Source: Escherichia coli
Lineage (GTDB): Bacteria; Pseudomonadota; Gammaproteobacteria; Enterobacterales; Enterobacteriaceae
Assembly (NCBI RefSeq): GCF_050920415.1
Contig: NZ_CP169309.1
Strand: one strand, 5' to 3'
Length of the DNA: 64,000 nt
Both the position numbers and the translations under genes were made by a program. A model generated the notes under the pieces. The model ran no database searches. It saw nothing but the letters and a program-made list of their open reading frames with translations, and had not been told where the DNA came from. Positions 1 to 64,000 of the stretch are shown piece after piece (the stretch's first letter is position 1; each line of letters starts with the position of its first letter).

Positions 1-100
1 CTTTCGCTGAAAGAATTTTTAATGAAGGCGGCGCTGGTGCAAAAAATCACGCAATTGTCGATTTAGGTAACGGTTTTATTGATATTGTTAGAATCAAATA
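1..100 (+). CDS. hypothetical protein, 3' end only (5'-partial at window edge)
   Basis: Open frame 3 runs from the window edge to TAA at 98-100 and is followed by a stem-loop plus T-run; convergent with the phage structural genes. Confidence 0.3.
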
Positions 101-108
101 AGACAAAC

Positions 109-130
109 GCCCGGATCTACCGGGCTTTTT
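109..130. terminator. bidirectional rho-independent terminator-like hairpin
   Basis: GCCCGG-ATCTA-CCGGGC stem-loop followed by TTTTT on the plus strand, lying between convergent ORFs. Confidence 0.5.
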
Positions 131-803
131 CTTGCTCACGATTTTTCATTCTTTCGAGTACCTTTTTAGCGGCCTCCATTTGCTCGTCATAAGCACGTTT
201 ATTTATGTGAACGTTTGGTTTGCTTCTTTCGTTTCTTTCGTCTGGCGGCGTTTTAGCACGCACAGCGGCCCTGTATCCGGTCATAGTCATATTCCATGCT
301 TCGGATTCTGATAACCCCAGGTGAGCTACGGCAGAATAAACGAATTCAAGAACGTCAAATGTCGGCTTATACTCCCCCTCCCGGATCTCCCCGACGTCTT
401 CTTCCGGGCCGTCTCCGATTAATCCATGGTACATGCAATGCTGCGCCAGCGTGATAACGTCATCAGTAGGCATCAAACCGGGCTTTAGTCGTAACTTGCC
501 TGAAGGGGTAAACCTACATTCGCCCAATAACGAGCCTATTTCGTCGTCTGAGCAACATTTAAGGATGTGCATAGATGTTTGCACCATCTCACCATAACAC
601 CGCGCCAGAATACGATTGCGTAGGTCTGGATCTGCTGGCAAGCGTGATGGATATTTGCCACCGTGGATTGTTGCGAAGTATTCGACCAGTTCGCTGTCAC
701 CACCGATCTTAGCCATTGCAGCGAAGCACGGATTGAATACATAACGCTTGCCGTCTACCACCGCAGCGAATTGCCCGGTACGAACATGAATCATAATTAT
801 CAC
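117..803 (-). CDS. hypothetical phage protein (possible tail assembly protein)
   Basis: 228-aa ORF downstream of the putative tail tube gene in a co-directional structural operon; no recognisable motif. Confidence 0.35.
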   Translation of the reverse strand: MIIMIHVRTGQFAAVVDGKRYVFNPCFAAMAKIGGDSELVEYFATIHGGKYPSRLPADPDLRNRILARCYGEMVQTSMHILKCCSDDEIGSLLGECRFTPSGKLRLKPGLMPTDDVITLAQHCMYHGLIGDGPEEDVGEIREGEYKPTFDVLEFVYSAVAHLGLSESEAWNMTMTGYRAAVRAKTPPDERNERSKPNVHINKRAYDEQMEAAKKVLERMKNREQEKAR

Positions 804-848
804 CCTAAAAGAAAGGGGCCAAATGGCCCCGATTATTGATCTTGTTTG

Positions 849-1325
849 TTATTCTACCGGGATATCGCCTACCGTTACCTGGCCCGCGCTTTCGCACTCA
901 ATAGACCAGGTGGAAACGTCGTCGTGTGGATCTTCTTCTTTGAAGGTCGTGCAAAGGAACGGACCTTCAGTTACGTCTACAGGAGAAACAATCTTCAGCC
1001 ATACATAAGGTTGCGCTCCGGTGGCTTCACCTGGCGTCATTACGTGGCGTTTCAGCGCTTTCTGATTATGGATTTCTTCAGTACGGGATACGCCGTCGCC
1101 GGAGAAAGAAACGGATTTGTAAGTAACCATTGATTCTTTCGTGTAATCGGCTGATTTATCGGCGGTGGCGTCTGCGGTTTCCCATTCAACGGAAAGTGTT
1201 TTACCACGCATCATGCCTAACGCTTTGTACGCTCCAGCTTCCGGCTTCGCATTTGGACAAGCGATAGCGAAGAATACAGCAACGTCACGGCCTGTAAACG
1301 TGCCTTTTTCGCAAGTCTGAGACAT
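849..1325 (-). CDS. putative phage major tail/tube protein
   Basis: 158-aa ORF; position after neck/tail-completion genes and composition typical of siphovirus tail tube proteins. Confidence 0.4.
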   Translation of the reverse strand: MSQTCEKGTFTGRDVAVFFAIACPNAKPEAGAYKALGMMRGKTLSVEWETADATADKSADYTKESMVTYKSVSFSGDGVSRTEEIHNQKALKRHVMTPGEATGAQPYVWLKIVSPVDVTEGPFLCTTFKEEDPHDDVSTWSIECESAGQVTVGDIPVE

Positions 1326-1337
1326 GTTAATTACCTC

Positions 1338-1724
1338 TTATCTTGATATGATGGTTTGAAAAGCTACGGTAAAAATAAAGCGCCCTTCTCTTGTCTGTAT
1401 TGCAGGAATAGCGCCAACTGGCTTCATGTGTGTAATTTTATCAGTTTTATATTCTGTTAACATACTTTGGCGGATGGCGTCAGCAAGGTCTTCCACTTCA
1501 CTGATATTTGCATCATTACGCGCCGAAATAACCAGGATGCGGAAATAATCACGGGTTATTGATTCTTCACCAGCCGCGCCGCCGTTCTGCTGGATCACGA
1601 TGTATCTGTCATTATTCGAATTACTTCGCTCATTCCAGAAACGGGCCTGCAAAATATAGCCCTCATCGTATCCGTGAGACTGTATCCAGTCTCTTATATT
1701 GTCGTAGACTTCGCTGCGTTTCAT
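1338..1724 (-). CDS. phage tail/neck component
   Basis: 128-aa ORF, start/stop overlap with neighbours in the structural operon. Confidence 0.35.
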   Translation of the reverse strand: MKRSEVYDNIRDWIQSHGYDEGYILQARFWNERSNSNNDRYIVIQQNGGAAGEESITRDYFRILVISARNDANISEVEDLADAIRQSMLTEYKTDKITHMKPVGAIPAIQTREGRFIFTVAFQTIISR

Positions 1725-2185
1725 ACTTTGTAACCTTCTACAATCTCTTTATAAATATCGTCGGCGTTGTTTGGATCTTCGAATGCCTTACGCAAAAATT
1801 CCGGCTCCGCGTTTGGGTCCCAATATTTACCTTTGCCAGTACCGCCGCCGAACTCAATTACCTGTTTCGGGCCGAAATCTGAAAGGTTATTGGTTTTCCC
1901 GAAATGTTCGCGCGGCTGGCCTTTTAATGTGCCCGGCATATTGTGCACCCATTCAGCATAGCGGGCCGTGTATCCAAGACGTAATTGCAAACCGTCCGCC
2001 GTGTTACCTATATACTGAAATTGACTGTTAATTAAAAACCCCGTATCGACCGGGGTCATGTTCGCCGCGAAGCCACCAGCCAGCATCCCTACTCGCCATA
2101 ACACCTCATGAGTTTTCTTATCTGTGATTTCCTTTAGCTCCTGCTTTAATCGCTCCCTGACACGTTTAACACCCTTGATAGGCAT
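1721..2185 (-). CDS. phage head-tail joining / tail completion protein
   Basis: 154-aa ORF in the structural operon, 4-nt overlap with the downstream gene. Confidence 0.35.
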   Translation of the reverse strand: MPIKGVKRVRERLKQELKEITDKKTHEVLWRVGMLAGGFAANMTPVDTGFLINSQFQYIGNTADGLQLRLGYTARYAEWVHNMPGTLKGQPREHFGKTNNLSDFGPKQVIEFGGGTGKGKYWDPNAEPEFLRKAFEDPNNADDIYKEIVEGYKV

Positions 2186-2187
2186 GA

Positions 2188-2556
2188 TTAACCCCCTGTC
2201 ACGATCTTATAATCCGGCGTGTCGTTAAACATGCTCATGTCCCATTCAACGATCCCGGTAATAACGTTGGCCCCAGCCGCCAGCGGGTCGGAAATATTAG
2301 TAGTGTCGCCAGTGGCAATCATCCAGCCGTTTTTCGGGCGCTGCACTGGCTGCATATTATGAAGCAGTTCGGTAAATACGGTTATTGTATTGCTAACCTC
2401 ATTGCCGTTTGTGTCTGTTGCAGTGCCGTCGGTGCGCTCCCATGCGCAGTTAATCAGGTATGGTGCGCCGTATACGTCGGCGTTTGTCCAGTCGTCATGC
2501 GTTACGGGGTAGATGGTGGCTAATGCCTTGTAACTGAATCGCGCAATCTTACTCAT
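2188..2556 (-). CDS. phage structural protein (head-tail adaptor-like)
   Basis: 122-aa ORF, position between capsid and tail genes. Confidence 0.3.
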   Translation of the reverse strand: MSKIARFSYKALATIYPVTHDDWTNADVYGAPYLINCAWERTDGTATDTNGNEVSNTITVFTELLHNMQPVQRPKNGWMIATGDTTNISDPLAAGANVITGIVEWDMSMFNDTPDYKIVTGG

Positions 2557-2734
2557 AGCCGTAACTCCAGCTAATGACCTTTGGATGATTTTTCGCCACG
2601 CGCGGGCAAAGAATCACCCATTCACCAGCATCATTGAGATATGCCGCCACCTGTCGCCCGGTGTCAGTCTTCACCCATACGCGGGTAAACGGCTTCGGCA
2701 TTAGTGGCTTCGGTAGTGTTAGGTCGTTCCACAT
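2549..2734 (-). CDS. small hypothetical phage protein
   Basis: 61-aa ORF with coupled start/stop in the structural operon. Confidence 0.3.
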   Translation of the reverse strand: MWNDLTLPKPLMPKPFTRVWVKTDTGRQVAAYLNDAGEWVILCPRVAKNHPKVISWSYGYE

Positions 2735-2736
2735 TG

Positions 2737-3123
2737 TTACATCCTCCTACTCTTACCGATCCATAGTCCGGCGTGCGCGGTGGCTTCGGGATCTGCCGGG
2801 ATTAGTTCGGCTGTGCAATTATGTTTGTCAATTGAACGAAGCAACGAGCAAGCTGCCTTCCATCTTTTATTAAAATCGACATAGCGGTAGGACTGGCTCG
2901 CGCCGTTCGGCCCTGTCTGTGAGGAAATGTATTTATCAGCCTGAGTTAGTCCTAACAGGCCAATGAGATAAAGCTGAATTAATGTTGCAGTGGAGGCCGG
3001 ATAATTGGCATCAAGGCATTCGTTTACGCTATTAGCCTGCTCCACCAGCAAAGATAAGATAATGTCTGGCAGGTCAATACCCTGGCTTTCAAGATATTCC
3101 CGTGCCTGTTCTGTAGTGACCAT
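2737..3123 (-). CDS. phage head-tail connector-like protein
   Basis: ORF starting MVTTEQAREYL with a GGAG SD, immediately downstream of the capsid-gene terminator. Confidence 0.35.
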   Translation of the reverse strand: MVTTEQAREYLESQGIDLPDIILSLLVEQANSVNECLDANYPASTATLIQLYLIGLLGLTQADKYISSQTGPNGASQSYRYVDFNKRWKAACSLLRSIDKHNCTAELIPADPEATAHAGLWIGKSRRM

Positions 3124-3141
3124 TTTGTTTGCTCCACATAC

Positions 3142-3169
3142 AAAAAAAATCCCCGGCATTGCGCCGGGG
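3142..3169 (-). terminator. rho-independent terminator after the major capsid gene
   Basis: Minus strand CCCCGGCGCAATGCCGGGG hairpin followed by T8. Confidence 0.6.
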
Positions 3170-3189
3170 AGTTACAGGAAACGTTCTAA

Positions 3190-4245
3190 TTAAGATTTTT
3201 TACCGTAAACGACACCGGAACGGCCTAACATGTCGCTGGTGATCTGTAAGCCTTCTGCTGACATGATGCGGAAGTTGTAGTTATCGGTAGGCATGAGGCG
3301 CGGTAGCGGAACTACACCAGTAGTCATACCGATCAGCGGGGTAATCACTGATTTCTGGCGCTGGTAAGCGATGAACTCGTTACCTTTCAGTGCGAAGGTC
3401 TGACGAATTTCACCAACCGGGATGTACGGTTTAATTACATCCAGGACGCGACCAACAACCGCACCATTAACGACGTGAGGCGCGGCAAGGTTAGCCATGA
3501 TTTCAGGGGATACCCACATAACATCGTATTTAGCTACGAAGTTGTTGCGGGCCAGAGTACCGAAAGCGCCAGTAGTAAAGAATGCGATAATTTCCTGGAA
3601 GGTCATCGTAGTGAGATCTTCATTGGTCATCTTTAACTGCTGGGTATTGCGGTGATTTTTGATACCCTGTGCTTTTTTGCCTTCAACGACGATACGGTCG
3701 CTCCCTTCAAGGTAGAAGCGAACACGTTCTTTGTTGAATTTTTTCAGTTTCAGGCGCTGGCTATCCAGAGCAAGGTCGACACCAACGGTGTTTAAACCTG
3801 CTGCGTGACGCCAGTTAACCCCGTAACCTGCCGTGAACATCGGAATCGGATCGCCATCGCTACCGTATTCAGTATGATCGAAGCCATGAGGGGCTTGACC
3901 ATCCATAGAAATGACGACTTCATCATTGATGTCACCTGCTACGCTGTACATTTTCAGTGTTTTACCGATTGGCAGTACAGTCTGCACCCCCATCAGGTCG
4001 TTTACGATCTCGATACCAATTTCTTCGGTGTTTAGTTCGATGATCTGGTTGTCAATTTCCTGCCAGAACTCACGGGCAAAACCGCCAACGGCGTTACATG
4101 CCAGCATTTCAGGGGTCATATTGGCACGGTTAGCAGCAATCATAGAATCATGCTGCTGATTAAAGATGTTACGTTGCGCCCACATTTCTTGCCAGTGACT
4201 TTGCATACGGGCGTTAGTAGCAAGGTTTTCCCTAGTAAAATACAT
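3190..4245 (-). CDS. major capsid protein
   Basis: 351-aa ORF downstream of scaffold/decoration-like genes and followed by a strong attenuating terminator. Confidence 0.5.
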   Translation of the reverse strand: MYFTRENLATNARMQSHWQEMWAQRNIFNQQHDSMIAANRANMTPEMLACNAVGGFAREFWQEIDNQIIELNTEEIGIEIVNDLMGVQTVLPIGKTLKMYSVAGDINDEVVISMDGQAPHGFDHTEYGSDGDPIPMFTAGYGVNWRHAAGLNTVGVDLALDSQRLKLKKFNKERVRFYLEGSDRIVVEGKKAQGIKNHRNTQQLKMTNEDLTTMTFQEIIAFFTTGAFGTLARNNFVAKYDVMWVSPEIMANLAAPHVVNGAVVGRVLDVIKPYIPVGEIRQTFALKGNEFIAYQRQKSVITPLIGMTTGVVPLPRLMPTDNYNFRIMSAEGLQITSDMLGRSGVVYGKKS

Positions 4246-4260
4246 TATGTATACCTCTCG

Positions 4261-4683
4261 TTATGCAATACGGACGCGAATAAAGTCAACTTCTCCCAGG
4301 GTTACGTTTTCCTGGCAGTAGGCGACAGCAATTTCAGGTGTTTCTGCTTCTGCATTAACCAGACGGAAGCCAGTTGCATCAATGGTGATAGCTGCGTCTT
4401 TGACGTAATCGCCAGCCGGGAGACGGATTGCGAACTCACGCCCCTCTTCCATGTAGTCAGCGACCATCATTTCATCTTTTGCGATCTTGTCACCAATGCC
4501 TTTACCCTGGTGATAAGCAGGCATAGCAACATATAAACGACCTTCTCCTTTGGTTGCCGGAGTGAATTTGCCGTTAGCGATAACAACAGGTGCGCCAGGT
4601 TGAACGTCAGCGGCTGCTAGATAGCTTTCGGTAATGGATTTACCGTCAATATTTACACGACGAAAACGAAACATTGTTATCAC
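4261..4683 (-). CDS. phage head structural protein (decoration-like)
   Basis: 140-aa ORF between the scaffold-like and capsid genes. Confidence 0.35.
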   Translation of the reverse strand: MITMFRFRRVNIDGKSITESYLAAADVQPGAPVVIANGKFTPATKGEGRLYVAMPAYHQGKGIGDKIAKDEMMVADYMEEGREFAIRLPAGDYVKDAAITIDATGFRLVNAEAETPEIAVAYCQENVTLGEVDFIRVRIA

Positions 4684-4686
4684 CCC

Positions 4687-5961
4687 TTATGCTTTGAAAT
4701 AGGTGTTAAAGTCCGGGACTTCGCCTTTTTTACCTTCGTTTGCTGCGTTGGTTGCCATCGGCGCGGCTTTGCCCAGGGATTTAAACATTGCATCGAGCGC
4801 ATCACCGCTTAATGCGTTAGCAACAATTTCGCCGTGTACTTTCGCAACTGCGGCGCGTTTTTCTGCTTCTTCTTTATTTGCGTTGGCTGCAATTTTTTCT
4901 TTAATTGCTTTCTGGTTGGTCTGTAATTCTTCCACGCTTGCCTGTACTGGTTTCAATGCCTCTGCTACTGCATTAGCGATATTGGCTGATAAGCCTTCGT
5001 TAATTTCTTTTACCAGTTCGGCGCGTTCTTCTTTGGTCAAAGGCATGGGATCGTCCTCCGATTTATTGGCCTTAATTTTTTCATTCAGGGAGAAAAGATT
5101 AGAAAGGTGTTCAGCGAACTGCGTAAACCAGGATTTACTTTCCTCGTTGGTTGCAAGCTCGCCATTATTGAGAATAATTTTATCAGCCTGTTTTTCATAT
5201 GCGCAAACTTGAGCACTTTCTGTATTAGTGGCGATCGTCACCTCTTTATCAGTAAAGTCCACTACATACACATAATCAGCATCAGGGAATAATTCCCGCG
5301 CCGCGTCGGTTAATTGTTTCTCAAGTGTGCGGTAGCTGTTTTCTTTCATTGCCACTGCCATTAACGGTCTCGCCTGGTCAGTATTAACCATCAGGCCAAC
5401 CCCTTGCTCAGGTGATGCGGCGGGCGGCTCATGCAGCAAAATAGCGTCATGGTCGATCGACATGATTTTCACTACATGATCAGCACCCTGGGCTTTCATT
5501 TCTTCGGTGGCTGGCATACGCTGGCGATATACAGCGACGGAGGACCAGATCGGATCCTTGCTTTCACCTTTTTCCAGTGCTTCCAGTCGGGTTAATAATT
5601 CGCGCCCCTGTTCTGAATGGCTGGCTGTTTCAATATCCACCCATTTTTCCACATAAACACGATTGCCGCGTAATTCAACGTTTCTGTTCCACGCTCCACA
5701 AAAACCCGTATTCAATCCTTCAGGGCTAAATGCGGAAACAAATTTACCGTCCACGGTAGGATGGCCCAGCGGGGCAAGCGTACCCTCCAGTGACTGGTAA
5801 TTAGCGATAATTTCAGCTTCCGGGTAATATTCCCGATTCATTACGATGTTAAAGGGTAACGTGTAGGACGGGACAACAATATGTTCACGCCCGTTATACG
5901 TTTCACGGCGGATTGTATTAGCGGTTAATTTTGTATTAACCTGAATCAATTCTTTACTCAC
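4687..5961 (-). CDS. phage scaffolding/prohead protein
   Basis: 424-aa ORF with a long charged coiled-coil-like C-terminal half (EEAEKRAAVAKV...), position before the capsid gene. Confidence 0.4.
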   Translation of the reverse strand: MSKELIQVNTKLTANTIRRETYNGREHIVVPSYTLPFNIVMNREYYPEAEIIANYQSLEGTLAPLGHPTVDGKFVSAFSPEGLNTGFCGAWNRNVELRGNRVYVEKWVDIETASHSEQGRELLTRLEALEKGESKDPIWSSVAVYRQRMPATEEMKAQGADHVVKIMSIDHDAILLHEPPAASPEQGVGLMVNTDQARPLMAVAMKENSYRTLEKQLTDAARELFPDADYVYVVDFTDKEVTIATNTESAQVCAYEKQADKIILNNGELATNEESKSWFTQFAEHLSNLFSLNEKIKANKSEDDPMPLTKEERAELVKEINEGLSANIANAVAEALKPVQASVEELQTNQKAIKEKIAANANKEEAEKRAAVAKVHGEIVANALSGDALDAMFKSLGKAAPMATNAANEGKKGEVPDFNTYFKA

Positions 5962-5967
5962 GGTTTT

Positions 5968-6912
5968 TTACTCCCAATCTTCGCCATATTTAGCGTGCGC
6001 AACTTTATAGTTTTCTTGCGCCCGATTTAATATTCGTTCGTTTAATATGTTACCGTCTTCGTCAACTAATACGGTAATCGTGCTACATTTGCAGTTAATA
6101 GAATTTGGGGATCTGCTCCACCATTCGCGCTGCTCATCTATGGTGTATGTTTTCCCGTGCCGTTGCGCGTGCGATAGCCTGGTTGTCGGTGACAATGCCG
6201 AAATGTGCATTTGCATAGTGCGCAGATTAAATTCTTCTGTCGCCGCTTCTGCCTCATCCATACGCGCTGTGCGTAACGCTGTGCATATTTCAGTTCGGGC
6301 AATACGTTTGCATCTGTATAGCGGTAACTGCGTATCCTGATTCAATGTGCGCGCTATTTCCAGTGGATTTAAACCACGGGCCATGCCTTCAGTTAATCGG
6401 CGGGCCATATCCTTTTTTATCTGTGCGGTCAGACCGCGCATCTCTTCAAATACACGGGTACGCACCAGGGCAAGGCGTGTGCGGTAAGTTGTGCTGGATA
6501 GCACGGCGGATACATCAGGATAAGCGCTTGAATATGTGACAGACTGGTTAGCAAGGTTGGCGTATTCCTGCGCGGTCCCTCGCTGATATGCAACCTTCAC
6601 GTACTCCTGCCAAAACCAAAAACTTTCCGGGTCGGTTAGCTCGAATATCTCATCAATCATGTTGCTGGCATCCTCCAGCATGTCGTGCAATTCATCCATG
6701 TAAATCTGGAAGGTGTATTTCTTATTAACAGCCAGGCTATATTGTATTCTGTCCAGTATGGCGATATATGGATCGGCTATTTTCTTCAGGCAGGATTTAA
6801 AACGCTTAATAGCGCCCGACCGCAACTTACCTGTCATGGTCGGGTCTTCGGTGTTAGATGGCATTATCGCGGAGGGCGGTATTCTCCTGATTATTTTCTT
6901 CACCTTCATCAT
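5968..6912 (-). CDS. phage head morphogenesis protein (Mu F / SPP1 gp7-like)
   Basis: 314-aa ORF directly after the portal gene; true start possibly internal (table start overlaps the portal gene end). Confidence 0.4.
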   Translation of the reverse strand: MMKVKKIIRRIPPSAIMPSNTEDPTMTGKLRSGAIKRFKSCLKKIADPYIAILDRIQYSLAVNKKYTFQIYMDELHDMLEDASNMIDEIFELTDPESFWFWQEYVKVAYQRGTAQEYANLANQSVTYSSAYPDVSAVLSSTTYRTRLALVRTRVFEEMRGLTAQIKKDMARRLTEGMARGLNPLEIARTLNQDTQLPLYRCKRIARTEICTALRTARMDEAEAATEEFNLRTMQMHISALSPTTRLSHAQRHGKTYTIDEQREWWSRSPNSINCKCSTITVLVDEDGNILNERILNRAQENYKVAHAKYGEDWE

Positions 6913-8227
6913 CGTTTTCCTCGTCTTCCAGTTCTACTTCACTAGCTGGGCCATCGTATCCGGCAGCTTCGCGGATCTCATCGCCGCTAAATATTTCCTC
7001 ACCAGTAGCGAGACATGCCTGATTGATTTGCGCCATCTTGTGTGCCGCTTCCAGTAGTTCGGCTTTTGTCATAGCATTCAGGTCATCCCATAAAACTGAT
7101 ATATCGACTGGCATACTGATAAGGCGTAGATCTGCCATCTTGCGGAATAGTTCTTCAAGCTCGCCTCCGATTTCCTCACGACGGGTCATACAGCGATTAT
7201 TGAAGTAGCGGAGGTCTTCAGTTGATGCGCGTTCACCCTGCTGATTGCCAACCAGAATACGCGTTGGAATGTCGATACCAGCGGCGGCGGTTTGCAGGTT
7301 GACGTCATAGGTTGCAGATGGATCGGCTACGGCAGTGACCAGCGGGCTAACGGTAGCTCCCTGTAATGCCATCATCACATCATTACCTTTGTTTATATCC
7401 TCTGCCGCTTCATTGAATTTTTCGCGTAGCTCTGTAACGTCGCAACCGTATGTTGCAGCCAGAGAACGGAAATCAATCTCTTTGTCGAATGAGATAGCTA
7501 GTTGACGTGCGGCGTTTTTAAGGAATGACTCACCGCTACCACCTTCCACTTTCTCCAGCGAAACGAAAGCGTTATAGGATGGCTCAAGGAAAGCGATAGC
7601 ATCATCAGAATAGTCACCAAATATAAAGATCCGGTCTGGATGGATTTTCCTTGCTATGGTCTTATTGTTGATGCGTTCTTTGTATTCCCACCATGTCGGC
7701 AGGCCATAGTTTTCATTATCCGGGTTTTCTTCGAAGTCCTTCGGCGTCAGAGCGCCAGCCCACACAGGGGTGAATTTGGCAATGCCTGCACCTTTCGTCA
7801 CTGGCTTATCCCACGGCTGGCTATCTCTGACATGAATTAACAGGCCCGCATAACGACCGATGAGGCGGCGGCGATCACATTCAGCTATGACGCGCCAGAA
7901 TCGATTATCGAATCGTTTTTTGATTTCTCTTTCCCACGGCGTTTCCTTTTCTGCTTTCTCGTCTTCCGTGCCTTCAATCATCGCTGGCCTGGTGCGCCAA
8001 CACGTCGTGATAATCTTTTCAATAGCACCGTGAGCGATACCACCGCGACGATACAGCTTATAAAGATCATCATAGGTGATCTCTTCTTTGAATCCGTATT
8101 CACTCCAGGCGGCATCACGCTTTGCATCAATACCCATTGAGAAAGGATGCGCGGCGGCATAGCGTGCAAAGGCCACCTGACGTTGTGACAAGGCAGCATT
8201 AACCGCCAATTCTAAATTGGATGGCAT
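6854..8227 (-). CDS. phage portal protein
   Basis: ~457-aa ORF immediately downstream of terL; start chosen at MPSNLE with an AGGAG SD. Confidence 0.45.
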   Translation of the reverse strand: MPSNLELAVNAALSQRQVAFARYAAAHPFSMGIDAKRDAAWSEYGFKEEITYDDLYKLYRRGGIAHGAIEKIITTCWRTRPAMIEGTEDEKAEKETPWEREIKKRFDNRFWRVIAECDRRRLIGRYAGLLIHVRDSQPWDKPVTKGAGIAKFTPVWAGALTPKDFEENPDNENYGLPTWWEYKERINNKTIARKIHPDRIFIFGDYSDDAIAFLEPSYNAFVSLEKVEGGSGESFLKNAARQLAISFDKEIDFRSLAATYGCDVTELREKFNEAAEDINKGNDVMMALQGATVSPLVTAVADPSATYDVNLQTAAAGIDIPTRILVGNQQGERASTEDLRYFNNRCMTRREEIGGELEELFRKMADLRLISMPVDISVLWDDLNAMTKAELLEAAHKMAQINQACLATGEEIFSGDEIREAAGYDGPASEVELEDEENDDEGEENNQENTALRDNAI

Positions 8228-8306
8228 AATGTTTACTCCTGAATGCATGTTTACGCGTTGCTACGCGAAAAATAGAAAAATTCGTGATGGATTTGTGAGA
8301 TGGTTT

Positions 8307-9791
8307 TTAAAATCCGCGCAGGCGCTTAGGTAACATAAGGCCCATTGCCTGAGGCTGGCTTAATTCAGTGATACCCCATACCATTGCGTCGAGGCGGTCC
8401 GGGGATTTTTTAGCGGTAGCTGGCACGTATTCCATCATTTGATTTTCCAGCGTGTACAGGCTGCCTGTGTGGGCCACCCTTCCCTGTGCATACAGTGCCG
8501 ATATTGGCTCGGCGCGGGCGAATTTACCTTTGCTTGCGTGCACCTTAACAATGCGGCCTTTGAATCCGGCATTACGTAGCGTGGCTTCCGCCATCTCCCC
8601 GCCCTGGTTTGTTTCGATAACTATCGCGTCAGCTTCATGGATCTCATAAGCGTTCATTGCGGCTTGCGCCCAGTCGTTAGGAGACATGCGGCCTGAGTAG
8701 TCGCCGTCTACTGAATATTGCGCGTGCTTACCACCACCATAAGCGGAACAAGCCATAATCCCTGTTTCGTCAGACTCTTCCGATGATGTTGTTGCCGGGT
8801 CAATGGCTATCACCGTGCGGATCTTGTCCTGCGTTATCTGCATCCGGTGAGCGGCGGTTATCATCGCTTCAGTCCATAACGCGCCTTCTTCGTCGAATTT
8901 ACGCGGGCGCTGCATGTACTGGGCCTCAAATGACCGTCTGTGCGCCTTCAGTCCGGCTTCATGGCTGTCATTGTGCTTTTTAGGCCATAGCCAGCCGTCC
9001 GGCAGGTTGTGAGCAATAGGGATGGCGAATTCGTTTTCCGGGTACAGATCCCAATAGTCGATGCTATTGTCGATCTTCACTGGCAGGTTAAGGTGATACC
9101 ATTTCTCACCACTGCCACCGCGTAACAGGTAGCCGGACAAATCATCGTAGTGGATGCGCTGCATAATGACGATCACGGGCGTGGTTTGCACTGCCAGACG
9201 TGAAGCCAGCGTGTCGTTATAGTTGGTCTTTACCTTCTCCCGCATCACATCAGAGTAAGCGTCAGCGGGCTTTAATGGGTCGTCGATAATCATCGCGCCG
9301 TTAAAGCCTGGCTCCATGTAACCAGCACGAAAACCCGTAATCTGACCGTGTGACGATGCGGCATATATCCCGCCGCCCTGTTCCGTCCACCACATCGATT
9401 TACTGTTGGCATCGTTGCGGATCTTCATGGGCCATAGCTTTTGGTATTCCTGCGAACAAACCATGCTTCTGACTGTCGATGAATTGAGTAATGCCAGATT
9501 GTCGGAATAGGAAACATGAAGGAAGCGTGTGCGGGGATTTATTGCGAGGGACCGCGCCATCATATTGATGGTTGCGATCATGGTTTTACCGTACCCTGGG
9601 GGGATGTTAATGATGAGGCGGGTAATCTCACCATTAATAACACGCTGTAGCGCATCACGGATGGCTATGTGGTGTCCTGAGATTAACATCTTCGTTCCGT
9701 TTGCTTGCTTGTAGAAGTAACGGTTGAAGAACAGGCCATCGTTTTCACATTTTGACTGAATAACCCTTTCTTTGATGGACAACATAATCAC
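8307..9791 (-). CDS. terminase large subunit
   Basis: 494 aa; Walker A-like PPGYGKT motif near the N-terminus, nuclease-like C-terminal half; follows terS. Confidence 0.6.
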   Translation of the reverse strand: MIMLSIKERVIQSKCENDGLFFNRYFYKQANGTKMLISGHHIAIRDALQRVINGEITRLIINIPPGYGKTMIATINMMARSLAINPRTRFLHVSYSDNLALLNSSTVRSMVCSQEYQKLWPMKIRNDANSKSMWWTEQGGGIYAASSHGQITGFRAGYMEPGFNGAMIIDDPLKPADAYSDVMREKVKTNYNDTLASRLAVQTTPVIVIMQRIHYDDLSGYLLRGGSGEKWYHLNLPVKIDNSIDYWDLYPENEFAIPIAHNLPDGWLWPKKHNDSHEAGLKAHRRSFEAQYMQRPRKFDEEGALWTEAMITAAHRMQITQDKIRTVIAIDPATTSSEESDETGIMACSAYGGGKHAQYSVDGDYSGRMSPNDWAQAAMNAYEIHEADAIVIETNQGGEMAEATLRNAGFKGRIVKVHASKGKFARAEPISALYAQGRVAHTGSLYTLENQMMEYVPATAKKSPDRLDAMVWGITELSQPQAMGLMLPKRLRGF

Positions 9792-10273
9792 ACCTCGTCT
9801 TCTACTTCCTGGACGATGCGGGCGATCTCTTCTTTCGTGACTTCAACCTGGACGGGCGCTTCTTCCTTGTTGCCAATAATCTCTTGTGTGACGCGTTCGC
9901 CATATTTACGCGGTTGCAGTTTTGCCAGTAACCATTTGCGCGTTTCAATCATTAGTTGGTGGCGGCGTAGTTGGTCTTTATCAACGTTTTTAGCATCATC
10001 AGCAATGTCGATGATTTCATCAGCTAATACCTCGAAACCGATCTCCTTCGCGCGCATATACATGTCCGAAAATTCAGGCACATCCCTAAACCACTTAAGA
10101 ATTGTTGAACGTGATGGCATACCAGGCATCTTCGAAATTTTGTTAACGCTCTGACCGTCCGCCACCAGCTCACAAATCTCTAACGCCTTTTCTTCGGTAT
10201 AACCATGCGGACGGCCCACCTTTTTAGCGGCTGGCTTTTTGTCGTCAGCATTTGCCTTTTTAGTGCGGGCCAT
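9788..10273 (-). CDS. terminase small subunit
   Basis: 161 aa, N-terminal HTH-like segment, acidic C-terminus, 4-nt overlap with terL. Confidence 0.5.
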   Translation of the reverse strand: MARTKKANADDKKPAAKKVGRPHGYTEEKALEICELVADGQSVNKISKMPGMPSRSTILKWFRDVPEFSDMYMRAKEIGFEVLADEIIDIADDAKNVDKDQLRRHQLMIETRKWLLAKLQPRKYGERVTQEIIGNKEEAPVQVEVTKEEIARIVQEVEDEV

Positions 10274-10283
10274 ATTTCACCTC

Positions 10284-10367
10284 TCAATATTTATTGATGA
10301 TATATACGCAAGCTACAAAACTTGCACAGTATGTTAATACTTCCAACCAGTCGAATAGCTCTTTCAT
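10284..10367 (-). CDS. small hydrophobic peptide 1 (27 aa, MKELFDWLEVLTYCASFVACVYIINKY)
   Basis: ATG 10367 to TGA 10284; single predicted TM helix; first member of a nine-gene tandem array. Confidence 0.4.
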   Translation of the reverse strand: MKELFDWLEVLTYCASFVACVYIINKY

Positions 10368-10377
10368 TGTTTACCCT

Positions 10378-10449
10378 TTACATAATCGAAAGCGCCCAGG
10401 TAATAAGGACGATAGCCAAAACCATGCAGATAAAATCTGACTCTCTCAT
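10378..10449 (-). CDS. small hydrophobic peptide 2 (23 aa, MRESDFICMVLAIVLITWALSIM)
   Basis: AAGGTGG SD 7 nt upstream of the ATG; single TM helix; 10-nt gap to the next ORF. Confidence 0.45.
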   Translation of the reverse strand: MRESDFICMVLAIVLITWALSIM

Positions 10450-10524
10450 ATTGTCCACCTTGTTTACGCGAAGAAAACAATAACAGCTAACAGCGTGCAT
10501 ATAGCCATAATTAAGAAATCACTA

Positions 10525-10599
10525 TCAGACATTGATAATCACTCCCACGATAATTAACGCTGCTATACATACGAACAATACAGCTTCGATAACATCCAT
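10525..10599 (-). CDS. small hydrophobic peptide 3 (24 aa, MDVIEAVLFVCIAALIIVGVIINV)
   Basis: AGGTGAG SD upstream; single TM helix. Confidence 0.45.
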   Translation of the reverse strand: MDVIEAVLFVCIAALIIVGVIINV

Positions 10600-10607
10600 T
10601 CGCTCAC

Positions 10608-10676
10608 CTATTGAGTTAGCGCGGTCATGGTAAGAACAATCGCAACGATCAGGAAAAAGAAATCAAGCCATTTCAT
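10608..10676 (-). CDS. small hydrophobic peptide 4 (22 aa, MKWLDFFFLIVAIVLTMTALTQ)
   Basis: GGGAG SD; start overlaps the stop of peptide 5 (ATGA); single TM helix. Confidence 0.45.
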   Translation of the reverse strand: MKWLDFFFLIVAIVLTMTALTQ

Positions 10677-10753
10677 TTTTTAAACTCCCGATAAACATCT
10701 ACGGCAATCACTGTAATAACAGCCACCAGCAATAGCATTTCATATGCGTTCAT
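10673..10753 (-). CDS. small hydrophobic peptide 5 (26 aa, MNAYEMLLLVAVITVIAVDVYREFKK)
   Basis: AGGTGAA SD; single TM helix; translationally coupled to peptide 4. Confidence 0.45.
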   Translation of the reverse strand: MNAYEMLLLVAVITVIAVDVYREFKK

Positions 10754-10761
10754 GCTTTCAC

Positions 10762-10836
10762 CTATACAACGTTATTCCACCAGAAATAGATAATGACTGC
10801 GACCAACGACCACCAGATGAGATCGTAAATGTTCAT
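10762..10836 (-). CDS. small hydrophobic peptide 6 (24 aa, MNIYDLIWWSLVAVIIYFWWNNVV)
   Basis: Single TM helix, Trp-rich; 8-nt gap to peptide 5; weak SD. Confidence 0.35.
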   Translation of the reverse strand: MNIYDLIWWSLVAVIIYFWWNNVV

Positions 10837-10848
10837 GATTAAATACCG

Positions 10849-10923
10849 TCAGCTCTCAATGAATATCATGATCGCCAGCCATACAGCGACGCAGGCAGAA
10901 AGAACAATAAGCGGATCAATCAT
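10849..10923 (-). CDS. small hydrophobic peptide 7 (24 aa, MIDPLIVLSACVAVWLAIMIFIES)
   Basis: GGGTGG-like SD; single TM helix. Confidence 0.4.
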   Translation of the reverse strand: MIDPLIVLSACVAVWLAIMIFIES

Positions 10924-10935
10924 ATTGCCACCCAT

Positions 10936-11031
10936 CTAATATTTGCTCATTACGGTTATAAGCACGGCGATAACGAAGCCAACCAGAAATATAGATATAC
11001 CTATTAATCCGGCGATGATGCTTTCGTCCAT
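10936..11031 (-). CDS. small hydrophobic peptide 8 (31 aa, MDESIIAGLIGISIFLVGFVIAVLITVMSKY)
   Basis: Single TM helix; start 2 nt after the stop of peptide 9. Confidence 0.4.
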   Translation of the reverse strand: MDESIIAGLIGISIFLVGFVIAVLITVMSKY

Positions 11032-11033
11032 AA

Positions 11034-11123
11034 CTAATCCTGCATAGACATAACCACCAGAAACAAGCAAAGGATGAATCCAGCCGCCATCCCACCGATG
11101 AAAGTTAGTATTGATGCGATCAT
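11034..11123 (-). CDS. small hydrophobic peptide 9 (29 aa, MIASILTFIGGMAAGFILCLFLVVMSMQD)
   Basis: Starts 2 nt after the stop of the upstream 176-aa gene; GAGG SD; single TM helix. Confidence 0.4.
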   Translation of the reverse strand: MIASILTFIGGMAAGFILCLFLVVMSMQD

Positions 11124-11125
11124 AA

Positions 11126-11656
11126 TCAGCCTCGTTTAAAGCTCATAACACGCGGTACAAGCGCTTCTTTTGCTTTCGGCTTACGTTTGCCTTTCTTTGC
11201 GGGTTTTTCTTCCTTCGGCTGTTCTAATGCCTGCTCGACGACTTCAGCCGCCTGCATTGCCGCTACTTGTGCTTCGTTTGATTCAGCCAGGATAGGGAAA
11301 AATGCATCGAAGATACGGCCTACCATGTAAGCGTAAGTCTCATTCGCCGGGTGAGTTGGATCAGTGATCGCCACGACGCCAACATCACTTAAAACGTGGA
11401 ATGTAGTGTGAGCGCATTCATGTACCAGCGTTCCTAACTCATTGTCGAATACTGCGATCACGTAGAAGTTACCGCCTTTCTCACCAGTGCAAGTAAGCGT
11501 CAATCCTCCAGCCAGTTCGAAATCAGGTTCGATTGGAATTCCTGCCTTTTCGCAAAATTCATAAAACATCTCGCGGGTCGGGCAAAAGAAAACGGTTGTA
11601 TGCTCAAAGAGCGGGATCTTGAATTGAGGCAACTTAATGCCTTTAGCCTTAGCCAT
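11126..11656 (-). CDS. hypothetical protein with HExxH motif (possible SprT-like zinc-metallopeptidase fold), basic C-terminal tail
   Basis: 176 aa; AGGAG SD; motif LVHECAHTTFH; lysine-rich C-terminus. Confidence 0.4.
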   Translation of the reverse strand: MAKAKGIKLPQFKIPLFEHTTVFFCPTREMFYEFCEKAGIPIEPDFELAGGLTLTCTGEKGGNFYVIAVFDNELGTLVHECAHTTFHVLSDVGVVAITDPTHPANETYAYMVGRIFDAFFPILAESNEAQVAAMQAAEVVEQALEQPKEEKPAKKGKRKPKAKEALVPRVMSFKRG

Positions 11657-11983
11657 CAGAATAATCTCCTGTCTGGTTTGCTTTTACTTCCTGTTTATAC
11701 AGCGGAAGGAATGACATAAAACACTGAAAACGGCGCTTCATCAGTACCGTTTCCAGAATTTTATAAAACTGGACCTGCTTAACATCTCTGATAAACAGAT
11801 CCGGGCGCTCGTCCTACGCATGGCAGGTGAGTGAATGGCGCTTTCTTCTACCCGGGTAGCGCCGACCTGTTAATGGGATGGATGATCCGGTATTACGTGT
11901 TTTTGACTATTCCGCCGTCGCTCGCGGGAAGGATTGCCCCGGTTATGGCTGGCTGGCGGAAACGGCGACACGTCCACGCGCTG

Positions 11984-12454
11984 TTATTTTTTGCGTAAGC
12001 ACTGCGTTTTGATATAGCTCTGAAGTCCGGTGATCTTCGCGTCTTTCTCTTTTAGTTGTTCTCTGAGGGATAGATAAGCCGATTCAGCGTCGGGAGTGAG
12101 TCTACAGGTGGCTCCATCAATGCGGCTGGCGGTTCCGGTATTGTCGAGTAATCGCACTGGCTCGGCGTTGACGTGCAACCGGATAGTACCGCTATCAATG
12201 CCTGCACGCAGATCGGCAATGTCAGATCTGATAGCTTTAATTTCATCGTGATACCTCTTATCAAGTTTTGACAGTTCGGCGTTTCGCTCCTTCATCTGCT
12301 GAATAGTGTTACTTGCTGTTTTTAGTGCGCCTTGCGTCACCGTGACTTCTTCCTGTAACCTTGCCGCCTCACCGTGGTAATAACATGTAACGGCAGCTAG
12401 CCCGGCAATAATGCAAACAACAACGGCGATGATTAACGCCTTTACCTTGTCCAT
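11984..12454 (-). CDS. i-spanin (Rz-like)
   Basis: 156 aa; N-terminal TM anchor, coiled-coil periplasmic domain; overlaps the endolysin 3' end; embedded Rz1 frame. Confidence 0.6.
12052..12246 (-). CDS. o-spanin (Rz1-like lipoprotein) embedded in the Rz frame
   Basis: Alternate frame inside Rz; signal peptide with LSGC lipobox; proline-rich mature part. Confidence 0.5.
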   Translation of the reverse strand: MKLKLSDLTLPICVQALIAVLSGCTSTPSQCDYSTIPEPPAALMEPPVDSLPTLNRLIYPSENN

Positions 12455-12933
12455 GTTTCACCCCATTCGCAAACGGCATATTCAACATCACGGCGATTGA
12501 TTAAACCTTGCCACTGCTTACCGCCAGCATAGATCCAGCGTTTAAGCTGTGCGCACGCTTCTGATTTCTTGCCGTCATTGAGTAGCTTCAATAAGGTTGA
12601 TGTTTTGAAATTGGTTGCGCCTACGTTATAGGCGAATGAATAAAGCGCCGCGCGGGTAAAATCTGATATTTCGACTTTAATATACGGGTCAATCGCTTTT
12701 GCGGTCTTGTGGAGATCTTTGTTTAACAAAGCATCGCATTCTGATTGCGTGTAAGTCTTACCAAGCATGATGTCTTTTCCGGTGTGACCATAGCAAACAG
12801 TCCATACACCGATAACATCACGATACGGATCGTACTCCACGCCTTCTAATGGTTTAACCATCACAGCCGCAATAGCGATCGCCCCACCAGCCGCCGCAGC
12901 AATAATCTTATTCTTCAGCGATTGGCTAATCAT
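12442..12933 (-). CDS. SAR endolysin (T4-lysozyme-like, phage 21 R-type)
   Basis: N-terminal Gly/Ala-rich SAR helix [17 protein letters not shown] then [18 protein letters not shown] catalytic region; start at MISQSL, 1 nt after the holin stop. Confidence 0.7.
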
Positions 12934-12934
12934 G

Positions 12935-13135
12935 TTACTTATTCCCCATTCGCGCGTCGTGTTCCTCTTGCGCTCGTTTGTTCTCCTGTGATTTGAAGTA
13001 ATAATTAACGGCAAATGTGCCTATGGTTGATAAGATACCCACAAATACAGCAACATCATTAATGGTTATCGCACCAAAAAAGGCCGTTACGGCCCCTACT
13101 GCATACGCGCACACCTCCCGTATTTTGTCGAACAT
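12935..13135 (-). CDS. pinholin-type holin (S21-like)
   Basis: 66 aa, two hydrophobic helices, charged C-terminus [15 protein letters not shown] resembling S21; GGAGG SD. Confidence 0.6.
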
Positions 13136-13153
13136 AGATTTACCTCCAACAAA

Positions 13154-13177
13154 GCAAAAACCCGGCGCGGGGCCGGG
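13154..13177 (-). terminator. rho-independent terminator just upstream of the holin (tR'-like)
   Basis: Minus strand CCCGGCCCCGCGCCGGG hairpin followed by TTTTT, about 20 nt before the holin RBS. Confidence 0.5.
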
Positions 13178-13413
13178 TAATTACAATTTCGCATTGTTAG
13201 GAAATATTTTAATCTATTTGTTTTTTATGCGCGATTATGGCTACAGTTTCTTAATTAATAGCCCATTATCAAGTAATAATTGCATTTGCTCGCGGCTCAT
13301 TAGTGAATCTTTCCAGTATGGGTCATCAATAGTCATAATCATCACTTTGTCGCCTTTTAGCATGTAGGCTATACCGAACAAAGTATGTGAATAAACACCA
13401 TCTTCGATCTCAT

Positions 13414-13596
13414 TCATAGTCCGCTAACCCTTACCACATCGCCGTTATAAAGCATGATTTCAATCATTGCTCGCGTCATCTCGATGAATGGCTTCCTCCA
13501 GTCACCACCATCAATACAGACACGAATATCATCACCTTCCACGCGGTAAAACATCTCGTCGATTAGTGTTACGGCGTATATACCATCTTCAATCAT
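13414..13596 (-). CDS. hypothetical protein, paralog of the adjacent gene
   Basis: 60 aa; shares a YR(V/L)EG...PF(I/L)(E/T)MT...I(I/E)(A/I)M core with the next ORF. Confidence 0.4.
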   Translation of the reverse strand: MIEDGIYAVTLIDEMFYRVEGDDIRVCIDGGDWRKPFIEMTRAMIEIMLYNGDVVRVSGL

Positions 13597-13866
13597 TTAA
13601 CTATCCTCTTTGAATAGCCTAAATTTAATATCGCCAATCTTGCGCCAGTATCCGTGATTAAACATCGCGATGATCTCCGCAGATGTCATAGTTAAAAACG
13701 GTTCATGCCACGGCTCAAGCTGGTGTAATCGCATCATTACGTGTTCACCTTCAAGGCGATAATAAGCGCGTGACGCCAATGACTGATAAACACCGTCATA
13801 TTTATGGTCGCTATTTCCCATTTTTACGCCCCTTAATGGCTCTTTTGATCTGCGTGCGCGTGGCAT
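13597..13866 (-). CDS. hypothetical protein, paralog of the adjacent gene
   Basis: 89-aa ORF, start uncertain; tandem duplicate of 13414-13596. Confidence 0.35.
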   Translation of the reverse strand: MPRARRSKEPLRGVKMGNSDHKYDGVYQSLASRAYYRLEGEHVMMRLHQLEPWHEPFLTMTSAEIIAMFNHGYWRKIGDIKFRLFKEDS

Positions 13867-14011
13867 CGACGAAAGCGATAAACACCGCTACAGGCCAGAA
13901 AGGAATCTCAAGGCCACCACGATCGAGATCATTAGATTTGATAAAACAATACATCAGGATAGCGCCAGCGATATAAAGGAGAAACACAGCAATGATAAGA
14001 CATTCAATCAT
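13811..14011 (-). CDS. small membrane protein
   Basis: 66 aa, two hydrophobic helices; GAGG SD; start overlaps the upstream ORF. Confidence 0.4.
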   Translation of the reverse strand: MIECLIIAVFLLYIAGAILMYCFIKSNDLDRGGLEIPFWPVAVFIAFVDATRTQIKRAIKGRKNGK

Positions 14012-14144
14012 CCTCTTTCTCCCCGCCTAAATATTGATATATTTCTTCAGCATTTTCCCCGCGCTCAAAACAATAATGTTCAAACATGCGCCAGTGTTCA
14101 CTAAGAAACATAACAATAAAATTGTTAACGTATTCGTCATCCAT
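14004..14144 (-). CDS. hypothetical small protein (46 aa, not in the ORF track)
   Basis: ATG 14144 with AGAGGA SD; fills the gap between flanking genes. Confidence 0.35.
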   Translation of the reverse strand: MDDEYVNNFIVMFLSEHWRMFEHYCFERGENAEEIYQYLGGEKEDD

Positions 14145-14146
14145 AG

Positions 14147-14398
14147 TTAATCATCCTCTTCATCGTCTTCTTGTTCAGCCAGGAAATCATCGACGGCACG
14201 GTAAGTGACTGGCGGGACGTATTCGAAATCATCACTATCAAGATCGAGCGTCCGGCTGTCGCCGTCGTCGTCCATCGTGTTCATCCCCAGCTCACCGAAA
14301 GGACCGTATCCAATGTGGCCCAGGTATTCGCAACCAGTCGTAAAGCCAGGGTATTCACCTTTACAACGGATTTTGTAAGGTTTATTTGATGCGCTCAA
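14147..14398 (-). CDS. highly acidic small protein (candidate DNA-mimic / anti-restriction)
   Basis: 83 aa with Asp/Glu-rich stretches (DDDGD, DLDSDD, EQEDDEEDD). Confidence 0.4.
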   Translation of the reverse strand: MSASNKPYKIRCKGEYPGFTTGCEYLGHIGYGPFGELGMNTMDDDGDSRTLDLDSDDFEYVPPVTYRAVDDFLAEQEDDEEDD

Positions 14399-14705
14399 TT
14401 TTTGAGTCTCCGTCTTCTGTCGGGGTTATTTTGTATTCTGCCGCCAGTTCTGCACCAACCAATTCAACCTCGATTTCAGGGAAAGGATTAAGCATCAGTG
14501 CGGCAAAAACAAAATGTTTAACGTGATTTGCATATTCAAGGTGTTTCACGTCAAAAGGTGGTTCCGATACGTGGAAGCATTTAACGTGCGCGTCGTCTTC
14601 AGTAGCTACACGGAAACATACGCCAGGTTGCCCGGCGAATTTGCCATTTTTTTCATCTTCTGAAATAGTGCCACGGAAAACTTTAACGCTGATAAATTTA
14701 GACAT
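14382..14705 (-). CDS. hypothetical protein
   Basis: 107-aa ORF in the co-directional array. Confidence 0.35.
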   Translation of the reverse strand: MSKFISVKVFRGTISEDEKNGKFAGQPGVCFRVATEDDAHVKCFHVSEPPFDVKHLEYANHVKHFVFAALMLNPFPEIEVELVGAELAAEYKITPTEDGDSKIERIK

Positions 14706-14708
14706 TGT

Positions 14709-14963
14709 TTATTCTCCTTCGTAAAAAACAGCTACCAGTTCAGGATTGTTTAATGGGTTGGAGCAAGAATAAAAACCACTTCGCAATAATCCTCTAAGCG
14801 CCTTTATTTTTCTGTGCGCCGGGATTGACTCGCTTAAATAGAAATCATCTTTCCTTTTGTCATAAGGTAGCTCGTAAAACCTACCATAATTGACGAATTG
14901 AACGACGCGGCTGTACTCACCATCAATCCTACTAACGCCGCGCCAAATCCTAAATACAACCAT
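14709..14963 (-). CDS. hypothetical protein
   Basis: 84-aa ORF, 3-nt gap to the downstream gene. Confidence 0.35.
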   Translation of the reverse strand: MVVFRIWRGVSRIDGEYSRVVQFVNYGRFYELPYDKRKDDFYLSESIPAHRKIKALRGLLRSGFYSCSNPLNNPELVAVFYEGE

Positions 14964-14965
14964 AA

Positions 14966-15265
14966 TTAAAACTCCGCACCAGGTAAGCTACGCGCTTCGT
15001 TAATATCGTCCTTTTCAATCCATTTCTTAGCGTGTATATCCATTACGGATATAGCGGCAACTGGCGCATAGTTATTTACTGAGTTGATGTGAAACAATTG
15101 GTTTTTGGTAAAAATCATGTCGTCGTCTGTTATATATAACCAGTCGCCGCGCTTACCAACAACAGTATGAGATCTTCCTAAGCTGTCTTTAAATTCATAA
15201 TTGCAGAAAACATCATCATTAGGCACTTCAACAAAACAGCACGCAATGAATTTAGCACTTTTCAT
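14966..15265 (-). CDS. hypothetical protein
   Basis: Start at MKSAKF with a GAAGGGTG SD; the longer table ORF would run through an intergenic hairpin. Confidence 0.35.
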   Translation of the reverse strand: MKSAKFIACCFVEVPNDDVFCNYEFKDSLGRSHTVVGKRGDWLYITDDDMIFTKNQLFHINSVNNYAPVAAISVMDIHAKKWIEKDDINEARSLPGAEF

Positions 15266-15308
15266 AATTACACCCTTCTGGTTTGATGGGGCCATCCGGC
15301 CCCGTGTT

Positions 15309-15449
15309 TTATTCTTCTTCGTCTCCTTTGAATCCTAAACACTCCGCGTATTCGTCAATGCTTAATGCTTCTTCCCCTGGTGCCAGTAATTCAAAATAGC
15401 GGGCGTATAACTCAAAAACCCAGGCCGGATATTTAGCGTTAGCGTTCAT
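15309..15449 (-). CDS. hypothetical small protein (46 aa, not in the ORF track)
   Basis: ATG 15449 preceded by an AAGGGGGTG SD. Confidence 0.35.
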   Translation of the reverse strand: MNANAKYPAWVFELYARYFELLAPGEEALSIDEYAECLGFKGDEEE

Positions 15450-15460
15450 GGTTCACCCCC

Positions 15461-15733
15461 TTAAGCCATGCGTGCGAATTCAAGCGCTTTGCATTCATAG
15501 TCTTCTTCTGCCTGTTCCACTACACGGATAATCATCTGATCGGCGTTTTCGAAGCCATAACCTTTAGCGAATTCATTAGCACCGCCTTCGTGGTCATGTT
15601 CTGCGTTCATCGCTTCCACATAGTGGAACTCAAGATTGTTAAGGTAGGGACTAGAAACGCCGTCCTCTTTTTCAATCAGATCCCAAATTGCATTGAATCG
15701 GGACTCTGTTTCTTCGTTAATCCAGCGTTTCAT
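15461..15733 (-). CDS. hypothetical acidic protein
   Basis: 90 aa; GGAGGG SD; preceded by a 108-bp intergenic region with an inverted repeat and a G13 tract. Confidence 0.4.
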   Translation of the reverse strand: MKRWINEETESRFNAIWDLIEKEDGVSSPYLNNLEFHYVEAMNAEHDHEGGANEFAKGYGFENADQMIIRVVEQAEEDYECKALEFARMA

Positions 15734-15774
15734 TTTTCTGCCCTCCGCATCGTTCTCTCTTCAGCTTCTTTATA

Positions 15775-15808
15775 ACAAAATGGCACTGCCGAAACAATGC
15801 CATTTTGT
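15775..15808. promoter_or_regulatory. inverted repeat ACAAAATGGCA-N12-TGCCATTTTGT (operator/promoter-like)
   Basis: Perfect 11-bp arms at 15775-15785 and 15798-15808; overlaps a TGTTATAAA extended -10-like element on the minus strand. Confidence 0.4.
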
Positions 15809-15815
15809 AAACTTT

Positions 15816-15828
15816 GGGGGGGGGGGGG
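15816..15828. repeat. homopolymeric G13 (C13 on the coding strand) tract
   Basis: 13 consecutive G at 15816-15828 in an intergenic region directly next to the inverted repeat. Confidence 0.9.
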
Positions 15829-15841
15829 TAGATCACGCTTT

Positions 15842-16057
15842 TTATTCGTCCTGCTTGAAGGCCACTACAACCGCGCGATCTTTGTTCTGAATCAACCACC
15901 AGCCACGCGCCTTGCTTGGCGCTGCATACCATAAGTGACCGTAAGTGTCTGTGACAACTAAAAACGGGTTTTTCTGTAATCCGCCTGGCTTTTCCGCTTC
16001 GTACTGGCAACCGTCCTCAAAACAATCAAGATCAGATCCGTGACACGTTAAAATCAT
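15842..16057 (-). CDS. hypothetical protein
   Basis: 71-aa ORF. Confidence 0.35.
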   Translation of the reverse strand: MILTCHGSDLDCFEDGCQYEAEKPGGLQKNPFLVVTDTYGHLWYAAPSKARGWWLIQNKDRAVVVAFKQDE

Positions 16058-16066
16058 ATTGCCCCC

Positions 16067-16279
16067 TTAATAACGCTCAAAACTGGCGGAAAAATCAATG
16101 CCTGATATCTCACCGCCACGATAAGTTGGCATAAATCCCCACACATCATCATGATCATCAATCAATACAAGCGCCACGCCAACATCGCTAATCCCATTGC
16201 CATAAACAATGTGAACATCATAAATACGCCCAGGAGTGAAAACGCTGTCATTACTTGAGTATGTGCATTTAACTTGCAT
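16067..16279 (-). CDS. hypothetical protein
   Basis: 70-aa ORF. Confidence 0.35.
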   Translation of the reverse strand: MQVKCTYSSNDSVFTPGRIYDVHIVYGNGISDVGVALVLIDDHDDVWGFMPTYRGGEISGIDFSASFERY

Positions 16280-16553
16280 TATCAGCCACCTTTAAATAAT
16301 TTTTTACATCAACATCAGCCGGATATCTGGAAAATTGCGCTAACCATTGTCCGGTAATGTTTTTCACCAGTGCATAATCAAGATCGCCGCAGTAGAATAC
16401 CTGGTACATTGCCCCTTCGTTATCACTCATAACGAATACCATCTGGTCAGTAGTCGCATTGCGCAATCTGTGAATTGTGTACGCCTGCCCCGTGGTAAAT
16501 TTATATTCGTTACAAGTTGTGCGGCAAAACATCCGGTCAAAATAGCTTTCCAT
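16269..16553 (-). CDS. hypothetical protein
   Basis: 94-aa ORF overlapping its neighbours. Confidence 0.35.
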   Translation of the reverse strand: MESYFDRMFCRTTCNEYKFTTGQAYTIHRLRNATTDQMVFVMSDNEGAMYQVFYCGDLDYALVKNITGQWLAQFSRYPADVDVKNYLKVADNAS

Positions 16554-16798
16554 CAGAAAACCCCTTTATAATCGACCGTGTATTTTGCTATCAGGTTCCA
16601 GTCGCAATAATTAAGCATGTCTCGCGGTTGCCAGCCTTTCATCCCGACCGCCCGCCGCGCAGCGTGACGGCGATAATCATCGTTATAGTCAGCTATGCAC
16701 CACGGCTGGAGAACAAACATATAATTTGCTTCATTAACCAGGATAGCCACCCGCTTTCCTGTTGCCTTGTCTTTTGCCCTGAAATAATTCACTTTCAT
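16553..16798 (-). CDS. hypothetical protein
   Basis: 81-aa ORF, ATGA-type overlap. Confidence 0.35.
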   Translation of the reverse strand: MKVNYFRAKDKATGKRVAILVNEANYMFVLQPWCIADYNDDYRRHAARRAVGMKGWQPRDMLNYCDWNLIAKYTVDYKGVF

Positions 16799-17010
16799 TT
16801 TAATACCTCGTCGATCAACATTTCTTCTTCCAGGTTAGCCGGACGTTTACGGAATATCCCGGCAAAAACCAGATCGTCGAGTAGGTCTTTACGCTTAAAT
16901 AACCACTCTTTCATTATTACCCCGTCATCGCTGCGATATACGACGCCGTTTTTCAGAAAATAAAAAGTGCGGGTATTTGTCTGAAGGTATAAATCTTCGT
17001 AAACGTCCAT
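16795..17010 (-). CDS. hypothetical protein
   Basis: 71-aa ORF. Confidence 0.35.
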   Translation of the reverse strand: MDVYEDLYLQTNTRTFYFLKNGVVYRSDDGVIMKEWLFKRKDLLDDLVFAGIFRKRPANLEEEMLIDEVLK

Positions 17011-17014
17011 GATA

Positions 17015-17242
17015 TTAACCCTCGACTATTTGCAGACCGCGCCCCTTGTCACCCACGAAGTCACCAAGACTGAACGTATACGACCACGCCGGATTGATAT
17101 AATGGTCATCAGCACCAGCGGCAATGAGATCAGCACCATTAATCATGCAAGTAACATCATCGCTATGAACTACATTAACTACCTTACCAACAACCTGTTT
17201 TAATGACGGGTATCCGTGATCGTGCAAGAATTTAACTTTCAT
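17015..17242 (-). CDS. hypothetical protein
   Basis: 75-aa ORF. Confidence 0.35.
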   Translation of the reverse strand: MKVKFLHDHGYPSLKQVVGKVVNVVHSDDVTCMINGADLIAAGADDHYINPAWSYTFSLGDFVGDKGRGLQIVEG

Positions 17243-17472
17243 TCCACTGTCTCCCAGCGGTCAATGCTGATTAAAAAATCCCGGATAGCGTGGCGTTCGT
17301 CGCGCGTTGGCTTGCGCTTCCGGTAAATCTTGAAATCGAACCATTCTTTTTCTTGTTCGAAATCCAGATCGTAAGCAAGCGCCTCAATATATCCGCATTC
17401 GTGATACTGGTACGCCACGCCAGCACGAACAAAAAAGCGGGTTTTATCCCGCTTGTGTTCATAAATACGCAT
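17239..17472 (-). CDS. hypothetical protein
   Basis: 77-aa ORF. Confidence 0.35.
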   Translation of the reverse strand: MRIYEHKRDKTRFFVRAGVAYQYHECGYIEALAYDLDFEQEKEWFDFKIYRKRKPTRDERHAIRDFLISIDRWETVE

Positions 17473-17482
17473 ATTTACCCCG

Positions 17483-17713
17483 TTATGCAGTTGTGTAGCT
17501 GTCTACCAGCTTTTCATCCTTCATTCTGGCAAGCTGTGCGATGTTCATCGTGTAGCCGCCATCAGAGAAAAGCCACTCCGCCGCCTTGCGACGAAAAGTA
17601 ATATCATCATGGTTGCGCGTCCATGTGGCGATCACCACGCGCTTTCCGTCAGTGGCAAACATAGATAATTCATTATCAACTACGTCGATAGCCTGCCAGA
17701 TTTTTAGCTCCAT
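17483..17713 (-). CDS. hypothetical protein
   Basis: 76-aa ORF. Confidence 0.35.
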   Translation of the reverse strand: MELKIWQAIDVVDNELSMFATDGKRVVIATWTRNHDDITFRRKAAEWLFSDGGYTMNIAQLARMKDEKLVDSYTTA

Positions 17714-18069
17714 GATTTATCCCCGTAAATTTTGAATAATTCCCGTGCTTCCTGATCTTCGAATAACTTCATATGCAGATCATGCAGGCGTCGCATTGTG
17801 CGGAAGCGTGGTCTGAATTCTTGACCCCTTTTAATGTATTTATCGCCAATTGAATAAATATGACCGTATGAATACCATCTATTACCGACCCAAATTAGAT
17901 AAATTTCACCCTCATAATTAAATTTGATTGTAAGCTCGTCAACCTCCATTATTAATCCTTTATCGAGTATATCATTTAGCATATCATCCCATTCTTTGAG
18001 GAATGGTTGTTGATAAAAACCGAAAAGAGTATTTACAGCGTGGCAAAGGTAATCAAGGATTATTTGCAT
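17704..18069 (-). CDS. hypothetical protein
   Basis: 121-aa ORF. Confidence 0.35.
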   Translation of the reverse strand: MQIILDYLCHAVNTLFGFYQQPFLKEWDDMLNDILDKGLIMEVDELTIKFNYEGEIYLIWVGNRWYSYGHIYSIGDKYIKRGQEFRPRFRTMRRLHDLHMKLFEDQEARELFKIYGDKSWS

Positions 18070-18073
18070 ATTA

Positions 18074-18289
18074 TCACCACATCATATAATAAACGTTATC
18101 GTTAGCTACTTCGTCGGCTTGTTCTTGTGTTAATAGCGGTGCGCTTTCCATAAAAGCATCAGAGTAATGCCACTCATAAACAAGCATACGCGCCCATTTG
18201 CGGCGCTGGCGCTTATTGTGTCGCAGATCATCAAAAGCCTTTAACGCTTTGTCATACGCCCTTACCAGGCGTTTACGGTTACTTTTCAT
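18074..18289 (-). CDS. hypothetical protein
   Basis: 71-aa ORF. Confidence 0.35.
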   Translation of the reverse strand: MKSNRKRLVRAYDKALKAFDDLRHNKRQRRKWARMLVYEWHYSDAFMESAPLLTQEQADEVANDNVYYMMW

Positions 18290-18299
18290 TTATTACACC

Positions 18300-18635
18300 T
18301 TAAAATCTGTATTGCCAGTAAATATCACACTTTATTGCGAATACCTTCACAGGATCAGGGCCGAATAGTGGATGTTGAATCGACTTGATTTCGTACCCCA
18401 TATAAGGCAATACGATAATCCGGTCTTTCTCATCATCAGATGGATAACCCCATTTAATGATTAATCTTGTGTACTCCCGCCCCTCAAGGCGTTTGCGCCA
18501 ATAGTCATTATAAAGCCGGTATTCCTCCACCTTCTTTCCAGCCCTGATAGCGTGGAAGTATTCTCCTTTTAAATTCAAATGCAGGTGCTTACTTGCCATT
18601 GCTATGATCCTGTAAACAGTCGTTATAGCCTTCAA
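18300..18635 (-). CDS. hypothetical protein (possible ASCH/PUA-like fold)
   Basis: 111-aa ORF; start uncertain; fold assignment is a weak impression only. Confidence 0.3.
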   Translation of the reverse strand: MKAITTVYRIIAMASKHLHLNLKGEYFHAIRAGKKVEEYRLYNDYWRKRLEGREYTRLIIKWGYPSDDEKDRIIVLPYMGYEIKSIQHPLFGPDPVKVFAIKCDIYWQYRF

Positions 18636-18870
18636 TGTATCCGGTTAATCCGGTGTTACTCACTGACCATTCAGCCGTCCGGCGCTTGATGGCTTCGTCC
18701 ATCGTGATTTCGCCACCTGGCCCGCCTGGCTCAATATATTTTTTTAAATCTCTTGCTATCCACGCCCTTAATTGTTGTGTATCACGGCACAACCTCGCGG
18801 ATAATGTCAGGTCATTAACCAGCTTTGCAAATAGATGTTCTTTTAATTTAGGCTTCATCATCGTCACCAC
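18589..18870 (-). CDS. hypothetical protein
   Basis: 93-aa ORF, start uncertain. Confidence 0.3.
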   Translation of the reverse strand: MVTMMKPKLKEHLFAKLVNDLTLSARLCRDTQQLRAWIARDLKKYIEPGGPGGEITMDEAIKRRTAEWSVSNTGLTGYIEGYNDCLQDHSNGK

Positions 18871-19048
18871 GCTTGTAAATTTTCACAGGCTTAATAGGGA
18901 TGGCGGGTAATTCACCTTCATTTAACGCGCTTGCCATACCCAATATTAAACGCGCTTCAGCACCAGTGACTTTTTTGCACCATGCGCCGCCTGTTTTATC
19001 TTCGAATAAGATAACGGCAAACTGATCGTTTATTTCCAGCTTATCCAT
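18848..19048 (-). CDS. hypothetical protein
   Basis: 66-aa ORF whose ATG overlaps the Q-like stop codon (TAATG). Confidence 0.35.
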   Translation of the reverse strand: MDKLEINDQFAVILFEDKTGGAWCKKVTGAEARLILGMASALNEGELPAIPIKPVKIYKRGDDDEA

Positions 19049-19770
19049 TATTCACCCCGTGTTACTCGTTTAATCTCACTTTCCGCGCGGGCCTCTTCTT
19101 TGAATAGCTCAGCTATGGCGTCTTCATAGAAAACCCGGTATTTTTTCCACCATGTTGATCGGCTTACCGGAAAGACAAGCTGGTTAACCGCCTGCCGGAC
19201 AAGATCTACCGGGAAACGCGAGTACCCGCGCCCGCCGCAGTGTTGGCACGTTTTGAATACTGGCATTTCCGCCGCTTCGCTGGCTGCTTTATCCGGTATC
19301 TCGCCGCGACCTTTGCATTGTTTACAATGATTGCGAACCTTTCCATGCCCCTTGCATTTTTTGCAAAGGTGTTTTTCTCCGTAGTCGTCAAACGTAAATT
19401 TATATCCGCCGCACTCCATACAAGTTTTTTCCGTCGCGGCGCTTTGGCAATAATCCCGAAACGCGAAAACGGCAACAAGAATAATAAGATCATTGCGTTG
19501 TTCTTCATTTAATTCCATCACGTATTCGTAATCTTTCGCCATAGCTCTTAAACGCTCTGTAAGTAATACTACGGCCCTGTGTTTTTCGGCTTGCGATAGT
19601 TCCATCTTCCCTAAAAAAGCGCTATATCCAAGCTCTACGCGCGATTGCGCCATACCAGCGGCGGTAAGCGCATCCGTCGTATTAAGTGCATCAGGTGATG
19701 TTCCCCGGCTTTCGTCTGATAATCGCGGTGATTTTGGGAAGTGGAATTTAAGAATGGATTCTAAATTCAT
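19048..19770 (-). CDS. antitermination protein Q-like
   Basis: 240 aa, cysteine-rich zinc-binding region (CMECGG...CKKCKGHGK...CKQCKGRG...CQHCGGRG), position after ninG/rusA as in lambdoid phages. Confidence 0.55.
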   Translation of the reverse strand: MNLESILKFHFPKSPRLSDESRGTSPDALNTTDALTAAGMAQSRVELGYSAFLGKMELSQAEKHRAVVLLTERLRAMAKDYEYVMELNEEQRNDLIILVAVFAFRDYCQSAATEKTCMECGGYKFTFDDYGEKHLCKKCKGHGKVRNHCKQCKGRGEIPDKAASEAAEMPVFKTCQHCGGRGYSRFPVDLVRQAVNQLVFPVSRSTWWKKYRVFYEDAIAELFKEEARAESEIKRVTRGE

Positions 19771-19952
19771 TATTTGCCCTCATAACGTGCCGCCAGCCGT
19801 TTACGATCAGAAATGGATTGCACCAGCTTTCTTTCAAACTCTTTCAGCGCAAGTAATTCGCGCATGTGGAAAGCCTGGATTTGTCTGACCGTCTCTAAAT
19901 CACGCTCGTCGCGCTGAATATCTATTTGCAGATCTTTAACTTCGTTTTTCAT
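19770..19952 (-). CDS. small hypothetical protein
   Basis: 60 aa, charged helical; coupled between rusA and the Q-like gene. Confidence 0.35.
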   Translation of the reverse strand: MKNEVKDLQIDIQRDERDLETVRQIQAFHMRELLALKEFERKLVQSISDRKRLAARYEGK

Positions 19953-20356
19953 TGCTCACCCCACATATTCGTCGCGTATTCGTCAATATCCGGTAGCAGG
20001 TCGCCGCGTTCGCGTACCTTGATAAACAATCGCCCGCCTTTTACCTTCCGGCAGCGTACAATTTTTATTGAGTCGATTTGTCCGTCGTCAGTCCAGAATC
20101 CGGCGTAAGTAAGGCTATCAAAAAGGCATTTGGGGATATTATCCAGATCTCTGATCCGGTTATCCGGCGGCGCGGCATAAATGGCGATTGCCAGTCGGCA
20201 AGATAGGTTAATGTCTAAATTTAATAATTCGATGATGTCTTTTACTTGCTCCCGGTATTCCTTCCCCACTTTGCTGATATAGTGAAAACCGCGCGAATGT
20301 CGGTAATAGCGGTTATTCGATGGCGGGTAAGGCAGGCTAAAAGTATATTCATTCAT
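19949..20356 (-). CDS. rusA: Holliday junction resolvase RusA
   Basis: 135 aa; N-terminal LPYPPSNNRYYRH and downstream RDLDN match the RusA family. Confidence 0.75.
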   Translation of the reverse strand: MNEYTFSLPYPPSNNRYYRHSRGFHYISKVGKEYREQVKDIIELLNLDINLSCRLAIAIYAAPPDNRIRDLDNIPKCLFDSLTYAGFWTDDGQIDSIKIVRCRKVKGGRLFIKVRERGDLLPDIDEYATNMWGEQ

Positions 20357-20958
20357 GCCGCCTTTCTCCTTAAGGCGTCCAATTTTGCCTGATAGATGTT
20401 TATTAGCTCCTTACATTCTGCGATCGTCCATTTGTGCGTATCGTTGTTGTTCTCCAGTGCTACCACCCTGGCGAGGCCAATTTTTCGAATCAGCGCCGGG
20501 CGATACCCTCCGATGTTGCCGTCTAGTGTCTGGTTGCAGTGCCTGCATTGCTTGTGACAATTATCCTCGTTGAAGCGAAGGTGTCCGGCGGCGGCTACCG
20601 TCCTGTAATGGCCTGCATCCCACCCGCATTGCTCACCGTAGTAAGTCCCGCATGATATGCACGGCAATCGCGCGTCACGCTCGCGTATATAAGCGTTAAA
20701 AACGTTTTGCGCCTGTTTAATCCAGTAGCTACGCGGATTTAACTGCTTCCGCTTCCGGTTGCGTTCTTCCCGCTGGCTATCACGGCGTTTCTTCCGTTCC
20801 ATAGCCTTCATAGCCTTCTCACGGTCGCGGCATAGCTGATCAAACTTCAGTTCTTCCAGACATTCATCGCTGCACCACGTTTGATTGTGATATTTAGGCT
20901 CAAAAAAAACGCCGCAGCATTTGCAACGGCGTCTTATGGGTTTTTTAGGGTTCTGCAT
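20353..20958 (-). CDS. ninG: NinG (Rap) recombination protein
   Basis: RSYWIKQAQ...AYIRERD...PCISCG...WDAGHYRT...LRFNE...HKQC closely matches lambda NinG; start at MQNPKK with a GGGGTGG SD. Confidence 0.75.
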   Translation of the reverse strand: MQNPKKPIRRRCKCCGVFFEPKYHNQTWCSDECLEELKFDQLCRDREKAMKAMERKKRRDSQREERNRKRKQLNPRSYWIKQAQNVFNAYIRERDARLPCISCGTYYGEQCGWDAGHYRTVAAAGHLRFNEDNCHKQCRHCNQTLDGNIGGYRPALIRKIGLARVVALENNNDTHKWTIAECKELINIYQAKLDALRRKAA

Positions 20959-20972
20959 AAAAACCACCCCTA

Positions 20973-21149
20973 TTATTTTTGATTCTCTGTTTCGTTCAGC
21001 CTTTCGGCGTGTCCGGCCCTTAGCCGATGATCTAAGCATTCGTTGCACTCGTTACGGCCTCCTTTCTTCGTGCTGCATACATTGCACATTGCACGCATGA
21101 CGCTCTCTCGTTCATAGTCGTCATGCCATTGGTAATCATCAAAAGACAT
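20973..21149 (-). CDS. ninF: NinF-like small zinc-ribbon protein (58 aa, absent from the ORF track)
   Basis: AAGGAGAG SD; ESV(M/E)RA..C..C motifs and length equal to lambda NinF; directly upstream of ninG. Confidence 0.5.
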   Translation of the reverse strand: MSFDDYQWHDDYERESVMRAMCNVCSTKKGGRNECNECLDHRLRAGHAERLNETENQK

Positions 21150-21270
21150 AATGCTCTCTCCTTTTCAGGTGATTTCTACGCATTTCAGCGCTGCCGGATT
21201 TTTAAAGAGCATTTCGTTTGCTTGAAGTATACAAAATGGATGCACCTGAACAAGGCAAAAAGCGCCATTA

Positions 21271-21286
21271 TGTGACCAAAATCACA
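21271..21286. promoter_or_regulatory. CRP-like palindrome TGTGA-N6-TCACA
   Basis: TGTGACCAAAATCACA in the intergenic region upstream of ninF, 8 bp from a GCCATTTTGTAAACTTT element. Confidence 0.4.
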
Positions 21287-21308
21287 CAATGACGCCATTT
21301 TGTAAACT

Positions 21309-22067
21309 TTAGTCCGGTAAAACGCGGTTAAGCGTAGTCCGCGTGATGGCCCGGTCGTTAGCCAGGAATACAGCACGGGCGAAGCCGCGCGGCGTTAGTG
21401 ACCGGATCATCTTTGTTCGCTTTGCCCGGCCTCCGGTTTTCGCCCACCCAGGGTTATCACCAGAGTTAAGATCTACAGGTCTAAAAATCGGCTGTTTAAA
21501 TCCGTTGCCGCACCAGATGCAAGTTTTCTTCGTGTACGCGTCGCGCGCCGGGTAAACATCCGGGAAAGCAGGATGCTTGTCATCTTCCGGCAGATAGCCA
21601 CCGTAAGCGCACGGATTGAAGATAAAATCTGGTTTACGCCATAACGTTGACAGTGCTCCTACCGGATTTTCCACCATCCACGGGACGTTATACATGTCAG
21701 CCAGTGTTTCGACCAGTTTCGCGTTATATGCCGCCTTCACCTGGAAGTCAGGATCTTTTTCACGCTTGCTGGAGAACCAACGAGCGCCGGACACGGCGAG
21801 ATCGTCGCATGGTGGGAAGGCAAAAATAATGTCAGGATCTGGATAAACAGACAATTCAGGGGAGAATATTACCAGGAAATGGCTATCAATCCAGACATTG
21901 ACATATTCAATATTGGGATGAATTACTTTTACTCCGTCATAATCCCCGTGATTAGCGCCGTCATAGTTGAAGCAATAGCACTTATATCCAGCTTCAGCCC
22001 AATCTTTAACGGCGTACCCGCTGCCATCGTAAAGCGACCATACCACCCAATTTTTAAGACTGCTCAT
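21309..22067 (-). CDS. DNA cytosine-5 methyltransferase-like protein (compact, PCD variant)
   Basis: 252 aa with motif I-like LYDGSG, motif IV-like FPPCDDLAVSG (D where C5-MTases have Q), motif VI-like ENPVG. Confidence 0.45.
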   Translation of the reverse strand: MSSLKNWVVWSLYDGSGYAVKDWAEAGYKCYCFNYDGANHGDYDGVKVIHPNIEYVNVWIDSHFLVIFSPELSVYPDPDIIFAFPPCDDLAVSGARWFSSKREKDPDFQVKAAYNAKLVETLADMYNVPWMVENPVGALSTLWRKPDFIFNPCAYGGYLPEDDKHPAFPDVYPARDAYTKKTCIWCGNGFKQPIFRPVDLNSGDNPGWAKTGGRAKRTKMIRSLTPRGFARAVFLANDRAITRTTLNRVLPD

Positions 22068-22573
22068 CTTCTACCCTCAAACGTAAAATAGCGGCGCATG
22101 ATGATAGTAATCACCGTTACCGCTGCCATTTTTGAGATGAATTGCATAGCTGATATTTCAGGCATGAATGCCATAAACGATAGCGTAGGAAAAATTAACG
22201 CATCGCCAATGGCGGACGCTATATTTGCAGGCCAGCGTTTTGAATCGAAATCACCAGGTAAAACCCGGTAAACGCCGCCAGAAATAAGCGCACCGGAAAC
22301 AACCGCGACGAATGACGCGATCGCCACCATCCCGGCGTCGTAATTTATCAGCACCGTGATTGCGCCAGCGGCGGCGCATGTTGTAGCCGACCATTTCAGG
22401 CCGCCGTCATATAACAAGAAGTCACGAATCATCATATTGACGCACACAGCGGCTACCGTGGTGATCGGAATTACCCACGGGCCGCAATGGTTAACAATAA
22501 GATTAATGATCACGAAAACGGCGACATAAACGCAGGCTAATAACCTGTCAATTGTCACCTTTTCCATTTGGAT
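22064..22573 (-). CDS. integral membrane protein (4-5 predicted TM helices)
   Basis: Hydrophobic ORF between the two methyltransferase-like genes; start uncertain. Confidence 0.4.
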   Translation of the reverse strand: MQMEKVTIDRLLACVYVAVFVIINLIVNHCGPWVIPITTVAAVCVNMMIRDFLLYDGGLKWSATTCAAAGAITVLINYDAGMVAIASFVAVVSGALISGGVYRVLPGDFDSKRWPANIASAIGDALIFPTLSFMAFMPEISAMQFISKMAAVTVITIIMRRYFTFEGRR

Positions 22574-23060
22574 CATACCTCTTATCGCGAATAGCTTCTG
22601 ATCTATCAAACTTCACATTAAGCCGATTAGTGGCCTCACCGTTAAACATCACAGTATGGATTGTTTTTCCTGGAATAAGCGACGGATCCGGCCCTGATAA
22701 ATCATCGTAAAGTTTTATCCCTCCGCCAATTGGGAGATCAAAAACAGCTTGTTTCTTCCTTTGTTCTTCCTCACGCTCCGTTAATATTTGTTCAGCTTTT
22801 AGTGCGCTGTAGCTAATCAAATCGATTAACGTATCAGTAGGGTCGCTTCCATTGCTTAAAATGGCCTCTAATCGCGCTTCCTTAAGGCAAATCATTAGAT
22901 CCCATACATCAAGCGGGGTTAAATCTGCTCCCTTCTTAGCGTTGTAAATAGCGGCTATTTTTGGCGCTGATTTTTCCTCTTTTTTGTCGTAGCCGTTTTG
23001 TTTGCCTCTTTGCTCTATTGTTTCCGCTGCAAGTCTTAACAAGTCTGTTGCCTTAGTCAT
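22548..23060 (-). CDS. hypothetical protein
   Basis: Start at MTKATDLL with an AGAGGTG SD; about 170 aa. Confidence 0.35.
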   Translation of the reverse strand: MTKATDLLRLAAETIEQRGKQNGYDKKEEKSAPKIAAIYNAKKGADLTPLDVWDLMICLKEARLEAILSNGSDPTDTLIDLISYSALKAEQILTEREEEQRKKQAVFDLPIGGGIKLYDDLSGPDPSLIPGKTIHTVMFNGEATNRLNVKFDRSEAIRDKRYDPNGKGDN

Positions 23061-23592
23061 TATTCGCACCTCTTGCATATAGCTCTTTACGTGTTATCTG
23101 CGTGAAAATACATTCATGTCTGCACCGTGGATGCCAGATTAAAAACAAGCTCCCCTTATTATTCCCGCTCGCTGGCTTACCAGTAGCGGCATTAATAAAC
23201 GCCAGCCGCCCGCGCGTAATTAATCGGCATTCGTTTGCCGTCTCCACGCCGTTCATAAACCAGCCAACAGAAATGTCGGCTGGCAATAACATTACGCATC
23301 CGATATGGTTTCGGTTGTGTTCAAGCGCCGCTTTATCAACGAATGGCCCCGGATTAGAATATGGTGGATTAAGCCAGACATACTCACCAGGCATTGCCAC
23401 CGCTCCCCACGGATAATGCAACGTGTCCATTTCTTCGGTTATATATCGCGGAACTAATGCGTTTGCTTTGTTTGCCGCCACGTCCGCGACGAATTCGAAT
23501 TCCCGATCCATTCCTCTAAAAACTGGTTTTGGCGTTTGCCATAAGTCTTTTATTTCTTTCGGCGTATGGCTGCCGCCGTAATCATTTTTCAT
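23053..23592 (-). CDS. DNA N6-adenine methyltransferase (phage Dam-like orphan MTase)
   Basis: 179 aa with the catalytic NPPY motif (WLNPPYS) and Dam-family size. Confidence 0.6.
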   Translation of the reverse strand: MKNDYGGSHTPKEIKDLWQTPKPVFRGMDREFEFVADVAANKANALVPRYITEEMDTLHYPWGAVAMPGEYVWLNPPYSNPGPFVDKAALEHNRNHIGCVMLLPADISVGWFMNGVETANECRLITRGRLAFINAATGKPASGNNKGSLFLIWHPRCRHECIFTQITRKELYARGANND

Positions 23593-23601
23593 TACGCCCC
23601 C

Positions 23602-23835
23602 TTAGAAATAATCCTGATCTGTTCCCCAGCGGTTATTCAGATACCCCACCAACCACACAAAACGCTCAATACTGATTAGCGGGGCGACCTTGCGATAATG
23701 CTTGTCGAGTATCAGCCGCGTGGCTTTATCGCTGTAGCCGTTCTTTTCTACCTCCGCTTTGCAGGCCGAAAGCGCGGCGCGTGCGGCAGTCTTTACGGCG
23801 TTAAATTGCGGCTCAGACATATTAAATAAAGCCAT
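23602..23835 (-). CDS. hypothetical protein
   Basis: ORF in the array; start codon uncertain. Confidence 0.3.
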   Translation of the reverse strand: MALFNMSEPQFNAVKTAARAALSACKAEVEKNGYSDKATRLILDKHYRKVAPLISIERFVWLVGYLNNRWGTDQDYF

Positions 23836-23839
23836 AGGA

Positions 23840-24091
23840 TCACCATGTATCATCCCAATCCGGCGCGGCAGTCCAGCAAAAACCAATGAATGCGCTCACA
23901 GCCAATAAAGCGCGGGCTGCAAAAAGAATATTCCCAATGTCGTTAAATTCAGGCAGCGACCACGTAATAAACATAGCCCCAAGCATGACAACACCGATAA
24001 CAGTCAGGGCCGCAAGGAAAACAAAAAGCGTAGCCAAAAGCCACGCCCCCAACCAGTTAAAAAAGCTCTTAAGCATTTTAAACGTCCTCAA
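23840..24091 (-). CDS. small membrane protein
   Basis: 83 aa, two to three hydrophobic helices. Confidence 0.4.
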   Translation of the reverse strand: MRTFKMLKSFFNWLGAWLLATLFVFLAALTVIGVVMLGAMFITWSLPEFNDIGNILFAARALLAVSAFIGFCWTAAPDWDDTW

Positions 24092-24281
24092 TTACCCCGC
24101 CTTTCACGCGTTCTTTAATATCCCATACGTGAGGCTTGCATATTTCTTGATAATAGCGATCCGGCCTGCTGCCGAAATACCATTTACCATCCATATAAAA
24201 ATAAACGCCAGAAAAATTACCAGGTGCGGCCTTTGTTGCTGATTCTGGAATTTTCCATTCTCTGTAATTTTTAAATCGCAT
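24078..24281 (-). CDS. hypothetical protein, paralog of the adjacent gene
   Basis: 67 aa; G(N/G)FSG(V/C)Y(F/Y)Y motif shared with 24271-24465. Confidence 0.35.
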   Translation of the reverse strand: MRFKNYREWKIPESATKAAPGNFSGVYFYMDGKWYFGSRPDRYYQEICKPHVWDIKERVKGGVIEDV

Positions 24282-24465
24282 GTAATGACACCTCCCTGAT
24301 AAGTTTGCTTAACTCAATGTTTATTAATCTGCGGAAATGTTGCTTTCCATCAGCAAAGTGCACCAAGTAAATATCACCAACAATGTTATAGTAGTAACAG
24401 CCGCTAAAACCAATTCCTGCCAATTTAGCGTTATCAGGCAACGTATAACCGCCAACATTTTTCAT
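24271..24465 (-). CDS. hypothetical protein, paralog of the adjacent gene
   Basis: 64 aa; GAGGTGA SD. Confidence 0.35.
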   Translation of the reverse strand: MKNVGGYTLPDNAKLAGIGFSGCYYYNIVGDIYLVHFADGKQHFRRLINIELSKLIREVSLHAI

Positions 24466-24468
24466 ATA

Positions 24469-24561
24469 TCACCTCATATGGTATTCAATAAACCACCTGA
24501 TAAACAGGCATAAGGCAATAAAACCCCAGCAACAGCACATATAAAACAATGTGTCGTCCAT
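24469..24561 (-). CDS. small hydrophobic peptide (30 aa, MDDTLFYMCCCWGFIALCLFIRWFIEYHMR)
   Basis: ATG 3 nt after the upstream stop; TGAGG SD; single TM helix; not in the ORF track. Confidence 0.35.
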   Translation of the reverse strand: MDDTLFYMCCCWGFIALCLFIRWFIEYHMR

Positions 24562-24563
24562 AA

Positions 24564-24782
24564 TTAAGCCTCAATAACACCGTAATCAAACGTGCCTAAA
24601 TACCGTTCGATACTTACAACCTCAATACCATCAATGCACCGTTTCCACACAGACACCTGGCTTTCATTTTCTCTGAAGTGCATATTAGAAAGCACTTCAT
24701 CGGCTGGATAGCCTTTCCCAGCGGCGTAGGCATCGTGACCTACGCCACCTTCTACGCAATAAAGCATGAATTCGCGTTCCAT
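24564..24782 (-). CDS. hypothetical protein
   Basis: 72 aa; GGAGG SD. Confidence 0.4.
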   Translation of the reverse strand: MEREFMLYCVEGGVGHDAYAAGKGYPADEVLSNMHFRENESQVSVWKRCIDGIEVVSIERYLGTFDYGVIEA

Positions 24783-24863
24783 TTTTGCTTCCTCCGCACC
24801 GTAAACCTTTTGATTTCGGATTACAAAACGGATATGCGATTACAATACATAATGTATATTCAT

Positions 24864-24879
24864 GTGATCGGAATCACTC
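24864..24879. promoter_or_regulatory. CRP-like palindrome TGTGA-N6-TCACT
   Basis: TGTGATCGGAATCACT in the intergenic region upstream of gene 24564-24782, flanked by an ATACAT-A-ATGTAT palindrome. Confidence 0.35.
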
Positions 24880-24881
24880 GG

Positions 24882-25501
24882 TTAATGCAGTACACGTTTT
24901 CCCTGTTCAGGCATCGGCTGTGCGTTTTTCCTTGCATCGTTAAGCGTAGCGATAGCTGCCTGTACTCCCAAAACACTAGCGCGCATATCATCGCCAACAA
25001 AATTACCGTAAAGCACAGGAATAAAAGCCTTAATGTTATCTTCTTCGTGTCCTTCCTCAATAAATTTCTGCAACATCTTAACTTCAAATATTTTTTCATC
25101 ATTCCGCGAATAGAATACAAAGAAGCGCTACCCATTCTGTTTTCATCAATAGGGAAGATAACAGCACTACCAAAAGCCATAGGATCAACATCTTCAGGCA
25201 CTGGAACGCGTCCGAATTCTTCCTCCATGCGTTTTACAAAAGAAAGGCAGAATACATAACGCGCCACCGTTGTTTTTTCTTCCAGGCTTAAAGACACGTA
25301 ATCGCGGATTGACGCATCCATCATAATATCAACAATATGTAGCGCCAGGTTTAAATCACCGTCATACACGCCAGCATCCATATCTTTTAATACTTCGTGA
25401 TAATCCTTAGTTACCACTTCGTGAAAGCTCGCGTCTTCTGTGTAGCGAGTGATTAACATGCCTTCGCTGCCGAGTGAATAAGCTGTTTTGATGTTGTTCA
25501 T
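24882..25501 (-). CDS. hypothetical protein with an apparent -1 frameshift at an A6 run (programmed shift or pseudogene)
   Basis: N-terminal ~135 aa in one frame; a protein-like C-terminal 64-aa ORF in the -1 frame ends just before the intergenic region; frames join near A6 at 25091-25096. Confidence 0.35.
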
Positions 25502-25514
25502 GATATTTATCCTT

Positions 25515-25847
25515 TTATAGTGGGTGATGCCATTTCATTTCTGTTTCTGAATTAAACGGGTTTCCTTCGCTTGAAAGGAATAAATCACGCTCCCGTTTCA
25601 GTTCTTCCGGGCTTATTTCTATTTCATCAATCTGACCGAACGATCCCGGCATCATTCTTTTTAAATCAGATAGCGGACGCATAAGGCCGCAACCGCGTAA
25701 CAGCATATCGACCGCGAATTGTCTACGTCCGGCGGCGTCATTAAAGCGCCGTGCCCAGGGCACAACCACGATCCGGCGTTCGAATTCGATAAATAGTGAT
25801 AGCTTGTTTGTTTCGCTATCATATGCTTTATGGAATTTAATTTTCAT
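25515..25847 (-). CDS. hypothetical protein
   Basis: 110-aa ORF. Confidence 0.35.
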   Translation of the reverse strand: MKIKFHKAYDSETNKLSLFIEFERRIVVVPWARRFNDAAGRRQFAVDMLLRGCGLMRPLSDLKRMMPGSFGQIDEIEISPEELKRERDLFLSSEGNPFNSETEMKWHHPL

Positions 25848-26028
25848 TTAACACCTCGACGTATTGCTCAAGATGCCATTTACCAACTTCATCCATGTTT
25901 TCGTCGTATATAATGACCTCTCCGCCTTGCCTGAATCTGAAAGCAGTAGCTGTAAATTCACGGCCCCACCACGCCTTTAAGCGCTCCCCGCCTTTCAGGT
26001 GTTTAACCTTTACTTCTTTTATAGCCAT
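25837..26028 (-). CDS. hypothetical protein
   Basis: 63-aa ORF. Confidence 0.35.
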   Translation of the reverse strand: MAIKEVKVKHLKGGERLKAWWGREFTATAFRFRQGGEVIIYDENMDEVGKWHLEQYVEVLNEN

Positions 26029-26291
26029 ACGCCAAACATCCCATTCAGTCCGGCGAACAATTTCCGCCAGTGGTTTTCAGCATAAGCCCGGAACGGCTTA
26101 ACGCGAACATTGCGGGCCTTCAGTTCAATCTTGTCGAAGAAACGCGGCTCTATAATTGTTCCGTCCAGATATTTAACCAGGATCGGGCGCTCAAGATCGT
26201 TATAAGTCTTGTTCAGCACGACCAGGCCAGGGTCGCTACGATATTCTGGCAAAATAACAAGATCGCCCTCTTTTGCATTCCAAGTAACCAT
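26019..26291 (-). CDS. hypothetical protein
   Basis: ATG at 26291 overlaps the stop of the upstream small peptide ORF. Confidence 0.35.
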   Translation of the reverse strand: MVTWNAKEGDLVILPEYRSDPGLVVLNKTYNDLERPILVKYLDGTIIEPRFFDKIELKARNVRVKPFRAYAENHWRKLFAGLNGMFGVWL

Positions 26292-26410
26292 CACATCACC
26301 CCCTTACCAATAAAAGCCAATACCGCAGCAAGTGCTCCACAAAATACAACCGTAAACAGGAAACAAATAACGCAAAACGCGACATTCACAATGTCCTTAC
26401 CGACTTTCAT
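26291..26410 (-). CDS. small hydrophobic peptide (39 aa)
   Basis: MKVGKDIVNVAFCVICFLFTVVFCGALAAVLAFIGKGVM; GAGG SD; not in the ORF track. Confidence 0.35.
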   Translation of the reverse strand: MKVGKDIVNVAFCVICFLFTVVFCGALAAVLAFIGKGVM

Positions 26411-26418
26411 GATTAACC

Positions 26419-26532
26419 TCACATATTAGTAATCAGTTTTATGATCGCTACCGTGATATAAAGAGAAGCAGCAAGATAAGCAACAGCTATTGCAACTCCA
26501 GCGGATAACGCTGCTATTTTGATTATGTTCAT
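26419..26532 (-). CDS. small hydrophobic peptide (37 aa)
   Basis: MNIIKIAALSAGVAIAVAYLAASLYITVAIIKLITNM; GGAGG SD; ATGA overlap with the upstream gene. Confidence 0.4.
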   Translation of the reverse strand: MNIIKIAALSAGVAIAVAYLAASLYITVAIIKLITNM

Positions 26533-26780
26533 TTTTCAGCCTCCGCAATAAATCTATCCAACCATTTATTATTCGCCAGGCGTTCGGCATCTTCGCCAAA
26601 TGATTTACGATCGCTTAATTCCTGTCGAGTAGGGAAAGGCCATTTATCAACCCAGCCCGCAGACGTTTCGAATTCATAGTTGCCGCCGCCGAAATCAACA
26701 AATACATCACTATCATCAAGGCTTTCAGCAGTTCTCTGAAAACCTCTACCGTTATTTTCGCTTAATGTTGTAGCTGTCAT
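26529..26780 (-). CDS. hypothetical protein
   Basis: About 83 aa starting MTATTLSENN; table start is probably too long. Confidence 0.3.
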   Translation of the reverse strand: MTATTLSENNGRGFQRTAESLDDSDVFVDFGGGNYEFETSAGWVDKWPFPTRQELSDRKSFGEDAERLANNKWLDRFIAEAEK

Positions 26781-26793
26781 GATTAACACCTCA

Positions 26794-27072
26794 TTAATCG
26801 TTAATAACCTGGCCCATACGCCCGCGATATTTGCGCATACGTGGATCGACATATTCAGGCCAATGCATATCCGGTTTTCTTTGCAGTGGGTAAAAACTTG
26901 CCTGCCAGTTGTCGAACCATATTTGCTTTGCGTACAGGTCACTAAATCTTTTTGCCATCCGATCCGCTGCCGTGCCGCATAAAAAAAGCCCGCGATCGAT
27001 TTGATCACGGGCTTCTTTTAATACTTGCTCTTTTGTTCGTGGTTGCGGTGGCGGTTTTAGATAATCACTCAT
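26794..27072 (-). CDS. hypothetical protein
   Basis: About 92 aa starting MSDYLKPPPQ; the upstream extension overlaps ssb. Confidence 0.3.
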   Translation of the reverse strand: MSDYLKPPPQPRTKEQVLKEARDQIDRGLFLCGTAADRMAKRFSDLYAKQIWFDNWQASFYPLQRKPDMHWPEYVDPRMRKYRGRMGQVIND

Positions 27073-27088
27073 CGCTAACGCATTGATT

Positions 27089-27508
27089 CTAAAAAGGAAT
27101 ATCGTCGTCGAAGTCCATCGGAGGCGGATTATTCCCGTTATTATTCTGCTGCTGCGGCGGCGCTTTCTGCTGCTGTCCTTGCTGCTGGCCTTGTTGGTTA
27201 ACATTCATGAATTCAAATTCGTTAACCGCCACTTCTACCGCAGTCCCCTTCGTGCCGTCGTTCCGGTCATATTGCCGAACATCCAGGCGACCGCTTACCA
27301 CTATTTTTCCACCCTTGCGGATATGTGGCGCTAATTTTTCCGCACGCTCGCCAAATACCAGACAAGTGATCCACATTACCCGCTTATTATCACCGTAGCC
27401 ATTCGTTACAGCTAACGGGAAGCTACCGATCGCTTTACCGCTTTGCGTGTAGCGGACTTCCATGTCATTTCCGATATTCCCGCCCAGCGTAATTGAATTT
27501 AAGCTCAT
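27089..27508 (-). CDS. ssb: single-stranded DNA-binding protein
   Basis: 139 aa; OB-fold region, Gln/Gly/Pro-rich linker and acidic C-terminal tail MDFDDDIPF. Confidence 0.75.
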   Translation of the reverse strand: MSLNSITLGGNIGNDMEVRYTQSGKAIGSFPLAVTNGYGDNKRVMWITCLVFGERAEKLAPHIRKGGKIVVSGRLDVRQYDRNDGTKGTAVEVAVNEFEFMNVNQQGQQQGQQQKAPPQQQNNNGNNPPPMDFDDDIPF

Positions 27509-28149
27509 TAACCCATCTCCCCGTTAAGCTCTGATTTTCTGATCTGGTATACGTCGCTCGCTTTCTGTCGTTGCTCTGAGTTTTCAGGTAATAACTTCCA
27601 GCATTTAGCAAAAATATCTTTAAGTGCTTTTTCGTCCTGCGCTTTCGCTGCCGCATCACAGAAACGTGCTAATACTTCATCAGGATTTGGCGGCGCTTTC
27701 TGCTGCTGCGGTTGTTGTTTTGGTGGGTTTTTCTGTTGTCGCGGCTGCTGGCCTGTCTGCTTCGCGTAAGCATCAGTATCAGGATCGCGAGCATCATCTA
27801 TACAGAATAAACCGTTCAAAGCATATTTCCGCGCGTAACTTGATGTTGCTCCTGTTAGCTGGCTGGCGTCCATACCCTTCTTGCTTTCTTCCTCCCTGGC
27901 ATAAGCAGTTACCGCTATTACGTCTTCACCGTCGCTTAGCGTCGCCGTAGCTTTCACATAATAGCGATTGCCGATCAGGACAATTTCATCACTAACAGTC
28001 AGCGTGATATTTTGAAGCAGTGGTTTAACCGCCTCTAAAATATCCTCCGCCGACCTGTAATTATACCCGCCAAAATTATTACGCTGATTTTTCGGCGCGT
28101 TCAGCGTTTGCTGAATCGTCCATAGTTTTTTATGTAACTCTGTTTTCAC
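27508..28149 (-). CDS. Erf-family single-strand annealing protein
   Basis: 213 aa; N-terminal LNAPKNQ...FGGYNYRSAEDILEAVKPLL resembles P22 Erf; followed by ssb. Confidence 0.55.
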   Translation of the reverse strand: MKTELHKKLWTIQQTLNAPKNQRNNFGGYNYRSAEDILEAVKPLLQNITLTVSDEIVLIGNRYYVKATATLSDGEDVIAVTAYAREEESKKGMDASQLTGATSSYARKYALNGLFCIDDARDPDTDAYAKQTGQQPRQQKNPPKQQPQQQKAPPNPDEVLARFCDAAAKAQDEKALKDIFAKCWKLLPENSEQRQKASDVYQIRKSELNGEMG

Positions 28150-28298
28150 CCTTTAATCTCCTTCGCTGTTAACACTACGTATAAGGCTTTATTCGCGGCG
28201 CTCCACATTTCGGCATCGTGAAGCATTTCCGCTACCGCCAGTTTGAATTGAAGCGCCCGAATAACCATAATGTCACCTCCGGATGTTTACATTTTGTA

Positions 28299-28589
28299 TT
28301 AATGGTAGCGGACTTTATCCAGGGGTTTTTCCCCTAAATGGCGTGGTTGCGTTGCGTGGTAGTAGCTGCCGCTTTCATTTTCCGTATACCATTTTACTGG
28401 TCCTTTGCGACGTTCTTTAATGCTATTTGGTTTGCATCTTTCCTCGTTTGCAAATCGAATAGCTTTATCCACATTGTCTGTTTTATTGATTGCAGGTGAT
28501 GATTTTCTTTCGTTTTCTCTTTTTATCCTTCTGCGTTCCCTGGCATTCAGTTTACTGTCACATTTGCCATACATAATTGTAACGCTCAT
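28299..28589 (-). CDS. N-like transcription antitermination protein
   Basis: 96 aa with an arginine-rich motif NARERRRIKRENERK near the N-terminus; first gene after pL; boxA/boxB nut site in its leader. Confidence 0.5.
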   Translation of the reverse strand: MSVTIMYGKCDSKLNARERRRIKRENERKSSPAINKTDNVDKAIRFANEERCKPNSIKERRKGPVKWYTENESGSYYHATQPRHLGEKPLDKVRYH

Positions 28590-28644
28590 AATCTGATCTC
28601 CGTATATCCTTGATGAAACTTAATAAAAATCATCTTCGTTAATT

Positions 28645-28682
28645 GCCGCACTTCCAGCGGCTGACCAGATTGTTAATGAGCG
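28645..28682 (-). promoter_or_regulatory. nutL-like site (boxA CGCTCATTAACAA + boxB hairpin)
   Basis: Minus strand CGCTCATTAACAA, then TCTGGTCA, then GCCGC-TGGAAGT-GCGGC, ~60 nt upstream of the N-like ATG. Confidence 0.5.
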
Positions 28683-28936
28683 GCTTAACATCTTTCAACT
28701 AATCCCGCAATCATCGCCGTTCCCGGCGTGACCTTGCTCACTCCAAGCAAGCTGACTCGTCGCCTTGCGTGCGGTTTCGTGGGGGATGTAACGCTTTAAA
28801 CACCCCATGCGCCTTGTTATCAGTGCCGCTTTCGGTCCCCCATCGGGGAGTTACTCCACGGTTGACAAGGTGTTAAGCCTGATTTTTAAAGTGCCAGGAA
28901 GTTGCTTTTGTTACCTGCGCCCTTCCTTTGACTCGC

Positions 28937-28965
28937 AATATACGCCCCGTAAAACACCGAGTCAA
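28937..28965 (-). promoter_or_regulatory. pL-like sigma-70 promoter
   Basis: Minus strand TTGACT, 17-bp spacer, TATATT; two CATTTTGTAT motif copies immediately upstream. Confidence 0.45.
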
Positions 28966-29057
28966 TCCATTTTGTATACTTTTTTAAAACATTTTGTATG
29001 CTATTGATATTTAAGCAATAAATAACGCTTCCTGTTTACGTTTTGGTGTTTTCCGGG

Positions 29058-29082
29058 CAAAGAAAAGCCGCCATCCGGCGGC
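29058..29082 (-). terminator. rho-independent terminator downstream of the repressor gene
   Basis: Minus strand GCCGCC-GGAT-GGCGGC hairpin followed by TTTTCTTT, 7 nt after the CI stop. Confidence 0.6.
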
Positions 29083-29088
29083 TAATGT

Positions 29089-29736
29089 TTATGGCAGGTT
29101 TACGATCTTCGCATCAACCACCACACCTATGATTTTTGATTCTGGATTCATAGGGATTGGCGGATACAGAGGGTTGAGCGAACGTAAAAGCCTTTGACCT
29201 CCATCAATAATCAACTGTTTAAACGTCGGTATCTGCCCTTCCTCAAGCTGGGCTATAACCAGTTTGCCGTCAATAGCTGGCGCGTGCGGATCGACAAGTA
29301 TCATCGTCCCCGCTGGTATACTCAATCCTTGCGGCGCGTTCATTGATTCGCCTTTAGCTACCAGCCAATAACTATCATCTGAACAAATAACGCTAGTCGT
29401 AACGTGTGGTAATGTTGATCGCCTTGTATCATCCATATTGTTTACTGTGTCCTTCCAGTCAACAACCGGGTAACTGCCTAAATCACGCTGCGGCGCTCCC
29501 GGTAACGTGTTAGAAACAGAATCATCAATGACCATTCCATCATGTGTAACAGTGAATTGCCGACGACCAAGCGCCCGCATAATCCGCGCAATATCTTCAA
29601 GATTTGGCTCGCGGCGACCGTTAAGCCAGTGTGACAGGCCGCCTTTAGTTATCCCCATGAGATCCGCGAGTGAATCCTGGCTCATGCCTTGCGCTCGCAT
29701 GAGCTGCTTTGCTAAGTCATACCATTTTGTTTTCAT
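29089..29736 (-). CDS. CI-type prophage repressor (HTH + S24 LexA-like peptidase domain)
   Basis: 215 aa; N-terminal XRE-type HTH (QDSLADLMGITKGGLSHWLNGRR), C-terminal AKGESM serine and downstream Lys of S24 self-cleaving repressors. Confidence 0.75.
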   Translation of the reverse strand: MKTKWYDLAKQLMRAQGMSQDSLADLMGITKGGLSHWLNGRREPNLEDIARIMRALGRRQFTVTHDGMVIDDSVSNTLPGAPQRDLGSYPVVDWKDTVNNMDDTRRSTLPHVTTSVICSDDSYWLVAKGESMNAPQGLSIPAGTMILVDPHAPAIDGKLVIAQLEEGQIPTFKQLIIDGGQRLLRSLNPLYPPIPMNPESKIIGVVVDAKIVNLP

Positions 29737-29795
29737 GTCGCTACCCTATAACCTCAAAAAGTTTGATACAAGTCACAAAATGTATTTTTCAAGTC

Positions 29796-29823
29796 TTGAC
29801 CTAAAAACGCCATTCTGTAAACT
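29796..29823 (+). promoter_or_regulatory. pR-like sigma-70 promoter overlapping an operator-like motif
   Basis: TTGACC, 16-bp spacer, TAAACT; GCCATTCTGTAAACTT overlaps the spacer and -10. Confidence 0.45.
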
Positions 29824-29900
29824 TGCAGACAAGGTAGGGCCATAGTTGCAAAGACGCAAGAAAAAAGATAACGGAATAGCACAAAAAGGCGCATACCTTA

Positions 29901-29933
29901 TGCTCTTTAATAATCTGGTGTCGCTGCGAAGCG
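29901..29933 (+). promoter_or_regulatory. nutR-like site (boxA TGCTCTTTAATAA + boxB hairpin)
   Basis: TGCTCTTTAATAA, then TCTGGTGT, then CGCT-GCGAA-AGCG in the pR leader. Confidence 0.5.
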
Positions 29934-30041
29934 AAAAACAAATATCACGCAACGGCGGGATCTGTTAAGCGGTCAATCACTGCTACCTAATACTAATGGG
30001 ATACCCGCCCGCGCGTTCACTCTAACATAGGAGAAAACACA

Positions 30042-30296
30042 ATGAGTATGCACATGATGAATGAAGTATGGAAATTAAAACTTAACAGCCCTATTCAAAA
30101 ACTTGTCTTAATGGCGATGGCTGAAAAGGCAGATAACAAAGGACGGGTACATGTATCACGCAAAGAAGTAGCCGCAATGTGTGAACTTCCTGTTTATACG
30201 GTACATGATGCCTTCGCCGCGTTAATGGATAAAGGATTTGTTTGTCGTCTTGATGCATTCAGTGATGTCTATGTAGTGATGTTGCCGGAGGAATGA
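30042..30296 (+). CDS. winged-HTH DNA-binding protein (Cro-position, replication-associated HTH)
   Basis: 84 aa; first gene of the rightward operon with an AGGAG SD; directly precedes the replication initiator gene. Confidence 0.4.
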   Translation: MSMHMMNEVWKLKLNSPIQKLVLMAMAEKADNKGRVHVSRKEVAAMCELPVYTVHDAFAALMDKGFVCRLDAFSDVYVVMLPEE

Positions 30297-30299
30297 TCC

Positions 30300-31400
30300 A
30301 TGAAGTGGTTTAAGCATGATAGCGATGCGAACCGCGATGAAAAGCTCCAAAACGTTTTGCTTGATTATGGTCTGGAAGGATACGGGCTTTACTGGTATTG
30401 CATCGAGTTAATAGCTTATGAAGTAGATCAACATAATCTGACATTCGAACTAAAACACGATGCGAGAATTATTGCCCGTAACGTCGGATCAACTCCGAAA
30501 CGTGTAGAAGAAATGATGAGATACTTCATCGAAGTTGGCTTGTTCGATTGCTCGCATGGCGTTGTAAGATGCCTGTCGTTAGCAAAAAGACTTGATCAAT
30601 CAATGGCTTCATCAAAAAGCGAATTTAGGGAAGCAATTAAAAGGCTAAACGTCAAAAAAAATAAAAAGTTAGATAATCCTTTAGTGGAAGTAAATAATTC
30701 ACCAGATACAGAAAAAGAAAAAGAAAAACCATGGCACAACCATGATGCAGCCATGGCACAACCATGTCATAGCCATGGATTAGAAGTAGAAGTAGAAGAA
30801 GAAATAGAAAAAGATATATACACTTCGTGTATTAGCGAAAATGGACAAAAAACGGTCAATCAGGACGGTGTAAGCGAAGCTGCCTTGCGTTGCCTGGCTT
30901 TCTACAACGAAAAGGCAGGATGCAAGTGTCGTGATACTAAGCCATTCATCGAACTACTGACAGAAACAAAAACACGTAAGGCATATACGGAGGAAGAGAT
31001 CACATTAGTAATTGAGTGGGCTTTAACCCAATGGCGTAGCCGTGGTGGAGTACCTAAGCCTATCAACATTTGCCGGGTAACTAAGTTTGATGGGTATCTG
31101 GCTGATGCTGAACAATGGCGCAAGTTATCAGCTACTGTAAACGCTGCCGACGTGGTGGGAGAATTTAACAGCACGTTTGACGGCCTGTTACCACCTGCCG
31201 AACTGGATCGGGATCTTGAACGCAAGATCTATGCGTTCACTGACTACCTGAAAGACAAAAGTATTAACGGCTTTGTCGCCTACTTCGAAACGTTCAAAAA
31301 CACGGCTTCAGATTTTTACTTCGGCAATGGCTTCACTGCGACACTTGATTTTCTGCTTAAACCAAAAACGCTACGTGATACACGCGCTGGCGTTCTTTGA
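30300..31400 (+). CDS. phage replication initiation / replisome organiser-like protein
   Basis: 366 aa; N-terminal MKWFKHDSDANRDEKL segment typical of phage replisome organisers; acidic repeat-containing middle; position upstream of the helicase. Confidence 0.4.
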   Translation: MKWFKHDSDANRDEKLQNVLLDYGLEGYGLYWYCIELIAYEVDQHNLTFELKHDARIIARNVGSTPKRVEEMMRYFIEVGLFDCSHGVVRCLSLAKRLDQSMASSKSEFREAIKRLNVKKNKKLDNPLVEVNNSPDTEKEKEKPWHNHDAAMAQPCHSHGLEVEVEEEIEKDIYTSCISENGQKTVNQDGVSEAALRCLAFYNEKAGCKCRDTKPFIELLTETKTRKAYTEEEITLVIEWALTQWRSRGGVPKPINICRVTKFDGYLADAEQWRKLSATVNAADVVGEFNSTFDGLLPPAELDRDLERKIYAFTDYLKDKSINGFVAYFETFKNTASDFYFGNGFTATLDFLLKPKTLRDTRAGVL

Positions 31401-31533
31401 CCAACCACGATCCGCAAAAATCCAAAATTACCCATAAAACAACCTCACCAGCGAGCTAAATAGCATATGCTGCTACACTTGCTTACCTTTTTGCGATTAG
31501 CTCGTTATAGAGCGTTACAGAGAGGATTTTAAA

Positions 31534-31635
31534 ATGGACGGTAAACACGTTTTCGCCCTGGCCTTTGCCATCGCTGCGGCAATCGCTGTTAACGTCGCTT
31601 TGTTCGGCGGTTTGTACCTTCTCGTTAATCCATAA
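31534..31635 (+). CDS. small hydrophobic peptide (33 aa, MDGKHVFALAFAIAAAIAVNVALFGGLYLLVNP)
   Basis: GAGAGGA SD 7 nt upstream; single TM helix; in the intergenic region after the initiator gene. Confidence 0.4.
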   Translation: MDGKHVFALAFAIAAAIAVNVALFGGLYLLVNP

Positions 31636-31796
31636 CCTACCTACCAGTCTGTAAATCGAAAATTAGCCACCTGATAGCGCCTCTGGCGCAAAAAAGACAC
31701 TGCACCCTTACAAGTGGGTTACGCGGTGGAATTTTGCGTTGTAGCGCGTTTTACGGAAAATAAATATACATTCTGTAAACATGAGGAAGTAACATT

Positions 31797-32915
31797 ATGT
31801 CGCAAAGAAAGATCAGCGATGAGGAATTAATCGCTGAGTACAAGAAGGGGAAAACTTACAAGCAAATAGCCGAAGAATATGGAATGGCAAAACGCAACGT
31901 CGAACGACTGGGCGCGCGGTTGGCGAAACGCGGTTTAATATCCACGCGTCGCGCGCCGGGTTTTGGCGTCAATGGTGAGTCTTTGCTCGTTGATAAAGAT
32001 GGCAATGTAATCATGCGCTGGATTAAAACAGCCCGTGACCGTGATGAAATGGAAAGGCTAATGCAAGCGGCTTGCGATGCTTTCACGGAAGAAATACCCC
32101 GAGCGGAGGCCGTGCCAGTGCCGGAAATTGATTTTCAAAAAAGTCTGGCCCTTTATCCGGTATTCGATTTGCATATAGGGGCGCTTGCTCATAAAGCTGA
32201 GTGCGGCGAAAGCTACGACACCGGGATCGCTGAACGCGTGCTAAATGATTTCTTTGACTACGCGGTAGGCGCTGCGCCAATGTCTGAAAAGGCTGTTTTG
32301 CTTCTCGGCGGTGATGTGCTTCACACTGACGGCCTGTTACCAGTGACGCCATCAAGTAATCACGTTTTAGATTGTGATTCACGCTACGCAAAACTGGTTT
32401 ATGTGGCGATCCGGTCGGTCCGGCGTGCGGTCGGGAAGATGTTACTAAATCATAAGGATGTCGAGATCCAGGTATTATCCGGTAATCACGACCAATCAGG
32501 TATGATCTGGCTACGTGCTGCGCTTGCGGCTTTTTACGAAGATGAGCCGCGTGTGACTGTTGACGTGTCACCTGCCATTGTCCACCACACACAGTACGGC
32601 AAAACATTCCTTGCTTACCACCACGGGCACACTATCAAAAAGCCAGAAAATTTACTTTCTGCCTGCGTTTCTGACTGGCGGGAGGATTTCGGCAAGTCGT
32701 CGGCGGTTTACGCTCATTGCGGGCACTGGCATCATCAACGGCTGATTGAATCATCGTTAGGCGTTGTCGAGTATCACGGCACATTAGCTGGCAAAGACGC
32801 TTATTCAACGAATGGCGGCTGGCGGTCGCGGAGGCTGGCGGCGGTAATAATTTACAGTCCTGATCACGGGGAGATCGGGCGCTTTGTTTATTACCCTGAA
32901 TATTCCATTTTGTAA
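31797..32915 (+). CDS. HTH-domain / calcineurin-like metallophosphoesterase fusion protein
   Basis: N-terminal HTH (KTYKQIAEEYGMAKRNVERL); C-terminal phosphoesterase motifs DLH, GGDVLH, GNHD, GHWHH; GAGGAAG SD. Confidence 0.5.
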   Translation: MSQRKISDEELIAEYKKGKTYKQIAEEYGMAKRNVERLGARLAKRGLISTRRAPGFGVNGESLLVDKDGNVIMRWIKTARDRDEMERLMQAACDAFTEEIPRAEAVPVPEIDFQKSLALYPVFDLHIGALAHKAECGESYDTGIAERVLNDFFDYAVGAAPMSEKAVLLLGGDVLHTDGLLPVTPSSNHVLDCDSRYAKLVYVAIRSVRRAVGKMLLNHKDVEIQVLSGNHDQSGMIWLRAALAAFYEDEPRVTVDVSPAIVHHTQYGKTFLAYHHGHTIKKPENLLSACVSDWREDFGKSSAVYAHCGHWHHQRLIESSLGVVEYHGTLAGKDAYSTNGGWRSRRLAAVIIYSPDHGEIGRFVYYPEYSIL

Positions 32916-32933
32916 ACCTGAGGAAATACCATA

Positions 32934-34355
32934 ATGGTGACTGAGCAAGTAAACTCATTACGCCAGGAACGGGAAGCTGCTGTGATAGGTGGACTCCTGT
33001 TAGGCGGGCTTACTCCTAACGCGCAAGATGTTCTTGCTACGCTCGATCCTGAAGTCTTCACCATTCCACTATATAAACGAGCGTTTGAGATCATCCGGGC
33101 GCAAGCCAGAAACAGAAACCTTATTGACGCGCTGATGGTCGGTGATGAAATCGGTAACGAAAATTTTGTCCCGCTAATGCAAACTGCGCGATCGTGTCCA
33201 TCTGCCGCCAACCTGAAGGGGTACGCCGCGCTATTGCAGGAGGAATATCAGCGGCGGCAAATGCTGGAACTAATGGACGATATACGCTACAACCTGGAAA
33301 CCGGGACACTTGAATCTGTCAGGGAGACGATGAAATATTTTGATTCCCGGTATTCAAAATTAAAGGTAACAAAAGATCAGATTATCCCGGTGCTGTTGCG
33401 CGATGCTGTCCAGGAATACACGGAAGTGCTAAGTAAACGCATGGAGTGTGGCGTGAACTCTGACAACATCAAAACAGGGATTGACCCACTCGACGAAATG
33501 TTAGGCGGCATTAACGCTACTGATCTGGTGCTTATAGCTGGACGCCCAGGGTCTGGTAAATCTGCGTTGGCGTTGGCAATTGCCCGCGCGGCGGCTGAAC
33601 GTCCATACCCTGGCAGCGAAGGTCAACGGGTCGGCGTTTTGCTGTTCACGCTTGAAATGTCGCTCGATCAGATGACTGAACGAGCTATCGCTGGCGCTGG
33701 GAATTTATCAACGGATTGCCTACGTAATCCGGTAAAACTGGATGACGAAGGATGGGCGCACGTTGCCCAGGGGATGAGCGCCCTTGCCGATCTCGATGTG
33801 TGGATTGTTGACGCATCGCAGTTAACGGTTGAGGAAATACGCGCCACCGTCGAACGGATGAAACAGGACCATCCTAATCTTGGAATGGTGATGATTGACT
33901 ACATCGGGTTAATGAAACTGGCTAAGGCCGAACGTCATGATCTCGCCGTAGGGCAATTGTCGTGGTCATTGAAAATGATGGCGAAAGAGTTGCGCGTGCC
34001 AGTGGCGGCGCTGGCGCAATTATCCCGCCGCGTTGAAGAACGACCGAACAAGCGCCCGAACAATTCTGATCTGCGTGATTCCGGTAATCTTGAACAAGAC
34101 GCAGACCGGATCATCATGGTCTACCGCGACGGCTACTACAACGAACAATCAGTTGCCCGCGAATACATGGAGATCATCGTTTCAAAAAACCGTCACGGGA
34201 AAACGGGGACTGTTTACCAGCGGTTTGACGATAACGGCAACATCATTCCATGCGACCAGGCTCGCGCGGCGTCCGCCTGCATCCAGTCAATGCAACAACG
34301 TCCGGCAGCAAGCCGATTCTCCCCACGAAATAACCAGAATAACTCATCCTTTTAA
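32934..34355 (+). CDS. replicative DNA helicase (DnaB family)
   Basis: 473 aa; Walker A GRPGSGKSALAL, Walker B VMIDYIGLM, C-terminal LAQLSR...RPNNSDLRDSG...ADRIIMVYRD motifs. Confidence 0.8.
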   Translation: MVTEQVNSLRQEREAAVIGGLLLGGLTPNAQDVLATLDPEVFTIPLYKRAFEIIRAQARNRNLIDALMVGDEIGNENFVPLMQTARSCPSAANLKGYAALLQEEYQRRQMLELMDDIRYNLETGTLESVRETMKYFDSRYSKLKVTKDQIIPVLLRDAVQEYTEVLSKRMECGVNSDNIKTGIDPLDEMLGGINATDLVLIAGRPGSGKSALALAIARAAAERPYPGSEGQRVGVLLFTLEMSLDQMTERAIAGAGNLSTDCLRNPVKLDDEGWAHVAQGMSALADLDVWIVDASQLTVEEIRATVERMKQDHPNLGMVMIDYIGLMKLAKAERHDLAVGQLSWSLKMMAKELRVPVAALAQLSRRVEERPNKRPNNSDLRDSGNLEQDADRIIMVYRDGYYNEQSVAREYMEIIVSKNRHGKTGTVYQRFDDNGNIIPCDQARAASACIQSMQQRPAASRFSPRNNQNNSSF

Positions 34356-34434
34356 TTAACTTGAGCAAACGGCTTACCGGAAAGTTGATCTCTTTCTGGT
34401 GGCTGTTTTCGCGCTTAAAACGAGGCGAAAAACA

Positions 34435-34992
34435 ATGAGCATTGAACTTGAAACAAAAGTTATCAATATCCTTGAACTGGACGGCATCGCAACAATGCAC
34501 CAGCTACGCCAGAAAACCGGATTATCAGCGGAATATGACGAAGCCGGATGTTTGCCTGAGACAATTAAACACTTGATTGATACTGGTATTGTCGAGCGTG
34601 TATATACATATTTCGGACCGCGCCGCAGATTATTGGGGTATCGAATTAAATATTTGTATGCACAACGTCGTGATCGTGTGGCGGCGTTATTTAGTGACTA
34701 CAGCGTTAAGAAGCGTATGCGTGACATTAGCGCGGAAACTGGTATCCCGTGGAATTACCTGTCGCGCACGCTGCGTTTAATGGTACTTGATGAAACGCTT
34801 TGCATAGACACCAATAAACACGGCCTTAACTTTTACTCACTGTTTAAACCTGGTCGCTTTGGTCACGCTAATGATCTCGCGTTTGATTTTGACAGCCGCC
34901 TGAATGAATACCGGAAAAATAACGGCCTGTTACCGGATAAACCAGTATTTGAGATCGAAAAACTTAACGGTGAAACGGGGTTAGAATTATGA
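34435..34992 (+). CDS. hypothetical protein (N-terminal winged-helix-like)
   Basis: About 185 aa starting MSIELETK; unknown function. Confidence 0.35.
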   Translation: MSIELETKVINILELDGIATMHQLRQKTGLSAEYDEAGCLPETIKHLIDTGIVERVYTYFGPRRRLLGYRIKYLYAQRRDRVAALFSDYSVKKRMRDISAETGIPWNYLSRTLRLMVLDETLCIDTNKHGLNFYSLFKPGRFGHANDLAFDFDSRLNEYRKNNGLLPDKPVFEIEKLNGETGLEL

Positions 34993-35195
34993 GACGGGTA
35001 ATCTTTTATTCAGTTGAAACGTTTGTCGACGATACGCGCGTTTATTATCCGTGGGAAGTATACGACGCAAAGGTGTATACACCGCCACTGATGCGGAAAT
35101 ATAAACACGTAAAATTTAACCGGGTTTTTGTGCCAATGCGCGATGCATTGCGGGCGCTGCGCGGGGAATTACGAAACACAATGCGGATTGTGTAA
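34989..35195 (+). CDS. hypothetical protein
   Basis: 68 aa, 4-nt overlap with the upstream gene. Confidence 0.35.
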   Translation: MRRVIFYSVETFVDDTRVYYPWEVYDAKVYTPPLMRKYKHVKFNRVFVPMRDALRALRGELRNTMRIV

Positions 35196-35206
35196 GGAGG
35201 GGATTA

Positions 35207-35403
35207 TGAACAAGGATTTAGAATTGACCGTGGAGGATTTAAGCACGATTGCGGAATACATGCGCGGCGATGATCCTGATAAACCTGTCACTGTTGACAT
35301 GAAATATTTAAAAGGCGCTTACATGACAAGCTCGCGGCTAATTTCTTTGCAGGCGATTATGTATGCGCGGGCGCAATGGAAAAATAGCAACGGTGTATTA
35401 TGA
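35207..35403 (+). CDS. hypothetical protein
   Basis: 65 aa starting MNKDLELT with an AGGAGG SD; overlaps the ninB start. Confidence 0.4.
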
Positions 35404-35831
35404 GGCAAATTAGATTTGAAGTAGTTAATGACGCCGTGAAAGAAAATGCTATCAGGCAGATAAGGGAAATACAGCCTGATAGCAAAAGCCCGCTGATAAT
35501 TACCATCCAGGAGAAAACCCGCTCACTAAGCCAAAATGCGTTGCTTTGGGCGCTGCTAACCGACATTAGCGATCAGGTTAATTGGTACGGCAAGAAGCTG
35601 TCTCCGGAAGACTGGAAAGCGGTATTCACTGCCGGACTTAAGAAATATGGCGTCGTCCCTAACCTGGATAAATCCGGCTTCGTTGTATTGGGAACGTCTA
35701 CAAGCCGGATGAGCAAATCGGAATTCAGTGAACTAATCGAATTAATTTACTCGTTCGGTGCTGAACATAATGTCCAATGGTCGGGTGATACGAAATTAAA
35801 TGAGGAATTCATAAAACGCTGGGGGCAATAA
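35400..35831 (+). CDS. ninB: NinB recombination protein
   Basis: 143 aa; IQEKTRSLSQNALLWALL...VPNLDKSGFVVLGTSTSRM closely parallels lambda NinB. Confidence 0.75.
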   Translation: MRQIRFEVVNDAVKENAIRQIREIQPDSKSPLIITIQEKTRSLSQNALLWALLTDISDQVNWYGKKLSPEDWKAVFTAGLKKYGVVPNLDKSGFVVLGTSTSRMSKSEFSELIELIYSFGAEHNVQWSGDTKLNEEFIKRWGQ

Positions 35832-36007
35832 TGGCGCGTTATTATATGGCTAAACCTACCGGAATTTTGTATAAGGTTGATGGCGAATACGTTTTTTATT
35901 TTCACAACCAGGCGCGAGAGTGGCGATTGTGTCACGCGCACTTTCAGCACGAAATAGAAAACCACCCTGAATATTTTATTAAGGTTGACAATGTAACGGT
36001 GGCGTAA
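35831..36007 (+). CDS. hypothetical protein (58 aa, not in the ORF track)
   Basis: ATG overlaps the ninB stop (TAATG). Confidence 0.35.
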   Translation: MARYYMAKPTGILYKVDGEYVFYFHNQAREWRLCHAHFQHEIENHPEYFIKVDNVTVA

Positions 36008-36022
36008 CTGAGGATAGGCAAA

Positions 36023-36667
36023 ATGAATAAACTTAAAGCAATTGGCGTAATTCGCCATCGTGTAGACCCGGACTACCCTTCTTTTGAGGTTGCCACATAC
36101 CGCAACGAATACCAATATGGATCATCTTTCCTTGTGGGTGTTCGCGCTGATACTGGCGGCACTTATTCAGTTATGGCGGCTTCATGTGTTTTTGAAGAAT
36201 ATAAAAATATAGATGATGACGGCATGAATAAAGAAAGCGAAATTATTGATGAATTAATCGAAGATGAGCGGCATGATTGCGATGCGCCGAAAGTCACGGA
36301 ATGGAAACCAGGAGAAAAGCCTCCGTGCGGCGTGTGGCTTGATTGTTATTATCCTGATGGCTATCACATTGGGATTTTAATGTTTAAATTTATCGGTGAT
36401 AAATACGGGGTATACACAGAAAAAGGCAGTATACAGAAAGAAAATGCTATTGAATGGGGTTTTTATAATTATTATTTATACGTTGATCCGAAAGAAAAAG
36501 CACTGGCACAAATTGCGTTTGCGTTGGCTGCTAAGGTTATTGGTGAGGATGCGGCAGGAGAAATAAATTTCAATCGTGATAATGATTATTCGCGTGATTA
36601 TCGGAATATGGCAAAAGCCATTATTAATGGGGATATCCCGCTAACTAAATATAACGGGGATAAGTGA
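36023..36667 (+). CDS. hypothetical protein
   Basis: 214 aa; GAGG SD; unknown function. Confidence 0.4.
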   Translation: MNKLKAIGVIRHRVDPDYPSFEVATYRNEYQYGSSFLVGVRADTGGTYSVMAASCVFEEYKNIDDDGMNKESEIIDELIEDERHDCDAPKVTEWKPGEKPPCGVWLDCYYPDGYHIGILMFKFIGDKYGVYTEKGSIQKENAIEWGFYNYYLYVDPKEKALAQIAFALAAKVIGEDAAGEINFNRDNDYSRDYRNMAKAIINGDIPLTKYNGDK

Positions 36668-36897
36668 TGGATAAAACCGCGACATTGTTATTGACTACGG
36701 CACGAATAAGGGAAATGCTCGGAGGAATAAGTAGGACAACATTCAGAGTATGGAAAATGAAATGGGAAGCGGCTGGAACACCATTTCCTGAACCGCTTCA
36801 CGAATTATCAACTACGTCGCGCCCTGTATATCGTTATCAAGATGTAATGCAGTTCTTTAAGTCAGTAGGCTTGCTTTCTGATACTGATAAAACGTAA
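36664..36897 (+). CDS. AlpA/Xis-family DNA-binding protein (putative excisionase)
   Basis: 77 aa; IREMLGGISRTTFRVW...FPEP...RPVYRYQDVMQFF fits the AlpA-type HTH pattern; adjacent and convergent to the integrase. Confidence 0.55.
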   Translation: MMDKTATLLLTTARIREMLGGISRTTFRVWKMKWEAAGTPFPEPLHELSTTSRPVYRYQDVMQFFKSVGLLSDTDKT

Positions 36898-38057
36898 TTA
36901 GCCCATAATTCCGCAGCGTCTTTCTGTTCTTCTACATAATCATATCTGTCATAAACTCCTAATACTCCGCCCAGGGTATGGCCCAACATTTTTTCGGCTA
37001 CCTGGGCGGTCACGCCTAATGCCGCTAAATGCGTGCGGCACGTCCGGCGCAAATCATGCGCAGTAAAACCCGCCTTAAATCCAATTTCATTACTAAGCCT
37101 TGTCGCTAGTCTTGTGCACACAGCTTTATCCATTGGTTTACCATCCAGCGACAATACCGCAGGGAAAACTATGTCGAAGTTGTGACAATTAAACATCATG
37201 CTTAATAGCTCGACGCTTAACGTTGACAGGCCGCGCGTAAACCGCTTTTTGTTTTTGGATAGTTCCGCAGGAATATTCCATACCCTGTTATTGAGATCAA
37301 AATGTTCACGCTTTGCTAGCCTCAATTCTACCGTCCTGCATCCTGTTAATAGCAGTAGTCTGAAGAATGTCATATTGGCCTTAGACATAAAATCGCCAGT
37401 CGTAAAACGCCAGAATTCCCCTACTTCCTCGCCAGATAAATATCTGTCGATCTTGCGCGGCGGTTTGCCAACGTCTTCCACTCGCAACAAGCGGATCTCG
37501 TTGTCTTTTACTATCCCTTTCCTTTGCGCCATAGCGACAATGGATTTCATGCGTCGTAACATCGCGCCAGCCTGTACCGGATGGCCCGCTTTCGTTATCT
37601 CTGAGAATATTGCCTCCCACGCCCTTGCGTTAATGTCATCCACAATAAAATCGCCATACCTCTTGATTATGTGCTTTTGTAAGTTTTGCTTGATCTCTTT
37701 GTATCCCTTAATTTCCCTGGTCGTCTGTTTATTAAGATAGTTGTTAACGATATCGCTAACGGTTGCTCTCGCCCTCGCCTCTTCAATGCGCTGCTTCTTA
37801 GCAAGTCCGGGATCTTTGCCGTCTGCTAATATCGCCTTGCACTCAATTACCGCTAGCCTGGCTTCCTTTAGCGTCATTATGCCATAGTTGCCTAGCTTCA
37901 TTCTTTTAGGCTTCCCGTCATACCTGTAGCGATACTGAAACGTAATTACGCCTTTCGGGCTTACCCTTACTGACAGACCGCCGCCATCCGGGATCTCGAC
38001 CGGACCATCATAACTTTTACCGTGGATGCTTCTTAACTTAGTGTCAGATAACGCCAT
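36837..38057 (-). CDS. tyrosine-type site-specific integrase (P4-like)
   Basis: 406 aa; C-terminal catalytic region with HDLRRT and LGHT...Y; lies at the prophage-chromosome junction. Confidence 0.8.
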   Translation of the reverse strand: MALSDTKLRSIHGKSYDGPVEIPDGGGLSVRVSPKGVITFQYRYRYDGKPKRMKLGNYGIMTLKEARLAVIECKAILADGKDPGLAKKQRIEEARARATVSDIVNNYLNKQTTREIKGYKEIKQNLQKHIIKRYGDFIVDDINARAWEAIFSEITKAGHPVQAGAMLRRMKSIVAMAQRKGIVKDNEIRLLRVEDVGKPPRKIDRYLSGEEVGEFWRFTTGDFMSKANMTFFRLLLLTGCRTVELRLAKREHFDLNNRVWNIPAELSKNKKRFTRGLSTLSVELLSMMFNCHNFDIVFPAVLSLDGKPMDKAVCTRLATRLSNEIGFKAGFTAHDLRRTCRTHLAALGVTAQVAEKMLGHTLGGVLGVYDRYDYVEEQKDAAELWANYVLSVSESKPTDLKNCITS

Positions 38058-38404
38058 AATCGCCCCTTATTTGGTGCACAACATGGTACACAAATCATGG
38101 TTTACGCAATATAACGCAAAAGCGCGCTTGTTTACAGCGAAAACCAGTAAATCTACTAAATTCATGGCGTTAGGGGTGATTTTGCTTGCGTATGTTTACG
38201 CTTGTGCGCGGTATGTAGCATTAGAAAGAGAAATGCTGCTGACCAACAGCGCACAACACGTGACTGAAACAGAGTGCTTCATAAGTTACCCTCAAACCTG
38301 CGTTAATAATCATGCGTAATTATTTGTTTCGCCTTAAAGAAATGCAAACAACTTCCGGCAAAAAAGTGATACGAGATCGATAACATAGCGTTGAAGAAAA
38401 GGAT
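38058..38404. mobile_element. prophage right attachment junction (exact att core not determinable)
   Basis: Non-coding region between the integrase 5' end and host mpaA; no tRNA recognised. Confidence 0.35.
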
Positions 38405-38464
38405 TTGATAATCCGCAAAATTTGCACAACACTGCCTGTAATACTTCCTGAACCAGAGACGATC

Positions 38465-39193
38465 ATGACCGTAACTCGCCCACGCGCCGAACGCGGCGCA
38501 TTTCCGCCCGGTACAGAACATTACGGACGTTCATTATTGGGCGCGCCTTTGATCTGGTTTCCGGCCCCAGCCGCCAGTCACGAAAGTGGTTTGATTCTGG
38601 CTGGCACCCACGGTGATGAAAACTCTTCGGTCGTGACCCTCTCCTGTGCTCTGCGGACATTGACACCTTCTTTGCGCCGCCATCATGTGGTGCTGTGTGT
38701 GAATCCTGACGGCTGCCAGTTAGGGTTACGGGCCAATGCTAATGGCGTGGATTTAAATAGAAACTTTCCGGCAGCAAACTGGAAGGAAGGTGAAACGGTT
38801 TATCGCTGGAACAGCGCCGCTGAAGAACGTGATGTCGTTTTACTGACAGGTGACAAACCTGGCTCCGAACCTGAAACTCAGGCGCTGTGCCAGCTTATAC
38901 ATCGCATTCAACCTGCCTGGGTGGTCTCATTCCACGATCCACTGGCCTGTATTGAAGACCCCAGACACAGCGAATTAGGTGAATGGCTGGCCCAGGCGTT
39001 TGAATTGCCACTGGTAACCAGCGTCGGTTATGAAACGCCTGGCTCTTTCGGCAGTTGGTGTGCAGATCTGAACTTGCATTGCATCACCGCAGAGTTTCCG
39101 CCCATCTCCTCCGACGAAGCCAGCGAAAAATATCTCTTTGCGATGGCAAACTTGCTGCGCTGGCATCCTAAAGATGCAATTCACCCGTTGTGA
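38465..39193 (+). CDS. mpaA: murein peptide amidase A
   Basis: 242 aa starting MTVTRPRAERGAF, matches E. coli MpaA. Confidence 0.8.
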   Translation: MTVTRPRAERGAFPPGTEHYGRSLLGAPLIWFPAPAASHESGLILAGTHGDENSSVVTLSCALRTLTPSLRRHHVVLCVNPDGCQLGLRANANGVDLNRNFPAANWKEGETVYRWNSAAEERDVVLLTGDKPGSEPETQALCQLIHRIQPAWVVSFHDPLACIEDPRHSELGEWLAQAFELPLVTSVGYETPGSFGSWCADLNLHCITAEFPPISSDEASEKYLFAMANLLRWHPKDAIHPL

Positions 39194-40133
39194 ACTGAAG
39201 CGCCGGTTCCACATCTACCGCCAGCCAGGTCGGTCCGTCAAGATCGGCGAAACTGACCTGCGGCACCAGCGGTAAAGCGGCGCTAATGGCACGAGAGGTA
39301 CACAACATGCAGCCCAGCATCAGACTAAAACCTTGTGCACGTGCTTCAGTCGCCAGCGCCAGCGCTTCCGTCAGGCCACCCGTTTTATCGAGCTTAATGT
39401 TAACCATCTCATAGCGCCCTTGCAGCGCCTTCAGATTGCTACGAGTATGACAACTTTCATCTGCACAAATCGGTAACGGATGAATAAAATTCTCCAGTGC
39501 CGCATCGTCCTGCGCAGGAAGCGGTTGTTCAAGCATCGCAACGCCTAAATCCGCCAATAGCTGGCAACGCGCCGCCAACCCTTCTGAACGCCAGGATTCA
39601 TTTGCATCAACGATCAGCGTCGCATCGGGCACAGCTGTGCGAATTGCCACCATCCGCTCACTGATAAGATGGTTATCCAGCTTCACTTTCAGTAATTTCG
39701 CGCCTGCCTGCCAGAGTGTTGATGCACTATTGGCCATCTGATCAGGCGTACCGATGACTACCGTCTGGGCAGTGGTGACTGTCTCGGGAAGCGTTATGCC
39801 GATCAAATCAGCCAGCGATTGCTGCTGTTTTCGCGCCGCCAGATCCCACAATGCACAATCCAGCGCATTACGTGCTGCGCCGGCAGGGAGAATTTTTTGC
39901 AACTCCTCCCGTGTCAGCCCTTTCTCTAATTGCGGCACGACGCTCATAATTTGCGCCATTACCGAGGCATCACTTTCTCCATAACGCGGATACGGCGTGC
40001 ATTCACCGGTGCCTTTAATACCTTCTTCTTCCAGTTCAACCACCACCACGCGCGCTTCACTACGACTTCCCCGAGCAATCACAAACGGGGTATGTAAGGG
40101 CCAGGCTTCCTCAAATACCTTAACGGTTCTCAT
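39168..40133 (-). CDS. ycjG: L-Ala-D/L-Glu epimerase
   Basis: 321 aa starting MRTVKVFEEAWPLH, enolase-superfamily; conserved neighbour of mpaA and tpx. Confidence 0.8.
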   Translation of the reverse strand: MRTVKVFEEAWPLHTPFVIARGSRSEARVVVVELEEEGIKGTGECTPYPRYGESDASVMAQIMSVVPQLEKGLTREELQKILPAGAARNALDCALWDLAARKQQQSLADLIGITLPETVTTAQTVVIGTPDQMANSASTLWQAGAKLLKVKLDNHLISERMVAIRTAVPDATLIVDANESWRSEGLAARCQLLADLGVAMLEQPLPAQDDAALENFIHPLPICADESCHTRSNLKALQGRYEMVNIKLDKTGGLTEALALATEARAQGFSLMLGCMLCTSRAISAALPLVPQVSFADLDGPTWLAVDVEPALQFTTGELHL

Positions 40134-40251
40134 CTTTACTCCTTGTTGTCGCGGTGGTCTGCAGATTAAGCGCAAATAGCGTTTGCTGTGTTATTGACAG
40201 TTAGCATAAACTAGGTGTGACGTTAACTATATGTAAACAGGAAAGATAATC

Positions 40252-40758
40252 ATGTCACAAACCGTTCATTTCCAGGGCAACCCGGTTACAGTCGCCAATT
40301 CCATCCCGCTGGCGGGTAGCAAAGCGCAGACTTTTACTCTCGTGGCAAAAGATCTGTCTGACGTCACCCTCGGTCAGTTTGCGGGTAAACGCAAAGTGCT
40401 GAACATTTTCCCGAGTATTGATACCGGTGTTTGCGCCGCATCAGTACGTAAGTTTAACCAACTGGCAACCGAGATCGACAACACCGTTGTGCTGTGTATC
40501 TCTGCTGATCTGCCGTTCGCCCAGTCTCGTTTCTGCGGCGCAGAAGGTCTGAACAACGTTATCACCCTCTCCACTTTCCGTAACGCTGAATTCCTGCAAG
40601 CCTACGGTGTGGCAATTGCTGATGGCCCACTGAAAGGTCTGGCAGCGCGTGCCGTTGTGGTTATCGATGAAAATGACAATGTGATTTTCAGCCAGCTGGT
40701 TGATGAAATCACCACCGAGCCGGATTACGAAGCAGCTCTGGCTGTACTGAAAGCATAA
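40252..40758 (+). CDS. tpx: thiol peroxidase
   Basis: 168 aa, matches E. coli Tpx. Confidence 0.9.
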
Positions 40759-40764
40759 GTTAAT

Positions 40765-40793
40765 ATGCCTGATGGTGTTGCACCATCAGGCAT
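40765..40793. terminator. bidirectional terminator hairpin between tpx and tyrR
   Basis: ATGCCTGATGGTG-TTGC-ACCATCAGGCAT perfect palindrome. Confidence 0.6.
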
Positions 40794-40801
40794 ATTCGCG
40801 C

Positions 40802-42343
40802 TTACTCTTCGTTCTTCTTCTGACTCAGACCATATTCCCGCAACTTATTGGCAATCGCGGTATGCGAAACGCCGAGACGTTTTGCCAGTTTGCGCGTGCT
40901 GGGATAATTGCGATAAAGCTGACTTAATACCGAGCGTTCAAAACGGCTGGTAATTTCGTCCAGCGAACCTTCCATCGCATCTTCGCCCACGGCTACCGTT
41001 GCGGCGTCATAATCCGGCAACAAAATATCCTGAGGACGCAGCTCATAGCCGTCCAGTTGTGTCAGTGCGCGATAGATAGCGTTCTTTAACTGCCGCACAT
41101 TTCCCGGCCACGCATAACGCGTAAGTACAGTATTCAGGTCAGCGGCCAGTTTCGGACGCGGCACGCCCTGCTCGTCGGCAAAGCGGGCGACGAACAGCTC
41201 GGTTAACGGCATGATGTCCTGCGGACAGTCACGTAACGGCGGCAGATTGAGCGTCAACACGTTCAGACGATAATAGAGATCTTCACGGAACACGCCTTTT
41301 TGCACCAGTTCGACCAAATTCTTCTGCGTAGCGCAAATAACCCTTACATCGACATGCACTTCATGATCTTCACCAACTCGACGGAAAGTACCATCATTAA
41401 GGAAACGCAGTAATTTCGCCTGCATCCTTGGCGACATCTCGCCTATCTCATCTAACAGCACCGAACCACCGTTCGCCTGCTCAAAGAACCCTTTTTTACC
41501 TTCCGGAGCATGACCAAACAGTTCACTCTCGACCGCATCTTCCGGTATAGACGCGCAGTTCAGCGCCAGATAAGGTTTGCCCGCTCGTGGGCTTGCCTGA
41601 TGGCAGGCGTAGGCAAAGAGATCTTTACCTGTACCGGTGTCACCCGTAATCAGCAACGGCGCGCTTAGCATCGCCAGTTTCTGCGCCTGTTCGACAACAT
41701 GCTTCATTTTCGGGCTGACGGCGACAATTTGACTGAAGGCACTGACGTCCTGTGCAGCGACATTCTGCAACTGACGACCCATACGAATCGTCGAGCGCAA
41801 CATCACCACCGCACCGGTCAGAACGTGTTGATCATTTTCATCCTGAAGATAAACAGGCGTAATCTCCATCAGGAAATTCTGCCCATTAATAACGACATGC
41901 TCGTTATGCGAGTCTTGCGGTTCGCTTTCCAGCCAGCGTAAAAAATTAAAGCCGTTAATTAATTGCGCGGCGGTATGGTTGCGCAGGCGATCCAATTTTT
42001 GCCCAAAAAGCTGACAGCTCGCCGGGTTCGCCATATCCACTTTGCTTTTCATATCAACAGAAAGCACAGGCTCAGGCAACGCCTCCAGTAACGCGCTCAA
42101 CGCCAGATGCTCACGTTCGGAAGGCATCCACGGAACAGTGCGCACATCGGTAACACCTGCAATACGGCGTATTTCGGCCATCAGACTGCTGAAACTTTCA
42201 AATTCCAGTTCGGCAAAATTGAGGTAGATTCGCCCAATGGGGTCAATCTCAATACCGCGTAAATCAATACCTCTTAGCACGAGTAGATCGAGTAATTCGC
42301 GGGTCAGACCGAGTCGGTCTTCACAAAAGACTTCCAGACGCAT
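40802..42343 (-). CDS. tyrR: transcriptional regulator TyrR
   Basis: 513 aa starting MRLEVFCEDRLG; sigma-54-type AAA+ core and C-terminal HTH. Confidence 0.9.
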   Translation of the reverse strand: MRLEVFCEDRLGLTRELLDLLVLRGIDLRGIEIDPIGRIYLNFAELEFESFSSLMAEIRRIAGVTDVRTVPWMPSEREHLALSALLEALPEPVLSVDMKSKVDMANPASCQLFGQKLDRLRNHTAAQLINGFNFLRWLESEPQDSHNEHVVINGQNFLMEITPVYLQDENDQHVLTGAVVMLRSTIRMGRQLQNVAAQDVSAFSQIVAVSPKMKHVVEQAQKLAMLSAPLLITGDTGTGKDLFAYACHQASPRAGKPYLALNCASIPEDAVESELFGHAPEGKKGFFEQANGGSVLLDEIGEMSPRMQAKLLRFLNDGTFRRVGEDHEVHVDVRVICATQKNLVELVQKGVFREDLYYRLNVLTLNLPPLRDCPQDIMPLTELFVARFADEQGVPRPKLAADLNTVLTRYAWPGNVRQLKNAIYRALTQLDGYELRPQDILLPDYDAATVAVGEDAMEGSLDEITSRFERSVLSQLYRNYPSTRKLAKRLGVSHTAIANKLREYGLSQKKNEE

Positions 42344-42490
42344 GGGAACCTTCACCTGAAAAAAGAACAATTAATATGATGATATGACACTATTTGGATA
42401 GCAGGAAGGTTTCTGTCAACAATCATTGACACAAAGACGGAAAAACGGGCACTTCGGCGTAAAGATATCCGGTCAGCACCCGATATTGCA

Positions 42491-43552
42491 TTATTTTTCG
42501 CTGGGCGTTTTGCCTTTTTGCAGCGTCTCTTTCACCTGACCGATAAGCTGACGACGGAAATCCCCGAGGCGAGGTTTGTCATCGTCAATCCACGGCAGCG
42601 GGCGGCAAAGCTCCATAGCTTTAATCCCCAGTCGTGCCGTCAGAAGTCCAGCACCAATTCCCTGAGCTGCGCGGGTAGACAAACGCGCAGCGAGATCTTG
42701 CGACATCCAGTCCATCCCCACTTCGCGCACCAATTCGCTGGCTCCGGCAAAAGCGATATTCAGCAATACCAGCTTAAACAGGCGCAAACGGCTGTAATAT
42801 CCCAGTTCAATGCCATACAGCGTGGCGATGCGATTGATCAAACGCAGATTGCGCCAGGCGATAAATGCCATATCCACCAGCGCCAGCGGGCTAACGGCGA
42901 TCATTAACGTTGATTCCGCCGCTGAGCGACTGATTTCGCGCCGCGCCTGGGCATCTAAAACCGGCTGGACCAGATGAGCATACAGGCTGACCACTTCACG
43001 ATCGTTCTGCGTTTCATGGATTGAGGCATACCAGCGTTGCAGTGCCGGATGCGACTGGTCGATGCCCGCCTGCTGCGCCAGTTTTTCGCAGAATGCACGG
43101 CCTTTACCCGTGCCGTGGCTGTGCAACAAATCGCGCGCTTCGTCGCGTTCATGGGCGCGCTGTCGCAAGCGCCATAAGCGCCGCCACTCTGTTACCACAG
43201 AACCTACGCCAGCGCCGATAATCAATGCCCCAGCGGCACAGCCGCCCAGGGCCACCCAGTCCTGAGTTTGCCAGGCGTTCATCGTCCACTGCACACCCTG
43301 ACCAACAACGCTTGCACCAAACAGAGCCAACCCGCCCATCACCATTTTGCGCCACAGGCTGCGTTTCGGACGTAACGCTGCGTCCATCACCGCTTCAACT
43401 TGCCCCTCTTCTTCCTGCGCTTCGTCGAGCGTGGCCGGGGCAAAATTTTGCGCCTGATTTTCGTCAAAGGTCTGCTGCGCCCTGAATTTTGGATTCTGAT
43501 CGACCTCCAGTGGACCGTCGAAATCAATACGTGGTTTTAACGGTTCGGTCAT
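42491..43552 (-). CDS. ycjF: UPF0283 inner membrane protein YcjF
   Basis: 353 aa; conserved partner of ycjX. Confidence 0.8.
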
Positions 43553-44946
43553 CGCAATTTATCTCCTATTAAAAATTCCAGCGCAGCATCAAGGCGAATA
43601 TGCGGCAACGGTTTGTCGACATCCATTACCTGCGGGCGAAACGCCTCAAACTGGAAGCCTTGCTTATCCCAGAACGCCTGGCCAGGCAAACGTGCGGGAA
43701 CTTCGCCAGGATACACAGTGAGCGGTGCGCCATCGCTGAGTCGATTACCGCGCAGCGCCGGGATTTTCTCACCGTTAACATCAATAATGCCGCTGGTGGT
43801 CGCCTGAACTGACGCCAGCCCCAGGCAGTCCATGCTGATCCCTTCGAACGCCGCATTTTGCCAGGCATCCTGAATCAGTTGTTGCAGTAATGAAACCATA
43901 TTGGCGTGCTGATCGATGGTCACATGATCCGCTTTAGTGGCAGCAAACAATAGCTTATCGATAACCGGCGAAAACAAGCGCCGGAACAAGGTACGCTGCC
44001 CGTAGTGGAAGCTTTGCATCAGCTGCGTCAGCGCCAGACGCATATCATTGAATGCTTGTGGTCCACTGTTGAGAGGTTGCAGGCAATCCACCAGCACAAT
44101 CTGCCGATCAAAGCGCAGAAAATGATTTTTATAGAATCCCTTCACCACTTTCTCGCAGTAATAATTAAATCGTTCGCGCAGCATTCCGGCATTGGTGTGC
44201 TTGTCGGCTTGTGCTAGTTTTGATTCGCCCCAGGCATCGACATCTGGCCACGGGAAGAATTGCAGCGCGGGCGCACCTGCCATATCGCCCGGCAAGACAA
44301 AACGCCCAGGCTGAATAAAGTGCAGCCCCTGCTGTTTGCAGTGGTGGAGATAATCGGTCCATGCGGCAGCAATGTCTGCAAGACGGTTTTCGTCGGCAGG
44401 TGCTAGTGGGTCCAGCCCTTCGCACATCATTCGCCATTTTGCCGACCATTCGCCGCGCTGACCATTGAGTAAGCCCGTCATCTGGCGCGACCAGCTTAAA
44501 TAGTCCTGCGCCAACATCGGCAAGTCGAGTAACCATTCGCCAGGATAATCCACTATCTCCAGATACAACGTGGAAGTGTCTTTGAAGTGACGCAACAGCG
44601 AATCGTTCGATTTATAGCGTAGCGCCAGGCGAATCTCACTGACGCCGCGTGTTGGGGTTGGCCAGGCGGGAGGATCGCCATATAACTGCGCCAGCCCTTC
44701 ATCGTAGGTGAAGCGCGGAATGCCAAAGTCACGCTGGGGAATGCGTTTTACGCCCAGCAGGCGCTCTTCACGCACCGCACTTAATAGCGGCAAGCGTGCT
44801 CCGGCATGAATATTGAGCAACTGATTGACCATCGCAGTGATAAACGCGGTTTTGCCGCTGCGGCTAAGTCCGGTTACAGCGAGGCGCAGATGTCTGTCGA
44901 CACCCCGATTCACCAGCGCATTAAGTTCATTTTTAAGTCGCTTCAT
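43549..44946 (-). CDS. ycjX: P-loop NTPase YcjX
   Basis: About 465 aa from MKRLKNELN; Walker A GLSRSGKT. Confidence 0.8.
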
Positions 44947-45090
44947 TGCTGTCCTGTGGACCAGAAAAAAATCATTCGTAAGGATATGAATGTGGGGGCC
45001 ATGCCCTTGATTATCAACTGCCCGTGTTGTCATCTTGAGGCGAACTCCATAAGATGTGCAGCATTCACGTTCGGACGGAGTTCCTGACCT

Positions 45091-46089
45091 ATGTCCCCTA
45101 CTATTTATGATATTGCCAGGGTTGCCGGCGTATCAAAATCCACCGTATCACGCGTGCTGAATAAGCAAACCAATATCTCCCCGGAAGCGCGCGAAAAAGT
45201 GTTACGGGCCATTGAAGAATTACAGTATCAGCCAAATAAACTGGCCCGCGCGCTGACCTCTTCGGGCTTTGATGCCATTATGGTGATTTCTACCCGCTCG
45301 ACCAAAACTACGGCGGGTAACCCGTTTTTCTCCGAAGTTTTGCATGCCATTACCGCCAAAGCGGAAGATGAGGGTTTCGACGTGATATTGCAGACGTCGC
45401 ACAACCCGGCTGAAGACTTACAAAAATGTGAAAGCAAAATTAAGCAGAAAATGATTAAAGGCATTATTATGCTAAGTTCGCCAGCAGATGAGTCTTTTTT
45501 CGCCCAACTCGATAAATACGATATTCCGGTGGTAGTAATTGGCAAAGTTGAAGGTGAATATGCCCATGTTTATTCTGTCGATACCGATAATTTTGGCGAC
45601 AGTATTGCGCTGACCGATGCATTAATTGAAAGTGGACATAAAAATATTGCCTGCCTGCATGCTCCGCTTGATGTTCATGTTTCGGTTGATCGCGTTAATG
45701 GCTATAAGCAAAGTCTGGAAGATCATAATATTGCAGTGCGCAGTGAGTGGATCGTTGACGGCGGTTATACCCATGAGACAGCATTAAAAGCCGCACGGCA
45801 ATTATTAAGTCAGTCACCGTTGCCTGAGGCAGTGTTTGCTACTGACAGCCTGAAATTAATGAGCATTTATCGTGCGGCGGCAGAGAAAAACATTGCTATT
45901 CCGCAGCAGTTAGCGGTGGTGGGTTATAGTAATGAAACGCTGTCGTTTATATTAACGCCTGCACCGGGCGGCATCGATGTTCCGACGCAGGAGTTAGGTC
46001 AACAAAGCTGCGAGTTATTATTCCGCTTAATTGCCGGAAAACCGTCACCACAAAATATTACCGTTGCCACGCATATGTCGTTGAAATAA
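45091..46089 (+). CDS. ycjW: LacI-family transcriptional regulator YcjW
   Basis: 332 aa; N-terminal LacI HTH ([21 protein letters not shown]). Confidence 0.85.
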
Positions 46090-46109
46090 ATGCCAGCTAC
46101 GTTGCCTGA

Positions 46110-46186
46110 ATGCCGGATGCGATGCTGGCGCATCTTATCCGGCCTACATTTATAAACCGGATAAAGTACTCGCGCCGCATCCGGCA
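46110..46186. repeat. REP/BIME-type extragenic palindromes
   Basis: GCCGGATGCGATGCTGGCGCATCTTATCCGGCC and CGCGCCGCATCCGGCA copies. Confidence 0.55.
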
Positions 46187-46199
46187 ATTTAGCACATTA

Positions 46200-47105
46200 T
46201 CAGAACGCGTAATTCACACCGACACCTGCATAATGGAATTTATCGCTGTCGCCTTCATCGTGATCCTGCCACTCAAACGCGTATTCCAGCGAAACGGAAA
46301 GACCATTCTGGAAATCATAACCGTAAAACAAACCAAGACGGTTAAAATCATGGCCTTCACGTTCGATATCATCCTGCCAGTCCCAGTTACTCCAGCGATC
46401 CAACCCAATGCGCGTATACGGTGTTACCGAGTGATTGCCGAGCGTCAGCGGTAAATAGGCGCGAATTTCTTGCGTGGAGAATTCACCGTTATTGCGGCTG
46501 TCGTCCATATTGAAGCCGCGCTCGAGATAATAGTTCACCCGCAAGGCAACCGTTTCGTTGAAGGTATATTGCAGACCCGTTTCCGTTTCGACACGGGTAT
46601 CAGCATAACCGGTCGTATTCAGATCGTTGGCAAATTTATACATCGACAGCCAACCGTTGAAACGTAAATCGTCAGTCAGTTTCACATCCCAGTCTGGCGC
46701 GATTTTCCAGCGCTGCATATTTGCCGTGTCTTTACCCGGTTCATCAACGTAGTGATAACCATAGTTACGGAAACCACCGGTCAGGCCGAAACTGAAATCA
46801 TCGCTTTCGAGAAACTGATAATGCACTTCCAGTTCCGGGCGATCAAACCAGGTTCCACGTTTACCCGCGCTATAATCTACCGGCCCTTCCTGGTAATAAG
46901 CCAGCGATATTCTCCACGGCCCATTGGCAGCATTAAAATAGACGGAAGGCTCCGCCAGCCCGTCCATATCTTCGCCATAACCCTCAACGTTTTCTATTTC
47001 GTACATCGCGCCGATATTAAAGTGCCAGTCTTTTTTTTCCTCAGCCTGTGCGCAGGCCATTCCCGCACACATCACCAGTGCGGTACAGGGTAATAACTTT
47101 TTCAT
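46200..47105 (-). CDS. ompG: outer membrane porin OmpG
   Basis: 301 aa with signal peptide; matches OmpG. Confidence 0.9.
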   Translation of the reverse strand: MKKLLPCTALVMCAGMACAQAEEKKDWHFNIGAMYEIENVEGYGEDMDGLAEPSVYFNAANGPWRISLAYYQEGPVDYSAGKRGTWFDRPELEVHYQFLESDDFSFGLTGGFRNYGYHYVDEPGKDTANMQRWKIAPDWDVKLTDDLRFNGWLSMYKFANDLNTTGYADTRVETETGLQYTFNETVALRVNYYLERGFNMDDSRNNGEFSTQEIRAYLPLTLGNHSVTPYTRIGLDRWSNWDWQDDIEREGHDFNRLGLFYGYDFQNGLSVSLEYAFEWQDHDEGDSDKFHYAGVGVNYAF

Positions 47106-47149
47106 TATTGTTCCTTGTATTATCCTGGGGGAATGCCTTCCCCCTGTAT

Positions 47150-48232
47150 TTAGCGAATTGCTATTTCCGTTTCTGCATCAAAGAAATGACATTTGGTCAT
47201 ATCAAAATGAATAGTGACGTTTTCTCCTGCATGATAATCATTTAACGCACCGGCACGGACCACCAGCTCGTGCCCCCCAACCGTGGTGTAGAGCATAAAT
47301 TCCGCACCGGTTAATTCCGCCACGCTAATTTTGGCGGAAATGTTATTTTCCTCTTGCGCATCCGGATGAATATCCTCCGGGCGTATTCCCATCACGATGG
47401 GTTTATGCAAACTTTCCTGCGTTTTCAGAACGGCTAATTTATCTTCGGGAATGGTTAATTTAAGCGTTTCCGTAACGAATTTATCGCCATCGATCGTGCC
47501 GCGAATAAAATTCATTGCTGGTGACCCAATAAATCCGGCAACAAACATATTCGCCGGTTGGTTATAGACCGTTTTCGGCGCACCGACCTGCTGAACAATC
47601 CCATCCTTCATAATGACAATCCGCGTCGCCATGGTCATCGCTTCGGTCTGATCGTGGGTCACGTAGATCATGGTGGTGTTCAGTTTCTGATGCAGCTTGC
47701 TGATTTCCGCGCGCATTTGTACGCGCAGCTTGGCATCCAGGTTAGAGAGCGGTTCATCCATCAAAAACACGCCCGCTTCACGCACAATCGCCCGTCCGAG
47801 CGCCACACGCTGGCGTTGCCCGCCGGAAAGCGCCCCCGGCTTGCGTTTCAGGTACTCACGCAGGCCGAGGATTTGCGCCGCCCAGTTAACCCGCTCATCA
47901 ATCACCTCTTTGGCGATTTTTTGCATCTTCAGGCCAAACGCCATGTTGTCGTAGACCGTCATATGCGGATACAGCGCGTAGTTCTGGAAAACCATCGCAA
48001 TATTGCGCGCTTTGGCCGGAACGTCATTCATTCGTTTGCCGTCGATCAACAGATCGCCGCCGCTGATCTCCTCAAGCCCGGCAATCATACGCAGCGTCGT
48101 CGATTTACCGCAGCCCGACGGACCGACAAACACGATGAACTCTTTATCGGCAATCTCCAGGTTGAAGTCCTTCACCACATGCACCTGGTTATCGTAGATC
48201 TTTTGAATATGTTGTAACGAAAGCTGTGCCAT
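47150..48232 (-). CDS. ycjV: ABC transporter ATP-binding protein YcjV (intact)
   Basis: 360 aa; Walker A GPSGCGKST, signature LSGGQRQR; MalK-like. Confidence 0.85.
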   Translation of the reverse strand: MAQLSLQHIQKIYDNQVHVVKDFNLEIADKEFIVFVGPSGCGKSTTLRMIAGLEEISGGDLLIDGKRMNDVPAKARNIAMVFQNYALYPHMTVYDNMAFGLKMQKIAKEVIDERVNWAAQILGLREYLKRKPGALSGGQRQRVALGRAIVREAGVFLMDEPLSNLDAKLRVQMRAEISKLHQKLNTTMIYVTHDQTEAMTMATRIVIMKDGIVQQVGAPKTVYNQPANMFVAGFIGSPAMNFIRGTIDGDKFVTETLKLTIPEDKLAVLKTQESLHKPIVMGIRPEDIHPDAQEENNISAKISVAELTGAEFMLYTTVGGHELVVRAGALNDYHAGENVTIHFDMTKCHFFDAETEIAIR

Positions 48233-48245
48233 GTTGATTCCTTTG

Positions 48246-48905
48246 CTATACGTTTTGCCAGAAGGCCGATAACCGCGGCCAGGTCAGAGATTCCGTTGAG
48301 GGCAGCAACAGTTGCGCCCCGGTTAAGCTCGTGCCGATCCCCACCGAGCGCATACCGCTGGCGTTAATGGCGTCAATGCCCGCCTGCGCATCTTCAATGC
48401 CAATGCAGGCCTGTGGAGGCACGCCCAGCCCGGCACAGGCGGCGAGAAAGATTTCCGGATCCGGTTTCGAGTGTTTAAGTTGGGAAGCGTCCGCGCAGAA
48501 GGTGAAAAACTCGCGCAGCTCCAGCGCCGCTAAAATTGTTGGGGCATTCAGAGAGACGGAGGCCAGCCCTACCGGGATGCCTTGCGCCCGAAGATCTGCC
48601 AGCAAAGGCCGAATTCCCGGCAGAACAGCGTTAACCGTCAGTTCGCGCAGTGAGTGGACGTAGAGCAGATTTTTGCGATACGCCAGTTGCGCCCGCTCTT
48701 GCACGTTAAAGTCGCCCTCTTTGCCCCCGTGTTGCAGAATGCGCCGCAGGGACTCATCGCGGCTGATCCCTTTTAACGTCTCGTTAAATTGCGCATCGAT
48801 GCTGATGCCGATTTCGGCGGCAATCTGCTGCCATGCCTGGAAGTGCAGATGTGCGGTGTCGGTGATCACGCCATCCAGATCGAAAATTACCCCTTGTAGT
48901 TTCAT
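48246..48905 (-). CDS. ycjU: beta-phosphoglucomutase
   Basis: 219 aa; HAD motif [10 protein letters not shown]. Confidence 0.85.
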
Positions 48906-51169
48906 TCATCCTCCTGATGTTTGGTAGCGGTCCCATTGAAGGGCAAAATAAAATCACCCAAACAGAAAACAGATTCTTCAGTCACGGAAATAAGCTGACC
49001 GTTCAACCGCATTGAAACGGGCGCAGAAGTTCGAATCGCAATACGCTGCGCGTCGAGAGTGACCTGTAATTCGCAGCCCTGCCAGAACAAAGGGAAAGAT
49101 AACTGTTGCCACTGCTCAGGTAACGCTGGGTTCAGATGTAATTCGCCGTCGCGCACGCTGACTCCGGCAAAACCCTGAATCGCCCCCAGCCAGATAGCGC
49201 CAGTTGCGGCGGCATGGATACCGTCATCGCAGCTATGCGGATCAGCACCAAGATCGATTTCACTCCCCTCGCGCCAGAACGGGTAACTCTGCGCAAGCAA
49301 GCCACAACGCGCGGCAACAATGCCGTGGATCGCTTTACTCAATGACGAGTCGTGAATGGTGCGCGGTTCATAAAATTGCAGATTGGCGAGACAAGAGGCC
49401 GCTGAAAATTGTTCTGGTAGCATGTAATTGAGCATCACCACATCGGCCTGCTTGAGGATCTGCATCTCGTTCACTTCTGCGCGTGAATAATCCAGCAGAA
49501 TGGTTTGTTTGCCTGCCGCCGCTTTGTATTTCGCCAGATCTATCGCCGGTTTCGCCATAAACGAATCATCCTGCGGCAAAACGCCGTCGGGCTGAATTTC
49601 TGGCATCCACAGCTCTTTGAGGAACATGTCGGCACGATGAATAAACGCATCGTCGCTACAGCCAAACTGGCGAGCAATATTCAGTGCCTGTTGGACGTTG
49701 TAGCAGGCCATATAACTTGTGTATGCGTTATTGTTAACGTGTTCGGTATATTCGTCTGGCCCAATAACATCATGAATTTCCAGACGATCGTTAACCCTTA
49801 CCGCGCGGCTAATCCAGAACTTTGCGGTCTCCAGCAGTAGCGCCATGCCTTCGTGAGCAACGAAGCTTTCATCCCCCGTTACCTGCCAGTATTGAATAAC
49901 CGCCCAGGCGATATCGGCAACCAGATGATGTTCCGCCTGCGCTGAGGCCACTTTTTGCCGTAGCCCGGTACGAATGTTTATGGCGGCAAATTCCGGGGTC
50001 TCTTCTTCGCCGCTGCGTGCGCTTTCCCACGGAAATAGCGCGCCCTGCCAGCCATTGCGTCGCGCTTTCTCCTGCGCCCCCGGTAAGTTGTGCCAGCGAT
50101 AGCGCAGCAAACTCCGGGCAATCGTCGGTTCGCTAAACAGATGGAACGGCAGCAGGAACACTTCCGTATCCCAGAAAACATGGCCTTTGTAGCCTTCCCC
50201 GGTTAAGGCTTTTGCCGCAATGCTGCTACGCTCGTCGTGGGCGGGCGTCATAATACGCAAATGATAAAGCGCATAGTCTAACGCCCGCTGATCGTGCGTA
50301 TCGCAACTCTTTACCGTGATACGACGTTTCTGCCACCATTGCTGCCAGTTTTCTGTCGATGCTGCAAGAAGTTGGTCATAACTCTGTTGTGTACACATTT
50401 CAAGCTGGCGAAGCGACGCACTGCCCCACTCGTCTAAAGCGGCTTGTCGGTCATCCCGCCAGTCAATCCACACCCGCTTTTGCAAGGTCAGTGTTTCACC
50501 TGTGCGAAGTTGCGCGCTGGTATGTTGCAGCAAACGGCGCTCTTTGGCGGTATAGCACTGCTGAACGTCACCACTCGCCTGACAGTGACAACTGATTGCC
50601 ACATCACTGCGCCCATCCTGGGTGGTGTAGATCCCCTGCATCAAATGCTGACCAAACACCCGGACCTGGGTTTCATCCAGATGCTGGCGACCGTGGTTGG
50701 TTTGCGTGGCGTTAATGCCTGTTGAGATCAGCACTGATGCCTCGGCGTCCAGCGGGGTAATACTGATTTCCAGCGCGATCAGCGGCAGTTGATCTGTCGA
50801 AACAAAACGACGACTTGCAAGGGTAAACCGTGCGCCGTCGCTGCTGCGCCAGATAACACTGCGGCGTAATTCTCCACTGGCAAAGTCAAGCTCACGCTGC
50901 CACGCTTCGCGGGATAACGAAAAAATCTCGCCGTTTAGGGTAATTTCCATTCCCACCACGTCTGGCAGATTCACCAGTTCGTTGATTTCTCCTTTCCCGG
51001 CTCGATGATAAAGCCCTGCCAGATACATGCCGCGCGTCTGCCGCGTGTAATCTTCTTCATGGCTGGCACGAAGCCCAAGATAGCCGTTCCCCTGCGCCAT
51101 TAATGAGGCATATTTATTCAGGGTATGCTGGCTGAATTGGGGTTCCGTTAATGTTACTGGCCTGGTCAT
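48902..51169 (-). CDS. ycjT: kojibiose phosphorylase (GH65)
   Basis: 755 aa; conserved ycj operon position. Confidence 0.85.
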
Positions 51170-52221
51170 AATTCCACACGCATCCCTGTTTCTGCGGATT
51201 GATACAGCGCCGCCACCAGTTGCTGGATGATGTACCCTTGCTCGGCGTCGGCAATCATCACAGGCTTGCCCTGTACGTGATTGATAAAGGCTTCCATGCT
51301 GCGCAAATGACGGTTGTCGTCGGCCAGTTCCCGTTGCATCAGCGTCATTAATTCACCGTTGTTATCGGTGTAGATATGCGCCGGAAACAGCGTGGCTCCC
51401 GCTTTATCGCCGCAAAAGCTGACGTTCATCATCGACTGTTCGCGGATGTTGAGTGCAAATGATGTCTCCAGCAAAAGAATGCCGCCGTTATGAAATTCAA
51501 TGGTGCCAAACAGCGAATCTTCGACGCTGTAGGTTGCCGGGTCCCACTCACCAAATTGACCACAGCTCTTTTGAGTACCTATTTTCTGAAAGCTGTGCGC
51601 CGTGACGCTTTTCACCGCCGGAAAGCCCAGCACATACATCGCGGCATCCAGCATATGAATGCCAATGTCGATCAGCGGGCCGCCACCCTGCAGTTCTTTA
51701 TTGGTAAAGACACCCCAGCCGGGAACGCCGCAGCGACGCAGGGCGCGGGCGGTCGTGACGTAAATCTCACCCAAAACGCCGTTGGTCACCTGTTCACGCA
51801 ATTGTTGCGTATCAAGGGCAAAACGATGGTGAAAGTCGTAGGCCAGCACCTTGCCCCGTTTGCGCGCGGTATCACACATCTCCCGCGCCTGTTCTGGTGT
51901 CATGGCGGGCGGTTTCTCGCACATCACATGGCAGCCTGCCTCCAGCGCCATCAGGGTATGCTCGTAATGAAAACGGTTAGGTGAACAGACGCTTACCACG
52001 TCAGGTTTTACCGCCAGCAGCATGGCCTGCGGATCGTCCCACACGGATGCGTTCCCGTATTTCTCTGCCAACGCCTGCGCCTGGGAAAGGCGGCTGTCAC
52101 AGACAGCCACCAGTTCCAGATCGTTGCGGGTGCAGTAGTACGAAGCATGAACCTTATCCGCCACCTGGCCCGCGCCTATTATCGCGACCCGCAGCGGAGA
52201 GCTTGTCATTGCACTTTTCAC
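51166..52221 (-). CDS. ycjS: Gfo/Idh/MocA-family sugar dehydrogenase
   Basis: 351 aa; N-terminal Rossmann motif VAIIGAGQVA. Confidence 0.85.
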   Translation of the reverse strand: MKSAMTSSPLRVAIIGAGQVADKVHASYYCTRNDLELVAVCDSRLSQAQALAEKYGNASVWDDPQAMLLAVKPDVVSVCSPNRFHYEHTLMALEAGCHVMCEKPPAMTPEQAREMCDTARKRGKVLAYDFHHRFALDTQQLREQVTNGVLGEIYVTTARALRRCGVPGWGVFTNKELQGGGPLIDIGIHMLDAAMYVLGFPAVKSVTAHSFQKIGTQKSCGQFGEWDPATYSVEDSLFGTIEFHNGGILLLETSFALNIREQSMMNVSFCGDKAGATLFPAHIYTDNNGELMTLMQRELADDNRHLRSMEAFINHVQGKPVMIADAEQGYIIQQLVAALYQSAETGMRVEL

Positions 52222-52230
52222 AAAGACCTC

Positions 52231-53019
52231 TTAGCAGGTGCGCAACCAGGCCAAAGAATCACGGTACGCCTGAGCAGGATCTTCTGCCCGAATGCGCCCT
52301 TCATACACCACATAGCCCTGATAGTTATCGGCGCGCAGCTGTTCAAACAGCGCGTGGAAATCGAGGGTGCCGCTGCCCGGCTGATAGCGATGGTTATCGG
52401 CAATATGCACATGACCAAGCAGGTCACGGTTGTCATGCAGCGCCTGCGCCAGGTTATCCTCTTCGATGTTCATGTGATAGAAATCGCCGATAATCTGCAC
52501 ATGTTTAAGGTTGTTTTCGACGATGTAACGACGAGCATCGGCGAGCGTGTTGATCATGTGGTCCTGATAGCGGTTTAGCGGTTCGAGATACACCACCGTT
52601 CCGGTACGCGCGGCCACCTTTTCCAGGAAACGCAGGGAATCGCTCACCATTTGACGATCGCCGTCCAGGCTGCGCGGTGAGGTCATCGGCGGTAAGCGGA
52701 AGGTAAACATGCCCCACGCAGCCGGAACGACAATACCTTTACCGCCCACTTCCGCCAGCGCCTCAAGAATGCGCTCGATCTGCTTTAAACCATTAAGACG
52801 ACGCTCTTCGATAAAGTCGCCAATCCAGCCGTCATAGCCGCCGCAGGCGGTGGTCACCGGTAAACCGGTTTCTTTGATCGCTGCTTTGACTTCTTCGAGA
52901 TTGTTGACCAGCAGTTTGCCGTCAATCTCAAAACCATCAAAACCCATCTCTTTGATATAACGAAATTTCTCCAGAATATTTTCCGGAAAGAAGGCCTGAT
53001 TCTGTGTGCCGATTTTCAT
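52231..53019 (-). CDS. ycjR: sugar-phosphate isomerase/epimerase (xylose-isomerase-like TIM barrel)
   Basis: 262 aa; conserved operon position. Confidence 0.85.
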   Translation of the reverse strand: MKIGTQNQAFFPENILEKFRYIKEMGFDGFEIDGKLLVNNLEEVKAAIKETGLPVTTACGGYDGWIGDFIEERRLNGLKQIERILEALAEVGGKGIVVPAAWGMFTFRLPPMTSPRSLDGDRQMVSDSLRFLEKVAARTGTVVYLEPLNRYQDHMINTLADARRYIVENNLKHVQIIGDFYHMNIEEDNLAQALHDNRDLLGHVHIADNHRYQPGSGTLDFHALFEQLRADNYQGYVVYEGRIRAEDPAQAYRDSLAWLRTC

Positions 53020-53035
53020 TTTTCCGTCCTTAGAA

Positions 53036-54088
53036 TTAAAAAGTTACGCCCATTTTGATGCTCTGTTCCGGATGCTGGTCGACATACTGCATGTAGCTTT
53101 CCGGGCTGTTAGCAAAGGTCACCACCGGGTCGATTAAATCTTCACAATTGAGATAACCGTTCATCAGCAGTTCCCAGCAGGTTTCTTCAATACGCTTGCG
53201 GCTCCAGCGCGGATAATCCGGGTTCGGTTCACTGCACGCACGAGAGAAGACAATTTTGGCGTTGTTGAAATGCGCTTCGCGTCCGAGGTTAAAACCTTCG
53301 GCAAATGGTTTGGCAAATGCGACATACGAGATGGTGCCGCCATAAGCCAGGCCGCGCAGTGCCGATTGCAGCGCGTCGGCGTAGCCGCTGGTTTCGATAA
53401 TCACATCGGCACCCTGCTTGCCGGTCAGCGTTTTAATCTCTTTGCCTACATCCGTGCCAATGGGGTTAAGGCAGAAATCCGCCCCGTGGCGACGGGCAAT
53501 ATCACAGCGATGAGCGATAGGATCGACACCAATCACCACCGACGCGCCAGCGCGTTTTGCCAGTTGAATGGCAATTTGACCAATCGCGCCAAGCCCGACT
53601 ACCACCACAAAATCGCCCACACGCACGTTGGCATCGCGCACGCCGCTCATGGCAAACTGCGCCGGGTCGTAACAGACGGCGTTTTTCCACGAGCTACCTT
53701 GCGGCATTTTGCGCAGTTTGTAGTTATTCACCGCGTTAATGATGACCGTTTCGGAAAGCGGGCCGTAGCCGCATACGCTGTCGCCCACCGCGTAGTCGGT
53801 AACCTCGCTGCCGCACTCGATAATGTCGCCAACCACCATGTTGCCAAGCTGGAACTTGCCAAACTCAATGCCGCGCGGCGCATCTGCCGGACGGGGGGTG
53901 AACATCTGCCATTCGCCATTAAAGTCTTCATTAATAAACGGGCTGGCGGCGCGGAAATCGACCACTTCCGTCCCGTGTTTCGGCGCGCCGAACCGCACGC
54001 GGATCTTCACTTCATTGGCTGAAATCGCCCTGTCTTCATACTCCACCAACGCGGCAACGCGCGGTGCTGTGGCTACTAACTTTTTCAT
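53036..54088 (-). CDS. ycjQ: zinc-type alcohol/sugar dehydrogenase
   Basis: 350 aa; MDR family GLGAIGQ NAD-binding motif. Confidence 0.85.
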   Translation of the reverse strand: MKKLVATAPRVAALVEYEDRAISANEVKIRVRFGAPKHGTEVVDFRAASPFINEDFNGEWQMFTPRPADAPRGIEFGKFQLGNMVVGDIIECGSEVTDYAVGDSVCGYGPLSETVIINAVNNYKLRKMPQGSSWKNAVCYDPAQFAMSGVRDANVRVGDFVVVVGLGAIGQIAIQLAKRAGASVVIGVDPIAHRCDIARRHGADFCLNPIGTDVGKEIKTLTGKQGADVIIETSGYADALQSALRGLAYGGTISYVAFAKPFAEGFNLGREAHFNNAKIVFSRACSEPNPDYPRWSRKRIEETCWELLMNGYLNCEDLIDPVVTFANSPESYMQYVDQHPEQSIKMGVTF

Positions 54089-54118
54089 GTAAAACTCCTT
54101 GTCAAGAAACTGGCCGCT

Positions 54119-54961
54119 TTAGCCCTTCACGCCACCGGCGGTCAAACCACTCTTAATAAAACGTTCCGAAAGTGCATACATAATCACCACCGGCAATGCG
54201 GTCACCAGCGAGGCCGCCATCATTCGGCCCCAGATGTAATCAGGGGTACTGAACAGCGCGTTCAGGCCTACCGGTAAAGTGAAATTGCTGGCGCTGGAGA
54301 GGAAAATCGAGGCAAACAGATAGTCGTTCCACGCCACCATAAAGCAGTAGACGAACACGGATATCAGCCCGGACATCGCCAGCGGTACCGTGATGCGGAA
54401 GATGATTTGCAGCCGGTTGAGGCCATCCATCATCGCCGCTTCTTCGATTTCATCGGGGATGGTGTCGAAGTAGCTTTTCAGCATAAACACAGCGGTAGGC
54501 AGGGTTTGCGTCACCATGGTGATGATCAGCGCCATCTCGGTGTCATAAACGCCAAGCGCGGTGATGATTTTGAACAGCGGCACCACCAGCAAAATGCCGG
54601 AGAACATGTACACCGTGTAAAAGCTGGCGTTGATGGTCATTCGCCCTTTAAAGCGCAGGCGGGAAAGCGCGTAAGCCCCGAGAATGCCGAGAAATACTGC
54701 TATCACGGATGAAACTACCGACACCACCAGGCTGTTACGGAAATAATCGACAAACGGGAAAATCACCGGGTTAAAAATGTCGACGTAATGCTCCAGCGTC
54801 CACTGCTGTGGCAGCAGCGTAGGATGCAGCGAGATCGCCTCTTTCGCGCTTTTGAACGAGGTCATCAGCATCACAAAAAAGGGAAACAGCGTGATGATGA
54901 GAAACAGCGCCAGCCCGCAGTAAAAACCGATGCGACTGAGTGTGCGTTTATTTGTTGCCAT
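54119..54961 (-). CDS. ycjP: ABC transporter permease
   Basis: 280 aa; MalG-like multi-TM permease. Confidence 0.85.
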   Translation of the reverse strand: MATNKRTLSRIGFYCGLALFLIITLFPFFVMLMTSFKSAKEAISLHPTLLPQQWTLEHYVDIFNPVIFPFVDYFRNSLVVSVVSSVIAVFLGILGAYALSRLRFKGRMTINASFYTVYMFSGILLVVPLFKIITALGVYDTEMALIITMVTQTLPTAVFMLKSYFDTIPDEIEEAAMMDGLNRLQIIFRITVPLAMSGLISVFVYCFMVAWNDYLFASIFLSSASNFTLPVGLNALFSTPDYIWGRMMAASLVTALPVVIMYALSERFIKSGLTAGGVKG

Positions 54962-55829
54962 TGAGGTTCACCCGTTTTCTGGTCAGCAGAATGACAGCGA
55001 AAATAATGATGAAGAGCACCACTGAGATCGCCGCCGCTTTCCCTAAGTCATTAAAGGCAAAGGCGGTTTTGTAGAGATAGACGCCGAGAATATCGACCTT
55101 GGTCGTCAGCAAATAAACGTCAGCGAACATGTAGAACATCCAGATGGTACGCAGAGTCACCACCGTCGCCAGGACCGGCATAATCGCGGGCAGCGTGACG
55201 ATGCGAAACCGTTGCCAGGCATTCGCGCCGTCCATCTCTGCCGCTTCGTACAGCGATTTATCAATGGTCTGCAAAATCGCCAGAAACGAGATAAAGGCAT
55301 ACGGGAAGTAGCGCCAGATGGCGAACAGCACCACCAGCACAAAACTACTGCCCGGGTTATCGAACCACAGCGGCGCCTGCTCATAGAGATGCAGAAGATC
55401 GACGCCGAGGTAGTTCACAATGCCGTAGCCGTTGTTGAACATGTATTTCCAGGCGAACACCAGCGAAATGGACGGCGTTACGTAGGAGAGGATTACCAAC
55501 GAACGCGCGGTTTTGCGCAGGCGAAACTCGCGGTTGAAAAACATCGCCACCGCCAGGCCGAGCACGGTGCTACCTGCCACCACCAGCGCGGTATACCAGA
55601 CCGTCATCCACAGCGAGTGCCAGAAGCCGGGATCGGAGAGAATACGCACATAGTTGCTCACCCCAACAAACGTTGCCTCGATGTTGGGATTGAGCGGCAG
55701 ACGTAAAAAACTAATTTCGATATTCGACACCATTGGCCACGCCACCAGACCGCCCAGCAGTAATAAGCTGGGCGCGAGAAGCAGCAGCGCAAAGGGCATA
55801 TCGGAACGACCTGAAAAAAGCCTGTTCAT
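54948..55829 (-). CDS. ycjO: ABC transporter permease
   Basis: 293 aa; MalF-like permease. Confidence 0.85.
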   Translation of the reverse strand: MNRLFSGRSDMPFALLLLAPSLLLLGGLVAWPMVSNIEISFLRLPLNPNIEATFVGVSNYVRILSDPGFWHSLWMTVWYTALVVAGSTVLGLAVAMFFNREFRLRKTARSLVILSYVTPSISLVFAWKYMFNNGYGIVNYLGVDLLHLYEQAPLWFDNPGSSFVLVVLFAIWRYFPYAFISFLAILQTIDKSLYEAAEMDGANAWQRFRIVTLPAIMPVLATVVTLRTIWMFYMFADVYLLTTKVDILGVYLYKTAFAFNDLGKAAAISVVLFIIIFAVILLTRKRVNLNGNK

Positions 55830-55849
55830 TGCGGATTCCTGTCCTGGGA

Positions 55850-57142
55850 TTAGTGCTGTTCGATCAGTTCATCCAGCTTTTTCTGGCTCGCTTGCAGCGT
55901 GGTTGAGAGATCGGCTTTCCCCACGGTGACGTTATGCACCATTGAACTCACCACACCAGACCCCGTCACATCGCCCATGCGGGTAAAGTTTTTGTCCCCT
56001 ACCGCACCAAAGACCTGAATGTTTGGCAGTTCGCTAATCAACTGATTCGGCAAGTCTCCCAGCGCCTTAATCACGTCGTTATCTTTCCAGGTGGCAGTCG
56101 TCACAACCGCTTTGTTCACCGGCAGCGCCGCGCCTGGCGACATCATCACCCAGTCGGCAATGTTGTCCGCCTGCTCCATAAAGGTGACAAATTTTTCTGC
56201 CGCTTCCGTCTCTTCGCTCTTTTGCCCGGCGGTAATGGTCAGCGAGGTCAACATGCCGTAGACCGCCGAGTTTTTCTCGGTTGGCACCACGAAACCGACA
56301 TTTTTCGGGTCACCTTCTTTAATCACAGCCGGAAGGATATAGGTGGAGTAAATCGCCATCGGCGCGGTGCCGTTCATAAAGGCGTCTTTCACTTCCATAA
56401 TGTCGTTAGAACCCGGCATGGTGTTGGCAGCAAGGTCGCGGTAATAGGTCAGCGCCTGCATCATCTCCGGCGTATCAAGGGTGATTTTGCCTTCGGCGTT
56501 AAAAACGTTGGCCTGATTGGATAACGCAAACTGAGAGAACGATTGTTCCGTCAGTACGCTTTCTGCCGTCGGCAGTGCAATACCGTATTTTTTATTCGCC
56601 GGATCGTTCAGTTTCTGTGCGACATCCAGCAACTGTTGCCAGTTTTTCGGCTCATCCAGCCCGGCTTTTGCCAGCACATCTTTGCGATACCAGATACCGC
56701 CAATCCATGCGCTGACAGGAACACCGGTCCAGGCGCTACCATCTTCGGTGCGCACAATCCGCAGAACGCCGTCATAAAACGCGCCTTCACCGACATTACT
56801 GATGACCGTAGCAACCGCTTTGCGATCGATAAGCTGTTCTTTGTCCATCACTTTCGCGTAGTCATGGCTGGTTTCGATCACTTCCGGCAGCGAGCCGCTA
56901 CGGGAAAGGGTGATGACTTTGGTGTTATAGGCATCTTCTTCCACCGGCACTTGTTTAACAGTGATGCCTGGGTTTTCTTTTTCAAAACGCGCAATTAAAT
57001 GACTAATTACCGCCTGGCGTTCCTGTTCCACCGAAGAATGCATAAACTCGATGGAAACATTCGTTTTATTTTCTTCTTTACAACCTGAAATCAGGGCGCA
57101 GGAAACCAGTGCTGATAACAGCACGATTTTTGATTTAATCAT
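55850..57142 (-). CDS. ycjN: ABC transporter periplasmic sugar-binding protein
   Basis: 430 aa with signal peptide/lipobox-like N-terminus. Confidence 0.85.
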   Translation of the reverse strand: MIKSKIVLLSALVSCALISGCKEENKTNVSIEFMHSSVEQERQAVISHLIARFEKENPGITVKQVPVEEDAYNTKVITLSRSGSLPEVIETSHDYAKVMDKEQLIDRKAVATVISNVGEGAFYDGVLRIVRTEDGSAWTGVPVSAWIGGIWYRKDVLAKAGLDEPKNWQQLLDVAQKLNDPANKKYGIALPTAESVLTEQSFSQFALSNQANVFNAEGKITLDTPEMMQALTYYRDLAANTMPGSNDIMEVKDAFMNGTAPMAIYSTYILPAVIKEGDPKNVGFVVPTEKNSAVYGMLTSLTITAGQKSEETEAAEKFVTFMEQADNIADWVMMSPGAALPVNKAVVTTATWKDNDVIKALGDLPNQLISELPNIQVFGAVGDKNFTRMGDVTGSGVVSSMVHNVTVGKADLSTTLQASQKKLDELIEQH

Positions 57143-57155
57143 GAGATGTTCCTTT

Positions 57156-58835
57156 TTATTTAATCCACATAACCTGCCAGGGGCGCAGCGTTATTTCATT
57201 ATCCACTATATCAACTTCACTAATCAGATCCCGACCGTGCAGGTCAGTAATATTTATATGCAGAATATTTTCACTGACATTAAACAACCCCGTCAGACAA
57301 TCACCAGTTGCAGTGCTTCTTCGAATACGCATTACAGATGAATTAACCGTATCGATGGTAAAACTATTATCCGGATGAAATTCTTTATGCCGGCGACGAA
57401 GCGTAATTAAATGCGACAACTGATGATATACTGCGTGCCTGAGTGTCGTTTCATCGTTCAGTTCACTGGCTATCTCTTCACTACGATATTTCTTACGGTT
57501 AATCGCACGGTTATATCCCGGCTTTTCGACACCAGCGTAATCATTACGTGAACCCAGAATACTTTGAATATAGACAGCAGGCACACCGGGAAAGGTTAAC
57601 AATATGGCATGAGCAAGAATAAACCGGGCACAGCGTTCTTCGTCACTGCAATCGCGATGGCTCAATGCGTCCATGTAGGTCACATTCATTTCATACGGAC
57701 TGCGCGTACCATCGGGATTATTTTTCCAGTTTACTAATGCCCCTTCCTGCTGTAACGCCTCGACTAGCGCTAATATCTCGCTTTCAGGCAACAAGCCTCG
57801 CAGTGGGTTAAGTCCAATACCATCATGAGACGCGAGGAAGTTAAACCAGGTGGTTTTGCTGGAAGGCAACGTCAGACTTTGCGCCCACTGGCACAGCGCC
57901 TGGACGTTCTGTTTTTGCACCGCATGTAACACCAGCGGCGGCAGTGAGAACTGGTACACCATATGCGCTTCGTCATCGCCGTTGCCAAAGTAAGCAATGT
58001 TGTCTTTATGCGGGACATTGGTCTCAGTAATGATGACCGTCCCCGGCGCGACGCTGTCAGTAATGGCGCGTAACAGTTTGATAATTTGATGTGTTTTATC
58101 CAGGTGGATGCAACTCGTTCCCGGCTCTTTCCACATAAAGCCAACGGCATCCAGACGGACATACTCTGCGCCTTTTTCCAGGTAACACATCAGCACATCT
58201 ACCATCGCCAGTAATACATCTGGGCTGCGATAATTGAGGTCAATTTGATCGTCGCTAAAGGTCGTCCATAAATGGCGCATTGAATTATCGTGCATTTTAA
58301 ACGGCGTTAATAAGGGTAACGCGCGTGGGCGAGTGACGGCGCTAAGATCGGTTTGCGGGTCAACAGCAATGAAAAAGTCTTCAAAGCCTGGCTTTTGTTG
58401 TAAATAGTTTTTAAACCATTCACTTTTAGCCGACATGTGGTTGCAGACAAAATCAAACATTAAATGACTGCATTCACCGAGTTGCTGAATATCCTGCCAC
58501 TCCCCCGCTTCACTGGCGACCTGATGATAATCAATTACCGAAAAGCCATCATCAGATGACCATGGATAAAACGGCAATAAATGAACATGTGAAAAAATGC
58601 TTTGCAGCCAGTGATGGTAAAACTGATTAAATGTGGGTAGTGGTTTTAAATCATTACTGTGAAATTGATCGGCATAGGTAATTAACACGACATCACTTTC
58701 ATCCCAGTGTTTTTTACGTCGCTGTGTAATTAATCTTTTCGCACTCTCAAGACGCGTTACAAGTTTCTGTAAATGAGTCGCGGTAAATGTTCCACCGTAG
58801 ATTTCGTCCAGGTAATCCGTAATTTTCTGTTTCAT
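57156..58835 (-). CDS. ycjM: sucrose-phosphorylase-family glycoside phosphorylase
   Basis: About 559 aa from MKQKITDYLDEIYG; GH13_18-like. Confidence 0.8.
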   Translation of the reverse strand: MKQKITDYLDEIYGGTFTATHLQKLVTRLESAKRLITQRRKKHWDESDVVLITYADQFHSNDLKPLPTFNQFYHHWLQSIFSHVHLLPFYPWSSDDGFSVIDYHQVASEAGEWQDIQQLGECSHLMFDFVCNHMSAKSEWFKNYLQQKPGFEDFFIAVDPQTDLSAVTRPRALPLLTPFKMHDNSMRHLWTTFSDDQIDLNYRSPDVLLAMVDVLMCYLEKGAEYVRLDAVGFMWKEPGTSCIHLDKTHQIIKLLRAITDSVAPGTVIITETNVPHKDNIAYFGNGDDEAHMVYQFSLPPLVLHAVQKQNVQALCQWAQSLTLPSSKTTWFNFLASHDGIGLNPLRGLLPESEILALVEALQQEGALVNWKNNPDGTRSPYEMNVTYMDALSHRDCSDEERCARFILAHAILLTFPGVPAVYIQSILGSRNDYAGVEKPGYNRAINRKKYRSEEIASELNDETTLRHAVYHQLSHLITLRRRHKEFHPDNSFTIDTVNSSVMRIRRSTATGDCLTGLFNVSENILHINITDLHGRDLISEVDIVDNEITLRPWQVMWIK

Positions 58836-59004
58836 GTTGCCTTTCCGTGGTAGCGGTCCCATGAGACGAGAGACTACTCCGCAGAAAATAAACTGTCAAT
58901 TGAGCACAAGGGTTTTAGTCACGCAGGAAATCATTTTTTACCAGGGAAAAAGCGTATTTGTGAACTGACGCAAATAATCTATGGGGATGTAAATAAGGTG
59001 TGAC

Positions 59005-59031
59005 AGAAAAAGTAAACGGCGCATAAGCGCC
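59005..59031 (-). terminator. rho-independent terminator of the psp operon
   Basis: Minus strand GGCGCTTATGCGCC hairpin followed by a T-rich run, just downstream of pspE. Confidence 0.55.
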
Positions 59032-59048
59032 GCTTAGGGGGGATTCTT

Positions 59049-59363
59049 TTAACCTTTGACCTTCGGCATTGCGATGTCTTTCAGGCCGCCAGCGTTCTCA
59101 ACGTGGGTATATCCCATCTCGCTAAGGATCTCTTTTGCCTGCCCTGACTGGCGTCCGGCATTGCAATACACTTTCACGGTGTCGTTTTTATCCGGAACGG
59201 CGGTGGCAATGCGCTCTTTCACTTCCTTCAGGGGAATATTGATGGCTCCCTGAACGTGCTCTTGCTGATACTGCTCTGGAACACGAACATCGATCCAGTG
59301 TTCAGCGGCGAAAACGGGCAGTGAAAACACCAGTGTCAGAGCAAGTAAGCCTTTTTTAAACAT
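59049..59363 (-). CDS. pspE: thiosulfate sulfurtransferase PspE (rhodanese)
   Basis: 104 aa with signal peptide; matches PspE. Confidence 0.9.
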   Translation of the reverse strand: MFKKGLLALTLVFSLPVFAAEHWIDVRVPEQYQQEHVQGAINIPLKEVKERIATAVPDKNDTVKVYCNAGRQSGQAKEILSEMGYTHVENAGGLKDIAMPKVKG

Positions 59364-59437
59364 GTAAGCGTCCTTCTATGGATGAAAATTGCCATCCATA
59401 ATACGCCTTAGCTTTAACAATTTTTGCGAAACTCCCC

Positions 59438-59659
59438 TCACCTTTTATAACGCTGCGCCAGTTTATTGGCAGCCCGACTTAACAGCGGTTCCAGCGCCAC
59501 GGCCAGCAACATTTTCAGCGGTCGGCGAGCAACTGATTTTATCGCCCAGCCAGCTACACCTGCCGGGCCATAGCGCAGTGCGGTAAGAAGTACCAGCTTG
59601 CCTGCTAATTTGAAACCAGGCTTCACCTTTTGCCCGGCCTGTTGCCAGCGAGTATTCAT
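59438..59659 (-). CDS. pspD: phage shock protein D
   Basis: About 73 aa from MNTRWQQAG. Confidence 0.8.
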
Positions 59660-59667
59660 AACTTTCC

Positions 59668-60027
59668 TCACAGTTGACGGAAACGGCTACGTAACGTGAA
59701 AGTATCGGAAGTGACATAACGTTCCATCTCGCGTAAACGCGTTTCACTTGCCGCCAGTTCACGGTCGACATCATCCAGCAATTCGCTGCTGGAAGGTAGC
59801 TGCTCACCAAAGGCCATGTTGTCCGGCATTGGATCAAGCGCAAATGACAAAATGATGTAAGCAACCAGGGTAAACAGCGCCAGGCCGAAGAAAATCGACA
59901 GCACCACCAGGATACGTACCAGTTTTACCGGTACATCAAAATAGTTGGCAATCCCGGCGCAGACGCCACGTACCATGCCCTGCTGTGGAATACGCCATAA
60001 TTTTTTATTGAGATTAATACCCGCCAT
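59668..60027 (-). CDS. pspC: phage shock protein C
   Basis: 119 aa; membrane anchor. Confidence 0.9.
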
Positions 60028-60251
60028 TAGCGATCCCTCCAGTTCGGATGTTCTGCATCAAGAATGGATTCCAGTGCCTGAATACGTTCGCGCATCCGTT
60101 TTGCTTCATCAGCCAGTTGCGCTAATCGTTGCTGCTCACTTTGCGACAATTCACCGCGACCGGAACGATTGCTGTAATGCAGCCATAACCAGATCGGTAA
60201 AACAAACAGCACAAAAATGGTTAACGGAATAGCCAGAAATAGCGCGCTCAT
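60027..60251 (-). CDS. pspB: phage shock protein B
   Basis: 74 aa, matches PspB. Confidence 0.9.
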   Translation of the reverse strand: MSALFLAIPLTIFVLFVLPIWLWLHYSNRSGRGELSQSEQQRLAQLADEAKRMRERIQALESILDAEHPNWRDR

Positions 60252-60304
60252 AAGGACTCCTTAGACGATGAGCGGCGGCGCGTTCGGACGCCGCCTGGAT
60301 GTTA

Positions 60305-61045
<741 letters not shown>

Positions 61046-61139
61046 TTATCTTTTTGATTTATAAAGATCTGATTGAAGAATCAACAGCAACATGCCAGGA
61101 TGAGTTAGCGAATTACACTAACAAGTGGCGAATTTCATC

Positions 61140-62117
61140 ATGGCAGAATACAAAGATAATTTACTCGGTGAGGCGAACAGCTTTCTCGAAGTGCTGGAAC
61201 AGGTTTCGCATCTCGCACCGCTGGACAAACCGGTGCTCATCATCGGCGAGCGCGGCACAGGTAAAGAGCTGATTGCCAGCCGTCTGCATTATCTCTCCTC
61301 CCGTTGGCAGGGGCCGTTTATTTCCCTTAACTGCGCGGCGTTAAATGAAAATCTGCTGGATTCCGAACTGTTTGGTCACGAAGCGGGCGCGTTTACCGGT
61401 GCGCAAAAACGTCATCCAGGGAGATTTGAACGTGCCGACGGCGGTACGCTATTTCTTGATGAACTCGCTACGGCACCGATGATGGTACAGGAGAAATTAT
61501 TGCGCGTGATTGAGTACGGTGAACTGGAGCGCGTTGGCGGCAGCCAGCCATTGCAGGTGAATGTGCGGTTGGTATGCGCGACGAATGCCGATCTCCCGGC
61601 GATGGTCAATGAAGGTACTTTTCGCGCTGACCTGCTCGACCGGCTGGCTTTCGATGTAGTGCAACTGCCGCCCCTGCGCGAGCGCGAAAGCGACATTATG
61701 CTGATGGCAGAACACTTTGCCATTCAGATGTGTCGGGAAATCAAGCTGCCTCTGTTCCCGGGTTTTACGGAGCGCGCCAGAGAAACATTGCTGAATTATC
61801 GCTGGCCAGGAAATATTCGTGAATTGAAAAACGTGGTGGAACGTTCGGTGTATCGCCACGGCACCAGCGATTATCCGCTTGATGACATTATTATTGATCC
61901 CTTTAAACGGCGTCCGCCTGAAGACGCTATCGCCGTTTCAGAAACCACCTCGCTTCCAACGCTGCCGCTGGATTTACGTGAGTTTCAGATGCAGCAGGAA
62001 AAAGAGTTGCTGCAACTCAGTTTGCAACAAGGGAAATATAACCAGAAGCGCGCGGCTGAATTACTGGGGTTAACCTATCATCAGTTCCGCGCGTTGTTGA
62101 AAAAGCACCAGATTTAG
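61140..62117 (+). CDS. pspF: psp operon transcriptional activator PspF
   Basis: 325 aa from MAEYKDNLLGEANSF; sigma-54 AAA+ activator with GAFTGA. Confidence 0.9.
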   Translation: MAEYKDNLLGEANSFLEVLEQVSHLAPLDKPVLIIGERGTGKELIASRLHYLSSRWQGPFISLNCAALNENLLDSELFGHEAGAFTGAQKRHPGRFERADGGTLFLDELATAPMMVQEKLLRVIEYGELERVGGSQPLQVNVRLVCATNADLPAMVNEGTFRADLLDRLAFDVVQLPPLRERESDIMLMAEHFAIQMCREIKLPLFPGFTERARETLLNYRWPGNIRELKNVVERSVYRHGTSDYPLDDIIIDPFKRRPPEDAIAVSETTSLPTLPLDLREFQMQQEKELLQLSLQQGKYNQKRAAELLGLTYHQFRALLKKHQI

Positions 62118-62136
62118 CGAAGTTGGGCAATACAAC

Positions 62137-62218
62137 TTGCCGGATGCGGCGTGAACGCCTTATCCGGCATACATAATGAATACGTCGTTTGCAGGCCTGA
62201 TAAGCGCAGCGCATCAGA
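62137..62218. repeat. REP-type extragenic palindromes
   Basis: GCCGGATGCGGCGTGAACGCCTTATCCGGC and GCAGGCCTGATAAGCGCAGCGCATCAG copies between pspF and puuE. Confidence 0.55.
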
Positions 62219-62236
62219 CATTATTGCGTTGGGCTA

Positions 62237-63502
62237 TTAATCGCTCAGCGCATCCTGCAATATTTTCATTGCCGCATCGAATTGCGCATCCGGGATGGTC
62301 AGCGGATACAGGAAGCGAATCACGTTGCCGTATGCACCACAGGTCAGCAGGAGCAGCCCCTGCGCCAGCGCGCGTTGCTGGATTTTCTGTGCAATCGCCG
62401 CTGACGGCTCGCCCGTTTGCGGATCGTTAAACTCTGCCGCAATCATCGACCCCAGACCGCGTACCGCCGCGATGGCCGGAACGCTTTCTTTGGCATCAAT
62501 CAACGTATTTGTCAGACGCTGGCCCAGTTGATTAGCGCGTTCACAGAGTGATTCTTTGTCGATAATGTTGAGCACCGCGTGCGCGGCAGCCACCGCCAGC
62601 GGGTTCCCGGCGTAGGTACCACCAAGTCCGCCCGGCGCGGGCGCGTCCATAATATTCGCGTTACCGACCACGCCCGAAAGCGGCATCCCGCCCGCGAGGC
62701 TTTTCGCCATTGTCATTAAGTCCGGCTTATCGGCGTAGTGATCCATGGCAAACAGTTTACCGGTACGCGCAAAGCCGCTTTGCACTTCATCGGCAATCAT
62801 CACAATACCGTGCTCGTCGCACAGGCGGCGAATGGCGGCAACCAGCTCTTTTGGCGCAACGTTGAAACCGCCTTCGCCCTGCACCGGTTCGAAAATAATC
62901 GCCGCCACCTGCTTCGCTTCAATGTCCGATTTAAACAAGCGTTCGATGGCATCGAGGGAGTCCTGCGTTGAAACGCCATGTAAATCTGACGGATAAGGTA
63001 CGTGATACACCGAACCGGGGAACGGGCCGAAGCCGATTTTGTACGGCGCGACCTTTCCGGTCAGCGCCATGGTCATATATGTACGACCGTGGAAGCCGCC
63101 GCTAAACGCAATCACGCCAGGGCGTCCGGTATGGGCGCGGGCGATTTTCACCGCGTTCTCCACCGCTTCCGCATCGGTGGTGAAGAACGCGGTTTTAGCC
63201 TGCCCGCTCACCGGGGCAAGGGCGTTGATTTTCTCCGCCAGGGTGACGTAGCTTTCGTACGGCACAATCTGATACGCCGTGTGGGTAAACTGTTGCAATT
63301 GCTGCTCCACCGCCGCGACCAGATCAGGGTGGCGATGCCCGGTATTCAGCACCGCAATGCCTGCGGCGAAATCGATATATTCGTTGCCCTCTACATCCTT
63401 CAGCGTGGCGTTTTCTGCCGACTGGGCGAAGAAGTTACACATCACGCCAACCCCGCGTGGGGTAGCAGAAAGACGACGCTGATGGAATTCATTGTTGCTC
63501 AT
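62237..63502 (-). CDS. puuE: 4-aminobutyrate aminotransferase PuuE
   Basis: 421 aa class-III PLP aminotransferase, matches PuuE. Confidence 0.9.
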   Translation of the reverse strand: MSNNEFHQRRLSATPRGVGVMCNFFAQSAENATLKDVEGNEYIDFAAGIAVLNTGHRHPDLVAAVEQQLQQFTHTAYQIVPYESYVTLAEKINALAPVSGQAKTAFFTTDAEAVENAVKIARAHTGRPGVIAFSGGFHGRTYMTMALTGKVAPYKIGFGPFPGSVYHVPYPSDLHGVSTQDSLDAIERLFKSDIEAKQVAAIIFEPVQGEGGFNVAPKELVAAIRRLCDEHGIVMIADEVQSGFARTGKLFAMDHYADKPDLMTMAKSLAGGMPLSGVVGNANIMDAPAPGGLGGTYAGNPLAVAAAHAVLNIIDKESLCERANQLGQRLTNTLIDAKESVPAIAAVRGLGSMIAAEFNDPQTGEPSAAIAQKIQQRALAQGLLLLTCGAYGNVIRFLYPLTIPDAQFDAAMKILQDALSD

Positions 63503-63539
63503 GTTTCACACCTTTTGACTCTTCACTGTTAATCGGAAA

Positions 63540-64000
63540 TTAAACGCCCAGACGATCGCGCAGGCTGTAATAAGCCGCGCCCATCGCGGTAAATGGCACG
63601 CGCAGCGTGCGCCCGCCGGGGAACGGGTAATGCGGCAGATTGGCGAAGGCGTCGAAGCGTTCGGCGTCACCGCGCAGCAGTTCAGCAATCAAACGCCCGG
63701 CAAGATGGGTACAGGTGACGCCGTGGCCGCTGTAACCCTGCATGTAATAGATGTTGGTATCAAGGCGATCGAACTGCGGCATGCGCGACAAGGTCAGCAG
63801 GAAGTTGCCCGTCCAGCGGTAATCAATTTTCACGCCCTTCAGCTGCGGGAAGGTTTTCAGCAGTTTCGGCACCACAAGACGCTCAACGTCATCCGGGTCG
63901 CGCGCGCCGTAGACCACGCCGCCGCCGTACAGCAGGCGGTTATCGGCAGTCAGGCGGTAGTAATCAAGAAGATAGTTACAGTCTTCCACACAGTAGTTTT
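63540..64000 (-). CDS. puuB: gamma-glutamylputrescine oxidase PuuB, 3' part (5' end beyond the window)
   Basis: C-terminal FAD-oxidase-like sequence reading to the window edge. Confidence 0.75.
   Translation of the reverse strand, partial: NYCVEDCNYLLDYYRLTADNRLLYGGGVVYGARDPDDVERLVVPKLLKTFPQLKGVKIDYRWTGNFLLTLSRMPQFDRLDTNIYYMQGYSGHGVTCTHLAGRLIAELLRGDAERFDAFANLPHYPFPGGRTLRVPFTAMGAAYYSLRDRLGV

Follow-up and report, generated by a model that had tools for sequence, protein, structure and literature searches.

Described arrangements between Q and the lysis genes

In canonical late-gene cassettes the promoter pR' directly follows the Q gene, and Qlambda loads at a sigma-dependent pause element adjoining pR' (PMC9388147). 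In lambda the Q gene lies about 80 bp from the promoter and the terminator ends at about +194. Tightly overlapping small accessory genes with embedded terminators are found in the lambda nin region, which is delayed-early, lies between P and Q and belongs to the rightward early operon transcribed by N-modified polymerase. Stx-converting lambdoid phages of the 933W type carry several kb of accessory genes between Q and the holin, a cargo that is placed after pR'/tR' and expressed late, in dependence on Q. A further described group, the mEpimmI phages (mEp021, mEp010, mEp013, mEp044, mEp515 and mEp554; PMC11893012), has an array of small genes in the same interval, annotated in the published work only as hypothetical or variable, and the late promoter was not mapped there.

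Here we describe the corresponding interval of an Escherichia coli prophage, contained in a stretch of 64,000 nucleotides (NZ_CP169309.1) that was analyzed as a whole and is called the window below. By similarity of its proteins and DNA, the prophage is a member of the mEpimmI (mEp021-like) group: tblastn of mEp021 proteins against the window gave 97% identity for the CI-like Rep, 95% for Gp17, 92% for Erf and 94% for the anti-RecBCD protein, the Q protein is 95% identical to that of mEp021, and the best DNA matches were a prophage of E. coli LSU61 (96.8%), followed by phages MagusPhagus, mEp010, mEp554, mEp044, mEp013 and mEp021. The mEpimmI phages and MagusPhagus share with the window the flanks of the array (a lambda-type Q, the terminator t5, an HP1-family holin, lysozyme and Rz) as well as the families of its genes and the order in which they stand; the DNA matches cover 49-81% at ~86% identity. 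The two genes that delimit the interval are as follows:

19048..19770, minus strand, Q antiterminator of lambda type, 240 aa, with an extra ~33-aa Cys-rich insert
12935..13135, minus strand, holin, first late gene

The Q protein is assigned to the lambda type (Qlambda family) on the basis of its matches to PHROG 127 (2e-78) and to the PDB entries 7UBM (Qlambda, E 4e-37) and 4MO1 (E 2e-23). Its Pfam matches are Antiterm (PF03589), found twice, and DnaJ_CXXCXGXG.

The gene array between Q and the holin

Listing and re-extraction of open reading frames gave 24 co-directional ORFs of 46-121 aa, which occupy the minus strand from 19048 to 13241 and are flanked by the lambda-type Q gene on one side and a terminator hairpin and the holin on the other. 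The original prediction of about 23 small genes at 13414-19048 was accurate for that range, which does hold 23 ORFs; the last gene, g24 (13241-13417), falls outside it but lies before the terminator and is part of the same block, which is therefore 24 genes (5.9 kb) long. The overlap of the Q stop with the ATG of the next gene was confirmed, one base of the TAATG being common to Q and g01, and a terminator hairpin (13160-13178) and the holin were located after the block as had been described. The genes, all on the minus strand, and two hairpins among them are given in order from Q, with fractions being the numbers of distinct relatives that carry the gene.

g01, 18848..19048, minus: 66 aa; start overlaps the Q stop; phrog_35000; dN/dS 0.05; 48/51
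g02, 18589..18861, minus: 90 aa; ATG start as annotated in LSU61; phrog_29262; dN/dS 0.24; 46/51
g03, 18300..18599, minus: 99 aa, weakly ASCH-like; phrog_625; in 332 phage records
g04, 18074..18289, minus: 71 aa, basic; phrog_8758 (C-terminal half of profile); 49/51
g05, 17704..18069, minus: 121 aa; phrog_16975; 50/51; 40% homologs in Edwardsiella phages
g06, 17483..17713, minus: 76 aa, core; homolog of mEp021_38; dN/dS 0.13; 51/51
g07, 17239..17472, minus: 77 aa, core; dN/dS 0.04; 50/51
g08, 17015..17242, minus: 75 aa, core; phrog_5009; 51/51
g09, 16795..17010, minus: 71 aa, core; 93% homolog of mEp021_41; 51/51
g10, 16553..16798, minus: 81 aa, core; phrog_38609; 50/51
g11, 16269..16553, minus: 94 aa, rare; no PHROG match; dN/dS 0.08; 8/51
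g12, 16067..16279, minus: 70 aa; 1-4 distant tandem copies in relatives
g13, 15842..16057, minus: 71 aa; no PHROG match; dN/dS 0.21; 27/51
15775..15808, minus: terminator-like hairpin by folding, 15-bp stem, then TATAAAG; within a 108-nt gap
g14, 15461..15733, minus: 90 aa, acidic (net -13); phrog_7287
g15, 15309..15449, minus: 46 aa, acidic; phrog_22232; 36/51
15286..15305, minus: GC hairpin GGGGCC-GGAT-GGCCCC upstream of g16; conserved in 12/13 genomes
g16, 14966..15265, minus: 99 aa; internal ATG as annotated in LSU61
g17, 14709..14963, minus: 84 aa; phrog_32200
g18, 14382..14705, minus: 107 aa
g19, 14147..14398, minus: 83 aa, very acidic
g20, 14004..14144, minus: 46 aa, acidic; phrog_15754
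g21, 13811..14011, minus: 66 aa, small membrane protein; phrog_10061; 46/51
g22, 13597..13821, minus: 74 aa; paralog family phrog_15318
g23, 13414..13596, minus: 60 aa; paralog family phrog_15318
g24, 13241..13417, minus: 58 aa; paralog family phrog_15318

The genes are translationally coupled in one long array, with 12 overlaps, 10 gaps of 0-15 nt and only two longer gaps (43 and 108 nt) among the 24 junctions, and Shine-Dalgarno-like GGAG/GGGG motifs stand close upstream of most starts.

All 51 distinct relatives have a homologous array in the same slot, and by this comparison it is the Q-to-lysis gene array carried by all mEpimmI temperate coliphages. These families recur, in unchanged order, in mEp010, mEp044, mEp554, MagusPhagus and many prophages, and gene order was identical in the 13 genomes compared. 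The slot measures 2006-7256 nt (median 5565) and holds from 8 to about 29 ORFs, mEp021 having only 8 genes (2.0 kb; mEp021_38-45, the counterparts of g06-g10, g16, g17 and g24), whereas the window, with its 24, is near the family median. Conservation is uneven along the array: g06-g10 are present in 50-51 of the 51 relatives, g01, g02, g04, g05, g18, g19 and g21 each in at least 45, and the other twelve genes in 8-41. Identity to mEp021 is 84-97% for g06-g10 and 58-68% for g16, g17 and g24; most other genes have homologs in mEp010, mEp044, mEp554 and MagusPhagus, with g11 and g14 being absent from the mEp phages. The ten Q-proximal genes (g01-g10) are thus, on these alignments, core or near-core for the family, and the distal part varies via deletion, tandem duplication and allele replacement. 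The suggestion that the block is variable accessory cargo is borne out by the range of slot sizes, but about half of the array is conserved and not cargo. Nor is the block peculiar to the window: it is the normal layout of a described family (PMC11893012), which comes close to the homology with a known phage of like layout that the original prediction had named as refuting it. The allele combination in the window is new, and the closest genome (96.8% identical) has two extra genes.

A candidate late-gene switch adjoining the holin

Just one non-coding stretch is conserved across all relatives. It is a module of 88 bp immediately before the holin and has the following parts:

13136..13223, minus strand, conserved 88-bp regulatory module (candidate late promoter, pause element, t5 with U-tract, holin RBS)
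13206-13211, minus strand, candidate late promoter -10, TAAAAT, inside the module
13193-13198, minus strand, -10-like pause element, AACAAT, inside the module
13160-13178, minus strand, terminator t5 hairpin, ACCCGGCCCCGCGCCGGGT, then a T-run

The core of the module (TTAAAATA…CTAACAATGCGAAA) is present in 51/51 distinct slots, and 50/51 have the t5 pattern. The 40 public genomes with the module all show at least 91% identity over it. Among 57 loci with 35 distinct upstream sequences, no change was seen in TAAAAT, AACAAT or the t5 stem, and variation is confined to the loop. The hairpin has a 7-bp GC stem followed by a U-tract (folding energy -25 kcal/mol, z -3.5) and is identical to TERM_5 of mEp021, a terminator that PMC11893012 lists as experimentally shown. 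A small ACAAT/ATTGT hairpin in the module has a T>C variant that is non-compensated, so that the conservation may be in part a DNA signal and in part an RNA signal.

The arrangement resembles that of the lambda Q-pR'-SDPE-tR' cassette (PMC9388147), whose Q is homologous to the one here (E 4e-37 to PDB 7UBM). The module reads TAAAAT, 7 nt, AACAAT and then t5, and lambda pR' reads TAAATT, 6 nt, AACGAT, such that a candidate -10 hexamer, a -10-like element (+1 to +6) and an intrinsic terminator come before the lysis genes with the same order and spacing logic; t5 lies between the candidate promoter and the late genes. The differences are that Q is 5.8 kb from the candidate promoter, that 24 genes (5.9 kb) precede the terminator where a pR' unit would directly follow Q, that the terminator would start at about +22, and that the -35 is poor and Q has its Cys-rich insert. 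In every variant the -35 (TCGCGC, TTGTAG) matches 3/6 at best, and there is no extended -10 and no identifiable QBE; the poor -35 and the lack of an extended -10 explain why the candidate was missed by a consensus scan. We infer from the module that a late promoter lies within it, directly before the holin. The contrast with lambda that had been drawn for this locus is real, but is better stated as an array that separates Q from the candidate pR'/pause/terminator module.

Transcription of the array

On balance, we favour the reading that the array is the distal part of an N-antiterminated early operon with lytic-cycle accessory products, followed by a compact late switch directly before the holin; judging by gene arrangement, it is probably co-transcribed with the early genes and lies shortly before that switch. 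Homologs of gp17 (95%), the repressor, erf and the anti-RecBCD gene lie upstream of the array on the same strand, and the rightward early operon would comprise gp17 (N-like), erf, ssb, methylases, NinG, RusA and Q, with the array following Q. Once modified by the N-like Gp17, polymerase would continue through the array and past its internal terminator. Q would be produced from this early transcript too and would work in trans on a switch ~5.8 kb downstream of the Q gene, made up of the TAAAAT -10 and a lambda-like sigma-dependent pause, AACAAT, at about +1 to +6, with t5 beginning at about +22 of the late transcript. A transcript shared with Q is suggested by the TAATG overlap, by junctions of 15 nt or less at 22/24 positions, by the lack of conserved non-coding DNA after Q and of a promoter block in its 3' end, and by the lack of enrichment for promoter sites. 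Since the candidate pR'/pause/terminator module adjoins the holin, the late promoter would not be separated from its terminator by the array, which most likely belongs to the early operon.

Such an array, like the lambda nin region tightly packed, with overlapping genes and embedded terminators, would be read by N-modified polymerase as nin is, but nin lies upstream of Q and the array downstream. Recognisable nin homologs (NinF/NinG/RusA) are present upstream of Q here, and none of the 24 array proteins matched a named nin family. The several kb of accessory genes between Q and the holin recall the Stx phages, with the differences that the candidate pR'/terminator is downstream of the array rather than upstream of it, and that toxin and tRNA genes are absent from the array.

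An alternative that we consider improbable is that the array sits inside the late unit, as a long late leader transcribed from a Q-dependent promoter located at or inside the 3' end of Q, or else within g01, with t5 as the last terminator to be overridden. It would agree with the canonical position of pR' directly after Q (PMC9388147), and both the internal terminator and the terminal t5 would be passable by Q-modified polymerase; the weak -35 of the candidate promoter at the holin is also in its favour. Against it, there is no non-coding DNA after Q, the gene that follows differs among relatives (g01 here, and in mEp021 a g06 homolog that Q abuts, leaving no room for a conserved spacer), and no conserved promoter-like block was found in the last 360 nt of Q, while the sole universally conserved non-coding element is the holin-upstream module with the -10/pause layout of lambda pR'.

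We are similarly doubtful that all of the array, or its distal half (g14-g24), is moron-like and expressed from the prophage to the benefit of the lysogen (e.g. superinfection exclusion or defence). The array is lower in G+C than its flanks (0.42-0.44 vs 0.47-0.49), the distal half is its most variable part, includes the small membrane protein g21 and is bracketed by t5 and the internal terminator-like hairpin. The latter is conserved in 11/13 genomes and 38/51 relatives, and mEp010, mEp554 and mEp044 have an annotated ARNold terminator at this position. The sequence that follows it, TGTTATAAA, is the sole promoter candidate here; it resembles an extended -10 and could be a separate promoter for the distal half. 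However, its TATAAA has no conserved final T and is TACAAA in strain PAR, and promoter-like sites in the region are not in excess (17 seen vs 21.9 +/- 4.4 expected), so that of a moron's own promoter and own terminator, terminators exist and the promoter side is wanting. The translational coupling in a single long array, the size of the proteins (46-107 aa, far below that of typical defence enzymes), the failure of PADLOC to match them and the presence of g14 in virulent phages, which have no lysogenic state, also speak against it.

Proteins of the array

The array consists of 24 real protein-coding small genes. All 24 frames have dN/dS of 0.04-0.48 relative to their homologs (Q 0.09 and holin 0.11 for comparison), indicating purifying selection, and 20/24 match PHROG families. 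A lack of conservation, which would have marked them as spurious, was seen for none, and it is scarcely credible that many are chance frames in AT-rich spacer DNA, for although four have no PHROG match and none has a Pfam domain, those four are constrained as well (dN/dS 0.08-0.28), gene order is kept across 51 relatives, SD motifs are present, and AlphaFold2 models are confident (g23, pLDDT 96.5) or moderately so (g18, pLDDT 79).

The 83-aa protein described as very acidic is g19 (22 D+E, net charge -16), and the small membrane protein corresponds to g21, with a mean hydropathy of 2.66 on the Kyte-Doolittle scale across 19 residues. No function had been assignable by eye, and the PHROG matches from a search with all 24 ORFs agree, being without exception to families of unknown function. 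Pfam, NCBIfam, PADLOC and PDB sequence searches with the array proteins gave nothing usable, leaving all 24 without an assigned function. The nearest to a domain assignment was g03, with a partial match to Pfam ASCH (PF04266; E=0.037, 25/103 profile positions) and homologs named RNA-binding/ASCH by PGAP. Homologs of g14 with 80% aa identity occur in rV5-like virulent phages (149 records); g03 and g14 are thus common to unrelated, partly virulent phages, which fits the expectation for mobile accessory genes.

Most likely, the products are accessory proteins of the lytic cycle that serve host takeover, counter-defence or phage housekeeping, where the label of host takeover or counter-defence reflects only size, charge, distribution and position. 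A lytic-cycle role is suggested by the g14 homologs in virulent rV5-like phages, by the occurrence of g03 in many phages, virulent ones included, and by mEp021_41, the g09 homolog, which was found in mEp021 virions by mass spectrometry (PMC11893012). It is consistent also with the PADLOC search, run with concatenated queries, in which no family reached E <= 0.1 for any ORF. The defence or anti-defence role proposed in the original prediction gained nothing from that search or from any other result, and lysogen-expressed defence genes are unlikely.

More speculatively, and as a possibility that we hold to be short of probable, the family as a whole may have a split Q cassette, with Q set apart by 2-7 kb of small genes from an unusually compact pR'/pause/terminator giving a ~45-nt terminated RNA, and an array that is a reservoir of previously undescribed lytic-cycle effectors, some of them new counter-defence or host-takeover proteins with folds lacking a solved relative. 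If so, the reservoir would include five core proteins, one of them virion-associated, along with several small proteins of strongly acidic character and a paralog array that is specific to the family and has 1-3 copies.

Two tandem paralog pairs had been proposed within the array. No second family was supported, g11/g12 and g12/g19 having only a short motif in common (hhalign probability 10% or less), and the one that was is a triplet, g22-g23-g24 (blastp 1e-7, hhalign probability 96%). The models of g23 and g18 gave no informative fold match; that of g23 has a beta3-alpha-beta fold, matched only by uncharacterised phage proteins.

Gene content and layout of the block

The small ORFs that lie between the lambda-type Q gene and the holin (g01-g24) and the elements that flank or interrupt them were located as follows, the first two entries being taken from the ORF table and confirmed by re-extraction:

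19048-19770, minus strand: Q-like ORF, 240 aa
19048 down to 13241, minus strand: g01-g24, 24 co-directional ORFs of 46-121 aa
13241-13417, minus strand: g24
13160-13178, minus strand: GC-rich hairpin followed by a T-run (t5)
12935-13135, minus strand: holin, followed by lysozyme and then an Rz-like gene
15775-15808, minus strand: internal terminator-like hairpin, a 15-bp stem followed by a T/A-rich stretch, in the 108-nt gap between g13 and g14
18063-18090, plus strand: sigma-70 consensus match TTTGCA/TATAAT, antisense to the g04/g05 junction

The block is real, but the original prediction, which ended it at 13414, had left out g24. Several features noticed by eye could be attached to individual genes: the Q stop and the g01 start overlap in TAATG, with one base common to both; the very acidic 83-aa protein is g19 (22 D+E, net charge -16), with g14, g15 and g20 acidic as well; and the small membrane protein is g21, the N-terminal segment of which is strongly hydrophobic. 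The proposed tandem paralogs stood only in part, as a triplet, g22-g23-g24 (blastp 1e-7 and 2e-6; hhalign 96%), and the other pairs were not upheld. Among the latter, g11/g12 and g12/g19 have a common F-T-x-G-x-x-Y motif, but their hhalign probability was ≤10%. When junctions were computed with the ATG starts chosen by RefSeq annotators in the closest relative, 12 of the 24 were overlapping and 10 had gaps of 0-15 nt, the two longer gaps being 43 and 108 nt.

The reading of these ORFs as chance open frames is excluded by three lines of evidence. Measured against homologs in 12 related genomes, dN/dS was 0.04-0.48 for all 24 ORFs (Q and holin, as comparison genes in the same test, gave 0.09 and 0.11); 20 of the 24 matched PHROG families, every one labelled "unknown function"; and AlphaFold2 models were compact, from confident for g23 (pLDDT 96.5) to moderately confident for g18 (pLDDT 79).

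Relationship to the mEpimmI phages

Megablast of the block identified the mEp021-like phages MagusPhagus (85.7% identity, 81% coverage), mEp010, mEp554, mEp044, mEp013, mEp021 and mEp515. It was also matched in 34 of 5426 complete E. coli genomes (33-34, or roughly 0.6%, for the prophage type), the best match being a prophage of O157:H7 strain LSU61 (96.8%). This group, mEpimmI, was described in 2025 as Nus-dependent, "non-lambdoid" temperate coliphages that have three nut sites and encode both an N-like protein (Gp17) and a Q-like one; the same paper reports that phages of this type are frequent in samples from the human gut (PMC11893012). Upstream of the block on the same strand are mEp021 homologs of the repressor (97%), Gp17 (95%), Erf and anti-RecBCD, and homologs of NinG, RusA and Q are also present in the window. 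By every feature testable here, the block, which makes up about a tenth of the prophage, belongs to the mEpimmI Q-to-lysis array.

In 13 genomes Q and holin were between 2.0 kb (mEp021, 8 genes) and 7.3 kb apart. Adding 46 IMG/VR contigs, retrieved by searching with the Q protein, brought the set to 51 distinct slot sequences with lengths of 2006-7256 nt (median 5565), and the 5915 nt of the window are typical. Five genes, g06-g10, were present in 50-51 of the 51 distinct relatives at 63-100% amino-acid identity, and a further seven (g01, g02, g04, g05, g18, g19 and g21) in at least 45, while the other twelve (g03, g11-g17, g20 and g22-g24) were found in 8-41. One core protein, g09, is a homolog (93%) of mEp021_41, which has been detected by mass spectrometry in purified virions and is conserved in all the genomes of that study (PMC11893012).

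Gene order was identical everywhere, and variation took the form of deletions, allele replacements and tandem copy-number changes, the last affecting g12-like and g17-like genes and the g22-24 family. These patterns are from greedy ORF clustering, which merged g03 with g04 and mis-called the g13 frame, and was used only for order and copy number. In both the window and LSU61 the ORF picker preferred to g13 a 97-aa ORF in an alternative frame (15717-16010, minus strand) that overlaps g13 and the 108-nt gap; we treated this ORF as spurious because the g13 frame is itself conserved (dN/dS 0.21). The closest genome, LSU61, is mosaic, with g03 (84%), g04 (79%) and g17 (87%) lying among neighbours at 100%.

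Comparison with related prophages, proposed as a check for a variable cargo hotspot, thus shows one half of the block to be flexible and the other to be conserved family backbone. Given this split across 51 relatives, all of which have homologous slots, the block is no island peculiar to this prophage. What is new here is the combination of alleles only, since the layout is already in deposited genomes, and the core/flexible partition, like the candidate late-promoter module considered below, is a new annotation and not new biology.

Searches for protein function

The 24 proteins, concatenated with X-linkers, gave zero matches in Pfam, a result that excludes only strong matches given that g03 searched alone in Pfam, as a control, gave a weak ASCH match (E 0.037). 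The NCBIfam and PADLOC runs on the concatenated proteins, to which the same sensitivity caveat applies, returned nothing meaningful, and a PDB sequence search with all 24 ORFs gave no match. Within the reach of this PADLOC run the block belongs to no known defence system, and it does not qualify as a moron.

The g05, g18, g19 and g22-24 families are essentially confined to the mEpimmI group. A wide distribution was found for g03, with 332 phage records that take in Stx phages, HK022 and virulent phages of the Jersey-like type. The acidic 90-aa g14 (15461-15733) is matched at 80% identity by proteins of virulent rV5-like myophages, the genomes of which measure 135-140 kb; its homologs total 149 records, other phage types included, with weaker ones in T1-like and Jersey-like phages. 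The g14 homologs indicate that temperate and virulent phages have recently exchanged this small accessory gene. Since virulent phages carry both g14 and g03, these two, at least, would act in lytic growth rather than as lysogenic-conversion genes. The variable genes of mEpimmI were treated only as a collective in the published paper (PMC11893012), and the approximately 28 gene families of the block, none with a known function, form a compact, defined candidate set for counter-defence and host-takeover screens.

A candidate late promoter adjoining the holin gene

Q is of the Qlambda family, with a match to PDB 7UBM at E 4e-37 and two Pfam Antiterm hits. Relative to Qlambda it has an insert of about 33 aa at residues ~115-147, which brings extra CxxC pairs and scores as a DnaJ CXXCXGXG motif. 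In Qlambda this is the position of the zinc-ribbon "arm", the part in contact with the Q binding element (PMC9388147). In the canonical cassette pR' comes directly after the Q gene, then the sigma-dependent pause element, the terminator and finally the late genes (PMC9388147), whereas here there is no non-coding DNA after Q, and the next gene varies, being a g06 homolog in mEp021. Alignment of relatives over the last 360 nt of Q found no conserved promoter-like block; the idea that the 3' end of Q conceals a promoter was rejected, as the alignment showed no more than ordinary codon conservation.

The only non-coding stretch kept in all relatives is the ~88 bp adjoining the holin upstream (13136-13223), at 91-100% identity in all 40 public genomes carrying it. 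TAAAAT, CTAACAATGCGAAA and the t5 stem are invariant in 35 distinct versions, and the t5 loop varies. A search for the module beyond mEpimmI, where a phage with Q directly adjoining it might have turned up, located it in mEpimmI genomes alone. Its layout, TAAAAT (13206-13211), 7 nt and AACAAT (13193-13198), compares with TTGACT, 17 nt, TAAATT, 6 nt and AACGAT for pR' in the lambda record. The t5 stem starts ~21 nt past the presumed transcription start, and t5 is listed among the experimentally demonstrated terminators (PMC11893012). Because Q is followed by no non-coding DNA and the module is conserved with a pR'-like layout, we propose that it compactly unites a putative late promoter with a pause site and a terminator. 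The candidate promoter has a poor -35 in all module variants and was not flagged in a consensus promoter scan of the region. A boxB-like hairpin in the module (ACAAT-GCGAA-ATTGT) was discarded, as one of its base pairs is disrupted by a frequent T>C change for which there is no compensating one.

With the late switch so placed, the array would precede it and share a transcript with Q as part of the early rightward operon, presumably under Gp17 antitermination. The block resembles the lambda nin region in its working, although it is placed after Q and nin before it. Resemblance to the Q-to-S cargo region of Stx phages is superficial: that cargo lies downstream of pR'/tR', whereas the block here is upstream of the candidate pR'/terminator module. 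The placement predicts that transcription begins near 13198 and passes t5 in a Q-dependent manner and, if confirmed, would mean a lambda-type Q acting several kb from its own gene, with a terminator ~20 nt past the start. Nothing here overturns current understanding.

Other elements within and near the block

The internal terminator-like hairpin is kept in 38 of 51 relatives, and the annotations of mEp010, mEp554 and mEp044 give it as a predicted terminator; antiterminated polymerase would be expected to pass it. Of two promoter candidates beside this hairpin, TTTACA, upstream, was rejected because it has no usable -10, and TGTTATAAA, downstream, carries little weight, as it is without the -7 T and its PAR counterpart is degraded. 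Just upstream of the hairpin is a run of 13 C on the gene strand (15816-15828; CCCCCGC in the closest relative), which may be either prone to slippage or an artefact of assembly.

In the 11.5-kb region the sigma-70 consensus is matched best (TTTGCA, 16 nt, TATAAT; 10/12) at 18063-18090, where the sequence is kept in most relatives and is also within coding DNA. Rfam gave only one match in 11-30 kb, to the Thr operon leader (26979-27070, minus strand), outside the block and between the homologs of ssb and anti-RecBCD. At 29 bits (E 0.069) it is below the gathering score of 55 and is probably due to chance.

In the 43-nt gap before g16 is a GC hairpin, ACGGGGCCGGATGGCCCCAT (15286-15305), found in 12 of 13 genomes with a variable loop. 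It lacks a U-run in the direction of the genes but has a T-run on the opposite strand, so it may serve RNA stability or act as an antisense terminator.

Two exact copies of the 17-mer AAAGTTTACAAAATGGC are present on the gene strand (15799-15815 and 21294-21310), and each supplies the 5' flank of a terminator hairpin together with the first bases of its stem. The hairpins are the internal one of the array and the one that follows the cytosine methyltransferase gene; the second copy is also present in the LSU61 prophage. Downstream of the methyltransferase-gene terminator a boxA-like sequence, GCTCTTTAA, precedes a short GAAA-looped hairpin (21180-21215), at the position where nutR2 has been placed in mEpimmI (PMC11893012).

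Follow-up and report, generated by a model that had tools for sequence, protein, structure and literature searches.

The 64,000-nucleotide stretch of Escherichia coli DNA analyzed here (contig NZ_CP169309.1 of assembly GCF_050920415.1; hereafter the window) contains a prophage of the mEpimmI group, to which mEp010, mEp044, mEp554 and MagusPhagus belong. The mEpimmI phages are non-lambdoid temperate coliphages that were recently described as a new family-level clade (PMC11893012). Between the genes for a Q-type antitermination protein and the holin, the prophage carries about 27 small co-directional ORFs that are functionally unassigned, and the acidic gene studied here lies among them; the "cargo island" of the first-pass annotation is therefore a fair description. 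None of the neighbors tested in Pfam and PHROGs could be assigned a function, and the paper on the mEpimmI phages does not discuss the acidic gene (PMC11893012). Downstream of the array follow a holin-lysozyme-Rz cassette (from position 13135 down) and then the terminase, portal and head genes. The phage also encodes its own Dam-like (adenine) and Dcm-like (cytosine) methyltransferases. As a side observation, a 464-aa protein at 6854-8248 (minus strand), located between the large terminase and the minor head protein, carries the PGAP label 'anti-CBASS protein Acb1 family protein'. It matches Phage_portal_3 (Pfam, E 1e-17) and is probably the portal protein, and the Acb1 label looks like an annotation artefact. 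The features relevant to the acidic gene are collected in Table 1.

Table 1. The acidic gene, its parts and its surroundings, in window positions.
Feature	Position	Strand	Residues	Basis and remarks
Q-type antitermination protein	19048..19770	-		PF03589 (Antiterm) E 1.9e-29; PGAP; upstream boundary of the array
Terminator-like hairpin with U-run	15772..15806	-		-20.2 kcal/mol, z = -5.8; upstream of the block; not listed by the simple scan
107-aa partner gene, PHROG 23107	14382..14705	-		Directly upstream of the acidic gene, which it overlaps by 17 bases
Translation start region	14382..14411	-		GGAG at 14408-14411, nine bases before the TTG; includes the 17-base overlap with the upstream gene
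Acidic 83-aa CDS	14147..14398	-	1-83	TTG start 14398-14396, TAA stop 14149-14147; ORF list and translation
SH3-like five-stranded beta-barrel core	14216..14377	-	8-61	AlphaFold2 prediction
Acidic hairpin turn DDDGD	14258..14272	-	43-47	Between strands 3 and 4 in the model; followed by invariant R49
Acidic segment DLDSDD	14228..14245	-	52-57	Between strands 4 and 5, ahead of invariant F58; alignments
C-terminal amphipathic acidic helix	14159..14203	-	66-80	Predicted; prophage subfamily only; ends in the run 75-83
Poly-D/E run EQEDDEEDD	14150..14176	-	75-83	Sequence
46-aa ORF, PHROG 15754	14004..14144	-		Downstream; ATG 2 bases after the stop of the 83-aa gene
Terminator-like hairpin with U-run	13160..13178	-		Scan; -18.1 kcal/mol, z = -4.4; just upstream of the holin gene
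Holin	12935..13135	-		PGAP; conserved synteny; first gene of the lysis cassette; downstream boundary of the array

The acidic gene, whose position and translation agree with those of the first-pass annotation, encodes an 83-aa product with the sequence MSASNKPYKIRCKGEYPGFTTGCEYLGHIGYGPFGELGMNTMDDDGDSRTLDLDSDDFEYVPPVTYRAVDDFLAEQEDDEEDD. The same coding sequence with the same start is present in E. coli O157:H7 LSU61, where its product is listed by PGAP as a hypothetical protein (WP_171877289.1). The LSU61 chromosome matches the window without being identical to it, and over the acidic gene the identity is 100%. Annotations of related phages use one of three starts, namely the TTG, an internal start that gives 59 aa, or the internal ATG of M39. 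We checked start and frame in 44 IMG/VR loci and four phage genomes. The frame was intact in about 50 related phage or prophage loci, and in almost all loci checked it was open from the TTG or from a TTG two codons further up, with GGAGG or GGGGG before the start in most of them. In seven loci the open frame extended to a TTG further upstream, and in one divergent locus an ATG start led into the same first strand. The 17-base overlap with the upstream gene, which is read in two frames, showed one substitution among five genomes.

Across 37 distinct sequences, dN/dS of the acidic gene (Nei-Gojobori) was 0.12 overall, with values of 0.09 for residues 8-38 and 0.15 for residues 39-74, from which it follows that both halves are coding; the other two frames of the N-terminal half gave pN/pS values of 1.1 and 2.2. 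Mean pairwise identity was 0.86 for the acidic protein versus 0.70 for its 107-aa partner, with core genes at 0.84 (Rz) and 0.91 (terminase and Q-type protein), and the acidic gene was better conserved than its small neighbors. A search of window positions 10000-22000 against Rfam, for an RNA element underlying the ORF, returned no match. We conclude that the 83-aa ORF is a genuine translated accessory gene under selection, carried by an mEpimmI-type temperate phage that is integrated in E. coli.

The 107-aa gene was found immediately upstream of the acidic gene in 38 of 39 IMG/VR loci. Four of seven related phage records contained both genes and the other three contained neither; both are absent from mEp021, mEp013 and mEp515, and the acidic gene is carried by mEp010, mEp044 and mEp554. 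Among 5426 complete E. coli genomes, 34 had the acidic gene and 32 a detectable 107-aa partner, and the two apparent exceptions had a 106-aa CDS at the same place, which we took to be a divergent copy. The acidic gene is translationally coupled to, and inherited with, the 107-aa gene upstream. The partner itself was represented by 202 clusters, all of them hypothetical, and had no relative in the PDB. A complex of the two proteins was considered and set aside: a linker-fusion AlphaFold2 prediction with a paired alignment, which is a weak method, gave a pTM of 0.43 and left the tail without order. Between the window and LSU61, the 107-aa gene is 99.3% identical (about two mismatches).

Downstream of the acidic gene, the order in related loci is an optional 46-aa ORF, a 66-aa membrane protein, one or more PHROG 15318 genes, and the holin. 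The 46-aa ORF, present in about a quarter of related loci, is itself acidic (28% D+E, net charge -10, pI 4.2). Directly upstream of the holin in the window are three tandem PHROG 15318 paralogues of 89, 60 and 58 aa (13241-13866, minus strand), and the copy number of this gene ranges from one to three among related prophages. Further acidic small ORFs were seen at 15309-15449 and 15461-15733, such that acidic small proteins cluster in this block. None of five proteins (the acidic protein and its immediate neighbors) matched a PADLOC family at E <= 1.

The small neighboring ORFs have in common with the acidic protein a loose C-x(n)-F-T-x-G-x-x-Y ... D-D-x-G pattern. Paralogy with these ORFs was rejected, as profile-profile probabilities were below 1% and the best HMM match in the window was marginal at 7.7 bits. 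Several related prophages carry in-frame chimeras. In P0040, P0049, P0051, P0054, P0056 and P0060, the acidic C-terminal part, starting from D43 or D54, is joined to the N-termini of other genes of the array. In the reverse arrangement, the N-terminal half is followed by the C-terminus of a PHROG 15318 protein in P0044 and P0045 and by that of the Q-type protein in P0043. These chimeras imply frequent recombination and deletion within the array, and they hint that the acidic part is portable. In-frame fusion genes of the small-ORF array were also seen in loci L048-L050.

On the gene strand, two strong terminator-like hairpins bracket the block at 13241-15733. The promoter scan listed no site between about 14400 and 15900 on this strand, and its total number of hits was at chance level. 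A moron with its own lysogen promoter was rejected on these grounds, since the promoter-like hits were at chance level and none was near the gene. Lying behind a Q-type antiterminator and shortly before the genes for lysis and packaging, the gene may be expressed late, which would be a poor fit for an anti-restriction role; the block would be expressed either late, through the Q-type protein, or as a delayed-early extension. Two further observations concern the upstream part of the block. A 108-base gap between ORFs contains a run of about 15 C at ~15821-15836, which could be a slippage-prone tract, followed by the 15772-15806 hairpin. In addition, LSU61 (L007, 14900-15620) has about 280 extra bases relative to window positions 14900-15340; these represent a tandem second copy of an 84-aa gene near 14983-15240, which is present as a single copy in the window.

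The first-pass annotation had singled out the protein for its acidity and its clustered Asp/Glu runs, and both were borne out. The protein has 22 D+E residues (26.5%) and six K+R, a net charge of -16 and a pI of 4.05, and the three runs DDDGD, DLDSDD and EQEDDEEDD are all present. The charge is unevenly distributed, with three acidic and four basic residues in positions 1-38 versus 19 acidic and two basic residues in positions 39-83. Against a D+E background of 13.7%, as determined from 41 neighboring genes, the probability of at least 22 of 83 residues was 0.0015 and that of at least 19 of 45 was 2.7e-6. The whole protein is therefore moderately unusual in its acidity, and its C-terminal half strongly so. 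Among the small ORFs of the window it has the largest net negative charge, and its D+E fraction ranks second behind that of the downstream 46-aa ORF. This acidity is conserved family-wide (mean 25% D+E).

AlphaFold2, run with a 38-sequence alignment, produced a model with a pLDDT of 86 and a pTM of 0.71, and an independent second run gave the same secondary-structure elements. The structural reading presented here draws on the secondary structure and pLDDT of this model. Strands were predicted at residues 8-12, 24-31, 37-42, 48-51 and 58-61, and a helix at residues 66-80 with a hydrophobic face composed of Y66, V69, F72 and L73. Model confidence drops at the C-terminus, with pLDDT values of 76 and then ~52 in the last two blocks. 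In the model, DDDGD forms the turn of the hairpin that joins strands 3 and 4, DLDSDD starts where strand 4 ends and extends into the connection to strand 5, and EQEDDEEDD is the frayed end of the helix. This C-terminal run holds nine of the 22 acidic residues, and its last part is predicted with low confidence. Across both subfamilies, the alignments show R49 to be invariant and D43 and D44 to be nearly so. Neither a signal peptide nor a transmembrane segment was evident when the sequence was inspected by eye. We describe the product as a putatively cytoplasmic two-part protein, with a predicted barrel followed by a prophage-specific acidic helix and flexible end.

Three more specific features were considered for this structure and rejected. 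For a metal site at C12/C23/H28, inspection found only three possible ligands, which vary among homologues. The register of DDDGD, also judged by inspection only, does not fit the DxDxDG motif of a calcium loop. The resemblance of DDFEYIPP to the SSB-tail motif DDDIPF concerns an internal segment that forms strand 5 in the model. A related side observation is that residues 23 and 28 (14330-14332 and 14315-14317) are His and Cys in MagusPhagus, L042 and P0024 and Cys and His in most homologues. This swap retains one Cys and one His, and it is not strict, with Arg, Asn or Gln at position 28 elsewhere.

The protein belongs to PHROG 25234, a phage protein family that carries no function or structure, which it matched over its full length (residues 1-83 against profile positions 1-83 of 83, E 1e-54). 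A text search on this identifier found no literature. A word-indexed search of 5.8 billion proteins yielded 57 clusters, all from E. coli or phages and all unnamed, and tblastn against 50,697 phage records found mEp-type phages only. No Pfam family matched at E <= 10, nor did the family profile match any PDB chain sequence at E <= 10. An exhaustive HMM search of 1.84 billion representatives gave 16 matches. Four of these were proteins of 52-58 aa that aligned to the barrel core alone; the others were the family itself and three long multi-stretch matches.

The four short proteins come from T1-like Drexlerviridae, which are lytic phages of Escherichia, Citrobacter and Salmonella, and they are true remote homologues of the barrel core. 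Their identity to the core is 42-47%, with HMM E-values of 5e-7 to 3e-4, and a Foldseek search of BFVD with the 83-aa model retrieved the LL5 protein at E 2e-5 and a TM of 0.80; beyond LL5, the structure matches were uncharacterized small phage barrels only. Other examples of the short form, which is likewise uncharacterized, are bas08_0073 of DanielBernoulli (Bas08 of the BASEL collection) and HCF1 gp11. C12, G18, F19, Y25, G30, G35, R49, F58 and the acidic hairpin are common to these relatives and the 83-aa protein. The region C-x-GEY-x-GFT-x-G, which is equivalent to the RT loop of SH3 domains, is the best-conserved part across the subfamilies, and at the site of DLDSDD the relatives keep [DE]-x-[DE]-[DE]-F. 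They are mostly acidic as well (pI 4.05-4.86) and have no Pfam match either, but they lack residues 62-83, that is, the helix and tail, and they lack the 107-aa partner. Since the relatives are acidic yet tail-less, the acidic barrel is the ancient unit and the helix and tail are an addition of the prophage lineage.

In the T1-like phages, the short gene is always located directly after a polynucleotide kinase/phosphatase gene, within a small-ORF array ahead of the terminase genes. In L052-L054 (HCF1, a Logan contig and Bas08), it always overlaps the stop of this HAD-type kinase/phosphatase gene. T4 polynucleotide kinase is part of a counter-defense pathway that is linked to the small anti-restriction peptide Stp. 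By analogy, the neighborhood of the short genes may be meaningful.

We compared the 83-aa protein with several characterized systems. With Ocr (T7 gp0.3) and ArdA it has in common a high Asp/Glu content, a low pI and a small size. Ocr and ArdA are elongated dimers in which carboxylates trace the backbone of B-DNA, and Ocr is the first T7 gene to be expressed. In contrast, the 83-aa protein is predicted to be an SH3-like barrel with a flexible tail and is encoded behind a Q-type antiterminator; the fold of its model has no resemblance to DNA mimics of the Ocr/ArdA type, and Pfam and PDB sequence searches gave no match to Ocr, ArdA or any other solved mimic.

A closer likeness is to CarS1 of Myxococcus xanthus (PDB 2KSS), an SH3-fold DNA mimic in which acidic residues around a hydrophobic pocket capture the DNA-recognition helix of a repressor (PMC2926617). 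Both are five-stranded SH3-like proteins, of 86 (CarS1) and 83 aa and with a pI of 4.1 and 4.05, respectively. The combination of a five-stranded SH3-like fold and a pI of about 4.1 that characterizes CarS is thus found in the 83-aa protein, its fold being a predicted one. The family-profile search of all PDB chain sequences, which should include 2KSS, found no homology to CarS. TifA, a small protein (Orf65) of the Enterococcus phage phi47, is an inhibitor of type IV restriction enzymes; it has an SH3-like domain with an unusually acidic surface, and its authors refrain from labeling it a bona fide DNA mimic (PMC11322646). Its D+E content is 21% versus 26.5% for the 83-aa protein, from which it differs in having two globular domains and a Gram-positive host. 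No sequence similarity to TifA was detected by tblastn against the 50,697 phage records or by the exhaustive HMM search. The precedents of CarS and TifA are therefore analogies, not homologies.

Gp54 of Bas11 (PDB 9AXB, PF25180), a trigger of the CapRel defense, has six strands and 14% identity to the 83-aa protein, which does not match its Pfam model (PF25180). The text of the Gp54 paper contains no description of this protein as acidic or negatively charged, and the resemblance does not go beyond a generic fold. A standalone SH3 protein (DUF7244) beside the lysis cassette of T1-like phages was proposed in 2026 to be an endolysin modulator (PMC13164509); neither the 83-aa protein nor its T1-like relatives matched the DUF7244 Pfam model. 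Taken together, these comparisons revealed no homology or specific structural match to any characterized inhibitor or DNA mimic.

As a tentative best explanation, we propose by analogy that the 83-aa protein may serve as an electrostatic decoy, the target of which would be basic and probably nucleic-acid-binding. In such a scenario, the protein would act stoichiometrically as a protein-binding decoy or inhibitor. Docking specificity would come from the surface of the barrel, and the target, a protein of the host or of a rival phage, would be contacted through the acidic loops, the helix and the tail at a positively charged surface that most probably binds nucleic acid. Any mimicry would be loosely electrostatic, as in CarS and TifA, and not a rigid imitation of B-DNA of the sort seen in Ocr or ArdA. 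What leads us to this proposal is the strong purifying selection on an accessory gene, the predicted protein-interaction fold, the conservation of acidic positions across distant relatives, and the precedents of CarS1 and TifA, two experimentally studied proteins that share its fold class and charge. Against it, SH3-like barrels bind many kinds of ligands and the fold alone says little, arms-race genes are usually less conserved than the acidic gene, and the strictly linked 107-aa partner is left unexplained. DNA mimicry, for which the first-pass annotation had named the protein a candidate, was neither supported nor ruled against by our analyses, and its plausibility appears to be circumstantial only.

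Two other readings are unlikely in our view, though neither lacks arguments. In the first, the acidic gene and the overlapping 107-aa gene would form a two-gene module that acts without mimicry, for instance in superinfection exclusion, lysogen defense or control of the lysis switch. Strict adjacency, the 17-base overlap and the joint presence or absence of the two genes all agree with such a module, as does a block that holds a small membrane protein and adjoins the holin. However, co-inheritance can be explained by physical linkage alone, and the T1-like barrel relatives occur without a 107-aa homologue, behind a polynucleotide kinase gene instead. Moreover, the fusion model showed no confident interface, PADLOC gave no match, and the scan of ~14400-15900 listed no promoter-like site for expression in the lysogen. 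In the second, which we also consider rather improbable, the protein would be a host-takeover or regulatory adaptor whose barrel recognizes a ligand, a peptide for example, belonging to an enzyme of the host or the phage, the tail serving only for solubility or autoinhibition. SH3-like domains are indeed generic protein-binding modules, the C-x-GEY-x-GFT-x-G region is the most conserved across the subfamilies, and the T1-like relatives work without a tail. Yet in these same tail-less and mostly acidic relatives, the acidic hairpin and [DE][DE]F are conserved along with the barrel, which argues against a non-mimic adaptor.

The strict form of mimicry seems still less probable, i.e. that the protein mimics the structure of B-DNA in the manner of Ocr, ArdA or Arn, occupies the DNA-binding groove of type I/III restriction enzymes or similar defense nucleases and thereby protects incoming unmodified phage DNA. 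Its model is a small globular barrel instead of an elongated scaffold, part of the charge sits on a flexible tail, and no match to the Ocr/ArdA Pfam families or to any solved mimic was found. In addition, the gene lies far from the early region, behind the Q-type antiterminator, in a phage that already has adenine and cytosine methyltransferases. These points outweigh, in our judgment, the very low pI, the clustered carboxylates, the conserved acidic positions and the existence of CarS as a DNA mimic with an SH3 fold.

It is very improbable that the protein is an auxiliary lysis factor comparable to the standalone SH3 protein DUF7244. The gene does lie in a conserved block ~1 kb upstream of the holin, and a standalone SH3 protein has been proposed for such a role (PMC13164509), but neither DUF7244 nor any other Pfam family was matched, also by the T1-like relatives, whose genes lie in an array before the terminase genes and not at the lysis cassette, and no export signal was evident by eye in this extremely acidic sequence. 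Finally, a functionless ORF or decaying remnant, which the TTG start, the disagreement among annotators and the truncated or fused versions in some prophages might suggest, is close to refuted by the strong purifying selection on both halves, the conserved frame and start, the better conservation than that of the neighbors and the confident fold prediction.

Returning to the electrostatic decoy, a more far-reaching form of this proposal, which we regard as doubtful at present, is that the 83-aa protein and its T1-like relatives constitute a new family of SH3-fold acidic inhibitors in mEpimmI phages and Drexlerviridae. Such a family would neutralize a conserved DNA- or RNA-binding host protein of defense or repair by electrostatic mimicry, and the prophage form would have gained a portable helix and tail that widens or strengthens this activity. 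In its present status, the acidic gene is a new, uncharacterized small acidic phage accessory protein. Phages have very many small acidic ORFs like this ordinary one, and its value is that of a clean and well-defined candidate. The family is also tractable, with isolated phages available that carry or lack the gene and with the short form in Bas08. DNA mimics account for 11 of 268 catalogued anti-defense proteins according to one review, and because they are this rare, each new scaffold helps to recognize others. If the proposal holds true, the 83-aa protein would join CarS and TifA as a third acidic inhibitor of nucleic-acid-binding proteins with an SH3 fold, and coliphages would apparently have provided their first example.

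Follow-up and report, generated by a model that had tools for sequence, protein, structure and literature searches.

The 17-bp sequence GCCATTTTGTAAACTTT, which occurs exactly at 15799-15815 and 21294-21310 (+ strand both times) in the 64-kb stretch of Escherichia coli DNA analyzed here (the window), is probably a near-consensus copy of the operator for the lambda-CI-like repressor of a resident prophage (gene 29089-29736); we put the probability of this reading at about 0.7. The same sites would probably also be bound by whatever lytic-phase antagonist shares them. The prophage is of the mEpimmI type (mEp021 group) and is inserted beside mppA. Within it, the two 17-mers appear to be the promoter-distal (upstream) operators of two internal leftward promoter-operator modules with predicted promoter activity.

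The initial annotation had placed the 17-mer at these two positions and in intergenic DNA, and both statements were borne out, with the second copy sharing two bases with a methyltransferase stop codon. The exact pair alone is weakly significant, approximately 0.1-0.25 pairs being expected by calculation in 64 kb. With up to three mismatches, GCCATTTTGTAAACTTT gave 7 matches against 0.33 expected, a number reached in 0/100 shuffles, and CATTYTGTAWAC with up to one mismatch gave 11 against 1.27 expected. The latter matches included the copies listed previously (28968, 28990, and 29811) and others absent from that list at 21227 (-), 31769, 32906, and 36429 (-). A relaxed motif pattern was matched 18 times against 1.6 expected; all 18 matches were in the prophage part of the window and none was found across 26 kb of host DNA. 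The motif family as a whole is not due to chance, and its copies show an intergenic bias in the window, as in the relative L098. The wider family proposed earlier is real and far above chance, but CATTYTGTAWAC is not its functional unit, which appears instead to be a 13-bp quasi-palindrome with an extended strong half.

The window motif, nn(A/C)C-ATTYT-GTAWAC(TT), reads as the operator of this repressor family. It has a 4-5-4 layout, nn(A/C)C-N5-GTA(A/T), in which one half is strong and extended (GTAWACTT) and the left half is degenerate in this phage (CC, not AC, in most copies). The spacer in this phage group is mostly ATTYT; since the family model does not need this sequence, its conservation suggests that the extended motif may carry a second constraint. 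In the immunity region, the following features were assigned.

28937-28965, - strand: leftward early promoter pL, TTGACT-N17-TATATT (promoter scan, 10/12 matches)
28940-28952, + strand: putative operator OL1, ATAC-GCCCC-GTAA
28965-28977, + strand: putative operator OL2, ATCC-ATTTT-GTAT
28987-28999, + strand: putative operator OL3, AAAC-ATTTT-GTAT
29089-29736, - strand: repressor gene, 215 aa, HTH domain and S24 peptidase domain, 97% identical to Rep021
29773-29785, - strand: putative operator OR2, ATAC-ATTTT-GTGA, whose offset from the repressor start equals that of ACAC-AAAAT-GTAT in relatives
29796-29823, + strand: rightward early promoter pR, TTGACC-N16-TAAACT (promoter scan)
29808-29820, + strand: putative operator OR1, CGCC-ATTCT-GTAA, over the pR spacer and -10

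OL1, OL2, and OL3 form a cluster with centre spacings of 25 and 22 bp, the first two overlapping the pL -10 and -35. As described earlier, one copy covers the TTGACC-N16-TAAACT spacer and -10, and two others lie upstream of the -35 of pL. No cro-like gene was found between pR and nutL in this phage. Cloned Rep021 blocks infection, indicating that the repressor is functional in this phage group (PMC11893012).

The second 17-mer belongs to a compact module around the nutR2 site.

21199-21211, - strand: nutR2 boxA, TGCTCTTTAAAAA, 14 nt downstream of the P_nutR2 -10
21226-21253, - strand: candidate internal early promoter P_nutR2, read from sequence
21229-21241, - strand: putative operator A, ATCC-ATTTT-GTAT, half-sites invariant in relatives
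21262-21296, - strand: intrinsic terminator t4, with a 16-bp stem and then UUUUUGCC
21263-21275, + strand: operator-like site C, CGCC-ATTAT-GTGA, supplying one arm of the t4 hairpin and unchanged across 36 distinct relatives
21293-21305, + strand: putative operator B, CGCC-ATTTT-GTAA, inside 17-mer copy 2
21294-21310, + strand: 17-mer copy 2, conserved in relatives together with operator B

Copy 2 forms the 5' flank of the t4 hairpin (dG -25.9 kcal/mol, z -5.0), which was called by terminator prediction and is annotated as TERM_4 in mEp021. P_nutR2 consists of a -35 TTGTTC (21253-21248), a 16-nt spacer, and a -10 TATACT (21231-21226). It is below the threshold of the consensus promoter scan, its -35 matching at 3/6 positions; this -35 is kept in relatives while the flanking bases vary. 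Operator A extends over the spacer into the first 3 nt of the -10, in the register that OR1 has on pR. The candidate promoter is located between t4 and nutR2, whose position is as given in PMC11893012, in front of ninF-ninG-rusA-Q. The placement of a nut site right behind a terminator is most easily understood if a transcript begins at this point.

A similar arrangement was observed at the first 17-mer.

15769-15797, - strand: candidate leftward promoter P157, deduced from its letters
15773-15785, - strand: putative operator D', TGCC-ATTTT-GTTA, its centre 25 bp from that of D
15773-15810, - strand: hairpin of the inverted pair D'/D, terminator-like on the transcribed strand, with a AUUUUGUUAU tail
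15798-15810, + strand: putative operator D, TGCC-ATTTT-GTAA, abutting the P157 -35
15799-15815, + strand: 17-mer copy 1, holding operator D

P157, upstream of a 90-aa cargo gene (15461-15733), has a -35 TTGTTT (15797-15792), a 17-nt spacer, and TG-n-TATAAA with the -10 at 15774-15769. It is likewise too weak for the consensus promoter scan (-35 matching at 3/6 positions). D' lies inside the spacer with a 2-nt overlap with the -10, so that D'/D are laid out on P157 like OL1/OL2 on pL. Copy 1 is kept in 5 E. coli prophages in which the adjoining spacer varies, and the -35 TTGTTY is conserved beside it. The D'/D hairpin (dG -21.3 kcal/mol, z -5.1) has an equivalent annotated as terminator T8 in mEp010. 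Both 17-mers are the 5' arm of strong terminator-like hairpins, a feature absent from the initial annotation.

Besides the pL and pR positions, the motif occupies at least 10 more short intergenic gaps in both early operons, and approximately 15 operator-like sites in all are spread through the early genes, not solely next to the repressor gene. The copies listed earlier were all found, but that list was incomplete, missing E, F, G1, G2, and H.

4240-4252, + strand: possible extra copy, ATAC-ATTAT-GTAT, 18.5 bits
24833-24821, - strand: putative operator G1, ATCC-GTTTT-GTAA, 24 bp from G2
24857-24845, - strand: putative operator G2, ATAC-ATTAT-GTAT, half-sites kept in relatives
28287-28299, + strand: putative single operator H, TTAC-ATTTT-GTAT, half-sites kept and spacer varying in relatives
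31766-31778, + strand: putative single operator E, ATAC-ATTCT-GTAA, half-sites kept and spacer flipping among relatives
32903-32915, + strand: putative single operator F, TTCC-ATTTT-GTAA, conserved in relatives

The G2/G1 pair, upstream of a 72-aa gene (24564-24782), stands out as conserved islands inside an intergenic region that varies among relatives; in most of these it frames TTGTGA-N16-TAAACT, the -10 being degraded to TAATCC in the window. H follows the stop of the N-like gene and precedes the ribosome-binding site of the small gene after it, and E is immediately 5' of the ribosome-binding site of a 372-aa exonuclease-like gene. F shares bases with the preceding gene's stop codon and lies 5' of the ribosome-binding site of a DnaB-like helicase gene. 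The major capsid gene has the copy at 4240-4252 over its ribosome-binding site and start codon; this copy may be a chance match. The distribution of the sites suggests that the repressor directly switches off several internal promoters.

Conservation of the motif at equivalent positions in relatives, which the initial annotation had named as a test, gave a positive result in mEp021 and in 44 viral contigs of close relatives. E, H, and G2 retain their half-sites amid variable flanks, with a spacer that is free to change and is even found flipped. The mEpimmI-group regions are too conserved overall, so that conservation footprinting at pL, pR, and nutR2 has little power. In L098, whose repressor is 55% identical, copies were present at equivalent intergenic places, with 16/25 matches in non-coding DNA (about 10% of its DNA). 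The L098 region equivalent to the nutR2 module has the three sites but no clear -35 and no nut site.

Next to this, eight CI-like repressor homologues with 37-50% identity from other genera were compared, those with a named source being from Enterobacter, Citrobacter, Tatumella, Serratia, and Shewanella. The eight differ in their cro, cII, and replication neighbours, and each has three 13-bp ATAC-N5-GTAT sites between rep and cro at fixed offsets of approximately 17, 43, and 76 nt. The cro-side site contains a promoter -10, TATACT, and further copies are found downstream of rep. OR2 and OR1 of the window match these offsets. Furthermore, the strong half-site covaries with the second residue of the recognition helix, which is K, Q, or P: xTKGxxxHW accompanies GTATAC(T/C)T, xTQGGxGHW (two independent members) accompanies GTATTA(T/A)T, and VTPGGMGHW accompanies GTACA. 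Comparison favours the earlier suggestion of a shared operator for a CI-type repressor, the same kind of site recurring at the same offsets beside homologues in unrelated prophages and varying with the recognition helix.

It is unlikely that the 17-mers are conserved solely as parts of intrinsic bidirectional terminators (an A-tract and 5' arm pairing with the U-tract), their likeness to the promoter-region copies being a by-product of A/T-tract composition or shared ancestry. Both do lie in strong transcribed-strand hairpins (z about -5), terminator prediction calls the one at 21262-21296, mEp021 and mEp010 have annotated terminators at the equivalent places, and GCC|ATTTTGT on the + strand reads as a stem end followed by a U-tail; a hairpin role could thus account for part of the conservation. 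However, OL2, OL3, OR1, A, E, F, H, G1, and G2 carry the motif without a hairpin, the conserved GTAWAC(TT) falls outside the stems, the D'-D loop and inner stem vary in relatives whereas the operator parts and -35 are kept, and the sites recur at fixed offsets beside repressor homologues elsewhere. Terminator and operator roles are compatible, and termination fails only as the sole explanation. It is very improbable that the motif is merely the shared spacer and -10 (TG-TAAACT or TG-TATACT) of early sigma-70 promoters. At pR, at A, and, in most relatives, at G1, it does supply a -10 that has a -35 16 nt upstream, and the cro-side promoter of distant relatives has TATACT within the site, but no -35 is present 16-18 nt from B, D, OL2, OL3, E, F, or H when each is read in its own orientation, B and D are oriented against gene direction, and a transcript at E or F would begin inside the ribosome-binding site. 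Moreover, conservation of the left half-site and palindromic form in relatives are not promoter properties. The earlier proposal that the 17-mers are themselves promoter elements was abandoned: they lack a -35 in their own orientation and would instead be upstream operators adjoining candidate leftward promoters, whose -10 regions are covered by A and D'.

The sites might also belong to a different binder, namely a Cro-type lytic regulator alone, the 84-aa winged-helix protein (30042-30296), or a host factor, which we consider improbable. In lambda-type switches Cro shares the operators of the repressor, and sequence alone cannot separate the two proteins; the 84-aa protein, whose gene closely follows pR, is a DNA-binding domain. 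This protein matches the N-terminal origin-binding domain of O-like initiators, whereas the origin has distinct iterons (CCATGGCACAA x4 at 30729-30783). The absence of a cro-like gene between pR and nutL also counts against a different binder, and the sites accompany the repressor homologues amid unrelated replication modules (primase-helicase, Rep_O, and CP76), changing in sequence with the repressor's recognition helix. To our knowledge, the motif does not match the consensus of IHF, Fis, DnaA, LexA, or OmpR sites. The least probable explanation, which we hardly credit, is that E, F, and H work at the RNA level, as small hairpins or as targets for a protein, to control downstream translation. 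All three end 2-4 nt short of the Shine-Dalgarno sequence and have similar text after them (GTAAAC-n-GAGG...ATG), and the palindrome can form a 3-4 bp stem. These stems are nevertheless too weak to fold alone, the spacer that would be the loop changes freely, the L098 copies upstream of an ANT-like gene are in the opposite orientation, and the identical sequence also occurs at untranscribed promoter positions.

If the sites are repressor operators, dimers in the lysogen would bind them, cooperatively at 22-25 bp spacing, and shut down both pL and pR as well as the internal promoters. TTGTTC-N16-TATACT, in front of ninF-ninG-rusA-Q, is surrounded by sites A, C, and B, and TTGTTT-N17-TATAAA, in front of the 90-aa cargo gene, is bracketed by D' and D; the single sites E, F, and H may serve as roadblocks or looping anchors. 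Upon induction, all units would fire together, and transcripts from the nutR2 promoter would acquire the N-like antiterminator at a nut site of their own.

The closest solved relative of the prophage repressor is lambda CI (3bdn, E 3e-19), with which it has two domains in common. As in lambda OL/OR, each site pairs a strong half with a weak one in imperfect symmetry, the sites are clustered 22-25 bp apart over the -10/-35 of divergent early promoters, and nut sites for N-type antitermination follow just downstream. In contrast, the site is 13 bp (4-5-4) instead of 17 bp, OR3 and an adjacent cro gene are lacking, and a third nut site has an apparent operator-controlled promoter of its own; the main difference is the presence of at least 10 extra copies kilobases from the immunity region. 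In coliphage 186, CI sites lie at pR, at the flanking FL/FR, and at pB of the late activator gene, and CI represses this late-gene regulator's promoter at a distance; the candidate promoter before ninF-Q would be the counterpart of pB. Protein family and site architecture differ between the two phages, and 186 is not known to have a nut/antitermination element at that promoter. The stoperators of L5 and other cluster A mycobacteriophages are likewise many repressor sites across early operons besides the promoter operators, mostly in short intergenic gaps (PMC9283540, PMC6550527). They are asymmetric 13-mers bound by a monomer of the unrelated two-domain repressor gp71, and they must be oriented along the direction of transcription to function (PMC9283540, PMC6550527), whereas the prophage site is quasi-palindromic, with mixed orientation that flips among relatives, the repressor is CI/LexA-like, and several copies lie on promoter-like sequences. 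P1 differs in being a plasmid prophage without N/Q antitermination, and its C1 is of an unrelated protein family with a 17-bp asymmetric operator. Nevertheless, C1 is one immunity repressor that directly controls many separate lytic promoters genome-wide (PMC4713147 and established knowledge), with dispersed operators at ban, ssb, dmt, kilA, and ref (PMC4713147, in part established knowledge). Among these targets is the promoter of a DnaB-type helicase gene, and site F of the prophage fronts a DnaB-like helicase gene.

A pattern search of the window located the 17-mer GCCATTTTGTAAACTTT on the plus strand at 15799-15815 and 21294-21310, exactly as read in the initial annotation, whose account of similar copies at the early promoters pR and pL also agreed with our promoter calls and site reading. 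When up to three mismatches were allowed, seven matches were obtained (0.33 expected), a number that none of 100 shuffles attained. The shorter pattern CATTYTGTAWAC with one mismatch gave 11 matches against 1.27 expected, and the relaxed form [AC]CATT[TCA]TGT[AGT][AT] gave 18 against 1.6 expected, all 18 of which lay in the prophage part of the window; its 26 kb of host DNA had no match. A weight matrix built from eight copies scored all eight above 20 bits, followed by a single sequence of 18.5 bits at 4239 and then background. A strict palindrome scan (ATAC-N5-GTAT, at most one mismatch, A/T-rich spacer) returned 12 matches against 3.9 expected, indicating that the symmetric model alone has little predictive power in this phage; the feature that stands out here is the asymmetric extended motif. 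It was the sole sequence common to the pL region, the pR region, and both distal regions, and 15-18 of 27 relaxed matches fell within the non-coding portion (~10%) of the phage part. We excluded the copies at 3120, 14507, 25132, 29722, and 57592, which are probably products of chance or of coding sequence, that at 29722 falling within the first codons of the repressor gene.

The prophage carrying these copies was ~87% identical to mEp021, mEp010, MagusPhagus, and their relatives, the mEpimmI group, whose members are common human-gut coliphages described only recently (PMC11893012). Its insertion adjoins mppA: beyond the right side of the integrase gene, the region 38100-41000 consists of E. 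coli chromosomal DNA (mppA, tyrR, tpx, ycjG, and mpaA), up to 99.9% identical to some strains, which places the prophage at the mppA attachment site, one of those reported for the group. The leftward genes span ~12000-28600 and follow, from pL, the order N-like antiterminator, erf, ssb, many small genes, two methyltransferases, ninF, ninG, rusA, Q, and lysis genes, and the rightward replication genes begin at 30042. The repressor (gene 29089-29736, minus strand), which is related to lambda CI and contains HTH_3 and Peptidase_S24 domains, was 97% identical to its mEp021 counterpart Rep021, the cloned form of which confers immunity (PMC11893012). The same paper reports three nut sites for use by the N-like protein, nutL, nutR1, and nutR2, the last lying downstream of the cytosine methyltransferase and thus in the same intergenic region as the second 17-mer; it names neither operators nor early promoters.

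The repressor open reading frame encodes 215 aa. Its first 17 residues, MKTKWYDLAKQLMRAQG (29686-29736, minus strand), were kept in homologues only 37-55% identical, and 44 of 44 related contigs matched residues 1-215 (the relative locus L001, 24119-24715, was also compared). The GenBank annotation of mEp021 starts the repressor at the internal Met18 (198 aa), as apparently does the cloned Rep021; such a start would delete the first helix of the DNA-binding domain.

Reading the copies as 13-mers in the form 4-5-4 yielded the following map.

Candidate 13-bp operator sites in window coordinates.
D', 15773-15785, minus strand: TGCC-ATTTT-GTTA
D, 15798-15810: TGCC-ATTTT-GTAA
A, 21229-21241, minus strand: ATCC-ATTTT-GTAT
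C, 21263-21275: CGCC-ATTAT-GTGA
B, 21293-21305: CGCC-ATTTT-GTAA
G1, 24821-24833, minus strand: ATCC-GTTTT-GTAA
G2, 24845-24857, minus strand: ATAC-ATTAT-GTAT
H, 28287-28299: TTAC-ATTTT-GTAT
OL1, 28940-28952: ATAC-GCCCC-GTAA, over the pL -10 and spacer
OL2, 28965-28977: ATCC-ATTTT-GTAT, touching the pL -35
OL3, 28987-28999: AAAC-ATTTT-GTAT
OR2, 29773-29785, minus strand: ATAC-ATTTT-GTGA
OR1, 29808-29820: CGCC-ATTCT-GTAA, over the pR spacer and -10
E, 31766-31778: ATAC-ATTCT-GTAA
F, 32903-32915: TTCC-ATTTT-GTAA

The positions are those of a CI/Cro-type operator, since OR1 overlaps the pR -10 (29818-29823), OL1 and OL2 overlap the pL -10 and -35, and adjacent copies lie about two helical turns apart. 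A centre-to-centre spacing of 22-25 bp recurred (OL1-OL2, 25; OL2-OL3, 22; D'-D, 25; G1-G2, 24), and the other spacings were 30-35 bp (OR1-OR2, 35; A-C, 34; C-B, 30).

Several further sequences resembled these sites. The 18.5-bit copy, ATAC-ATTAT-GTAT at 4240-4252, is a perfect palindrome with the same sequence as G2. It spans the start codon and ribosome-binding site of the late operon's major capsid gene, and may be either chance or a late-region repressor site. Weak operator-like sequences were seen at 29036-29048 (TTAC-GTTTT-GGTG), between OL3 and the repressor terminator, and at 31643-31655 (TACC-AGTCT-GTAA), which precedes E by 123 bp and falls in the gap following the initiator gene (31401-31796); this gap contains no long open reading frame. 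Near the integrase end, at 36429-36460 on the minus strand, two close copies of CTGT(G)TATAC (CTTTCTGTATACtgcctttttCTGTGTATACccc) are like the strong half-site and do not match the 13-mer; they may be integrase or excisionase arm sites.

The identity of the cognate protein was examined through nine further repressor contexts outside the phage group (from Enterobacter, Citrobacter, Tatumella, Serratia, and Shewanella, the others being assemblies and viral contigs), in which the repressors were 37-55% identical to that of the window, eight of them 37-50%, and the cro, cII, and replication neighbours differed. In each of these eight, the repressor-cro intergenic region contained three 13-bp ATAC-N5-GTAT sites at nearly fixed offsets of ~17, 43, and 76 nt from the repressor start, the cro-side site including the -10 (TATACT) of a well-formed promoter such as TTGATT-N16-TATACT, and additional copies lay downstream of the repressor gene. 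At the middle and cro-side offsets, the window has OR2 (ATAC-ATTTT-GTGA) and OR1 (CGCC-ATTCT-GTAA), respectively. The relatives' sites are clean palindromes, whereas in the window the right half is strictly GTAW and the left half mostly nnCC. Furthermore, the strong half-site varied with the second residue of the repressor recognition helix, albeit in a small sample: GTATAC(T/C)T accompanied helices of the type TKGxxxHW, GTATTA(T/A)T accompanied TQGGxGHW in two independent members, and GTACA accompanied TPGGMGHW. Such covariation is characteristic of an immunity operator; it would be seen equally with a cognate Cro, so that the repressor and a Cro-type partner are inseparable by sequence. When viral contigs were scanned by alignment for repressor relatives of intermediate similarity, the loci recovered were those identified already. 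The initial annotation had proposed a shared operator for a CI-type repressor, an idea that is probably right, the weightiest evidence being the sites and covariation found with the repressor homologues; we estimate a probability of about 0.7 that the motif is the operator of the prophage's CI-like repressor. Between pR and nutL (29737-30041), the window has no cro-like gene, and the repressor-proximal (OR3) position carries no operator; an HTH_3 cro gene and three sites are present in relatives, among them the locus L098 with its 55%-identical repressor.

Conservation at equivalent places, which the initial annotation had named as a check, was observed in mEp021 and nearly all of the 44 related viral contigs. 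Footprinting within mEpimmI at pL, pR, and nutR2 was uninformative, because the 29-36 distinct sequences were too alike (background identity 0.90-0.94 versus 0.89-1.0 at the sites), and informative conservation came from three more variable regions only. Relatives kept the half-sites ATAC and GTAW at E, H, and G2 while the flanks varied, and the five-base spacer changed freely and even reversed (ATTCT, AAAAT, AAAAC, and AATAT); G1 and G2 formed conserved islands inside a variable intergenic region. L098 has an unchanged recognition helix and the same genome layout as the window, with copies at the equivalent intergenic places: three at OR, others on the pL side and following the N-like gene, a 25-bp pair, a trio separating the methyltransferase-like gene from ninF, and one copy before the helicase gene; 16 of its 25 relaxed matches lay in the non-coding ~10% of the DNA.

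Both 17-mers face against the leftward genes and lack a -35 in their own orientation. Each adjoins a leftward promoter-like sequence, the -10 of which is covered by another copy.

Candidate internal promoter elements.
P_nutR2, 21253-21226, minus strand: candidate promoter, TTGTTC (21253-21248), 16 nt, TATACT (21231-21226)
boxA, 21211-21199, minus strand: 14 nt past the P_nutR2 -10
P157, 15797-15769, leftward: candidate promoter, -35 TTGTTT (15797-15792), 17-nt spacer, TG-n-TATAAA (-10 at 15774-15769)

On the minus strand, the nutR2 module runs from the methyltransferase stop codon through B, the hairpin of terminator t4 (16-bp stem, dG -25.9 kcal/mol, z -5.0) containing C, P_nutR2, and boxA to ninF. 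Site A lies on P_nutR2 in exactly the same register as OR1 on pR, and the P_nutR2 -35 was kept in relatives while its flanks varied. A transcription start here would best explain a nut site placed directly after a terminator; nutR2, the third nut site, probably serves a separate repressor-controlled promoter. At P157, D abuts the -35 and D' lies within the 17-nt spacer, overlapping TG-n-TATAAA, an arrangement that repeats that of OL2 and OL1 on pL with a displacement of one base; D, D', and the P157 -35 were preserved across five E. coli prophages in which the intervening bases varied. Most relatives have a third module of like design, TTGTGA-N16-TAAACT, framed by G1 and G2; its -10 has decayed to TAATCC in the window. 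The chance that these internal promoters and the proposed roadblocks work as suggested is lower than that of the operator reading and lies around even, from somewhat below to slightly above.

Other features adjoin the two 17-mers. The top of the t4 hairpin is a perfect CRP-consensus palindrome, TGTGA-ccaaaa-TCACA (21271-21286), only partly kept in mEp021 (TGTGA-tccaca-TCACG); we counted it as the hairpin top rather than a piece of the motif. Directly beside the first 17-mer, at 15816-15828, is a run of 13 consecutive G residues (C on the transcribed strand), whereas GCGGGGG, GCGGAG, or a similar sequence occupies this position in two phages and five related E. coli prophages, so that the run is unique to the window and is either a slippage-prone tract or a sequencing artefact. 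Downstream, a 90-aa gene (15461-15733, minus strand) of family phrog_7287, of unknown function, showed ~79% DNA identity to a gene of rV5-like lytic coliphages, with which the family is shared. Only some mEpimmI members have the gene, which makes it cargo exchanged between temperate and virulent phages.

Conservation of the motif solely as terminator parts would accord with the structures containing the 17-mers, which have a stable hairpin and a U-tract on the transcribed strand: D' and D, being inverted, can also pair into a U-tailed hairpin (dG -21.3 kcal/mol, z -5.1), and its mEp010 equivalent is annotated as a terminator. In these structures, the 17-mer supplies the upstream arm or A-tract and not the stem-plus-U-tract core. 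However, most copies have no hairpin, and the conserved GTAWAC lies outside the stems, so this explanation fails, although a terminator role may add to the conservation of the 17-mers. A promoter consensus would suit OR1/pR and A, where sigma-70 hexamers 16-18 nt apart are present in the motif orientation; such hexamers are absent at B, D, E, F, OL2, and OL3, and with most copies lacking a -35, this reading fails for most of them.

The replication region offers another candidate, namely that the motif represents origin iterons or sites of a separate 84-aa protein with an O-like N-terminal domain. The 84-aa gene (30042-30296), the first after pR and nutL, matches only the N-terminal DNA-binding part of O-like initiators, and a 366-aa gene (30300-31400) matches the remainder, so that the initiator looks split in two. 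Yet the origin has different repeats, CCATGGCACAA at 30729-30783 inside the initiator gene, while the motif is dispersed and tracks the repressor homologues into prophages with unrelated replication genes, making this reading unlikely. The four CCATGGCACAA-type repeats, spaced by 11 and 22 nt within the 366-aa gene, look like origin iterons. E, F, and H are without promoter features and lie 2-4 nt ahead of ribosome-binding sites, where a role at the RNA level might be expected, but the spacer is free to change and L098 has copies of that sort in the opposite orientation, which does not fit such a role; that these three act as roadblocks or looping sites is a guess. To our knowledge, none of the consensus sites of IHF, Fis, DnaA, LexA, OmpR, and ArcA fits the motif.

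With the CI-like repressor as the preferred ligand, we tentatively propose, at somewhat less than even odds, that the lambda-CI-type, SOS-cleavable repressor of the mEpimmI group would be a genome-wide silencer acting through about fifteen quasi-palindromic operators. These would break up the long early operons into a number of units, each repressed directly; one such unit would be a third early promoter, equipped with its own nut site and driving the late regulator Q, and single sites ahead of replication genes would serve as elongation roadblocks, the whole being a hybrid of the lambda switch and a stoperator or P1 strategy. The analysis supplies a concrete candidate operator sequence for mEpimmI phages, together with the positions of about fifteen sites. 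If the proposal is true, a lambda-type repressor can run a dispersed network as in P1 and mycobacteriophages, which affects the prediction of immunity, induction timing, and cargo-gene expression in prophages, and the operator sequences would be of use for engineering these phages.

Among known systems, lambda OL/OR is alike in its CI-type repressor, lambda CI being the closest solved relative, in having closely clustered, apparently imperfectly symmetric sites that overlie divergent early promoters upstream of nut sites, and in the 22-25 bp centre spacings. The window prophage differs in its 13-bp site, in having no OR3 and no adjacent cro gene, and above all in its many distal copies. The candidate repressed promoter before the late regulator recalls phage 186, in which CI acts at pB. 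The stoperators of L5-type mycobacteriophages (PMC9283540) are likewise dispersed and numerous in short intergenic gaps, but they are asymmetric with an orientation tied to transcription, whereas in the window B and D run against the leftward genes, A, G1, and G2 run with them, and the spacer orientation flips among relatives; their repressor is moreover a monomeric two-domain protein of the gp71 type rather than an HTH_3 and Peptidase_S24 protein. P1, with its multiple dispersed C1 operators (PMC4713147), is also alike. The finding is real, and the system, as far as its sequence indicates, appears to be a variation on these known immunity-operator designs.
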